This document shows positions 1 through 39,611 of a stretch of DNA of 39,611 nt, in pieces. The DNA is taken from positions 1,797 through 41,407 of the forward strand of contig CAZHVO010000003.1 of assembly GCA_964536195.1 (NCBI GenBank). The letters run 5' to 3'. Made by a program: the position numbers and the translations under genes. Positions within the stretch are counted from its first letter, which is position 1. Every line of letters begins with the position of its first letter. Below the pieces are notes generated by a model. That model worked only from the letters and a program-made list of their open reading frames with translations, was not told the origin of the DNA and did not search any database. This DNA is from an uncultured Planctomycetia bacterium (lineage in GTDB: Bacteria; Omnitrophota; Gorgyraeia; Duberdicusellales; 4484-171).

Positions 1-4
1 AAAA

Positions 5-598
5 ATGCAAGTCTCATTGAAAAAATCAATCACTTTAGTTGAACTTCTCATATGTATGACATTATTAGGAGTGATTGTCTTAGGAGCTGTTGCTTTTCAT
101 CTTTCCGCTGAAAGGTTTTTAAGCTCTTCAGAAGGAAAGACCCAGGTATTAAATGAGTTAATGTTAGTATTGCAACATATTCAGAAGAATGTTTTGATGG
201 CGACAGGAGATATAGGTGATGTTGGTATCTGGGTAGCTGGTGCTCCGCCGATTTTAAGAATTCGTCAGGATATTAACGGAGCAACTGGCGTAGTCAATAG
301 GACTCCTGAGAATTATGCTGACGATAGGATTGTCGGCTATCGATTTGATCTTGGTACAGGTGTAATTGATTTTGAGGGCACAGATATTCTTACTAATGGA
401 TTTGTCCAAGAAGCCGGATTTCCTTTTAATATTCGTGCCGGTGCTGCAGTAAACGGAGGAGTCGAGATAACAAATCTTGCTGTAAGGGTAAACCCTGCTT
501 TTCCTGAGGACTCTAACACTAACCCTCAAGTGAGTACTATAGATACTGGTGGTAGTCGCACAGTATACTTCTACTCCTATGTCCACACTTGGCGATAA
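5..598 (+). CDS. Type IV pilin-like protein (prepilin N-terminal cleavage/methylation motif, PilW/PulJ-like)
   Basis: N-terminus KKS|ITLVELLICMTLLGVIVLGAV: basic leader, Glu at +5 and hydrophobic helix; S|I in place of the canonical G|F. Confidence 0.75.
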   Translation: MQVSLKKSITLVELLICMTLLGVIVLGAVAFHLSAERFLSSSEGKTQVLNELMLVLQHIQKNVLMATGDIGDVGIWVAGAPPILRIRQDINGATGVVNRTPENYADDRIVGYRFDLGTGVIDFEGTDILTNGFVQEAGFPFNIRAGAAVNGGVEITNLAVRVNPAFPEDSNTNPQVSTIDTGGSRTVYFYSYVHTWR

Positions 599-623
599 TC
601 TTTAACCTCGACAATAAAGTAAA

Positions 624-652
624 TTTACAAAGATTGTATTTTTTGATATAAT
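624..652 (+). promoter_or_regulatory. Sigma70-type promoter with extended -10, probably leaderless transcript
   Basis: TTTACA (624-629), 17 bp, TATAAT (647-652) preceded by TG; ATG at 659 follows 6 nt later with no SD. Confidence 0.6.
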
Positions 653-658
653 TTTTTA

Positions 659-1351
659 ATGGAGAACTTTCTAAAAAGAATTATCTTATTGGTTACTTTA
701 TCTTTTTGTTTTCATTTAACCTCTCTAGCTGCCCCTTGTTATGGCACAAAGATGCCCGAAGAGGGAAGATTTTTCTGGGGATTCCAAACCCATAGTATAT
801 TCAGGAGGGGTCTAGAGGCTGACTACGGAAAGTTGCGATCAACCCAGCACTTCTTTCAATTTTCCTATGGAATTTGGGATTGGTTATCTTTAGATTTGAA
901 AGGTGGTGCTGGAAATATAAAGCAACACCCCATAGGTAGCGATGAGATTGATTATAACTCTTCTTTTGCCGGCGGTTATGGCATCCGGTTGAAGTTTTGT
1001 GACTGGGAAAGAATAAGAATGGTTTTTGGTTTTCAACACATAAGCATACATCCTAGAAGTGTTCGTTTGGGGGGCTTAAAGCACAAATCAGTCCTAGATG
1101 ATTGGCAAGTGTCCCTCCTAGCCTCCTATGATTTTTCCAAGGTTACCCCTTACTTAGGGGCTAAGTTCTCAAGGGTTGATTATATCCATTGGGTGGAGGA
1201 TAACAGAAAAAGAAGAATGTCCGACTTAACTAAATCAGTAGGAGTCGTCTGTGGCCTTGATATAAATCTTACCGAGAAAACATGGCTTAATTTAGAAGGT
1301 CAATTTATTGATGGTCAAGCCTTAGCATGTAGCTTTAACTTTAAGTTTTAG
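659..1351 (+). CDS. Secreted protein, probable outer-membrane beta-barrel
   Basis: Signal peptide ending TSLA|A, alternating amphipathic strands, C-terminal aromatic motif SFNFKF. Confidence 0.6.
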   Translation: MENFLKRIILLVTLSFCFHLTSLAAPCYGTKMPEEGRFFWGFQTHSIFRRGLEADYGKLRSTQHFFQFSYGIWDWLSLDLKGGAGNIKQHPIGSDEIDYNSSFAGGYGIRLKFCDWERIRMVFGFQHISIHPRSVRLGGLKHKSVLDDWQVSLLASYDFSKVTPYLGAKFSRVDYIHWVEDNRKRRMSDLTKSVGVVCGLDINLTEKTWLNLEGQFIDGQALACSFNFKF

Positions 1352-1358
1352 TCAATGA

Positions 1359-1488
1359 GGCTTGTCCCGCTTTTCGCGGGACTTAGCCGACCCATTCGAC
1401 TTCGCTCAGGGTTGGCACTGAGTGTTATCGAAGTGCCGAATTGATCCTGAGCGACCTCGACGATACGTCGAGGGAGTCGAAGGATCTT
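1359..1488. repeat. Cluster of REP-like palindromes (TTCGAC..GCTCA family plus a GTCCCGC/GCGGGAC hairpin)
   Basis: gtcccgc-ttttc-gcgggac (1364-1382); gccgaccc-attcgacttcgctca-gggttggc (1386-1416); ggcact..agtgcc (1414-1437); gatcctgagcga-[cctcgacgatacgtcgagg]-gagtcgaaggatc (1443-1486). Confidence 0.7.
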
Positions 1489-1499
1489 AATTCATTCCG

Positions 1500-2963
1500 G
1501 TGATTATAAAAGATAAGAATCAGGATTTATTCAATTATTTAGAGGATACCTCTAATGTTAAGGGCAAAGCCTCTTTGCTTTACCGACCTCAAAACAACAG
1601 GGAAGTTTTAGAAAGCTTAAGGGATTGCTCTAGGAAGAAAATTCCTTTTACCTTATCGTCCGGCCATACTGGTACAACCGGGGGTTGTGTTCCTTTAGAA
1701 GGAGCAGTCATTTCTTTGGAAAACTTGAATAAAATTATTGATGTCAATCAAGAAAAACAAATTGTTCATTCTCAAGGTGGTGTAACTCTAGAAAATTTAG
1801 AAAAGGAAGTTAATAAGTTTAACCTAACTTTGCCGGCATCTCCTACTGAGAGTTTAGCTTTTATTGGCGGAGCAATCGCAACCTCTGCTTCAGGAGTAAG
1901 AGGATTCGGCTATGGATCAATAAGAAAATATGTAAGGGCCCTAGAGGTTATTCTAACTACTGGGGAGGTAATCAATATAAAAAGAGGCGAAGTCACTTCT
2001 AAAGGAAGGCATTTTGACTTTGAGCATGAGAAAAGAAGTTTTAAATTTACTATTCCTTCTTATCAGCTGCCAAAGACTAAGTCACAGGCTGGTTATTATG
2101 TTAAGGATAATATGGATTTAATTGATTTATTCATTGGTAGCGAAGGAACTCTGGGAGTTATCGTTTCTTGTGAGTTAAATTTAGGAAAAGTTCCTTTTAA
2201 TATCTTTGATGGGTTAATATTCTTTTCCCAAGAAGCTGATGCTCTTGAGTTTATAGAAGAGATAAAGTGTCTAAAGAGAAAGGGGAAACTAAAGCCAGCT
2301 TGTTTAGAGTTCTTTGATAAAAATTCTTTAGAGCTATTAAGTAGTGAGTATTCTTTTATACCAGATTCTGGGGCAGCAGTTTACTTTGAACAAGAAGTTG
2401 AAGATGAGGCCAGTTTCCAGCCGCTGCTTCTTAAGTGGCAGGAGCTAATTGAGAAGAATAAAGCTTATTTGGATAAGAGTATTCTTGCTGATACTCAGAG
2501 GCAGAGAAAGCGGGTATTTGATTTTCGGCACAAACTGCCTCAGATGATTAATGAATTTTTAAGAGAGAGTAACCAGGTAAAGACCGCCAGCGATATTGCA
2601 GTGCCTGAGGATAAATTTAATCAAATGTATGATTTTTATAAGAAAATCGCTGGTGAAGCAAAAATCAGATATGTAAATTTTGGCCATATCGGAGAGTCAC
2701 ACCTTCACTTTAATTTCTTGCCTTCAAATGATCAAGAGGGCAAGAGAGCTAAAGAATATCTTAAGAAGCTTTCTCAAAAGGCAGTGTCCCTAGGAGGAAC
2801 AGTCTCTGCTGAGCATGGCATTGGTAAGATAAAAAGACCTTATTTAAAGATTATGTATAAGGAATCAGAAATTAAAGAAATGGCTGCTCTGAAGAAATAC
2901 TTTGACCCTTCCTGCCTCTTAGGCCTCGATAACATTTTCGATAAAGAACTCTTGTTGAAATAA
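1500..2963 (+). CDS. FAD-linked oxidoreductase, GlcD/D-lactate dehydrogenase family
   Basis: GSEGTLGV, GHIGESHLH and GGTVSAEHGIGKIK motifs; GTG start. Confidence 0.85.
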   Translation: MIIKDKNQDLFNYLEDTSNVKGKASLLYRPQNNREVLESLRDCSRKKIPFTLSSGHTGTTGGCVPLEGAVISLENLNKIIDVNQEKQIVHSQGGVTLENLEKEVNKFNLTLPASPTESLAFIGGAIATSASGVRGFGYGSIRKYVRALEVILTTGEVINIKRGEVTSKGRHFDFEHEKRSFKFTIPSYQLPKTKSQAGYYVKDNMDLIDLFIGSEGTLGVIVSCELNLGKVPFNIFDGLIFFSQEADALEFIEEIKCLKRKGKLKPACLEFFDKNSLELLSSEYSFIPDSGAAVYFEQEVEDEASFQPLLLKWQELIEKNKAYLDKSILADTQRQRKRVFDFRHKLPQMINEFLRESNQVKTASDIAVPEDKFNQMYDFYKKIAGEAKIRYVNFGHIGESHLHFNFLPSNDQEGKRAKEYLKKLSQKAVSLGGTVSAEHGIGKIKRPYLKIMYKESEIKEMAALKKYFDPSCLLGLDNIFDKELLLK

Positions 2964-2967
2964 ACTC

Positions 2968-3642
2968 TTAAAGTTCCATTCTTTTTTCATCAAAGTAGTC
3001 TAAATCTGTCAAAGGTAGTATTACTGAGGTAGCAATATTTGTTAAGTGGGCAGTGATACGTTTAAAATATCGGGCTATAAGGGTAAAACAGACCGCTTCA
3101 TTAACTGAGAGGTTACTACCGGCTAATTTTTCAATAATTTGGTCGCAACGTTTAGCGATTTTAGTCTTATAATCCCAAGCCTTAGCTGCTTTGGTTTCGT
3201 CGGATTCGATAAAAGCTTTTTTAGTTTCTTTAAAAAGTTCAGATATTTCGACTTCAACGCTATCAAAAAGCTCAAGGTACTTTTCTTTATTCAGAGGACC
3301 TTTCGTTAAGGTGCTTACCTCATAAAGATTTTTGGCATAATCACCTAGGCGTTCAGCATCTTTTACTACACTCATAAGAAGCAAACAAGTCGGTACATCT
3401 TTTGATGGCTGAAGAGATAAGTGTTCAATTACCCGCTTTCGGATATCTTTTTGTAGATCATTTACTTGTCTGTCTATGCCGTAAACCTTATCTTTTAAGC
3501 CTGGCTCTTCTTTGTTGTCAATTAACCTCTTGCATACAGAATCAAACATTATTTGGGCATCATCGAGCATATTTTTAAAATTTTCAAATACCTGATTCAA
3601 AAAATCTTTTCCTTTCCAAAATTGTAATAGATTTTTAAACAT
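2968..3642 (-). CDS. PhoU-domain protein
   Basis: Two helical PhoU-like repeats (KDAERLGDYAKN, RYFKRITAHLTNIA); adjacent to a Na/Pi symporter. Confidence 0.8.
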   Translation of the reverse strand: MFKNLLQFWKGKDFLNQVFENFKNMLDDAQIMFDSVCKRLIDNKEEPGLKDKVYGIDRQVNDLQKDIRKRVIEHLSLQPSKDVPTCLLLMSVVKDAERLGDYAKNLYEVSTLTKGPLNKEKYLELFDSVEVEISELFKETKKAFIESDETKAAKAWDYKTKIAKRCDQIIEKLAGSNLSVNEAVCFTLIARYFKRITAHLTNIATSVILPLTDLDYFDEKRMEL

Positions 3643-3655
3643 AACTCACCTCCCT

Positions 3656-4780
3656 TTATTTCAATACCTTAAAAATAAAAATAAATAATGTCGGTATTAT
3701 GAAAAATGTGACCAAAGTGTATATTAGGGCATAGCGGCGCCTTTTGTAAGCTAAATCACCGAGTTTTTTTGATAGAATTATAGGGATATTTCTCAATATC
3801 TTTATTGGATAAATACAGAGGAGTCCAATTGCATTAAAGAGACAGTGGACAAAAGCTACAGTAAGAGCAGCAATATTTCCGGTAGCAAATGATGCTAAAA
3901 TGGCGGTGACAGTTGTCCCGATATTGGCTCCTATTACTAGAGGATACATTGTCTCAAGGGTTAAAATACCGGCAGCAATAAGAGGAATCATCAAGGCAAT
4001 GGTTATTGAGCTACTCTGAATTACTGCAGTAAAGAAAGTGGCAGCGAAAATAGCTAGTATTCCGTGCTTGCCAATTACATTATTAAGAACAATCTCAGCT
4101 CTTTTTGCTACCATAGTTCGCATCAATTTTACAATATAATACAGGGCAGCAAACAAGAGTATTAGTGAGATAACTAGCATCAAAGTATAGGTTGTGCCAG
4201 ATGAAACTTTTAATTTCATAACTAGATCTTCTATAAAATGCACTATTGGTTTTGTGGCTGCTTTAATCGGGCTAGTGAATTTGATTCCGCCAATGTTGGC
4301 GAAGGCGCCACTCATCCAGCTACCTATTTTACTTAATATGCCGGTAGCCAGTTCAAGGGGGAAAATTATGGCAACACACATTATTTTAAAGAAACCATCA
4401 AGGGTGCCTCCGCTTACAGCTCTTCTAAATTCCTCTCGGCGTCCAATATGTCCTATTGATACTAATATGCCAGTTACAGTAGTTCCGATATTTGCTCCCA
4501 TAACTATCGGGATTGCGTTTGAAACAGTAATCACTCCTGAACCTACCATCCCGACTACAATAGAGGTGGTGGTTGATGAGCTTTGGACAATACTGGTGGC
4601 TAGAATTCCGATAAATAGGCCGATAAAGGGGTTAGAGGTGGTTTTAATTAAGTTTTCAGCAAATTCTTTGCCAAAGCCTTTAAAAGCAACCCCCATAAGG
4701 CTAATGCTTACTAGAAAGAGATAGACAAAGGTAAGGACTAGAAGTATTTTAAATAGGGCTTTGATTTTTTCGCTATGCAT
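3656..4780 (-). CDS. Na+/phosphate cotransporter (NptA/SLC34 family)
   Basis: Duplicated QSSS motifs (VQSSSTTTS, IQSSSIT) and GANIGTT twice; multi-TM. Confidence 0.9.
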   Translation of the reverse strand: MHSEKIKALFKILLVLTFVYLFLVSISLMGVAFKGFGKEFAENLIKTTSNPFIGLFIGILATSIVQSSSTTTSIVVGMVGSGVITVSNAIPIVMGANIGTTVTGILVSIGHIGRREEFRRAVSGGTLDGFFKIMCVAIIFPLELATGILSKIGSWMSGAFANIGGIKFTSPIKAATKPIVHFIEDLVMKLKVSSGTTYTLMLVISLILLFAALYYIVKLMRTMVAKRAEIVLNNVIGKHGILAIFAATFFTAVIQSSSITIALMIPLIAAGILTLETMYPLVIGANIGTTVTAILASFATGNIAALTVAFVHCLFNAIGLLCIYPIKILRNIPIILSKKLGDLAYKRRRYALIYTLVTFFIIPTLFIFIFKVLK

Positions 4781-4804
4781 AGATTTATTGAGGAAGATCT
4801 TGAA

Positions 4805-4868
4805 AAGATCCTTCGACTCGCTTGGTTCGACTAATGCTCACCACATGTCGCTCGCTCAGGATTAATTC
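4805..4868. repeat. REP-like element, inverted copy of the 1438-1488 element with a different centre
   Basis: aagatccttcgactc (4805-4819) and tcgctcaggattaattc (4852-4868) are reverse complements of the arms at 1474-1488 (exact) and 1438-1454 (1 mismatch). Confidence 0.75.
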
Positions 4869-4932
4869 AACTAGACATTTTTTAGTAAAAAAATGTAAGT
4901 TTCATTGAAATTATATACAGAAAAAGGAATCA

Positions 4933-4961
4933 TTGCAAGAAATTTATTTTTAAAGTATAAT
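4933..4961 (+). promoter_or_regulatory. Sigma70-type promoter upstream of pyrE
   Basis: TTGCAA (4933-4938), 17 bp, TATAAT (4956-4961). Confidence 0.6.
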
Positions 4962-4991
4962 TAATGAAATGACGAAGAATCTTAAGCAATT

Positions 4992-5537
4992 ATGGATAAG
5001 AAGAAAGAACTACTAACCCTTCTCAAGAAGAAAGCTTTTCTTAAGAAAAGAATCAAGCTGTCTTCAGGAAGGGTCAGCAATTTTTATATTGACGTAAGAA
5101 AAGTAAGCTTAAGCCCTAAGGGTGTATACTTAATCTCCCATCTTATTTTCAACCTCTTAAAGTCTAAGAAAGTAACTGCTATTGGTGGCCCTACTTTAGG
5201 AGCTGATCCTATTGTTAGCGGGGTTTGCTATTTAGCTTATAAAAATAAGAAAAAGCTAAAGGGTTTTCTTATCCGAAAGTCACCCAAGAAGCATGGTCGT
5301 CAGAAGTTGATTGAAGGTCAAGTTTTGCTTCCAGGAGAGAGAGTAGTCATAGTTGATGATGTGGCTACTAGCGGATCTTCTTTGATTAAGGCTATAGAAG
5401 TTTTAAAAAAGGAAAGAATAAAAGTAGTAGCAGCAGTAAGTGTTGTTGATAGAGAGGAGGGTGCAAGAGAGGCTCTCGCTCGCCACAACTGTTCCCTCAT
5501 TTCTCTTTTTACTAAATTCGACTTTCTAAATAGATGA
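4992..5537 (+). CDS. pyrE: Orotate phosphoribosyltransferase
   Basis: LSSGRVSNFYID, RKSPKKHG loop, PRPP-binding VVIVDDVATSGSS. Confidence 0.93.
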   Translation: MDKKKELLTLLKKKAFLKKRIKLSSGRVSNFYIDVRKVSLSPKGVYLISHLIFNLLKSKKVTAIGGPTLGADPIVSGVCYLAYKNKKKLKGFLIRKSPKKHGRQKLIEGQVLLPGERVVIVDDVATSGSSLIKAIEVLKKERIKVVAAVSVVDREEGAREALARHNCSLISLFTKFDFLNR

Positions 5538-6310
5538 ACCATTCTTTCCGTTTCTCTTTATTCCTTATTCTTTTATTAAGCGGATGTGTCACGACAGAAT
5601 ATAATGTTGGCACTGGTAAGCAAGATGTCTATTTTTATTCCACTGAGAGCGAAGTTATTATGGGACGAAATATCGCCAAAAAGATCTACCAGGAGTTTAA
5701 GATTTCTAATAGCCCTGATGATATCCAGAGACTTAATCGAATAGCCGGTAAAATCGTAGAGGTGCTAGATCGTAAGGAGTTAAGTTATTACTTCTACATA
5801 ATCGATGAGGACCAAGAGGGTAAGCCACAAGTAAATGCTTTTAGCCTTCCTGGAGGGTATTCTTATATATTTAGAGGATTGTTAGATATTTTAGATAATG
5901 ATGATCAGCTTAGCTTTATTCTTGCTCACGAAGTAGGCCATATTGTAAGCCGTCACCATATGAAACGTCTTCAAGCAGCTATGGGATACAATCTTTTAAC
6001 TGTAGTTTCTTCTGTTTCGGGAACGTCTTCAGAGTTTCGGAGAGGTCTTTCTTTTGCTCTTATTCAGATTTTATCCGGGTATTCCCGGGAGGATGAATTT
6101 AATGCCGATGAGTTAGCAGTTAAATATTGTAAGCTTGCCGGGTTTGATCCTACTGCCGGAATAGAGGTTTTAGAAAAACTCTATAAAGAAAATAAGAAAA
6201 CAATACGTCCTTTTTCTTATTTTAGGACACATCCCTATCCAGCCCAGAGAATAAGACATATCAAAGAAACTTTGCAGCTGCCCCTAGGTGTCGATGATTA
6301 TATAAATTGA
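5534..6310 (+). CDS. M48-family zinc metallopeptidase, lipoprotein
   Basis: Lipobox LSGC, NAFSLPGG, HEVGH, YSREDEFNAD, THP. Confidence 0.9.
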   Translation: MNHSFRFSLFLILLLSGCVTTEYNVGTGKQDVYFYSTESEVIMGRNIAKKIYQEFKISNSPDDIQRLNRIAGKIVEVLDRKELSYYFYIIDEDQEGKPQVNAFSLPGGYSYIFRGLLDILDNDDQLSFILAHEVGHIVSRHHMKRLQAAMGYNLLTVVSSVSGTSSEFRRGLSFALIQILSGYSREDEFNADELAVKYCKLAGFDPTAGIEVLEKLYKENKKTIRPFSYFRTHPYPAQRIRHIKETLQLPLGVDDYIN

Positions 6311-6314
6311 CTAT

Positions 6315-6355
6315 TTTCGAATCGGACGCATTCAACCAGACTCTGCTCCCTCTCC
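6315..6355 (-). repeat. Partial duplicate of the tRNA-Ser(CGA) 5' half
   Basis: 39/41 nt identical to 6977-7017; the copy ends exactly at the end of the 7-nt anticodon loop. Confidence 0.9.
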
Positions 6356-6384
6356 AAAAATTTACAAAGTTAATTTCTGGAGAG
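6350..6384. terminator. Hairpin between convergent genes, possible bidirectional terminator
   Basis: ctctcca (6350-6356) / tggagag (6378-6384) closing an imperfect AT-rich stem. Confidence 0.4.
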
Positions 6385-6390
6385 CATTTT

Positions 6391-6852
6391 TCATCTACCT
6401 TCTACAATTAATCCATTAATTATATCAAATTCTAATTTATCGCCGATACTTAATTCAATTTCTTCTACTGTTAGAGCATTTAATTCTAAAACATATTTTG
6501 CCTTTACATTGGGACTGATTATAGGGCATGGTTCTGCCTTGCAAGGTTGAATGTTCTGGCCAATAAAAATTACTTCTTTGTCTTTATTAATCCAAATTAT
6601 ATCTAAGGGTATCAAAGTATTTTTCATCCAAAAAGAATGTTTTCCTTCCTCTTCGTAAACAAAAAGTATGCCCTTATCCGAGTCTAAATGCTCTCCGAAC
6701 ATTAAGCCCTGAGTCCTTTTCTCAACAGTTTGAGCCAATTCAACATTAAAGCTATAGTTTTTAAAACAGACTACGCCACGATTTAAGTCAACACAGGTAC
6801 CCTCAGATGAGCTGAAAAGAAAAATGCTAATTATAACAACTGTCCATTTCAT
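6391..6852 (-). CDS. DUF192-family protein, probably exported
   Basis: VELAQT..RTQGLMF, FWMKNTLIPLDIIW, YVLELNA. Start moved to ATG 6852 (MKWTVVIISIF) because the longer ORF overlaps tRNA-Ser. Confidence 0.85.
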   Translation of the reverse strand: MKWTVVIISIFLFSSSEGTCVDLNRGVVCFKNYSFNVELAQTVEKRTQGLMFGEHLDSDKGILFVYEEEGKHSFWMKNTLIPLDIIWINKDKEVIFIGQNIQPCKAEPCPIISPNVKAKYVLELNALTVEEIELSIGDKLEFDIINGLIVEGR

Positions 6853-6925
6853 AATGAGATACCTATTTAATGAAAAAGTACTCCAGGTCAAAGCTTGAGC
6901 CCGAAAGTTGCTTAGCGAAGTAGAA

Positions 6926-7017
6926 CGGAGAGGGGGAGATTCGAACTCCCGGTCCACCTATTAAGTAGACATCCGATTTCGAATCGGACGCATTCAACCA
7001 GACTCTGCCACCTCTCC
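6926..7017 (-). tRNA. tRNA-Ser(CGA)
   Basis: GGAGAGG acceptor, anticodon arm TCCGA-TTCGAAA-TCGGA, long variable arm, GTTCGAATC T-loop; no encoded CCA. Confidence 0.95.
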
Positions 7018-7022
7018 TGGGA

Positions 7023-7107
7023 TGGTGCGCGAGGGGGGAGTTGAACCCCCATGGTGTTACCCACTAGAACCTGAATCTAGCGCGTCTGCCAATTCCGCCA
7101 CCCGCGC
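7023..7107 (-). tRNA. tRNA-Leu(CAG)
   Basis: GCGCGGG acceptor, CTAGA-TTCAGGT-TCTAG anticodon arm, variable arm, ends ACCA. Confidence 0.95.
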
Positions 7108-7140
7108 AAATGCCTGATAAAGTTCATTAAAACCATATAA

Positions 7141-7192
7141 ACTATATAACCAATTTTATTACCTTTGTCAACTAATTATCATATGCTATAAT
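7141..7192. promoter_or_regulatory. Divergent overlapping promoters (tRNA pair on -, AEC transporter on +)
   Basis: + strand: TTGTCA (7165-7170), 16 bp, TATAAT (7187-7192) preceded by TG, ATG 7 nt later. - strand: TTGACA (7171-7166), 17 bp, TATATA. Confidence 0.55.
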
Positions 7193-7199
7193 CCTATCT

Positions 7200-8147
7200 A
7201 TGGGTATGATAGTGTTAGCAGTTGTCAAGCTTTCTCTGGTAGTTTTATTAGGAGTTTACCTTTTTCGGAAGGATTTCATCAAGGAGAGAAGTCTAAAGTT
7301 TTTAACTTTTTTTGTTATAAATTTTGCTTTCCCTTTTCTAATATTTTCCAACCTCATTGAGAATTCCCAGATAGTATTAGCGCACTCTCTGGGGAGGTTC
7401 ATCGCAATAAGTGTGGGCATTTTTCTATCCGGTTGCATCCTGGGGTTTGTCGCTTCTTTTAGAAGGAGCCGGGAGCTTAGGGGCGAGTTTATCAGCATGG
7501 TAAGTCTTCAGAATGGCGGGTATTTGCCGATAAATATCGCTTTTTTTCTTTTTCCCCCGGGGATACGGGAAAAATTTCTTGTTTTTACCTTTCTCTACCT
7601 TCTTGGCTTTAATGTTCTTATGTGGTCAGGGGTAAGTTTTTTTATTTTCAAGGGCAAGAGGAGAAAGTTTAAATTAAAGAGTCTTTTTATTCCCCCGATA
7701 ACTAGTACTATTGTAAGTTTGATATTAATTTATACTGGGCTGATTAAACTTATTCCATCTTTGGTAATTTCACCTTTAAAGATGGTTGGCGAGACTAGTT
7801 TCGTACTCTCAGCAATAATTTTAGGTTGTTGGTTAGCTAAGATAAGGCTAAAAGGGTTCATAGAGCGATTACCTCTTATAGCTGAAGCCGCAGGTTTAAA
7901 GTTAATAATTTTACCTTTGTTTTTTCTTATAGCTGTGTTGAGTTTTAAGATTTTTTCATTGTTGGGATTATTCATAATCCTGCAGGCTGCTATGCCTTCA
8001 GCAGTTTCACTACCAATTGTAGCTAATTTAAATGGCGCTGATAGCGAATTTGTCTCCCAAGGGGTATTTTTCACCCATATCCTTAGTATATTTACTATTC
8101 CCTTATGGTTGGGTTTATATTTAAAAGTATCAGGATTTACTTTTTAA
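7200..8147 (+). CDS. AEC (auxin efflux carrier) family membrane transporter
   Basis: About 10 hydrophobic segments; QNGGYLP and LQAAMPSA motifs; C-terminal THILSIFTIPLW. Confidence 0.85.
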   Translation: MGMIVLAVVKLSLVVLLGVYLFRKDFIKERSLKFLTFFVINFAFPFLIFSNLIENSQIVLAHSLGRFIAISVGIFLSGCILGFVASFRRSRELRGEFISMVSLQNGGYLPINIAFFLFPPGIREKFLVFTFLYLLGFNVLMWSGVSFFIFKGKRRKFKLKSLFIPPITSTIVSLILIYTGLIKLIPSLVISPLKMVGETSFVLSAIILGCWLAKIRLKGFIERLPLIAEAAGLKLIILPLFFLIAVLSFKIFSLLGLFIILQAAMPSAVSLPIVANLNGADSEFVSQGVFFTHILSIFTIPLWLGLYLKVSGFTF

Positions 8148-8148
8148 G

Positions 8149-8607
8149 ATGAGTAAAATAGCAGCTACAAACAGAAAAGCCAGGCGCGACTATCACATTG
8201 TCGAAACCTATGAGGCTGGTATAGAGCTTAAAGGTAATGAGGTAAAGTCATTGCGGACAAAGAGCTGTACCTTAAATGATAGTTTTGCCCGGATAGAGCG
8301 GGGAGAGCTCTTTTTGTACAATGCCCATATTCCTGAATTTGAGAAGAGCTCATTCTTTAAGTCTGAGCCAAAAAGGACAAGGAAGTTACTTGTCCATAAG
8401 AAAGAAATTAAGAAACTAGTGGGTCTTACTATTCAGAGGGGCCTTACTCTTATTCCGACCAAGATTTACTTTAATGAGCGAGGTCGGGTTAAGGTAGAGA
8501 TTGCTTTGGCTCGGGGAAAACACACTTTTGACAAGAGGAAAAAGATTAAGGATAATATAGTCGAGAGAGAGACCCAGAGAGCTTTAAAAAGGTTCCGCAG
8601 GGGTTGA
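8149..8607 (+). CDS. smpB: SsrA-binding protein
   Basis: NRKARRDY, EAGIELKGNEVKSLR, RKLLVHKKEI, ARGKHTFDKR. Confidence 0.97.
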   Translation: MSKIAATNRKARRDYHIVETYEAGIELKGNEVKSLRTKSCTLNDSFARIERGELFLYNAHIPEFEKSSFFKSEPKRTRKLLVHKKEIKKLVGLTIQRGLTLIPTKIYFNERGRVKVEIALARGKHTFDKRKKIKDNIVERETQRALKRFRRG

Positions 8608-8682
8608 TAAAATATCGCTTTTTTTAACCTCTGATGGTATAATTATCATAATGAGATATTGTAGTCTAGTTGGGAGAGTGAA

Positions 8683-9459
8683 ATGAAAGAAATTATAAAT
8701 GTAGCAATCAATGCGGCAAAACAAGCCGGTGATTTTTTATTGGAGAATTTCGGAAAGATTAGTAAAATTACGAAAAAGGGCGATAGAAATTTTGCCACGA
8801 ATCTGGACAAAGAAGCCGAGGATTTGATTATAGATAAGATTAAGACCCAATTTCCTAATCATGGGATTATTGCTGAAGAAGGCGGCAGTAGCGCCCCTGA
8901 TAGCGAGTATTTATGGATAATTGACCCTCTTGACGGAACACATAATTTTATGCGCAACATAGATATCTTCGGGGTTTCTATAGGCATAGTGCATAAAGAG
9001 AAATTTGTCGGCGGAGTAATTTATATGCCTAAGGAAGATGAATTATATGTGGGGCAAAAGGGAGGAGGGGCTTATAAAAACAATAAGAAAATCAAAGTTT
9101 CTTCTAATGACAATTTAAAAGATTGTTCAATTGCTTTTGATTCTAGCATAAGGTGCTCTCCGGAGGTTATGCTGAAAGTTTTAGGAGATTTAGCAAATGA
9201 GGTTTTTAATGTAAGAATGTTTGGCTCTTCAGCCCGACACCTATCTTATCTTGCTGAAGGAACCCTTGATTTTGTTGTTGAATTTCATGACCGGCCCTGG
9301 GATTTTGCTGGAGGAGCGTCTATAATAGAGGAGGCTGGAGGTAAACTAACCGACCTTAAGGGGGGTCCTTTGAGCTACAAGAATATTGGCTATATCGCTT
9401 CCAATGCTTTTGTCCATGGAAAAGTAGAAGAAATCATTAGAAAATACATCAATAAATGA
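8683..9459 (+). CDS. suhB: Inositol monophosphatase family protein (SuhB-like)
   Basis: IAEEG, WIIDPLDGTHNF, PWDFAGG motifs. Confidence 0.85.
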   Translation: MKEIINVAINAAKQAGDFLLENFGKISKITKKGDRNFATNLDKEAEDLIIDKIKTQFPNHGIIAEEGGSSAPDSEYLWIIDPLDGTHNFMRNIDIFGVSIGIVHKEKFVGGVIYMPKEDELYVGQKGGGAYKNNKKIKVSSNDNLKDCSIAFDSSIRCSPEVMLKVLGDLANEVFNVRMFGSSARHLSYLAEGTLDFVVEFHDRPWDFAGGASIIEEAGGKLTDLKGGPLSYKNIGYIASNAFVHGKVEEIIRKYINK

Positions 9460-9537
9460 TAAAAGCTGGTTAATAATTAAAATTGACTTGCATATAAATA
9501 TATGGTAAAAATTAAGTAAGGGGGGTGTAGTGAAAAG

Positions 9538-10038
9538 ATGGTAAAAATGAAAAAGGTTCTTTTCTCTTTTTTCTTGGTTTTTTTGGCTTTTTTTATTTCT
9601 TCAGCAGCGGCTCAAGAAAATATCACCATAACCACCTTTTATCCGTCTCCTTTTGGGGTATACAGAAACTTGGAGACACAGACCATAAGAATATTGAATA
9701 GTAATGAGGAGGTCTCTATAGGGCTTGATGGCAATAATCCGGCCATAGAACTTAGAGATAGAGACGCTGGTGGTAGGACCCCTTATATAGACTTTTCAAA
9801 TGATGCAGTTAGTAATTTTGATATGAGAATTATATTGAACGGCAACAATGAACTGAGGGTTCAGGGAGGCAATCTAAGAGTGCTCGGCAACGTTGTGGCG
9901 AATAATTTGCCCGGTTGTCAAAGACGCACTTTTACGGCAGCCACCGGCGTACAACAATGTCCAGTCGGATTTGCGGTTTCTCTAGCTCCGCTCGCGCCCA
10001 TATCGACCTCAGGCAGTTTTTTATGTTGTGCTTATTAA
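9538..10038 (+). CDS. Secreted hypothetical protein, possibly fibre/adhesin-like
   Basis: Signal peptide ending AAA|Q; ITITTFYPSPFGVY; PYIDF..FDMRII segment; Cys-containing C-terminus ending FLCCAY. Confidence 0.6.
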   Translation: MVKMKKVLFSFFLVFLAFFISSAAAQENITITTFYPSPFGVYRNLETQTIRILNSNEEVSIGLDGNNPAIELRDRDAGGRTPYIDFSNDAVSNFDMRIILNGNNELRVQGGNLRVLGNVVANNLPGCQRRTFTAATGVQQCPVGFAVSLAPLAPISTSGSFLCCAY

Positions 10039-10058
10039 CAAAAAAGGAGTTTTAATAA

Positions 10059-10472
10059 ATGAAGTTTCAGTTAAGCTGTAAAATTTATCCTTTTGAGGCT
10101 GTTCTAAATGCTTCCTATACTTTTATTGACCGTGTCTATATTTTTTTGGATAGTAATTTAAAGGAGGACAAGGTAATAGTTTCTTTTAAAGAAAAACAAA
10201 AACTTTCTCCCAAAAAATTGGAAGATTTGCGCGGAGAATTTATGAATGAGCTATTGCATTGCGTTTTGAGATACAAGATAAGTAAAAATAACAAAAAGAT
10301 TAGAGAATATATTGTCGGACGCGCTTTATATTCCGCTCTGCCTTTACCAATGGAAGAAGCTCTGCTGGGAGAGGATTCGGGGAAACTAGATTATCAGGAA
10401 GACCCTTTAGGTATTACTATACCTTGGGAAGAGAAGCATGGAAAGAAAAAAAATGCTAAATCTAAAGTTTAA
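10059..10472 (+). CDS. hxsD: His-Xaa-Ser system protein HxsD
   Basis: KIYPFEAVLNASYTFIDRVYIFL and EFMNELLHCVLRYKI..IREYIVGRAL; just upstream of HxsB; SD aggag. Confidence 0.8.
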   Translation: MKFQLSCKIYPFEAVLNASYTFIDRVYIFLDSNLKEDKVIVSFKEKQKLSPKKLEDLRGEFMNELLHCVLRYKISKNNKKIREYIVGRALYSALPLPMEEALLGEDSGKLDYQEDPLGITIPWEEKHGKKKNAKSKV

Positions 10473-10665
10473 TACTAAAATATATAAAATGAAGGCAATT
10501 CAAGAAGCCATTTTGGCCTATTCTGATAGGGCGAAATTTTCTCTATCTAATGATAAAAGGTATATACAGGTGCGGATAAATAAAGTAGACTCGGAAATTA
10601 AGGCTATTATTGGTGATGAGTTTGCCAATTATGTATTGGGGTTGACTAAAAAATGGATACAATAA
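10438..10665 (+). CDS. Second, short HxsD-like protein (alternative start 10453)
   Basis: KIYKMKAIQEAILAY...DEFANYVLGL parallels KIY...EFMNELL of the upstream HxsD; overlaps both neighbours. Confidence 0.7.
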   Translation: MERKKMLNLKFNTKIYKMKAIQEAILAYSDRAKFSLSNDKRYIQVRINKVDSEIKAIIGDEFANYVLGLTKKWIQ

Positions 10666-12125
10666 TTGAGAATGTAGATAGGCAAAAGGTTGGTTTTTGC
10701 AGGTTTAAAAAACTGAACGATAAGTATTTGCTTACCAATGATGTTGGCGATTACTGTTTTTTAACTCCTGTGTATTTTAAGGCATTGTTTTTGGGTAAGC
10801 TTGAGCAGATAGAGAAAGATAATCAGCATAAGTATCAGGAACTTGTTGATAAGGGTTTTGTGCGTAGTCTATTAGATTTCGATAGGTTGATTGAGAAATA
10901 TTCTACAAAGAATATGGCTTTGAAGGAAGGGCCGGTTCTGCATATAATTGTAGTAACACTAAGATGCAATCATGCGTGTGTTTATTGTCAATCTAACGCC
11001 GGCGGAGTTGATAATAAAACGTTGGATATGGATATATCCGTAGCAAGGAAGGTTGTTGATAGAATTTTTGAATCTCCCGGATCAAACATTACTATTGAAT
11101 TTCAGGGGGGAGAGCCTATGCTTAACTTTAAAACTGTGAAATTTATTGTTGAGTATGCACGAGAAAAAAATAAAGAGAAAAAGAAAAGTTTAAAGATAAC
11201 AATGGTTTCTAACTTAACTTGTGCTACCGAAAAGATAATAGCATTTTTAATAAAAAATGATGTTGATATTTGCACCTCTATTGACGGCCCGGAATATGTT
11301 CATAATAAAAACCGGATTATTTTCGATAAAAACAAGAATAGCTATAAAAGAACAGTAAAATGGCTGAAGAAAATCGAAGATAAGCTTGGTGCGAAAAAGT
11401 TTAAACATAGACCTAATGCTTTGTTGACGTTGACAAAACGTTCTTTTACTTATTCTAAGGAGATTGTTGACGGATATGTAAAGATTGGTTTGGACGGTAT
11501 CCATTTGAGACCAATGAATACATTTAGTTTGTCTAAAAAAGTGCCTCGCACTTTAAGCTATACCTGGGCTGATTTTATTGCTTTTTATAGAAAGACAGTT
11601 GATTATATTATTGAACTAAATCTTAAAAAGAGATTTTTCTATGAGAGGACGGCAGTGGTATTTTTGATTAAGATTCTTACTGATAACGACCCGAATTACT
11701 TGGATATTCGTTCTCCCTGCGGGGCCGGTATTGGACAGCTGGCCTACGATTATAATGGAAATGTATATACCTGTGATGAAGGTAGAATGTTGAGCAGGAT
11801 TGGAGATGAGTCATTTAAACTAGGCAATGTAATGCATAATACTTACTCGGAGATGATTAATCACCCCACAGTTAAGGCAATGTGTGTTGCTTCTTGTTTA
11901 GATAATCTTCCCGGATGCAGCCAGTGTGTATATAAGCCGTATTGCGGTGTTTGTCCCTTACTGAATTATGCAGAACAAGGCAGTATTTTTATCCAGCAGC
12001 CTAAAAACGAGAAGTGCTTGATGCAAAACGCAATTTTAGATTATCTTTTTGAAAAATTAGAAAATAAAAGTTGCAAGGATGTATTTAAAAAATGGGTGGA
12101 CCATTTTATGTCTGGAAATCAATAG
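10653..12125 (+). CDS. hxsB: His-Xaa-Ser system radical SAM/SPASM maturase HxsB
   Basis: YLLTNDVG, LHIIVVTLRCNHACVYC, EFQGGEP, DIRSPCGAGIGQLAYDYNGNVYTCDEGRM, CSQCVYKPYCGVCP. Confidence 0.9.
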   Translation: MDTIIENVDRQKVGFCRFKKLNDKYLLTNDVGDYCFLTPVYFKALFLGKLEQIEKDNQHKYQELVDKGFVRSLLDFDRLIEKYSTKNMALKEGPVLHIIVVTLRCNHACVYCQSNAGGVDNKTLDMDISVARKVVDRIFESPGSNITIEFQGGEPMLNFKTVKFIVEYAREKNKEKKKSLKITMVSNLTCATEKIIAFLIKNDVDICTSIDGPEYVHNKNRIIFDKNKNSYKRTVKWLKKIEDKLGAKKFKHRPNALLTLTKRSFTYSKEIVDGYVKIGLDGIHLRPMNTFSLSKKVPRTLSYTWADFIAFYRKTVDYIIELNLKKRFFYERTAVVFLIKILTDNDPNYLDIRSPCGAGIGQLAYDYNGNVYTCDEGRMLSRIGDESFKLGNVMHNTYSEMINHPTVKAMCVASCLDNLPGCSQCVYKPYCGVCPLLNYAEQGSIFIQQPKNEKCLMQNAILDYLFEKLENKSCKDVFKKWVDHFMSGNQ

Positions 12126-12139
12126 GTAAGGAGGAGATT

Positions 12140-12844
12140 ATGTGTTTGAAAAAATTGATCCTTTTGGTAGCGATCGTTTGTATTGGTATGTTTTATTCAA
12201 ATATTATTTTTGCCGAAAGTTTAGAAGATTTAACAACTAATTTTAATATTGATACGATTGAAAAAGATGTTTTTCAAAGATATTCTAAAGCAGAAGGGTT
12301 GTTAGGTGCATATTTAATATGTACAGCAGCAGTGAGAGGTGACCAGACAGTGTGTGATGACCTAAATTCGGATGAAGCCCGGTTTTGTAGTAAGCAATTT
12401 AGCTCGATGCATAATTTTTATAGAGAGTTAGTTACAACAGGAACAGTTACTTCAAAAGCTATAGAAAGTTGTATGCAAACTGAAAACGGCGTAACATCCC
12501 AAGATTGTCGGGATTTGGCAGAGGCATTCATTTCTAAGGATGCGTCTATATGTGAAGTATCAGAATGTAGTGCGATAATAAAAAGAGACGTTGGGTCTTG
12601 TAAGGAAGATAAAGGATGTCGGGATAGGGTTTATTATATAAAAGCAGTTGAAAAGAATAATGCCAAAAGTTGTGATAAGATAAAAGATGAATCTCTTAGA
12701 ATGCTTTGTATGGGAAGTATTACCCTAGATGAGAAGATATGTAAACAATGTAGTGGTTTTAAAAAATTTATTGAGCGGTATCATGAAGACCTAATAAAAA
12801 TGGAGGTGGGCGATGAAGAAGAAAATCAGGCTACCCAAGATTAG
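12140..12844 (+). CDS. Secreted Cys-rich repeat protein
   Basis: Start at ATG 12140 after SD aggagg; signal peptide ending IIFA|E; 13 Cys in the mature part with five (D/N)xxxC units. Confidence 0.7.
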   Translation: MCLKKLILLVAIVCIGMFYSNIIFAESLEDLTTNFNIDTIEKDVFQRYSKAEGLLGAYLICTAAVRGDQTVCDDLNSDEARFCSKQFSSMHNFYRELVTTGTVTSKAIESCMQTENGVTSQDCRDLAEAFISKDASICEVSECSAIIKRDVGSCKEDKGCRDRVYYIKAVEKNNAKSCDKIKDESLRMLCMGSITLDEKICKQCSGFKKFIERYHEDLIKMEVGDEEENQATQD

Positions 12845-13109
12845 GATAGAAATAAAGGATTTCCTTTTAAGTGAAGAGGGGAAAATTACTAAAAAGAATA
12901 TTGCTAAGTTGGGGATGTCTTTAGCAGTTATGGCGATAATGTTTAAACCCCAGGCTGCTAGTGCAGCTCATTCTAGCCATGGTAACCACGGTAATGCTTT
13001 TTTTTCTGGCGATAGAGGTGGGCATACTTCAGGAACACCACATGCTTCGCATGGTTCACATGGCTCGCATGGTTCACATGGCTCGCATGGTTCGCATGGA
13101 CAATGGTAA
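12813..13109 (+). CDS. hxsA: His-Xaa-Ser repeat RiPP precursor (HxsA-type)
   Basis: SD ggaggtgg; 51-aa leader, then AHSSHGNHGNAFFSGDRGGHTSGTPHAS(HGS)x5HGQW; lies among HxsD/HxsB/HxsC-like genes. Confidence 0.9.
   Translation: MKKKIRLPKIRIEIKDFLLSEEGKITKKNIAKLGMSLAVMAIMFKPQAASAAHSSHGNHGNAFFSGDRGGHTSGTPHASHGSHGSHGSHGSHGSHGQW
13041..13103 (+). repeat. 9-bp tandem repeat x7 encoding His-x-Ser triplets
   Basis: catgcttcg catggttca catggctcg catggttca catggctcg catggttcg catggacaa; the 18-mer catggttcacatggctcg occurs twice exactly. Confidence 0.95.
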
Positions 13110-13118
13110 AACGTTTGG

Positions 13119-14072
13119 ATGCAACAGCTGATAATTGTATTGACCCACCGCTGCAACCTCAGGTGTCGATATTGCCCCGTTTTGCATAATTCCGCTACAA
13201 TAAATTATAATACTGCTATAATAGCCATTGATTTATTTTTAAATGGGCAAGATAGAAAATATTTAATTAAATTTTCGGGCGGAGAGCCGTTGTTAGAATT
13301 TACTTTATTGAAGGATATCGTAATATTTGCCAGAAATAAGGGGCTAAAATTAAATAAGAGTGTTCAGTTTCAAATAACGACAAATGGTATCTTGCTTAAT
13401 GATGCGGTTATAAATTTTTTCAAAAAAAGTAAAGATATTGAATTAATAGTAAGCCTGGACGGCAGCAGAAATACTCAGCTGAAGAATAGAATATCGGTTG
13501 ATAAAAAATTAAATTCTTCTGACAGTATCATCTTTCAAAAGCAGAAAATTCTTTCGATCCCTCGCGTAATCATCAATATGGTAGTTGCGCCTAATGAGGT
13601 GAAGAAATTCTATCGTAATTTTCTTTATATTTTGAAACTGGATTTTTGCCGCTTTATTTTTTTACCGGCCTATTTCGTTTACTGGAATAAAGAAAAAATT
13701 AATAAATTAAAAAAGGAATTTTGTAGGATAGCGGAATTTATAAGTAAAAATAAAAATAGAATAAATATTTATGTTAAAAACTTAGATTTGATAAGCCCAG
13801 CGCCTCTTTTTAATAGTGGGTTAGTCATTGATTGTAATGGAGATGTGTTTAGTGACAATTTGGTTCTTTCCCAACGATTTGCTTATCTGCGTAGGCAGCT
13901 TAGGGTTGGAAACATTAAGGATTTCTCTTTTAAACCTTTCTTTTTTAGACAATCGATCGATATAAATCACTTAATTGACCGGGTTACTCCCAAGTCTATT
14001 CTAGGGTCAACTAGAACAGTTGATCGTGTCTTAACGGATTTTGTTAACCGCCTAAAAAATGAAACGAGCTGA
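13119..14072 (+). CDS. Radical SAM protein (group B here: no C-terminal Cys cluster)
   Basis: LTHRCNLRCRYC, FSGGEP, TTNG, SLDG; C-terminal NSGLVIDCNGDVF. Confidence 0.88.
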   Translation: MQQLIIVLTHRCNLRCRYCPVLHNSATINYNTAIIAIDLFLNGQDRKYLIKFSGGEPLLEFTLLKDIVIFARNKGLKLNKSVQFQITTNGILLNDAVINFFKKSKDIELIVSLDGSRNTQLKNRISVDKKLNSSDSIIFQKQKILSIPRVIINMVVAPNEVKKFYRNFLYILKLDFCRFIFLPAYFVYWNKEKINKLKKEFCRIAEFISKNKNRINIYVKNLDLISPAPLFNSGLVIDCNGDVFSDNLVLSQRFAYLRRQLRVGNIKDFSFKPFFFRQSIDINHLIDRVTPKSILGSTRTVDRVLTDFVNRLKNETS

Positions 14073-14949
14073 TATTAAAACCGGGTTTAATTGTAATAAT
14101 CATTGTCGGTTTTGTGTCCAGGGTAATAAGAGAGTTTTGTATGGCGATAAAAGCACGGTAGAAATAAAGAAAGCTTTACAGGAGGCAAGAAACGATTGCG
14201 ATAGTGTGGTATTTACCGGCGGAGAACCAACAGTCAGGAAAGATATTATTGATTTGGTAAGATATGCTAAGAGTTTAGAATTTGAGACTATTCAGATACA
14301 GAGTAACGGCCGGATGTTTTGCTATGAGAAATTCTGTACGGCAATAATTATTGCCGGAGCGAATGAATTTTCTCCGGCAATTCACGGTCATATCGCACAA
14401 CTCCATGACTTTTTGACTGCTTCAAAGGGTAGTTTTAAGCAGAGTATCACTGGAATTAAAAATTTAAAGAAACGGGGGCAAAAAGTAATCACTAACACTG
14501 TTATTACGAAATCAAATTATCGGCATTTACCGGAAATTGCGCGACTTCTATCTTATTTAAAAGTAGATCAGTATCAATTTGCCTTTGCTCATGCTTTAGG
14601 AACGGCTGGAGAAAATTTTGAATCAATCATTCCTCGAATGTCAATGATTATGCCTTATGTGAAAGAAGGCTTGGATATTGGAATCGTAGCCGGAAAAAAA
14701 GTTATGACCGAAGCAATTCCTTATTGCCTTATGCAGGGGTATGAAGAATACATTGCTGAAAAGATTATCCCTGATACAAAAATATACGATTATGATCGTA
14801 TAATAGATGATTTTACAGAAATACGTCGAAAAGAAGGCAAATTAAAGGGGCCGAAATGCAAACAATGTAAACATTTCCAATATTGCGAAGGCCCCTGGCG
14901 GGAATATCCCGAAAAATTTGGCTGGACAGAATTTGTGCCAAAAATGTGA
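14059..14949 (+). CDS. Radical SAM protein, HxsC-like (group A here)
   Basis: CNNHCRFC, FTGGEPT, IPYC, CKQCKHFQYCEG. Confidence 0.88.
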   Translation: MKRADIKTGFNCNNHCRFCVQGNKRVLYGDKSTVEIKKALQEARNDCDSVVFTGGEPTVRKDIIDLVRYAKSLEFETIQIQSNGRMFCYEKFCTAIIIAGANEFSPAIHGHIAQLHDFLTASKGSFKQSITGIKNLKKRGQKVITNTVITKSNYRHLPEIARLLSYLKVDQYQFAFAHALGTAGENFESIIPRMSMIMPYVKEGLDIGIVAGKKVMTEAIPYCLMQGYEEYIAEKIIPDTKIYDYDRIIDDFTEIRRKEGKLKGPKCKQCKHFQYCEGPWREYPEKFGWTEFVPKM

Positions 14950-15036
14950 GATCAAATATTGGATCTCTGTAATCAGAGGACATTTGTAAAAGCTTACCTA
15001 AGAGAGGGATAATTTTTAGGAGCGAGGGCAGCTATA

Positions 15037-15957
15037 TTGGGAAGCGGCGAATTCCTTCATGTCTCTATTAACAATCGATGCAATAATAATTGCATATTTT
15101 GCATGGAAACTGATGCTAAAAATTTGATTCCTCCCTCTTCTAAGAGGCTATCCATTCTCTTCCAGAAAGCAATAAAAAAAACAGATAGTGTTTTATTTAC
15201 TGGACCTGAACCCACAGTAAATAAATCTTTGGTAAATTATATAAAGATGGCCAAAAAAATAGGATACAAAGATATACGTTTAGTAACCAATGGCCGTCTT
15301 CTTTGTCACTTTGATTATGCTCGTGAATTACTAAAATCTGGTTTAACAGAATTCAACATTGCTCTTCATGGGAGTAAAAGATCGATTCATGATGCCATGA
15401 CAAGAACACCTCATAGCTTTGATCAAACAATCAAAGGATGCTATAATCTATCGAAGTTGAAGTCAGATTATCTATTTCGATGGTATATTAGTTTTACACT
15501 TACCAAAGTTAACTCACCCGATTTGTACAACTTTCTTAAATTAACAGTCTTCTTAAAAGGAGTTAATGGGAGTATTATTAATACGGTGATTCCTCAAGGA
15601 GGAGGATTGATCTTTTTTAAGAATTTAATTTCAAACTATACTGATCTAGCTGATTCTTTTAAATCAGCAATTGAGCGGTTAAAGAAGAATCCTAAAGTTC
15701 AATCAAAAGACCGATTCAATATCAGCATACTTGGTTTACCAGTCTGTTTGTTGGTAGGCTATGAGAAATATGCCAGCGAGTACGAGAGCATCTTAATGAA
15801 TTCCGGAAACAAAAAAATCAATATTAGAAAAAGAGAACGTTCCAAAAAATTAAAAAGAGAAAAATGTAAAGAGTGCAAATATGATTCGTTTTGTGAAGGA
15901 GTTTGGTGGCGATATATAAAAATGAAAGGTTGGCGGGAATTTCACCCGATTAAATAA
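15037..15957 (+). CDS. Radical SAM protein, HxsC-like (group A)
   Basis: CNNNCIFC, variant FTGPEPT, LPVC, CKECKYDSFCEG; TTG start uncertain. Confidence 0.85.
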   Translation: MGSGEFLHVSINNRCNNNCIFCMETDAKNLIPPSSKRLSILFQKAIKKTDSVLFTGPEPTVNKSLVNYIKMAKKIGYKDIRLVTNGRLLCHFDYARELLKSGLTEFNIALHGSKRSIHDAMTRTPHSFDQTIKGCYNLSKLKSDYLFRWYISFTLTKVNSPDLYNFLKLTVFLKGVNGSIINTVIPQGGGLIFFKNLISNYTDLADSFKSAIERLKKNPKVQSKDRFNISILGLPVCLLVGYEKYASEYESILMNSGNKKINIRKRERSKKLKREKCKECKYDSFCEGVWWRYIKMKGWREFHPIK

Positions 15958-15989
15958 TGTGTTAAAAATTTTATCCTAACTGAATAAAA

Positions 15990-18800
15990 ATGAATGAAAA
16001 TACATCAAAGACTAGATATCGTGATAAAATCGTTGGTCGAACCGATAGCTTTCCGAATGCAATTTGTTTGGTAAATAAATTCAAAAAGACAATTAAAAGA
16101 CCAGAATTGTTAAGGAAAGTTAAAACAATTTTTTCAACTTCAAGAAAGAATAGCATTGTATGCACGCTAGCTGATTATCGAGCCCTTGTAGATGTATATC
16201 AGCGGAGTCGAAATCGAAAAGCCGAAAAAAGCAGTTCTAAATCTAAAATTCTTCTTTTCAGGAATATTTTTAATTCTTCGGGTAAAGAGAAAAACCAAAG
16301 TTTTAGCTCAGCAACTCTTTATTTGGCTTCTGGCCTAAAGAAGGCAGGTTTTAGAGTCGTTTTTAGCAATTCCAAGATTTCTTTGGAGAACGACGATTTT
16401 ATTACGCAAAAAGAGGAGTTGGAGAAAATTTTGAGAGCGAATTCCGACATAAACATTATCGGTATTTCTCTCTGTGAAGACTTTTTCGAAAAGGCTAAAG
16501 AATTAATTAAATTTCTAAGAAAAAGAACGAAGGCTTTTATCGCAGTGGGTGGTGTAATGCCAACACTAACTCCTGAACATGTTTTTGTTCATTTACCGGA
16601 TGCGAATTTTTTGGTCAGGGGCGCTGGTGAAGAAGTTCTTCCCAAAATGGCTAAAATTTTAGGAGGAAAGAATATTGATTCTTCTTTCGACAAAGGAGAG
16701 GTAGAAAATCTTTTAAAACTTAAAGGCGTTCTTTTTCAGAATAAATTTATTTTTATTTCTGCAGCTTTAGATAAAGTTAATAATATTACAGATTACGACT
16801 GTTCTTTTCTTGATTTCAGTTTCCTGAAGGCGGAAAATATTACTAACGGTCTAATTCTTTTTACTTCCCGAGGATGTTTTAATAATTGTTTTTTTTGCAC
16901 TTCGCCGGGAAAGGGTGAATATGTAGCTAAAAGTTTTAAGAATTTAAAAACAATTATTAAGAACTATAAGCAGAGGCTCAACGAAATTTTTAAGAAAGAT
17001 ATCCCACCTTCTGCTTTACGGATTTCTTTCTATGATGATGATTTTCTCGCCGATACTCAAAGAGCTAAATCTTTTTTCTTGTATCTGAAAAAACAACCAT
17101 TCCGCATAAATTTTTTCCAAACCGGCATAAACTCTTTTTTTGAAAAAGTTGGAAAGAAGTACTCCGGCAAGTTAGACCGGGGACTTCTTAAGAGTTTGGC
17201 TCCGGAAATTTTTGACCCCTCAAAAGAAACAAATATTTATATAGGACTTGAAAATATTTCCGATAGAGAACTTACAAGATTAGGCAAGGGGTACAGCCAT
17301 AAAAAAGCCGAAAAAATAATAAATACATTAGCTCTGAAGAGAATTAAAATCACTTGTCACTTTATAGCTTCAAATCAATTAACTTCTTTAGACAATATTG
17401 TAGAAAATTTATTCAAGTTTTCTGTTTTCCAAGCTCTTTACGGACAATATTTTAAAGTTTTAACTCCAATTATTCCTTACCTTGTGTCTCTTTATCCATC
17501 GGCAAGTTATAAAATTTCTTTAATAAATAAACGAGAAAAATTTATTAATATTCGTCGTAATCTATTAGTGGAAAATTATCCAGAGTATGATTATTCTCTA
17601 GTAGAGAATGATATTCCTATGAGCAAGGCTGTACAAGCCTTGGTTCCTTTACTTTATGATTCATTTTTGGCTAATAAGAATTATTTTAAAATTTTAGATG
17701 AGATGTTATCTAATCTCCTGCTTTTACAAGAAAAAATTCCTTCGGCACAAAAAGAGATATCAAATGTGGTTAGGAAATATAATAATTATTACCTGATGAT
17801 TGATAAAAAGGTATCTCGTATGGTAACCCCCGGCCGGAATAACCTGCAATTAATGATTACTAAGCGATGCCACCTTCGCTGTAAATATTGTCCGATTGTT
17901 AAAAAAAATGAAGACATGAGCGAAGATGTGCTGTATCAAGCAATTAATTTTCTTTTTACCGCTTCCGGAGACACTCTTCGCTTGGATTTTACTGGTGGAG
18001 AGCCGTTGTTAAGATTTGATTTGGTAAAAAAAGGAGTTGAGTACGCTAAAAAATTAGCCCGAAAGAAAAACAAAAATATTTCTTTTTACCTGGTAACAAA
18101 TCTTATTGCGATGGAGGATGATATTGCTGATTTTTTGGCCAGAGAAAATTTTTTCCTGGAATTGTCAGTAGACGGGGAAGAAAAATTCCATAATCTTTAT
18201 AAAATCGGAAGAGACCATAAAATAAACGCTTATCAATCAACAATAACTAAATTGCAGAAAGTATTTTCAAGAAAAATAAATAATTATGCGGTGATGGTAG
18301 TAAATCCAGCCACTGTTAGATATCTGTGGCGTAATTTTTACCATATTATGAAATTAGGATTTAGAAGAATCGGTGTTAATTATGCCCTTTGCTCAACATG
18401 GGAAGCAGATGCCCGAAGGGAATTTTTCCGACAATTTGATTTAATTAAGGAAGCTTTACACCTCCATATTAAAAAAGGGATAGTCAGCTTAACTAATCTA
18501 GAGTCGAGAAACGAACCGGCTATTCTAAATAGTGAAATAATGGTTGACGTTGACGGGAGAGTGCGACTATTGACCGATTACCTTTTTGAAAAAGAAATTA
18601 AAAAGAAACCGCCCTTTTTAGGAGAAATAGGAAACTTTAAGAATATAAATGAAATTTTTTTGACGCAGTTTCGAACTTTATCCCGGTTGTTTCGGTATCA
18701 GGCAACTCCTAAAATAAAAAAGGTTATTCTTAATAATATCGAAATGGGAAATTTGACAAAAATCTATTTTGAAGAATGGAAAAGCAAATTAAAGCAATAA
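15990..18800 (+). CDS. Cobalamin-binding radical SAM domain fused to a group B radical SAM domain
   Basis: LYLASGLKKAG, VGGVMPT, VRGAGEE, TSRGCFNNCFFC, FYDDDF; second domain ITKRCHLRCKYC, FTGGEP, EPAILNSEIMVDVDG. Confidence 0.85.
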   Translation: MNENTSKTRYRDKIVGRTDSFPNAICLVNKFKKTIKRPELLRKVKTIFSTSRKNSIVCTLADYRALVDVYQRSRNRKAEKSSSKSKILLFRNIFNSSGKEKNQSFSSATLYLASGLKKAGFRVVFSNSKISLENDDFITQKEELEKILRANSDINIIGISLCEDFFEKAKELIKFLRKRTKAFIAVGGVMPTLTPEHVFVHLPDANFLVRGAGEEVLPKMAKILGGKNIDSSFDKGEVENLLKLKGVLFQNKFIFISAALDKVNNITDYDCSFLDFSFLKAENITNGLILFTSRGCFNNCFFCTSPGKGEYVAKSFKNLKTIIKNYKQRLNEIFKKDIPPSALRISFYDDDFLADTQRAKSFFLYLKKQPFRINFFQTGINSFFEKVGKKYSGKLDRGLLKSLAPEIFDPSKETNIYIGLENISDRELTRLGKGYSHKKAEKIINTLALKRIKITCHFIASNQLTSLDNIVENLFKFSVFQALYGQYFKVLTPIIPYLVSLYPSASYKISLINKREKFINIRRNLLVENYPEYDYSLVENDIPMSKAVQALVPLLYDSFLANKNYFKILDEMLSNLLLLQEKIPSAQKEISNVVRKYNNYYLMIDKKVSRMVTPGRNNLQLMITKRCHLRCKYCPIVKKNEDMSEDVLYQAINFLFTASGDTLRLDFTGGEPLLRFDLVKKGVEYAKKLARKKNKNISFYLVTNLIAMEDDIADFLARENFFLELSVDGEEKFHNLYKIGRDHKINAYQSTITKLQKVFSRKINNYAVMVVNPATVRYLWRNFYHIMKLGFRRIGVNYALCSTWEADARREFFRQFDLIKEALHLHIKKGIVSLTNLESRNEPAILNSEIMVDVDGRVRLLTDYLFEKEIKKKPPFLGEIGNFKNINEIFLTQFRTLSRLFRYQATPKIKKVILNNIEMGNLTKIYFEEWKSKLKQ

Positions 18801-20011
18801 TTAATTCTTTTATCGATGATTTCGATCAGCAAAAGCTGGTTTTGCTGGAGCATATACTTTTTTCTCTATTGTTGGAGAGAGAAGCGTATTTACTTCAAAG
18901 AAAAAAAAGCACATATACAAAGAAAATAGCAGGAATCCTATCTCGTTATGCTAATTACCGGTATCTAATTTACGAAACAATGTCAAAGAAGAAAAAAGTT
19001 GATAAAAACTTTCTTATGAGAAATATTTATATCTCCCCTCAGCGCCTTATCGTTCTTCTGACTCATAATTGTCAATTACGCTGCGAGTATTGTCGGGTAA
19101 GCAAATTCTCATCTTTCATGAATAAAGAAACTTTATTTAAAGCGATCGATTTACTGTTTACTTCCAATTCACGAGAGCTTCAACTTCAGTTTTTTGGCGG
19201 TGAGCCTCTTCTAAAATTTGATTTGATCAAAAAAGCAGTTATTTATGGAGAAAAAGCTGCTAAACGGCTGGAAAAAGATCTAGTTTTTATCCTTACGACC
19301 AACGGTATTGAGCTGACAAAAGAAAAGGTAGATTTTCTAAAAAAGCACCGGTTTATTATCGAGTATAGCATAGATGGTGAGGTTGAGGCTCAGCTTAAGA
19401 CCAGGATGGCCTCTAACAATAAAAATTATTATTCACATATGATAGATAATTTTGAGTATCTTAAACAGTCAGGCATACGCCACTATTCTATTAGCGTGGT
19501 CATGCCGCATACTGTTTCGCCAATGTTTAGAAACTTTAAGCATTTGGTAGATATTGGGTTTGAGAGTTTACAGATGAATTATTCTTTAGGGTTTTTCTGG
19601 CCCAAGAAGGAGGTAAAAACTCTTTTTCGACAAACAGAGCAAATTCTTAACTATGTTAAGAAACACAGGGATATTCAATTCATTAATTTAACTTCTGCGA
19701 GGAAAGAGCCGGTAGTCCTTAACGCTGAGCTGACGGTAGATTGTGATGGTGGGATATATATGGAATCGGGAATTTGCCTTGAGGAAGATTTTATTGAGAT
19801 GAAAAACAAATTTTTGGTAACCGATCTAGAGAAAGCGGTAAACGTCAATTTGTACGGTTCCACTCCTTTTCAAAATTTTTACCGCTTATCAGAAATTTAT
19901 GGCGCGGCAAACCCCAAATTTAGAGAAATTATTCTAAATAATATTTTCTTGGGAAAAAAATACAACTTATTTTTAAAAAATGAAAAAAGTAAAATTTTCC
20001 ATTCCTTATAA
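18776..20011 (+). CDS. Radical SAM protein (group B) with an N-terminal helical extension
   Basis: LTHNCQLRCEYC, FFGGEP, TTNG, SIDG, EPVVLNAELTVDCDG. Confidence 0.88.
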   Translation: MEKQIKAIINSFIDDFDQQKLVLLEHILFSLLLEREAYLLQRKKSTYTKKIAGILSRYANYRYLIYETMSKKKKVDKNFLMRNIYISPQRLIVLLTHNCQLRCEYCRVSKFSSFMNKETLFKAIDLLFTSNSRELQLQFFGGEPLLKFDLIKKAVIYGEKAAKRLEKDLVFILTTNGIELTKEKVDFLKKHRFIIEYSIDGEVEAQLKTRMASNNKNYYSHMIDNFEYLKQSGIRHYSISVVMPHTVSPMFRNFKHLVDIGFESLQMNYSLGFFWPKKEVKTLFRQTEQILNYVKKHRDIQFINLTSARKEPVVLNAELTVDCDGGIYMESGICLEEDFIEMKNKFLVTDLEKAVNVNLYGSTPFQNFYRLSEIYGAANPKFREIILNNIFLGKKYNLFLKNEKSKIFHSL

Positions 20012-20972
20012 TGGAGATATTGAGTTAATTAAATGGGCGATTAAAAATAAGCAGGTTGAGGAAGTTTATTTTGCTGGTCCGCAAGGGTATGATTTTTCTG
20101 ATCCATACGAGAACGAAAAAAAACATAGCCTTTACGATGTCAGTGCTTTAATGAGGCTTTGTAACAAAAATAAAGTAGATACGAATTTATTAATTAATAA
20201 GAATGTAATGTTTTTTGAGTCTTTGGCGAGGATAAAGAAAAGTATTAATATTTTGCAAAAAGCAGGGAGTTTAGATTATATTACTGTAGCTGATGTTTTT
20301 CTTGCTAAGTGGCTAAAAGAAAATTTTCCTTTAATTAAATTGCAATCGTCTATTTATATGGGGATAAACAATTTTTTGAAGGTAAAAGAAGGTATAAAAG
20401 CAGGCATATCCAAATTTTGTTTAGATCCTTCAATAAACCGTAATGGACAGGAGTTAAGAAAAATTGCCGGTTTAAAAAAGCATTATCCTTTTTTGCGGAT
20501 CAAACTGTTAGGATTGATTATGTGCTATCAGAATTGTTTTTATTCTTTAAGACATAGCGCTTTGCCGATTTTTAGTAGACAAATCAAGAGTAAGGGGGGG
20601 TACTTGGGAGAGCAGTTTGATTGTTATAAATGCCATTATTTGCCATCAGGAATAGTAGATGAGATTAAAAGGCCCTACGTTCGTCCAGAAGATGTTAGCT
20701 ATTACGAAAAAGAAAAGTTGACCGATTCAATAAAGTTGGCTTATCGTAATGAGCCCAGTGCTTCATTGAAGCTAAAAATGATAAGTTACTTTAATCGTAG
20801 TTATAATGGTAACTTATTTGATTTAATGGATTCTATTAATTATGATAATTTATTTTGTGATAATAAAAGGATACCTAAAGATTTCGCTAAAAAGGTTGTG
20901 GAGTGTAATAAAGATTGTTTTTCGTGTGGTTATTGTGAGTTTATCGCTAAAAGATACCTTAAAGCCAGGTGA
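19980..20972 (+). CDS. U32 'peptidase' family Fe-S protein
   Basis: FSIPYN..EEVYFA, ITVAD, LQSS, LDPSINR, CYQNCFY..H, VRPED..YY, IKLAYR; C-terminal CNKDCFSCGYC. Confidence 0.75.
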   Translation: MKKVKFSIPYNGDIELIKWAIKNKQVEEVYFAGPQGYDFSDPYENEKKHSLYDVSALMRLCNKNKVDTNLLINKNVMFFESLARIKKSINILQKAGSLDYITVADVFLAKWLKENFPLIKLQSSIYMGINNFLKVKEGIKAGISKFCLDPSINRNGQELRKIAGLKKHYPFLRIKLLGLIMCYQNCFYSLRHSALPIFSRQIKSKGGYLGEQFDCYKCHYLPSGIVDEIKRPYVRPEDVSYYEKEKLTDSIKLAYRNEPSASLKLKMISYFNRSYNGNLFDLMDSINYDNLFCDNKRIPKDFAKKVVECNKDCFSCGYCEFIAKRYLKAR

Positions 20973-23170
20973 AAATGTCTAAAATTGTTTTGATAAATCC
21001 TGTAAATCTTGACCCCCCGCCTAATTATTTTGGGCCGCCATATGGGTTAAGTCTTATAGCGGCTAATCTTTTAAAATGCAACAAGAAAGTTACCGCTTAT
21101 GACTTTGACTTTCAACCGATGCCGGTAATGCTGCAGGCAATCCCGGAAATACTAAAAAAAGATAAACCTGATTATATAGGTATTGCAACACAAAGTTGTG
21201 CTAGAGGTTCAGTATATCAGATCATTAGGGCAATAAAAAAAAATGATAACAAGGTAAAGATAATATTAGGTGGGCCATTTGCGTCATTGAAATTTGAGTT
21301 GCTTTTGCGCAATTTTGCTGTTGATTTTGTAATAATCGGCGATGGAGAGATAACTTTAAATCAGCTTATTGATTGTATTGACAATAAAGATAACTTGAGT
21401 GATGTGGATGGTATAGCATATATAGGAAGTGGTAAGCTTTGTGTGACTCAGGAAAGAGAAAAAATAAGCAATTTAGATCAATTACTTTACCCTGCTTTTC
21501 ATCTTTTTAAAGACTTTAATGAGAGAATGGCCTTTCCTAAAAATCTTGGCCCTTTGCCAAATTTTTTATTAGGTAAACGGTGTACAACCTTAAAAGATGC
21601 ATTGTTAATGTTGTCTTCCAGAGGGTGTATTTATAGCTGTAACTTTTGTCCAATGAGCAAGATAACTAAGCATAAAATAAGATTTCATAGCCCGGAGTAT
21701 TTTGTAAATATGGTTGAGTATTTTCATGAAAAGTATAGTATTAGTGATTTTGTTTTTGGCGATAATTTCTTTACATTAAGAAAAGAAAGAGTTCTGAAAA
21801 TTTGTGAGTTGATATTACAGAAAAAGCTAAAAATAAAATGGGGTTGTATGACTCGTTCTGATTATGTTGACGAGGAGATGTTGTCGATAATGGCGAAAGC
21901 TGGCTGTTTTGAAATATCTTATGGAGTTGAAAGTGGATCAGTTTTGATTCAGAAAAAAATAGGTAAAAATCTTGATCTAGCTAAAACCAAAGAATCATTT
22001 TTAATGACGGAAAAGTTTGGCATTAGAAGTGTGCTTATGCTTATGATTGGGAATAGTGGAGAAAATGTAAATACGATAAAGCAGACTATGAAATTTGTCC
22101 GCGGAATGAGGCCGGATAGTATTTTGGTTAAAAAAGTAAAGGTGTATCCCGGTACAAAAATTCATGATATTTTTGAACAAAAAGGTTTGATAGATGACAA
22201 TTATTATTTAGGCGATGACTACCATCCGCCTACCTTTACTTTGGCGCATAGCCAAAATAAACTTAATGATTTTTCAGATATGATTAAGTCGAGGAGGGTA
22301 TATATAGACTCTACTAACGTTTCAAACAACAATTCATTGTTTAGTGATTTAGATAGCGGTTTAAGAGATAAAGATCTTGATACCATTAAAAAAGAACTTG
22401 CATTAGCTTTAACTAGGGCAGAACTGGTGGTACTGACCGGAGGCGAGTTTTTTCTGCGTAAAGATTTTTTTGATATTCTGCGATTTGCTATCGACTTAAA
22501 TCTTCATCATCTTTATATAAAAAGCAACGCAAGAATATTTTTATACAATAAGTTTTTAGAAAAATTGATGAATATAGAATGTCTGGAAAAAATTTTAGTT
22601 CCTTTTTACGGCGAAGAGGCTTATCACGATCAAGTTTGCCGGGTTAAAGGAGCTTTTTCCCAAACTGTAAAAGGCATTAAGAATTTAAAATTAAGATTTC
22701 CTTACATCAAAGTCCAGGCACAAATACCAATTTTACTTAATAATTTTGAAAGAATTCAGGATTTAACAGTAATGCTTTCAAATATGGGGGTTGATGAGTT
22801 TCACTATCTATTTGGCCGTAGTTGCGATGGGATTACGAAAGTAAGTCCGAATAATTTACCGCTTATCAGCAAAGCTATGAAGAGTATTGCAACGGCAAGT
22901 AAGTGGTTGGTTAAAAAAAATAAAGAAATATCTTTTGAGGGTGTGCCTTTATGTATAGCCGGAAAGTACAAATACTATTGTTGCGATTTCACGCAGCCCT
23001 TTGACGAGGTAATAACATTTGATAATAAAGTCGTGGGTTGTATTGAATTGAGAAAAAAATATAAGAAAAAGTATTTTTTTTGTAGAAAATGCAAAGAGGG
23101 TGATTTGTGTGAAGGTGTTTGGAGAAATTATGCGAAAATAGCAAAATCTGATGAGCTTAAACCATACTGA
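20969..23170 (+). CDS. B12-dependent radical SAM (class B methyltransferase-like) fused to a degenerate HxsC-like domain
   Basis: IVLINP, PPYGL, ILGGPFAS, IGDGE, SSRGCIYSCNFC, YGVESGS; C-domain SNNNSLFS, LTGGE, VPLC, CRKCKEGDLCEG. Confidence 0.87.
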   Translation: MKMSKIVLINPVNLDPPPNYFGPPYGLSLIAANLLKCNKKVTAYDFDFQPMPVMLQAIPEILKKDKPDYIGIATQSCARGSVYQIIRAIKKNDNKVKIILGGPFASLKFELLLRNFAVDFVIIGDGEITLNQLIDCIDNKDNLSDVDGIAYIGSGKLCVTQEREKISNLDQLLYPAFHLFKDFNERMAFPKNLGPLPNFLLGKRCTTLKDALLMLSSRGCIYSCNFCPMSKITKHKIRFHSPEYFVNMVEYFHEKYSISDFVFGDNFFTLRKERVLKICELILQKKLKIKWGCMTRSDYVDEEMLSIMAKAGCFEISYGVESGSVLIQKKIGKNLDLAKTKESFLMTEKFGIRSVLMLMIGNSGENVNTIKQTMKFVRGMRPDSILVKKVKVYPGTKIHDIFEQKGLIDDNYYLGDDYHPPTFTLAHSQNKLNDFSDMIKSRRVYIDSTNVSNNNSLFSDLDSGLRDKDLDTIKKELALALTRAELVVLTGGEFFLRKDFFDILRFAIDLNLHHLYIKSNARIFLYNKFLEKLMNIECLEKILVPFYGEEAYHDQVCRVKGAFSQTVKGIKNLKLRFPYIKVQAQIPILLNNFERIQDLTVMLSNMGVDEFHYLFGRSCDGITKVSPNNLPLISKAMKSIATASKWLVKKNKEISFEGVPLCIAGKYKYYCCDFTQPFDEVITFDNKVVGCIELRKKYKKKYFFCRKCKEGDLCEGVWRNYAKIAKSDELKPY

Positions 23171-26100
23171 AAATAATAGTGTTGCAAATATGCTGATTTG
23201 TATTACAGCAAAATGCCAATTAGATTGTTCTTATTGCAGTCTTGACCGGGAGGTTCAGGATATTACTGAGTCGATGCTATACGATGCATTGGACTTGTTG
23301 TTTACAGCCAAGAAAGATATCCTGGAGATACAATTTTTTGGCGGTGAACCATTGTTGAGGTTTGATCTTATGGAAAAGGCAGTTAATTATGCAACGGAAA
23401 AAAATCAAAAAATAGGAAAAAATATCAGGTATGTTTTAACTACCAATGGTTTAATCTTGAATGATGAAAATTGCCAGTTTTTAAAACAGCATGATTTTAC
23501 ATTGTTACTAAGTATTGATGGCATGCCAGAAACACAAATTAAGAATAGGCCTTTGAGTTTTTCGGGTAAAACAAATTATTTTGAGTCAATTTCAAAAGCT
23601 TTAGCTTTTCTTAAAGTTTTCAAAATCGATTATTTTGTCAATATGGTTTTTATGCCTGATGATGTAAAAAAGATGACTGAAAACGTAGAATACCTTATCG
23701 ATTTGGGCGTGAAGGATATACAACTAGCTTATGCGGTTGGACAGTATTTTAGTGATAATAATATTTTTAGATCTGTGGATGAATTTACTAAAATAGCTCA
23801 GTTGGCTAAGGAGAGAAAAGTACGTTTTCGTAATTTAGACAATGATAATGAACCGATATTGTTTTCTCCACAAGTAGTCGTGAGTCCTTTGGGTAAAGTT
23901 TATGTTGGGTGTGCGTTGGTTTTAGAAAAGAAATTTAAAGAATTCAATGATATTTTTTATTACGATCAGTTAAATAATGGGTTAACCTTTGAAGATGTTT
24001 GCCGGACAAATTCTGAGCAGTTTGCCTTGCTTGAGAAAAATAGGGATAAAATAGATAAAGCTTTATTTAGCAATTTATCTTTGGGTGTCGCTTTGGATAT
24101 CTTTGCTAAACATTATCGCATAAGCAAAGATAAGGGCTTAAATATGTACGAGGCCCAGAGTAATTATCTATACCATGATAAACTTATGCTAATGCTTACC
24201 CATAAATGCCAGATGTGTTGTCGTTATTGCTATCTTGATTTTACTCATCCCGACATCAAAGAAGAGGTAATTTATAAGGCTATAGATGTTTTGTTTTTTT
24301 CACAGAAGAAGGATAGTGTCGAGATACAATTTTTTGGCGGTGAACCTTTGCTGAGATTTGACCTTATGAAAAAGACCATAAATTATGCAGAGAAAAAATG
24401 TGTAGAGGCCGGGAAAAAAGTAAAGTATCTCTTAGCTACTAATGGAATTGGGTTAGGTGCTAAGGAATTGGAATATTTGTCTAATTATCAGGTTGGTTTT
24501 ATTCTTAGCATTGACGGTAAAAGCCGTACTCAAAGATATAATCGACCGTTATTAAACAAGAAGAAAAATTATCCTTTTATTCGATTTACGCGGGTTATCA
24601 ATAACTTGGTAGGCCAAAAACGGGATTTCTTTATTAATCTTGTTGTTGGTCCCAAAAATGTAAATGCTTTAGTTGACAATGCTTTGTTTTTTTTAAAGTT
24701 GGGCGTAAAGAATATAAGACTATCTTATGAACTTGGAGTTTTTTGGGAAAAAAAATATATCATCCGATATTGTATCGCTTCATTTAAGATTATGTGGGAG
24801 TGGATAAAACATGGTGATAATAATTTAATAAATTTACATGTTGATGATGAGCCTTCTCTTATATCTCCGGTGCTTACAGTTGATTACGAGGGAAGTGTTT
24901 ATAGTGGGTGTACAATAACTTTAGAGAAGTTATTTCCGGCTTTTCGAAAAATTAATTATATTGACAATATATGTAATGTTAAAAGAATGGAAGATATGAG
25001 TCGAACCAGGAAAGAAGTAGTGAGTAAAATGTGGAGTTTATCTGAAAAACGTGAGTTGGTGTTTAATAATCTTATGGTCGGTAAACTTGCCGAGCAGCAT
25101 TTCCATAAATTTAACGTGGAAGAAAAGAAAGACGTCGACTCAGACTTGCCTAAATATAAGGTAAGCGGGCTAATGCTAATGTGTACTTATCAGTGCCAAT
25201 TAAAATGTGGATATTGCGAGATAGAACAATGTGATAAGTCAATGAAGCAGAAGGTAGTTGAGGATGCTATTGATTTGCTGTTGACCACTAAGGGCAAAGA
25301 GTGTTTGTTGAGATTTTGGGGCGGAGAGCCTTTGCTTGAATGGGAACTTATTAAAAAAGGGATTAAGGCCGGAATTAAGAAAGCCAAAATAAAAAACAAA
25401 AAGCTAAAATTTTCCATTACTACTAATGGATTACTGTTGGATGAAGAGAAACTTGATTTTTTAAAAAAGAATTCAGTGGAAATAATGTTCTCTATGGATG
25501 GAGATGAATTAGCAAATAAAACTTTTAGGCTAAAAGGGGTTAATGAAAAACTTTATACTGAGTTGGAGAATAACTTAAAGCTTTTAGCTAATTCAGGTAT
25601 CGCCCATTTTGTTAATTTAGTGGTTTTTCCGGATAACGTAGAACACTTGGCTAAAAATATCAGTTTTATCAAACGATTAGGAGTTCAGCGGATACAGATT
25701 GGTTATCAGAATGCTGTATTTTGGGGTGCAGATAAGGTTAAGGCGATGCAAGATCAAATAAGAAAGTTTTTTGAGGCAAATGGAGGAGAAGAGCTATTGA
25801 TGAATTTCGTTAATGATTGTGAACCGACAATGCTTAGTAATGAAATATTGGTGGATGTGGACGGAAAACTTTATTTGGACGGAGCTGTTTTCATGGAAAA
25901 AGATTTTCCTGCCCTGCGAAAGCAATATTTTTTAGGTGATCTTAAGGCTATTAAGCGTGTTGATGACCTGTATTTAACTAAAAAAGATGTATTCAATAAA
26001 TTCAAAAAAGCATGTAATGCTAGGCAGCGTAAGCTATTAGATAATAATATTGATCTTGGTCTGGAAATGGAATATTTTTACAATGATTTTTCTTCTCGTT

Positions 26101-27032
26101 CTTTTCAATCTAACGAGCATCCGGTTTTGATTCCCGTTCTAAAAAGTGATGTTGAAGCTCAACAGAAGACTTTGAAAAAGATAGGCATAAACTCTTCATT
26201 TTTATATCTAAATGGCCCCTGTAGAAACAATTGCATATTTTGTCTTAATAAAGAAGAGGAGCGCTATTCTGATCCTTTTAAAAGTGAACGCTTGATTGAG
26301 AAGAATAAGGATTTGAAGAATAATAAATTATGTATTGTCGGAAATGACCCTCTCCTGCATCCTGATATCATTACTATTGTAGAATTAGCCAGAGGATTCA
26401 ATTTTAAAGAGATAGAAATCATGACTTCAGGAGAAGTATTGGCTAATGAGGGTTTTACTAAAAAGTTGATTAATTCCGGTGTTAGTTCATTTTCTCTTCC
26501 TTTATATTCTGATATAGCCCAAATCCATGATTTTATAGTAGGAGTTAAAGGTAGCTATCCGAAGGTTTTGAAGGGCGTAGAAAATGTTTTATCTAATAGA
26601 GGGAGGGTGTTTGTTCATTCTAATTTGTTGAAGCAGAATATTGACGGTCTAAAAAAATTAGAAGGGTTTGTGAAAAATATTTTAGGTTTGCCGTTTGTTA
26701 TTTTGCCGGTTAGACCTAAAAGTTCTAATTTGTTATACAAAGATTTAGTGCCTTCTTATAGGGATATTGTAATGAAGTTAAAAGGGGTAAATTCTTTGAT
26801 GGCTTTTCCCCTATGCGTTGTTAAGCAGGTTCAGAAGAATATTTTTAAAGATGAAAGCGAGATAGCCGATTCGATGAAATTATATGTTTTAGACCAAAAG
26901 TTTGTTAAACCGCAAAAGTGCCGCCGGTGTGCGGATCGCCTTAAATGTGTGGGGATTTTTAAAGAGCATGGCCAGATGTATGGAGTTGGAGCTTTGAAGC
27001 CTTTTATTAGAAATGGCAAGAAAATCAGTTAA
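23151..27032 (+). CDS. Four-domain radical SAM protein (B-B-B-A)
   Basis: CQLDCSYC (aa 22), CQMCCRYC (aa 353), CQLKCGYC (aa 682), CRNNCIFC (aa 1024) in one open frame. Confidence 0.88.
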   Translation: MSLNHTENNSVANMLICITAKCQLDCSYCSLDREVQDITESMLYDALDLLFTAKKDILEIQFFGGEPLLRFDLMEKAVNYATEKNQKIGKNIRYVLTTNGLILNDENCQFLKQHDFTLLLSIDGMPETQIKNRPLSFSGKTNYFESISKALAFLKVFKIDYFVNMVFMPDDVKKMTENVEYLIDLGVKDIQLAYAVGQYFSDNNIFRSVDEFTKIAQLAKERKVRFRNLDNDNEPILFSPQVVVSPLGKVYVGCALVLEKKFKEFNDIFYYDQLNNGLTFEDVCRTNSEQFALLEKNRDKIDKALFSNLSLGVALDIFAKHYRISKDKGLNMYEAQSNYLYHDKLMLMLTHKCQMCCRYCYLDFTHPDIKEEVIYKAIDVLFFSQKKDSVEIQFFGGEPLLRFDLMKKTINYAEKKCVEAGKKVKYLLATNGIGLGAKELEYLSNYQVGFILSIDGKSRTQRYNRPLLNKKKNYPFIRFTRVINNLVGQKRDFFINLVVGPKNVNALVDNALFFLKLGVKNIRLSYELGVFWEKKYIIRYCIASFKIMWEWIKHGDNNLINLHVDDEPSLISPVLTVDYEGSVYSGCTITLEKLFPAFRKINYIDNICNVKRMEDMSRTRKEVVSKMWSLSEKRELVFNNLMVGKLAEQHFHKFNVEEKKDVDSDLPKYKVSGLMLMCTYQCQLKCGYCEIEQCDKSMKQKVVEDAIDLLLTTKGKECLLRFWGGEPLLEWELIKKGIKAGIKKAKIKNKKLKFSITTNGLLLDEEKLDFLKKNSVEIMFSMDGDELANKTFRLKGVNEKLYTELENNLKLLANSGIAHFVNLVVFPDNVEHLAKNISFIKRLGVQRIQIGYQNAVFWGADKVKAMQDQIRKFFEANGGEELLMNFVNDCEPTMLSNEILVDVDGKLYLDGAVFMEKDFPALRKQYFLGDLKAIKRVDDLYLTKKDVFNKFKKACNARQRKLLDNNIDLGLEMEYFYNDFSSRSFQSNEHPVLIPVLKSDVEAQQKTLKKIGINSSFLYLNGPCRNNCIFCLNKEEERYSDPFKSERLIEKNKDLKNNKLCIVGNDPLLHPDIITIVELARGFNFKEIEIMTSGEVLANEGFTKKLINSGVSSFSLPLYSDIAQIHDFIVGVKGSYPKVLKGVENVLSNRGRVFVHSNLLKQNIDGLKKLEGFVKNILGLPFVILPVRPKSSNLLYKDLVPSYRDIVMKLKGVNSLMAFPLCVVKQVQKNIFKDESEIADSMKLYVLDQKFVKPQKCRRCADRLKCVGIFKEHGQMYGVGALKPFIRNGKKIS

Positions 27033-28125
27033 TACCCAGCAATTATTAAAAAGATTAGCAGAGTTGGGCATCAAGGATCCTTTAAGTAGTAATACTTTGG
27101 GAGAAGTGTACTTAATGTTATCTCTGCGTTGCAATTTACGATGTAAGGTATGTTCTTGGTGGGGGGCAAAAGGCCCTTGCAGGGATAGAGGGTTTATGGA
27201 TAAATATGCTTCATCGTTGACCTTGAAAGAGCTTAAACCTTTCATGGAAGATATTATAAGCTTTTCTCCGAAAACAATTACTTTTTCTGGAGGAGAACCG
27301 CTTATGTATAAAAAATGGTATGTTTTGGCCGATTATTTTAAGGCAAGGGGAGTCAAAGTGTCTTTAACCACAAACGGTGTATTTTTTCTAAATAATTTCG
27401 ATAAATTGGTTAATGTTGTAGACGAGATAAACCTTTCATTAGGCGGCCCCCCTTCTATACTGAATCTTATCCGAGACAATCGCCCCAGCCATTTTAATAA
27501 GATACTGCAGGGGTTGAAAAAAATAAGTGATTTTAAGCGAAACAACCGCAATAAGCCTTTGTTAGGGATACTTTATACTATTTCAGATATAAGCTATGGC
27601 TATATGTCGGAACTTATAGAATTTTTACAAGATAACCGTATTCCAATTGACCGGTATTGTTTTCAACATTTGATGTTTATCGGCCCGGATACATTTAAGG
27701 CTCAGCAAAGAATATTTAAAAATAAGTTCGGGATTACATCTTTAGATTTGTGGCAGGGATATACTTATCTCCCCAAGAAAATAGATTTTAAAAAATTCAG
27801 AGATGAGATAAAAAAAGTAAAAAAAATGGCAAATGTAAGATTCAGCCCTGATTTTCGTCTTCACGAAATAGAAGACTATTATAAATGTAATAGAGGGGCA
27901 TTACATTATGCCGATTACTGTACCGCTCCTTGGCATCAGATAGATATGATGCCTAACGGAGATGTCTATACCTGTCATGATTATTTTATCGGTAATATAA
28001 AAAATTCGTCATTTAAGGATATATGGAACGGACAAAAAGCAAAGAATTTAAGAAAATATCTTTTGAATAAATTGTTTCCCGGGTGTAAGGGGTGTTTTTA
28101 TCATTATTGCGATAGGGTAGATTAG
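27013..28125 (+). CDS. Radical SAM protein with SPASM/twitch domain
   Basis: CNLRCKVC, FSGGEP, CTAPW..MPNGDVYTC..IGNI..FKDIWNG..CKGC. Confidence 0.88.
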   Translation: MARKSVNTQQLLKRLAELGIKDPLSSNTLGEVYLMLSLRCNLRCKVCSWWGAKGPCRDRGFMDKYASSLTLKELKPFMEDIISFSPKTITFSGGEPLMYKKWYVLADYFKARGVKVSLTTNGVFFLNNFDKLVNVVDEINLSLGGPPSILNLIRDNRPSHFNKILQGLKKISDFKRNNRNKPLLGILYTISDISYGYMSELIEFLQDNRIPIDRYCFQHLMFIGPDTFKAQQRIFKNKFGITSLDLWQGYTYLPKKIDFKKFRDEIKKVKKMANVRFSPDFRLHEIEDYYKCNRGALHYADYCTAPWHQIDMMPNGDVYTCHDYFIGNIKNSSFKDIWNGQKAKNLRKYLLNKLFPGCKGCFYHYCDRVD

Positions 28126-28148
28126 CTTAAAGAAGGTAGGGAAAGTGT

Positions 28149-28177
28149 TTGTTGATTCTGAGGTTTCGTGGTATATT
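28149..28177 (+). promoter_or_regulatory. Possible internal promoter for the second half of the cluster
   Basis: TTGTTG (28149-28154), 17 bp, TATATT (28172-28177) preceded by TG; strong SD aaggaggt before 28203. Confidence 0.4.
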
Positions 28178-28202
28178 TATCTATAGATAATAAAGGAGGT
28201 GT

Positions 28203-28697
28203 GTGATGAGAGCAACGAAAGCAAAAAAGGAAAGCGGTAAATCAGGGAAAAAAGGCAAAAGTAGAAAAGGAGCCCTCTATGCTCCAAAATCCTCAACAGT
28301 AGTCGCTGGAAGATTTATTGATAGTGGAGATGGTACAATAACCGATTTGAAGACAAGGTTAATGTGGGCTAAAGAAAGTAATAGTATTGGTTGCTATTGC
28401 GGCAAGAAAATGACATGGAACGATGCTGTTAAATATGCAAAGTCTCTATCGTCTGCAGGATATTCTGATTGGCGCCTTCCGGAAATAGAAGAATTAATAA
28501 GCATTGTAGATTATTCAAAACTTGACCCTGCCATTCACGAGGTTTTCCTGAGTACACCTAATGGCTATTTTTGGACAAGTACTGTTTTTAAAAGTGATAC
28601 CAGAGGCGTCTGGGTAGTAGGCTTTGATACCGGAAGAGTCAATGGCGATGACAAGAGCGAATTTTTTTATCTTAGATGTGTTCGTAATATAAAATAG
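28203..28697 (+). CDS. DUF1566 (Lcl C-terminal-like) domain protein with a Lys-rich N-terminus
   Basis: RFIDSGDGTITDLKTRLMW, TWNDA, GYSDWRLPEIEEL, FWTST, LRCVR. Confidence 0.85.
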   Translation: MMRATKAKKESGKSGKKGKSRKGALYAPKSSTVVAGRFIDSGDGTITDLKTRLMWAKESNSIGCYCGKKMTWNDAVKYAKSLSSAGYSDWRLPEIEELISIVDYSKLDPAIHEVFLSTPNGYFWTSTVFKSDTRGVWVVGFDTGRVNGDDKSEFFYLRCVRNIK

Positions 28698-28714
28698 CGA
28701 GAGTATTTAAAGAG

Positions 28715-29134
28715 ATGGCTATTAATCGTCGCGTAGGGAAGTTCGCTTTCTGCTGTCCTCACTGTCGGGTTATAGCAGAAGATTTAAGATATTGCCCCTT
28801 ATGTGGTAGAAAACTGTTTGTGGTTAAAGAAGGCTATTATGCTAGTCTCTTAGGAGATACCGTAATAAAAACTGACTTTCCTGAACAGAAAAAACCTTCT
28901 CATCTGGGAGATTTTCCTTGGATAAGTATATGTGTTTGTTCTAAGTGTAAATACACGGTTCATGCGGGAGAGGTTTGTCCTGTAGATGGTACAAAGCTAA
29001 AAAAGAAGATAGTTAAAATAGCTTACGCTTGCAAAAGAGACAGAATCGCTTTTTCTACTAAGACAACGTGTCCTCTTTGTAAAATTCCCACCATAAAAAT
29101 TGAGGACGTTCATACTGTTAAATTTGCCATTTAA
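28715..29134 (+). CDS. Small protein with three Cys-knuckle (zinc-ribbon/heavy-metal-binding-like) units
   Basis: CPHC..CPLCG, CSKC..CPVDG, CKRD..CPLC. Confidence 0.65.
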   Translation: MAINRRVGKFAFCCPHCRVIAEDLRYCPLCGRKLFVVKEGYYASLLGDTVIKTDFPEQKKPSHLGDFPWISICVCSKCKYTVHAGEVCPVDGTKLKKKIVKIAYACKRDRIAFSTKTTCPLCKIPTIKIEDVHTVKFAI

Positions 29135-29219
29135 TCTTTGTTGGAGGCGTATTTGATTAAATTAGATTCTTCCATAAGGGTTTAGCTTTGGTAAAGATAA
29201 CCTTTTTATTACATAACAA

Positions 29220-30149
29220 ATGGAGCGGCTTGAATTTCATATCTCATACAAATGTTATAACAATTGTTGTTTTTGCAGTGAAAGCGGCCAATTAAGTAAA
29301 TTCAGAGATTTATTTGTTTCCCGAGAGAAGATTATTGCTAATCTGGAAAATTTTGCCAAAAAAGGCTTTAAACATATTACTTTTACCGGAGGCGAGCCGA
29401 CCTATCATCCTCATTGTATTGAGATTCTGAAATTAGCCAAAAAATTAGGATATAAAACTTATCTGACAACTAACGGTGGACTGTTCTCGCTAAAGAAGTT
29501 TACCCAAAAAGCTTTGCCCTATCTTGATGAAGTTTGTTTTTCACTTCACGGCCACACTGCAAAGCTCCATAATTTTCATACTCGTAACAAAAAAAGTTTT
29601 AGTAAACTGGCCAAAGCCTTAGCAAACATAGAAGAGGCAAAGGAAAATACTTTTGGGTTTGCTAATATTGTAATAACTAAATATAATTTCGATTTTTTAA
29701 TTGAGATTATCGATTTCATTAGTCGCTACAAGAAGATAAAACAGGTTCTTGTTTCCAATTTTGCTCCTGAAGGTAACGGGTTATCCAATTTTAATGAATT
29801 AGTTGTACCTTTATTCCGAATTAAAGAAAAGGTTGGCGCGATCGTCGATAAGGCAGAGAGTCAATCTATAGTGGCAAGATTTTTTGGAGTACCGCTTTGT
29901 GCATTAAATGGTTATTGGAATTATTCTAACGATGCTTATTGGTCATCGCGTACGACCATTGAACAATGGAAAACGAATAAAAAGATATTTCTAAAGAAAA
30001 CTTTAAGCTATAAACCGGTTCGGGGAAGAGTTAAAACTCTCAAGTGCCGGCAATGTTTAAAAAAAGATATTTGTGGAGGACTTTTTAAAAAATATTATCA
30101 TGAATTCGGTGATTATGAATTAATGCCGTTTTCAAGAGAGGTAGAATGA
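29220..30149 (+). CDS. Radical SAM protein, HxsC-like (group A)
   Basis: CYNNCCFC, FTGGEPT, VPLC, CRQCLKKDICGG. Confidence 0.88.
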   Translation: MERLEFHISYKCYNNCCFCSESGQLSKFRDLFVSREKIIANLENFAKKGFKHITFTGGEPTYHPHCIEILKLAKKLGYKTYLTTNGGLFSLKKFTQKALPYLDEVCFSLHGHTAKLHNFHTRNKKSFSKLAKALANIEEAKENTFGFANIVITKYNFDFLIEIIDFISRYKKIKQVLVSNFAPEGNGLSNFNELVVPLFRIKEKVGAIVDKAESQSIVARFFGVPLCALNGYWNYSNDAYWSSRTTIEQWKTNKKIFLKKTLSYKPVRGRVKTLKCRQCLKKDICGGLFKKYYHEFGDYELMPFSREVE

Positions 30150-32239
30150 ATAATAATCAAAGAGATTTGACAGCACAGGTTAAGAAAAAATGGGTTAGGC
30201 TAACTCGGGTGTGCAATAACCGCTGTCTATTCTGCTTGGACAAGAATGCACAGAATGGTAGTCATTTATCCCTAGCTGAGATAAAAAAAGTTTTTCAAGC
30301 CGGGCGTAAAGAAAAGGCAGAAAAAGTTATTTTAAGCGGCGGCGAACCTACTTTGCACCCGAAATTTATTGATATTGTAAAAAAAGCTAAAAAACTGGGC
30401 TATACTAAGATTCAGGTTATTACCAATGGCAGGATGTTTGCTTATAAGAAATTTTTAGATCAGGCAATAAATGCTGGTGTTGGTGAGGTGACTTTTTCTA
30501 TACATGGACATAATCAGAGATTACATGATAAACAAACCGGAGTAAAGGGGTCTTTTTTCCAAACTTTGGCCGGTTTAGCGGCTGCTTTACAGACTCAGGG
30601 GCTTATAGTAAATGTAGATATTGTGATTAACAAAATCAACATACGCTATCTGAAAGACATTATAGAGTTTTATATTAATTCAGGCGTTTTAGAGTTTGAT
30701 CTCCTGCAAGTTATGCCTTTTGGCCGAGCCTGGGACAATAGAGAGGTTCTTTTTTACGACATTGAAGAGTCACTTCCATTTTTAAATGAGGCTTTCCAAT
30801 TATCCAGGGACCCCAATCTACATATTTGGACCAATCGGTTTCCGCCGGAATACCTTGAGGGTTTTGAAGATTTAATTCAACATCCAGTTAAGCTATATGA
30901 CGAAGTAGGCGGACGTCGTGACATGTTTGATAGATTCCTTAATAATGGAAAAAAAATGGATTGTAAAGGCAAGAAATGCTCATATTGTTTTTTGGAAAAC
31001 TTTTGTAAAGATGTGATACTGCTAAAAGAAAAAGGTGAATTGACCTCACACGTTCTCCCTTTTTGTTTAAAAGAGGCGAAAGAGACCCGCGATGTAAAGA
31101 TGCAGTGTAAATATACATTGAGTAAAGACAACAGGGGTATTTTTAAGTTCCTTTCTTTTTATATTCAGCATAGATATTTTATAAAGGGGCTAAGGTGCAA
31201 AAAGTGTAAATTTAATGATCGCTGCACAGGAATGCAATGTGATTATATCCGTAATCATGGATTCCAGGTTTTGAAGCCGATTCTGGACAAGAGAACAAAA
31301 TATAAACAAACTGTTTTGCAAAAAAACATTCCCTACAGGCTTCTTCGGTTAAATTTAGCCTGCAATGCTAATTGTCTATTTTGTAATGTGCCGCCGGAGT
31401 CTTATCCGTTGCAAGAAATGTCGACTCAGCAAGCTAAATCCGAAATTGATCGTCTTATTGCTTTAGATAAAGAATTAAGATTGGATATTACCGGTGGTGA
31501 ACCTACTTTAAGGGGCGATTTAGAAGAGTTAATCGAATATGCATCTAAAAAAGGAGCAAAGGTAATTGAAATTCAGACCAATGGTATTTTATTGGCTAAT
31601 AAAGAGTACGTAAAAAAATTAAAATTAGCGGGCCTTGGTAAAGCATTCTTGGCTCTTCATTCTTGTTATCCTGAGATTCACGATTTTCTTGTCGGCAGAA
31701 AGGGTGCTTTTGAAAAATGTGTTACTGGTATTAAAAACTTATTGAAAGCCGGCGTTGAAGTCATTCTGAATCCGGTAATTACTGTTAAGAATTATGAATG
31801 TTTACCGGATTATATAAAATTTATCAAAAACAATTTTCCCCGGATAAAATCCGTATCTCTTTCGGTTGTTCAGCCGCGAGGCCGCGCAGGAAATAATAAA
31901 TATTTAATACCCCGTTACAAGGTAATTTCCTCTCATATAAGAAAAGCATTGACACTGGCTAAAAAATATGGATTGATTATCTATAATCCCTATTGTGGAG
32001 TGCCATTATGTATAGGGGGATGGCATCGCTACCCGGAGCAGTGTGTGGAATATTGCGAGAATCTTTTGAAGTCAAAAAGCGGTTTCGGAGAAGATGATTT
32101 TAATGCCGATAAGGTGAAAAGTCCCGACTGTTGCAAGTGCGATTTAAATAATTTTTGCAATGGCGTATGGAAAGAGTATGCCGCGATTTATTCTTTTTCT
32201 GATTTAAAGCCGGTCAGGCTGAAAAAGCAAGCTATCTAG
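30146..32239 (+). CDS. Tandem two-domain HxsC-like radical SAM protein (A-A)
   Basis: CNNRCLFC/LSGGEPT/LPFC/CKKCKFNDRCTG and CNANCLFC/ITGGEPT/VPLC/CCKCDLNNFCNG. Confidence 0.88.
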   Translation: MNNNQRDLTAQVKKKWVRLTRVCNNRCLFCLDKNAQNGSHLSLAEIKKVFQAGRKEKAEKVILSGGEPTLHPKFIDIVKKAKKLGYTKIQVITNGRMFAYKKFLDQAINAGVGEVTFSIHGHNQRLHDKQTGVKGSFFQTLAGLAAALQTQGLIVNVDIVINKINIRYLKDIIEFYINSGVLEFDLLQVMPFGRAWDNREVLFYDIEESLPFLNEAFQLSRDPNLHIWTNRFPPEYLEGFEDLIQHPVKLYDEVGGRRDMFDRFLNNGKKMDCKGKKCSYCFLENFCKDVILLKEKGELTSHVLPFCLKEAKETRDVKMQCKYTLSKDNRGIFKFLSFYIQHRYFIKGLRCKKCKFNDRCTGMQCDYIRNHGFQVLKPILDKRTKYKQTVLQKNIPYRLLRLNLACNANCLFCNVPPESYPLQEMSTQQAKSEIDRLIALDKELRLDITGGEPTLRGDLEELIEYASKKGAKVIEIQTNGILLANKEYVKKLKLAGLGKAFLALHSCYPEIHDFLVGRKGAFEKCVTGIKNLLKAGVEVILNPVITVKNYECLPDYIKFIKNNFPRIKSVSLSVVQPRGRAGNNKYLIPRYKVISSHIRKALTLAKKYGLIIYNPYCGVPLCIGGWHRYPEQCVEYCENLLKSKSGFGEDDFNADKVKSPDCCKCDLNNFCNGVWKEYAAIYSFSDLKPVRLKKQAI

Positions 32240-32390
32240 ACTATGCCGGGAGTTAAAAGGAAGAATTTATATTAGAACCAGCGGCTATCACAATAACCCT
32301 GGCCCTTAACCGAAGGGTAACCCTGATAAGCAACAAAGTAAAAAAAGTTAGATTTTAACAAAGGACAGTAACTATTTAAAAGTAGTAATA

Positions 32391-33410
32391 ATGATTGTTA
32401 TGGGCCTCGCGGATAAATGTAATTTTAATTGTTTATTCTGTTTAGATAGACAGAGTAGGGGGAAAGGTTCTCCGTCATTACAAGAAATCAGAGGATTATT
32501 TGAAGAAATTAAGAGAAGCAACGAAAATACAATTATGTTGATGGAAGGGGAGTCGCTTATTAGACCAGATTTTTTTGAGATATTGGAAGAAGCAAAGAGA
32601 TGCAAATTAAATGTGTATATTACGACTAATGGTTCAATGCTTAGTTATTATGATTATTTAGTAAAGATTATTAAGAGAGGCGTGAGTCAAATAAACCTTT
32701 CTATACATTCTCATATTCCTGCTATTGCCAATGCCATATCGAGAAATAGCTCTTGCTATTCTTTACAGAGAAAGGCATTAGAAAATATCGATTTATTTAA
32801 TTCCTTGCAAAAAAGAAAGGTAAAAAGAATACCTTTGTATATCAATACAGTTGTTTGTAAATTAAACTATAAACATTTAGAGGGCTTGGTTCTTTATCTA
32901 AAGGGCCTATTAAAGCACACTGATTTTAAAATAAAGTTCAAGTTTATGGTCCGCGGTGGTATTAATATTAATCTTTATAGGAAGCTTTTGCCTTCCTTAA
33001 AAGAAATGAAGCCTTATCTCAAGAGGGCGATAAGCATATTAGGTATAAATAAGGTAATATTCTCTGGTTTTCCTTTGTGCGTTGCGCCTTCCTACGAACG
33101 AGCATGTGTTGAATTGTGGGAGGCATTATATAGCCATAATTTGTATCTCGATTCTTACAGATTAAAGAACTCTAGAACGCAGAGAGACGTAGTTGACCAG
33201 GAATATTGTAAATATAAAGAGTGTAAGGGTTGTTCCTTGAATTCTATATGTTTGGGAGTAAGAAAGGATTACAAGAAGTTAAATCCCGATTTTAATTTAA
33301 CATTATCGAAAAGCAATCCCCAAGAGGTATTTAAGTTTATGAAGTGTTTTCCAGGGAAATCTAAAATAGCAAATCTTGAGATAGAAGAAAAGGAAATATG
33401 GCCAGCTTAG
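32391..33410 (+). CDS. Radical SAM protein, divergent HxsC-like (group A)
   Basis: CNFNCLFC, variant LMEGES, TTNG, FPLC, CKGCSLNSICLG; start uncertain. Confidence 0.82.
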   Translation: MIVMGLADKCNFNCLFCLDRQSRGKGSPSLQEIRGLFEEIKRSNENTIMLMEGESLIRPDFFEILEEAKRCKLNVYITTNGSMLSYYDYLVKIIKRGVSQINLSIHSHIPAIANAISRNSSCYSLQRKALENIDLFNSLQKRKVKRIPLYINTVVCKLNYKHLEGLVLYLKGLLKHTDFKIKFKFMVRGGININLYRKLLPSLKEMKPYLKRAISILGINKVIFSGFPLCVAPSYERACVELWEALYSHNLYLDSYRLKNSRTQRDVVDQEYCKYKECKGCSLNSICLGVRKDYKKLNPDFNLTLSKSNPQEVFKFMKCFPGKSKIANLEIEEKEIWPA

Positions 33411-34330
33411 CCTACATACAGGTTTGTCGTATATGCAATCAGGAGTGTAGGTTTTGCTCCAATCCTTCGCTGGATAAGACTATATCGTTAAAGAAGGCTA
33501 AGAGTCTTGTTGACAATTATATTAGGCAGGGATATGAGGGGGTAATTTTAAGCGGAGGAGAGCCGACGATGTACCCTTATCTTGTAAAACTTATATCTTA
33601 TATAGCAGCTAAAGGATTACCGATGCGGATAATTACTAATGGTCAAAAAACAGCGAATTTTGAATATATTAAGTCGCTTACTGATGCCGGTCTAAAACAT
33701 ATGGGCCTATCTATATATTCTCATAAGCCGCGTATTCAGTCTTTTCTCACTAAAAATAAAGATTCACTCAAGAATATAAAAATAACTCTTAATAATATCG
33801 AAAGATTAAATATGAGCGTTGACATCGGGACGGTGATTAATAAATATAATGCCGGACATCTGAGCGAAATTGTTGAATGGCTGGTAAAAGAATACCCTTT
33901 TATTCGCCATTTTATCTGGAATAATCTTGATGCTTCAATGAACCGTGCTTCTGAGAATCCGGATACAATACCATCACTGATTGGTTTTGAATTAGAACTT
34001 TATAAAGCAATGTTGTTTTTACACAATAAGGGTAAAACTTTTAGAGCCGAAAGAGTGCCTTTGTGCTACATGACTGAATTTGCGCATTGTTCCACCGAGG
34101 CAAGAAAAATAATAAAAAAAGAAGAAAGAACAATTTATTTTTTGGACAAAAAGGGTTTGACATTTCAGAAAGGATGGGCTTACGGAAAAACTGAGTGCTG
34201 TAATGAATGTTCTTTAAATAAGATATGTCCCGGTTTATACTTAATAGATAAGTATTTTTCTTCTAAAGAGTTATATCCTGTTTTTGTTTCAAAAGATGAA
34301 GTAATAAAACGCGTTTTAGCCAACCCATAA
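33398..34330 (+). CDS. Radical SAM protein, HxsC-like (group A)
   Basis: CNQECRFC, LSGGEPT, VPLC, CNECSLNKICPG. Confidence 0.88.
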   Translation: MASLAYIQVCRICNQECRFCSNPSLDKTISLKKAKSLVDNYIRQGYEGVILSGGEPTMYPYLVKLISYIAAKGLPMRIITNGQKTANFEYIKSLTDAGLKHMGLSIYSHKPRIQSFLTKNKDSLKNIKITLNNIERLNMSVDIGTVINKYNAGHLSEIVEWLVKEYPFIRHFIWNNLDASMNRASENPDTIPSLIGFELELYKAMLFLHNKGKTFRAERVPLCYMTEFAHCSTEARKIIKKEERTIYFLDKKGLTFQKGWAYGKTECCNECSLNKICPGLYLIDKYFSSKELYPVFVSKDEVIKRVLANP

Positions 34331-34331
34331 A

Positions 34332-35219
34332 ATGGCAAAAAGATTAGATATAAAAGTCACTTTTAAGTGCAACAACAGTTGTAAATTTTGTGTTCAGGGG
34401 GATAAGAGAAAGTTTTGCCAAGATAAAAAGTTTTATGAGATTAAAAAGATTTTAAAAGAATCAAAGAGTGATTATGATGAAGTTATATTTACCGGCGGAG
34501 AACCTACCATAAGGCCTGATATCATAGAATTGGTAGAGTATGCTAACAAATTAAAATATAGGGTGCATATCCAAACCAATGGGAGGATGTTTTTATACAG
34601 AGAATTTTGTAAAAGGATGATAGAGGCCGGTGCCGCAGCATTTACAGTTTCAATACATGGCCATAACGCTCGGCTGCACGACGCTCTTACTGGGGTAGAG
34701 GGGAGCTTTGATCAAACCATTGCAGGTATTAAGCATCTTTGTTCTCTCAAGGCAGAAGTGTTTACCAATAGTGTTATCACCACTTTAAATTATTGTTTTT
34801 TACCCAAAATAGCTGTTATGGTGATTAATTTAGGTATATTTGAATATCGGCTTTCTTTCCCTCACATTTTGGGAAGAGCATTAACCAATAGAGATTGGAT
34901 TGTGCCGCGAAAAAAAGCAGTCGTCCCTTACGTAAAGAGGGCATTGGAAATCGGCATTAAGAAAGGGCGGATTCCTTTAACTGAGGCTATACCGCATTGT
35001 TTTCTAAGCGAATATGTTCATTGTGCTTCTGAAACCTATATGCCCGAGACAAAAGTGTTTGATAATAAATTAATAGTAGATTTTAGCCGTTGGCGGATGG
35101 AAGAGGGAAAAAATAAAGGGCCAAAATGCAGAGAATGTAAATATTTTGAATGTTGCGAGGGTCCCTGGCGGGAATATCCTGAAATTTTCGGCTGGGATGA
35201 ATTTACTCCTATTAAATAA
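34332..35219 (+). CDS. Radical SAM protein, HxsC-like (group A), close paralogue of 14059..14949
   Basis: CNNSCKFCVQG, FTGGEPT, TEAIPHC, KGPKCRECKYFECCEGPWREYPE. Confidence 0.88.
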   Translation: MAKRLDIKVTFKCNNSCKFCVQGDKRKFCQDKKFYEIKKILKESKSDYDEVIFTGGEPTIRPDIIELVEYANKLKYRVHIQTNGRMFLYREFCKRMIEAGAAAFTVSIHGHNARLHDALTGVEGSFDQTIAGIKHLCSLKAEVFTNSVITTLNYCFLPKIAVMVINLGIFEYRLSFPHILGRALTNRDWIVPRKKAVVPYVKRALEIGIKKGRIPLTEAIPHCFLSEYVHCASETYMPETKVFDNKLIVDFSRWRMEEGKNKGPKCRECKYFECCEGPWREYPEIFGWDEFTPIK

Positions 35220-35224
35220 TTTGG

Positions 35225-36181
35225 TTGAATATGTCGACTAACATTATATCTAATATAATTTTTTTGCCGGTCATTTTGTTTATTGGTTGCGTTACAAGCT
35301 ACGAAGATTTTACGATTTCAAAGATTAGGAATAAATGGATTTTAATGGGATTACTCTATGCATTTGCAGTATATTCGGTATCCTGGATTTTGTATGCTTT
35401 AGCCGCAAGTGAAATCATAAGTCCTGTTATCGGAAAAGTAACCTCTGATCTGGTATGGATTTTTGATAAATGGTGTATAAATTTAGTGATAAGCATTATT
35501 GTGGCTTATCTGTTATGGCATTTTAAAATGTGGGGGGCCGGCGATGCAAAACTTTTTATTTGTTATTCTTCACTGATTCCAATGGCGCAGTACTCCAAAG
35601 TGTATTTTGATTATTATTTTGCCTCGTTTTGGCTATTAGTGGCTATTTTTATACCAGCAACAATCTTTTTCTTTGTGCGATCGTTAGCCTATCTTATTAA
35701 AAAAATTACTTTTAGAAACATTAAAGAAACGCTGCCGAAGATGATTAAGGAAAGGTTGGGCAAAGTTAATAAAATTGAGATAGCCAGAACTATATTTGGC
35801 TTTTTCGTTCTTTTCCTATTTTTTAGAGTATTAAGACAGGAATTTCAGAATTTACTTCGCGGAGTTTTGCCCAATCAAAATATCGTAATGCTCTTACCTT
35901 TATTGGCGTTCCGGCCGCTATCTAGAATTTTCAAAAAGAATATCAAATTTACAGTTATTGCTTTTGTTTTTTTAACAGCATACCTTATTTTTAAAATGTT
36001 ATATTCTTGGGAAAGATTTATCCGTGAGATAAGCGGTACACTGGGATGGGTTATATTTATTATGGTATTATTTCCAACTGTCAAAAAGATAATAAATCTT
36101 TATACGGAAAGGATTACTCAAAAAACTAGTCCTTTTGCTCATTGGATGTTTTTAGGGATGCTAATTGTTTGGTTTCTTTAA
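35225..36181 (+). CDS. A24-family prepilin/preflagellin-type aspartic peptidase (start 35225 TTG or 35231 ATG)
   Basis: First catalytic Asp in SYEDF..KIRN, second in WGAGDAKL (GxGD), C-terminal PFAHWMFLG; multi-TM. Confidence 0.8.
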   Translation: MNMSTNIISNIIFLPVILFIGCVTSYEDFTISKIRNKWILMGLLYAFAVYSVSWILYALAASEIISPVIGKVTSDLVWIFDKWCINLVISIIVAYLLWHFKMWGAGDAKLFICYSSLIPMAQYSKVYFDYYFASFWLLVAIFIPATIFFFVRSLAYLIKKITFRNIKETLPKMIKERLGKVNKIEIARTIFGFFVLFLFFRVLRQEFQNLLRGVLPNQNIVMLLPLLAFRPLSRIFKKNIKFTVIAFVFLTAYLIFKMLYSWERFIREISGTLGWVIFIMVLFPTVKKIINLYTERITQKTSPFAHWMFLGMLIVWFL

Positions 36182-36192
36182 CATAGGAGGCT

Positions 36193-37293
36193 GTGATGTT
36201 TAAATTCAAAAATGTTTCGATGGGGCTCATAATCCTTTGGTTAATCTCGATGAATTTCGCTAATTCATATGCTGGCGAGGTTGCTTTGTATAGAGGTAAC
36301 TTAGAAAGGACAGGGGTGTTTTCTTCTTCGGCGCTCAAAGAGCCCGTTGAAATAAAATGGAGATTTAAAGCAAAAGGTGAGATAAGCTCTTCTCCAGTAG
36401 CTCACGAAGGGGTAGTTTATTTTGGAAGCTATGACGGAAATTTATACGCCTTAGATGCTAACAGCGGTGAAGAAAAATGGCGGTTTGATACCGGTGATTG
36501 GATACGTTCTTCGGTAGCTGTATTCGGAGAAAAAGTCTATTTTGGGAGCAGAGACGGCAATTTTTATGCCCTGAGTGCCAAAACAGGTAAAGAAATATGG
36601 AGATACCATATCGGAGATTGGATAATTTCTTCTCCTGCTGCATATGAGGGCGTGGTCTATTTTGGAAACGGAGGAGCCTTCTACGCTTTGGATGCATTGA
36701 ACGGAGAATTAAGATGGAAGGTTGAAACAGGTTTAGCTGTTTGGGCATCTCCGGCTATATACAAGGGGATAGTTTATTTTGGGAGTTTTAACAAGAGTTT
36801 TTATGCAGTTGATGCCAAAACCGGTGAAGAAATCTGGAAGTTTAAGGCAGGAAGTCAGATAGAGAGTTCACCCGCGATAGTCGAGGATATAGTCTATTTT
36901 GTAAGCCGTGATGGAGGCCTTTACGCTTTGGATACAGCAACGGGTCGCGAGGAATGGAGATTCAAAGTAGATGCTGAGATAATCACTTCACCGGTGATAT
37001 TTAAAGATATTATTTATTTTGGAACCAACAAGGGGTTATGTGCAGTAGATATAAAGATGAGTCGAGAAAAATGGAGATTTAATGTTGGAACCTGGGTGCA
37101 CTCTTCACCGGCGATAGCCGGGGGAGTGCTTTACTTTGGCGGATATGGCATCTTTTATGCCTTGGATAGCAGTGATGGTAGGGTTTTATGGACTTTTGAA
37201 ATGGCAAAAGGGTCAACATTCTCGTCACCTTCCGTATATGATGGTGTAATTTATTTCGGTGCTGTTGATTATTCTCTTTATGCTTTTGAATAG
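36193..37293 (+). CDS. Secreted PQQ-like (BamB-type) 8-blade beta-propeller protein
   Basis: SD aggagg; signal peptide ending NSYA|G; eight SSP-x4-G-x-VYFG..LYALD..G..W repeats. Confidence 0.88.
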   Translation: MMFKFKNVSMGLIILWLISMNFANSYAGEVALYRGNLERTGVFSSSALKEPVEIKWRFKAKGEISSSPVAHEGVVYFGSYDGNLYALDANSGEEKWRFDTGDWIRSSVAVFGEKVYFGSRDGNFYALSAKTGKEIWRYHIGDWIISSPAAYEGVVYFGNGGAFYALDALNGELRWKVETGLAVWASPAIYKGIVYFGSFNKSFYAVDAKTGEEIWKFKAGSQIESSPAIVEDIVYFVSRDGGLYALDTATGREEWRFKVDAEIITSPVIFKDIIYFGTNKGLCAVDIKMSREKWRFNVGTWVHSSPAIAGGVLYFGGYGIFYALDSSDGRVLWTFEMAKGSTFSSPSVYDGVIYFGAVDYSLYAFE

Positions 37294-37302
37294 AAAACTC
37301 CC

Positions 37303-37330
37303 TTTACAGTCCCAAAAAACTGGATATAAT
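37303..37330 (+). promoter_or_regulatory. Sigma70-type promoter for tRNA-Pro/Arg
   Basis: TTTACA (37303-37308), 16 bp, TATAAT (37325-37330). Confidence 0.55.
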
Positions 37331-37352
37331 AGGGTTAATTTCCTTTTATTTA

Positions 37353-37428
37353 CGGGGCGTAGCGTAGCTCGGCTTAACGCGTCTGCTTTGGGAGCAGAAG
37401 ATCGGTGGTTCAAATCCACTCGCCCCGA
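37353..37428 (+). tRNA. tRNA-Pro(TGG)
   Basis: CGGGGCG acceptor, TCTGC-TTTGGGA-GCAGA anticodon arm, GGTTCAAATCC T-arm; no encoded CCA. Confidence 0.95.
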
Positions 37429-37570
37429 CAGTTTTTTTTGGTTAGATAGGTGAGTGTAGGTGTGGTTGCTCATCATTATTTGTGAGCCTAATACATTATT
37501 TGGCACTTGTTTTTGCTTCCTGCTTGCGGGAAAGCCTGAAGCTCTTTGGCTTTCAGCCAAAGACAAGTGA

Positions 37571-37589
37571 CAAATCCACTCGCCCCGAC
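37571..37589 (+). repeat. 19-bp direct repeat of the tRNA-Pro 3' end (att-like)
   Basis: caaatccactcgccccgac is identical to 37411-37429. Confidence 0.9.
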
Positions 37590-37623
37590 GTATTTTGTAG
37601 GTTTTAAGTTATTTTGGTAATAT

Positions 37624-37700
37624 GCGCCCGTAGCTCAATCGGATAGAGCACCTGCCTTCTAAGCAGGATGTTGCAGGTTCGATTCCTGCCGGGCGCGCCA
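37624..37700 (+). tRNA. tRNA-Arg(TCT)
   Basis: GCGCCCG acceptor, CCTGC-CTTCTAA-GCAGG anticodon arm, GGTTCGATTCC, ends GCCA. Confidence 0.96.
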
Positions 37701-37726
37701 TCCCGGGGAACGATAAGGAGAAAGGT

Positions 37727-39043
37727 ATGAAGAGAATAGTAAAAAGAATTTCGATTACAGCAGGGATAATACTAGTTATTGTGATTATGCTTCATGTTGT
37801 GCTTTTTGCCTTCATTAATACCAAAGGAAGAGACCTAATCGTTGGAGGCCTAAGGAATAGCCTTGGCTTAGAAGCAACCATGGGTTCTTTATCCCTCAAG
37901 TTTCCTTTTAACGTAGAAATTAAGGATTTCGAATGTGCGGTTCTATCTTTTAAAAGGGCAAATATTTCTTTAGGATTTTTTAATCCTTTTACCGGGAATA
38001 TAAATTTAAGCAAGGTTTATTTAGATGGTCTTGATTTAAAGGTGGCTAAAGATAGGGGTGGAATCTCTTTAAGCCTGCCTTCCGAAGATAAGCCTAAGGC
38101 TGAAGAAAAAATAGTCTTACCTGAAGATAGCCTCGGTTTTGATAACCTTAAGGCTGAGATTAAACCAGAGAAAGAAGAAGAGAAAGATGAGAAGGAAGGA
38201 GGAGGAGGAGAGGAGTCTAAACCTAGAGAGAAGAAGTTTTCTCTGGCCATTGGAAACCTCTATCTTAAGAATTCCAGGATAGAAGTAAATTATCCGATAG
38301 GAAAAAGGCCTGTTAATATTATTTTTAGTGATCTTTCTTTGAGGGTAAAGGGTTTTACTTATCCTAAATTAAGTAGCTTCTATGTAAAGCTAGATACTGC
38401 TTTGGTTTCACCTTCCCAGGAAAGTCAAAGAACTAATATTTTAGGTATTGAAGGATGGGTAGATTACAATAACAAAAATATGAATCTGGATATAAATATA
38501 GATGATTTTGACTACATTGTTTTTGGCAAGTTTTACCCTCCTTTTTTGCGGCCGAATAATCTAAGGTTGAAAGAGGCTATTTTTTCTTTTGAGTCGAACC
38601 TTAAATCCAAAGACAACAGTTTAACCATTGACAATCTTTTAACTATAGAGGGGGTAGAATTTATCGAAGAAGAGGACGAGGCAGAATCTTTTCAAGCCAA
38701 GATTTTAAAAACAGCGATCTCTTTTCTTAAAGGTGACAAAGACAAACCCAGTATTCACTTTAAATTAACAACAAACATGGATTCGCCCAAGCTAGACCTC
38801 TCCTCACTCAAGAAGAGTCTTATGGAAGCAGCCGGCATTGGACCTTTGATGATAATAGAAGGGGCTGTCGATAAAATAAAAGGGAAAATTGAAGGCCTAG
38901 GGGGTGCTACCATAGGTAGTGTTGTTGAGACCCTAAAGGGCGCAACTGAAACCATCGAGGGCATCTTAGAGACTGATGATGCCGAAGAACCTCAAGAAAG
39001 TAAAGAAGATGCTTCCAAAGATGAGAAAGCTTTTCAAGAATAG
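37727..39043 (+). CDS. AsmA/DUF748-like envelope protein
   Basis: N-terminal TM anchor, beta-rich repeats (INLSKVYLDGLDL, LAIGNLYLKNSRI), charged low-complexity linker; SD aaggag. Confidence 0.6.
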   Translation: MKRIVKRISITAGIILVIVIMLHVVLFAFINTKGRDLIVGGLRNSLGLEATMGSLSLKFPFNVEIKDFECAVLSFKRANISLGFFNPFTGNINLSKVYLDGLDLKVAKDRGGISLSLPSEDKPKAEEKIVLPEDSLGFDNLKAEIKPEKEEEKDEKEGGGGEESKPREKKFSLAIGNLYLKNSRIEVNYPIGKRPVNIIFSDLSLRVKGFTYPKLSSFYVKLDTALVSPSQESQRTNILGIEGWVDYNNKNMNLDINIDDFDYIVFGKFYPPFLRPNNLRLKEAIFSFESNLKSKDNSLTIDNLLTIEGVEFIEEEDEAESFQAKILKTAISFLKGDKDKPSIHFKLTTNMDSPKLDLSSLKKSLMEAAGIGPLMIIEGAVDKIKGKIEGLGGATIGSVVETLKGATETIEGILETDDAEEPQESKEDASKDEKAFQE

Positions 39044-39060
39044 ATTGTATTTATTTTTAC

Positions 39061-39135
39061 GGTGGCTATAGTGTAGCGGCAGCACAAGAGATTGTGGTTC
39101 TCTTAGTACGGGTTCAACCCCCGTTAGCCACCCCA
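39061..39135 (+). tRNA. tRNA-His(GTG)
   Basis: G-1 plus GTGGCTA/TAGCCAC acceptor with C73, AGAGA-TTGTGGT-TCTCT anticodon arm, encoded CCA. Confidence 0.95.
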
Positions 39136-39221
39136 TTATTTTATTCTGCTTATTTCTTCCTGGTTTTACTAATGATTTTGGTGATAACAATAGGGTTATA
39201 GTTATAAAGGATTAGAACGAG

Positions 39222-39611
39222 ATGATTTGGTTTTTAGGGATATTAATTAGCTTAGGTGTTGGCCTGGTGATATTTTCTTTTTTTCTGCCCGAAGGCAGCC
39301 GCGGAGGGAATTCCCGGGGTAATTTTCAGAACAAGACCGAAGCTGCGCTTAGCCAGCTAAGGGATAGAATTTTATTCCTAGAAGGTGAGTTTGGAAAGGT
39401 AAATCAGCTCTGTTCATCGATAAAAGAAGATTTATCTAATTTAAGAGAAAAGGATCTAGCCTTTATTATTAATCTTTTAGAAAAAAAAGAGGATTTCAGA
39501 CAAAAAGAGAGCTTTTCCGGCCAGGAGGGTTTAAGGTTTCAGGAATATGAGAAAACCATAGGGCTTTTAAAAAAAGAGATAGAGGAGCTATCTCATAAAT
39601 TGATAAAGCTG
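39222..39611 (+). CDS. Partial membrane-anchored coiled-coil protein, runs off the window (not in the ORF track)
   Basis: ATG 39222, open for 130 codons to the end: MIWFLGILISLGVGLVIFSFFLP then a heptad-like E/K/L-rich region. Confidence 0.65.
   Translation, partial: MIWFLGILISLGVGLVIFSFFLPEGSRGGNSRGNFQNKTEAALSQLRDRILFLEGEFGKVNQLCSSIKEDLSNLREKDLAFIINLLEKKEDFRQKESFSGQEGLRFQEYEKTIGLLKKEIEELSHKLIKL

Follow-up and report, generated by a model that had tools for sequence, protein, structure and literature searches.

A candidate leader peptidase of the A24 (GxGD) type in the radical-SAM HxsA4 clusters of Omnitrophota

What might a prepilin-type peptidase be doing at the end of a gene cluster composed largely of radical-SAM enzymes? 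Prepilin-type (A24) peptidases are known for the processing of pilins, pseudopilins and archaellins. The known leader peptidases of RiPPs are the C39 domains of PCAT exporters, LanP-type S8 proteases, S9 prolyl oligopeptidases, TldD/E and M16 enzymes and, to our knowledge, include no A24 or other GxGD enzyme. A literature search, judged by the titles listed, returned nothing tying a prepilin peptidase to RiPP or radical-SAM maturation, and the available part of a preprint on Omnitrophota genomes (10.64898/2026.06.07.730766) makes no mention of Hxs, prepilin or RiPP. The question is raised by a 39,611-nucleotide stretch of Omnitrophota DNA, referred to here as the window, for which a first-pass annotation had proposed that such a peptidase processes the cluster's own precursor peptide.

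Pfam and NCBIfam were searched with the plus-strand ORFs, 70 aa or longer, from positions 9538 to 39043. The principal features are as follows.

10059..10665, plus strand: HxsD (10059-10472) and an HxsD-like protein (10438-10665); TIGR03976 66.1 bits (cutoff 50), NF038315 73.3 bits (cutoff 41)
10653..12125, plus strand: HxsB radical SAM/SPASM maturase; TIGR03978 502.3 bits (cutoff 370)
12092..12844, plus strand: Cys-rich protein with an N-terminal hydrophobic segment, of no known family in the Pfam and NCBIfam scans
12813..13109, plus strand: HxsA4 precursor peptide of 98 aa, the proposed substrate; NF038313 (HisXaaSer_A4) 71.1 bits (cutoff 55)
13119..35219, plus strand: 13 radical-SAM ORFs (HxsC/HxsC4-like, PapB/HxsB-like, B12-rSAM and SPASM, several of them multi-domain), from Pfam and NCBIfam
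35225..36181, plus strand: A24L, an A24-like (GxGD) membrane aspartyl peptidase, 318 aa from a TTG start
36193..37293, plus strand: PQQ-like/BamB-like beta-propeller with a signal-peptide-like N-terminus; PF13570 212.5 bits

The components by which an Hxs system is recognised, namely HxsB, HxsD and an HxS-repeat precursor, all score over their curated cutoffs. The best matches to HxsC (TIGR03977, 215.9 bits, cutoff 267.9) and HxsC4 (NF038332, 231.5 bits, cutoff 500), both from ORF 30146-32239, fall short, and the many HxsC-like ORFs are paralogues below the curated cutoff. The radical-SAM array is broken by ORF 19980-20972, an Lcl_C protein and a zinc-ribbon protein, and some ORFs of the cluster matched no family. 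Counting HxsB, 14 radical-SAM ORFs are present for a single 98-aa peptide, as against two in canonical HXS, making the Omnitrophota Hxs clusters unusually large. The earlier statement that the cluster holds no C39, S8, S9 or TldD/E protease, no ABC transporter and no pilus-assembly family was upheld for all the plus-strand ORFs scanned. An M48 peptidase (5534-6310) and a pilin-like ORF (5..598; N_methyl motif, 21.6 bits, cutoff 21.2) lie outside the cluster, with unrelated housekeeping genes standing between it and both of them.

The A24L gene follows closely on the array, as had been claimed: the last radical-SAM gene (34332..35219) leaves a gap of 5 nt to the TTG, or of 11 nt to an in-frame ATG at 35231. 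This alternative start would give a protein of 316 aa, the length of a 100%-identical database protein. Three motifs stand out in the translation, the first two having been read correctly, as YEDF and GAGDAKL, in the first-pass annotation.

35300..35311, plus strand: Y26-E27-D28-F29, with the first putative catalytic Asp (D28 codon, 35306-35308)
35534..35554, plus strand: G104-A-G-D107-A-K-L110, the GxGD motif, with the second putative catalytic Asp (D107 codon, 35543-35545)
36131..36157, plus strand: P-F-A-H-W-M-F-L-G in the last helix, a conserved C-terminal family motif

A24L is a polytopic membrane protein whose helix 1 lies right at the N-terminus. With helix boundaries taken from an AlphaFold (AF2) model, D28 falls at the end of this helix, ahead of a basic loop S-K-I-R-N-K. 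In an alignment of 61 family sequences D28, G106, D107 and K109 are invariant, as are A305, W307 and G311 of the C-terminal P-F-A-x-W-x-F-x-G, while F304 and F309 are at least 90% conserved. The invariance of both Asp residues and of the GxGD glycine argues for retained catalysis. The alignment and the model show some 170 extra residues, predicted to be helical, that follow the GxGD helix and precede the last conserved one.

Since A24L itself yields no Pfam match, even at E<=10, and no NCBIfam match, its assignment to family A24 leans on its relatives, its motifs and its fold. The two conserved Asp residues that characterise the family, the second of them inside G-x-G-D, are present. Peptidase_A24 (PF01478) is matched by 54 of the 61 aligned relatives at E<=0.01, with a best value of 1.2e-08, and is precomputed for 39 of the 120 homologues listed; source annotations call several homologues 'prepilin peptidase' or 'CpaA'. 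Against a cutoff of 26.5 bits, the orthologues at two further loci, L002 and L003, score 30.3 and 25.1. An NCBIfam scan of three other clade members and of the genome's own PilD gave no match.

The fold was assessed through comparison of the AF2 model of A24L (pLDDT 90.8) with solved structures. Among 48,161 chains searched with VIA-align, the sole match at Z>=8 was the archaeal preflagellin peptidase FlaK (3s0x_B), with a Z score of 11.8 compared to 5.8 for the next chain. The alignment gave an rmsd of 3.5 Å over 166 of 186 residues and spanned model residues 8-318, so that the model appears to have the membrane fold of GxGD proteases. In a Foldseek search against the PDB nothing reached E<=0.001; FlaK ranked fourth by E-value (0.73), yet had the highest probability (0.77). 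A profile of the A24L family gave no match to PDB sequences at E<=10. FlaK (PDB 3S0X) is the only solved structure clearly matching the model, but shares just 14% sequence identity with A24L, which is bacterial, lies in a different genomic context and has the extra helices before its last helix. Taken with the motifs, the model suggests that A24L is a divergent, TadV/FlaK-like A24 (GxGD) intramembrane aspartyl peptidase, predicted to be catalytically competent and lacking the methyltransferase domain of PilD.

If A24L were the genome's only or housekeeping prepilin peptidase, the proposed role would lose its basis. The genome encodes a canonical PilD of 286 aa elsewhere, on contig C72 between aroE and aroC, with a CxxC..CxxC N-domain and 41 bits to PF01478; likewise, each of the five other carrier genomes checked has a separate PilD-type gene, at 67-77 bits. 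According to the available text of PMC10191384, PilD-type enzymes are aspartyl peptidases of the membrane and cleave behind Gly or Ala at its cytoplasmic face. A24L belongs, through its relatives, to the same Pfam family but has no N-terminal Cys-rich CxxC..CxxC methyltransferase domain, and an hhalign comparison of its family with the genome's PilD was insignificant, with a probability of 0.1 and the first Asp motif alone aligned. A tree of 54 rows splits 39 Hxs-linked proteins from 11 PilD and 4 TadV by a branch with SH-aLRT 99, placing the Hxs-linked relatives in a clade of their own.

Enzymes of the TadV/CpaA/FppA type resemble A24L more closely in having two conserved Asp residues, a GxGD motif and no PilD N-domain. 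The context of the first Asp is also similar, D-W-K-A-R-K-I-P-N in Omnitrophota TadV and D-F-T-I-S-K-I-R-N in A24L (D-x-x-x-x-K-I-x-N), and both genes lie near that of a small precursor whose leader ends in (L/F)-(L/I)-x-D/S-E-S/E-G. They differ in length (around 318 aa for A24L against some 172-178 aa for TadV) and in their match to PF01478 (none to 32 bits in the A24L clade against 67-78 bits). Nor does the cluster contain tad or flp genes: in the loci examined A24L is linked to Hxs and radical-SAM genes and, unlike TadV, never to tad genes, and it falls outside the clade of flp-adjacent TadV. HxsA4, the presumed substrate, departs from TadV substrates in its 11-residue basic linker after the Gly, in having no E-Y motif and in its His-rich, putatively radical-SAM-modified tail.

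Linkage to Hxs genes was measured across 401 Omnitrophota genomes, in a search replacing one with the single protein against the genome contigs, which gave two loci. A relative of A24L is present in 24 genomes, each of which also encodes HxsB (E<=1e-30), on the same contig in 23 cases; among the 347 Omnitrophota genomes without an HxsB match there is not one. Conversely, HxsB scores over cutoff in 37 genomes, of which 34 proved over successive searches (23 + 6 + 4 + 1) to have a relative. In the other three (G392 and G221, each 96% complete, and G276, 93%) the profile finds none; HxsB stands at a contig end in two of these, and in G392 the precursor still carries the leader motif. The orthologues follow Hxs clusters closely. 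Neither objection foreseen in the first-pass annotation, a sole or housekeeping peptidase or orthologues straying from Hxs clusters, was borne out.

The same association is seen locus by locus. At all 14 loci with strong hits the relative lies alongside Hxs or radical-SAM genes, and such genes are present at 61 of 80 metagenome loci, rising to 27 of 29 among those of at least 8 kb. One metagenome locus, L162, extends 5.6 kb upstream of the peptidase gene with no radical-SAM or Hxs match to the queries used. Three gene orders recur: A24L at the cluster end, A24L paired with a radical-SAM gene and divergent from HxsB-HxsA, and A24L upstream of HxsD-HxsB-HxsA. The minimal locus, L038, consists of HxsD, an HxsD-like gene, HxsB, two HxsA4 genes and the peptidase, with nothing else. 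A24L is most likely a dedicated accessory of the Omnitrophota-type HxsA4 radical-SAM peptide system and not a pilus gene.

The N-terminal part of the precursor then becomes of particular interest.

12861..12881, plus strand: F17-L-L-S-E21-E-G23, the Flp-prepilin-like end of a basic leader, with a candidate site after G23
12882..12914, plus strand: basic linker K-I-T-K-K-N-I-A-K-L-G of 11 residues; another candidate site follows G34, where the hydrophobic stretch opens
12915..12968, plus strand: hydrophobic M-S-L-A-V-M-A-I-M-F, then K-P-Q-A-A-S-A-A, resembling the h- and c-regions of a Sec signal, directly before the His-rich core

A basic leader ending in F-[LI]-x-x-E-[ES]-G, with Gly or Ala as its last residue, is present in all 41 HxsA precursors examined. 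Over 29 precursors no leader positions are better conserved than E21 and G23 (at least 90%), and nothing else in the HxsA4 family is as conserved as the leader motif. The linker measures 11 residues in most of the 41, the regular expression returning a different length or none for some; the uncharged stretch spans 14 residues at the median (10-21 in the precursors that the expression resolved), and in most precursors an AxA-like c-region stands directly ahead of the core. For comparison, the genuine Flp pilins of Omnitrophota (PF04964 over cutoff) have leaders ending in L-L-K-D-E-S-G before QTMVEY, and each of their genes adjoins a TadV-type A24 gene. One canonical HxsA (Aeromonas plasmid) and one HxsA2 (Nostoc plasmid) show a plain signal peptide with no Flp-like leader.

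The likeness to prepilins extends only so far. A class III signal, in the available text of PMC10191384, runs from its Gly straight into 20-25 hydrophobic residues and often bears Glu at +5. HxsA4 shares the hydrophilic leader ending in Gly or Ala, but G23 is followed by 11 basic residues, and G34 by a median of 14 uncharged residues without Glu at +5; none of 14 HxsA precursors tested matched Pfam Flp_Fap, even at E<=10. The idea that the FLLSEEG precursor is the substrate gains from the conservation of the motif and its resemblance to Flp leaders, but the precursor's N-terminus departs from the canonical class III signal. The accompanying suggestion of surface display finds no support here: assembly genes are absent, and the short hydrophobic segment with an AxA-like site after it fits Sec export and signal peptidase I better than a pilin-like fate.

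Predicted complexes of A24L with HxsA4 scored 0.58 (runs of 0.58, 0.52 and 0.63), with at least 77% of contacts agreeing between runs and a partner pLDDT of at least 65, while the best control scored 0.01. The mark for such scores is reached by 58 of 80 solved complexes and 2 of 110 mismatched pairs, and those that reach it at or below 0.60 comprise seven of the solved complexes and both mismatches, so that the prediction lends the A24L-HxsA4 pairing weak support.

Since its clade is fixed in Hxs clusters whose precursors bear a pilin-like leader, A24L probably cuts the HxsA4 leader. The best explanation of the locus, the A24 identity and the mechanism included, is that A24L is a dedicated leader peptidase for HxsA4-type precursors, a reading from comparative evidence, advanced with moderate confidence. 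In common with the RiPP leader peptidases, A24L is encoded with its precursor and maturases, and the conserved leader ends in Gly. HxsA4 would have four parts: the basic leader to F-L-x-x-E-E-G, the 11-residue basic linker to G, the short hydrophobic segment with its AxA-like end and the His-rich core. Cytoplasmic radical-SAM enzymes would modify the core, and the hydrophobic segment would take the precursor to the membrane. There the Asp residues of A24L, placed by the model at cytoplasmic helix ends beside basic loops, could cut after a conserved Gly, as prepilin peptidases do with class III signals. The cut may fall after G23, which is Flp-like and slightly favoured, or after G34 at the membrane boundary. 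With a cut at G23, what remains would look like an ordinary Sec signal, with a basic n-region, an h-region of 10-20 residues and AxA; the core could then leave the cytoplasm and be set free by signal peptidase I. Against a dedicated leader peptidase, the AxA-like site would let signal peptidase I take off the whole N-terminus unaided, and canonical HXS manages its N-terminal processing without a cluster-encoded protease.

The canonical HXS antiphage system, HxsD-HxsB-HxsC-HxsA, is described in a paper (Nat Commun 2026, PMC13128918) whose available text places 99.7% of systems in Pseudomonadota and assigns four genes to more than 99.8% of systems. HxsA is there exported to the periplasm and undergoes N-terminal processing beyond plain signal-peptide removal, by a protease not identified in that text. 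The Omnitrophota cluster resembles this system in its HxsD, HxsB and HxS-repeat precursor, but its 98-aa HxsA4 has no peptidoglycan-binding domain and carries the additional Flp-like leader, and the cluster itself encodes an A24-like peptidase. In four of four plasmid hxs loci no peptidase is annotated within 5-6 kb.

More speculatively, HxsA4 may be a hybrid in which a Flp-prepilin-type leader is set upon a Sec-type signal, with A24L as a checkpoint that cuts at E-E-G once the radical-SAM enzymes have modified the core, exposing the signal peptide and so licensing periplasmic export. We advance this only tentatively; it would make A24L the first A24/GxGD protease to act as a RiPP-type leader peptidase, and would hint at the kind of enzyme behind N-terminal processing in HXS antiphage systems. 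The broader reading of A24L as a leader peptidase would, if true, extend the A24 family to the maturation of modified peptides and add an intramembrane aspartyl protease to the enzymes of leader removal. For the N-terminal cut in HXS it offers a testable candidate enzyme and a recognisable motif, F-x-x-x-E-x-G.

Other explanations deserve consideration. The extra helical residues of the A24L family and the complex score of just 0.58 with HxsA4 might indicate another substrate, such as the Cys-rich protein (12092-12844), the PQQ-like propeller or a protein encoded elsewhere, or else a non-proteolytic role as membrane scaffold, exporter or immunity factor for the modified peptide. The Cys-rich protein has homologues in 9 of 14 loci and lies between HxsB and HxsA4 in many clusters, but in the majority of loci with the second or third gene order no homologue was detected. 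The minimal locus holds just its Hxs genes and the peptidase, HxsA is the only cluster partner with a prepilin-like motif and the invariant Asp and Gly residues tell against a non-proteolytic role; we consider these alternatives unlikely.

Eukaryotic SPP, a GxGD relative, cuts leftover signal peptides, and A24L could conceivably do the same: signal peptidase I would free the core at the AxA-like site, and A24L would then cut the membrane-held remnant, long basic leader included, either to dispose of it or to set the leader free. The AxA-like c-region, a hydrophobic stretch of signal-peptide length and the predicted GxGD fold would all suit such a role. Yet the most conserved residues, E21 and G23, belong to the cytoplasmic leader instead of the hydrophobic stretch, the resemblance is to leaders of Flp type, whose cut precedes the hydrophobic segment, and we know of no A24-family member acting on cleaved signal peptides; this too seems improbable.

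That A24L merely lies beside a radical-SAM cluster and serves Flp/Tad or other type IV filaments as a normal prepilin peptidase is most unlikely, given its restriction, among the Omnitrophota genomes searched, to those with HxsB, the absence of tad or pil assembly genes from the cluster and the separate clade and higher PF01478 scores of the genuine, flp-adjacent TadV, even if some sources name homologues CpaA and if possible substrates exist in the pilin of ORF 5..598 and in the Flp/TadE-like pilins of C63, a 6-kb contig with tandem small genes, class-III-like N-termini (K-A-Q-S-T-L-E-Y-A-L-I type) and no peptidase visible. A protein of the C63 pilin cluster has homologues in 11 of 20 other genomes of the family, including G145, G311 and G347, which lack the peptidase, but has none in G382, which possesses it. 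A pilin-like protein of C63 gave no match to PDB sequences.

The beta-propeller gene begins 11 nt past A24L with no terminator-like site between, and the two are probably co-transcribed. It is an optional neighbour, found after A24L also at L042, L114 and L115. A protein of 817 aa, P0129, was considered as a radical-SAM fusion and rejected, the partner of its A24-like domain being PMT_2; forms of 390-430 aa in the clade show PF01478 alone. The clade as a whole numbers 1,389 cluster representatives at E<=0.001, falling to 266 at the stricter E<=1e-30.

The A24-like (GxGD) membrane aspartyl peptidase, A24L, is encoded in the His-Xaa-Ser (Hxs) radical-SAM (rSAM) cluster of the window, whose features are as follows.

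Features of the Hxs cluster, from a scan with Pfam and NCBIfam models of ORFs (70 aa or longer) on the plus strand, window 9538 to 39043
plus strand, HxsD (TIGR03976, 66.1 bits)
plus strand, HxsD-like protein (NF038315, 73.3 bits)
10653..12125, plus strand, HxsB, rSAM/SPASM maturase (TIGR03978, 502.3 bits)
plus strand, Cys-rich protein without a family match
12813..13109, plus strand, HxsA4, 98-aa precursor (NF038313, 71.1 bits)
plus strand, thirteen rSAM ORFs besides HxsB, several of them multi-domain
plus strand, Lcl_C protein, zinc-ribbon protein and PQQ-like beta-propeller
34332..35219, plus strand, last rSAM gene before A24L
35225..36181, plus strand, A24L ORF; the TTG start gives 318 aa, and an ATG follows in frame two codons on

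The first-pass annotation placed the A24L start 5-11 nt past the last rSAM stop and credited the protein with both catalytic Asp motifs. The TTG indeed lies 5 nt and the ATG 11 nt beyond position 35219, and the motifs are present as Y-E-D28-F (35300-35311) and G-A-G-D107-A-K-L (35534-35554); the identical database protein is 316 residues long. Also borne out was the statement that the cluster holds no C39, S8, S9 or TldD/E protease, no ABC exporter and no pilus-assembly gene; among plus-strand ORFs of 70 aa or more between 9538 and 39043, no other peptidase family of any kind turned up. The cluster is closed by tRNA-Pro at 37353; genes for tRNA-Pro(tgg) at 37353-37429, tRNA-Arg(tct) at 37624-37700 and tRNA-His(gtg) at 39062-39135 flank the downstream DUF748-like gene and mark this end.

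Between 10653 and 35219, 14 ORFs with rSAM family matches accompany a single 98-aa precursor, and about 20 rSAM domains can be counted by matched stretches. Four of these domains lie in one 1,293-aa ORF (23151-27032), and two cluster ORFs are B12-binding rSAM proteins. Midway along the rSAM array, at 28203-29134, are the Lcl_C-domain protein (111.6 bits to PF07603) and a double zinc-ribbon-like protein. Immediately after A24L, at 36193-37293, comes the PQQ-like/BamB-like beta-propeller, whose N-terminus resembles a signal peptide; it has the same position in L042, L114 and L115 and is absent from there in most related loci.

A24L itself matches no Pfam or NCBIfam model, Pfam having been tried even at E<=10; NCBIfam includes models for HxsA4, HxsC4 and the HxsD-like protein, none matching A24L. 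A word-indexed search yielded 131 homologous proteins at E<=0.001, their named sources mostly Candidatus Omnitrophota, and a profile run exhaustively against 1.84 billion representatives gave 1,389 at E<=0.001, of which 995 reach E<=1e-10 and 266 reach E<=1e-30. Precomputed PF01478 assignments accompany 39 of the 120 homologues listed, several being named 'prepilin peptidase' or 'Flp pilus assembly protein protease CpaA' by their sources. In an alignment of 61 relatives, 54 of which match PF01478 at E<=0.01, there is no variation at D28, W103, G106, D107 and K109, nor in a C-terminal motif P-F-A-x-W-x-F-x-G. The AlphaFold2 model built on this alignment (mean pLDDT 90.8) was compared with 48,161 chains by exhaustive VIA-align, and the only match at Z>=8 was the GxGD protease FlaK (3s0x_B; Z 11.8, rmsd 3.5 Å, 166/186 residues; runner-up Z 5.8). 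Foldseek returned nothing significant with the same model, FlaK having an E value of 0.73 yet the highest probability, 0.77. The family profile found no match among PDB sequences, and hhalign showed no significant similarity between the family and the genome's own PilD. A24L has some 170 extra residues of helices, inserted after the GxGD helix and before the last conserved helix. Taken together, the results mark A24L as a genuine, if divergent, protein of the A24/GxGD fold whose catalytic dyad is intact. One protein from the profile search, P0129 (817 aa), fuses a PMT_2 glycosyltransferase-like N-terminal part to an A24-like domain (residues 554-754).

The distribution of A24L follows that of the Hxs system. 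A single-protein search located relatives in 24 of 401 Omnitrophota genomes, all 24 of which contain HxsB, on the same contig in 23; HxsB was over cutoff in 37 of the 401, and in 54 at E<=1e-30. A24L was found in none of the 347 Omnitrophota genomes without an HxsB match. Of the 14 HxsB-positive genomes missed by the single-protein search, six have A24L within 10 kb of HxsB by the family HMM and five more yielded it in whole-genome profile searches, so that 34 of the 37 genomes carry it; profile searches did not find it in G392, G221 and G276, HxsB lying at a contig end in the last two. Since the two same-genus genomes sampled have neither HxsB nor A24L, the cluster is an accessory island. When 20 kb around 14 strong matches (13 genomes) were surveyed, Hxs or rSAM genes accompanied A24L in every case, the usual order being HxsD, HxsD-like, HxsB, Cys-rich protein, HxsA4, a variable number of rSAM genes and A24L. 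The minimal locus, L038, comprises only HxsD, HxsD-like, HxsB, two HxsA4 genes and A24L; the number of rSAM genes differs widely among related loci, L038 having HxsB as its only one and others more than 10.

Metagenome contigs, scanned independently, supplied 80 A24L loci, 61 with rSAM or Hxs genes alongside, a figure that becomes 27 of 29 for loci of at least 8 kb. Most of the 19 others are contigs below 3 kb or have A24L at the contig edge; L162 is a real exception, with 5.6 kb upstream of A24L devoid of rSAM or Hxs matches. Three gene orders occur: A24L at the cluster end, an A24L-rSAM pair divergent from HxsB-HxsA, and A24L upstream of HxsD-HxsB-HxsA. All three correspond to largely coherent subclades in a maximum-likelihood tree of 54 rows, where a branch with SH-aLRT 99 parts 39 Hxs-linked proteins from 11 PilD and four flp-adjacent TadV proteins of the same phylum, although the branches are long and many kept columns occur only in the Hxs-linked clade. 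The clade-wide linkage of A24L to HxsB, HxsD and HxsA thus survives rearrangement.

A24L might alternatively be a pilus peptidase. The genome (1.17 Mb, 124 contigs, 91.7% complete) does contain tandem Flp/TadE-like genes on a 6-kb contig, C63. A homologue of one of these pilin-type genes, however, is shared by 11 of 20 other family genomes, including three without A24L, and is missing from one A24L carrier; this distribution, taken together with the strict linkage to Hxs, makes a pilus role unlikely. A housekeeping role is discounted by a separate PilD, both here and in each of five other clade-carrying genomes examined. The genome's single PF01478 match over cutoff, on a different contig from A24L, is this PilD, a 286-aa protein with a CxxC..CxxC N-domain, encoded between shikimate dehydrogenase and chorismate synthase genes; in the other five genomes PilD-type genes score 67-77 bits against 18-32 bits for the Hxs-linked copies.

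The C63 array (L074 1645-4371, minus strand) comprises seven or eight small genes whose products start with class-III-signal-like sequences of the type K-A-Q-S-T-L-E-Y-A-L-I and match Flp_Fap weakly (13-15 bits); a 496-aa Cys/Asp-rich protein comes next. The pilin-like ORF at window 5-598 (N_methyl 21.6 bits, cutoff 21.2) has K-K-S ahead of I-T-L-V-E-L-L and, if cut in the usual register, would have Ser rather than Gly or Ala before the hydrophobic stretch.

In HxsA4 a basic N-terminus, whose last residues are F17-L-L-S-E21-E-G23, is followed by the linker K-I-T-K-K-N-I-A-K-L-G34, the stretch M-S-L-A-V-M-A-I-M-F, then K-P-Q-A-A-S-A-A and a His-rich core ending H-G-Q-W. The pattern [FYLM]-[LIVMFT]-x-x-[EDN]-x-[GA] is present in all 41 precursors examined, in most of which there follow a basic linker of 11 residues, the last one small, and an uncharged stretch (median 14 residues) whose end is often AxA-like. 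Among 29 aligned precursors, E21 and G23 alone of the leader positions reach 90% conservation. C-terminal motifs are few and fixed (H-G-Q-W, G-G-W-C or, in the second class, H-x-S-Y; window 13050-13109 and the aligned HxsA-type precursors), and second-class precursors also have a conserved core Cys.

Genuine Flp pilins of Omnitrophota score above the PF04964 cutoff in 14 of 151 genomes and are adjoined by a TadV-type A24 gene in the loci inspected. They have leaders of the form M-x-x-(L/F)-(L/F)-(K/R)-D-E-(S/N)-G before Q-T-M-V-E-Y-G-L-L, and the F-I-K-D-E-S-G of second-class Hxs precursors is nearly the same heptad. According to one report (Sci Adv 2024, PMC11067988), processing of the Caulobacter Tad prepilin takes off 14 N-terminal residues, so that the mature form starts at Ala15, with Glu19 and Tyr20; a 2023 review (PMC10191384) has prepilin leaders always ending in Gly or Ala before 20-25 hydrophobic residues, and the peptidase Asp residues acting at the cytoplasmic face. 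Unlike prepilins, HxsA4 has G23 11 residues from its hydrophobic stretch, which is short, and no Glu at +5, and Pfam Flp_Fap does not match the Hxs precursors. Canonical HxsA (Aeromonas plasmid) and HxsA2 (Nostoc plasmid) start with a plain signal peptide in place of a Flp-like leader, and in none of four plasmid hxs loci, whose gene tables are incomplete, is a peptidase annotated within 5-6 kb. No part of the precursor is better conserved than the Flp-like leader, and the Hxs precursors examined from loci that lack an annotated peptidase do not have it.

The earlier suggestion that A24L processes the F-L-L-S-E-E-G precursor is supported at its core, comparative evidence pointing to A24L as a putative dedicated processing peptidase, while the suggested surface display found no support. 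Complex prediction of A24L with HxsA4 residues 1-56 adds weak support, at 0.58 (runs 0.58, 0.52, 0.63; best control 0.01; contact agreement at least 77%, partner pLDDT at least 65), on a scale where 58 of 80 solved complexes reached the mark, as did 2 of 110 mismatched pairs; only 7 of the 80 and both mismatches reached it at 0.60 or below. The rSAM enzymes would modify the precursor, which A24L would then cleave at the cytoplasmic face, directly behind a conserved Gly. G23 is slightly favoured over G34, because of its Flp likeness and highest conservation; G34 lies at the membrane boundary, where, to our knowledge, all known A24 substrates are cut. If the cut falls at G23, what remains would be a normal signal peptide of the Sec type, which suggests that the product is exported and released by signal peptidase I. 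The AxA-like site of HxsA4 would also let signal peptidase I do the job alone, a point that sits poorly with a simple prepilin reading.

Among the publications listed in a literature search, judged by title, none connects A24 peptidases with the maturation of RiPPs or of rSAM-modified peptides. The canonical HXS system is an antiphage defence (PMC13128918), with 99.7% of systems reported in Pseudomonadota and more than 99.8% having four genes; compared with it, the Omnitrophota clusters are a different and much larger variant with its own peptidase. On a metagenome contig (L161 4452-5507), an HxsA-type leader, F-L-L-K-E-D-G-K-I-S-K-K, heads a much longer ORF of 351 aa that runs off the contig and contains two repeated segments starting C-C-F-x-A-G-T-M-I, one preceded by F-L-V-H-N, a sequence reminiscent of Hint/intein-like domains.
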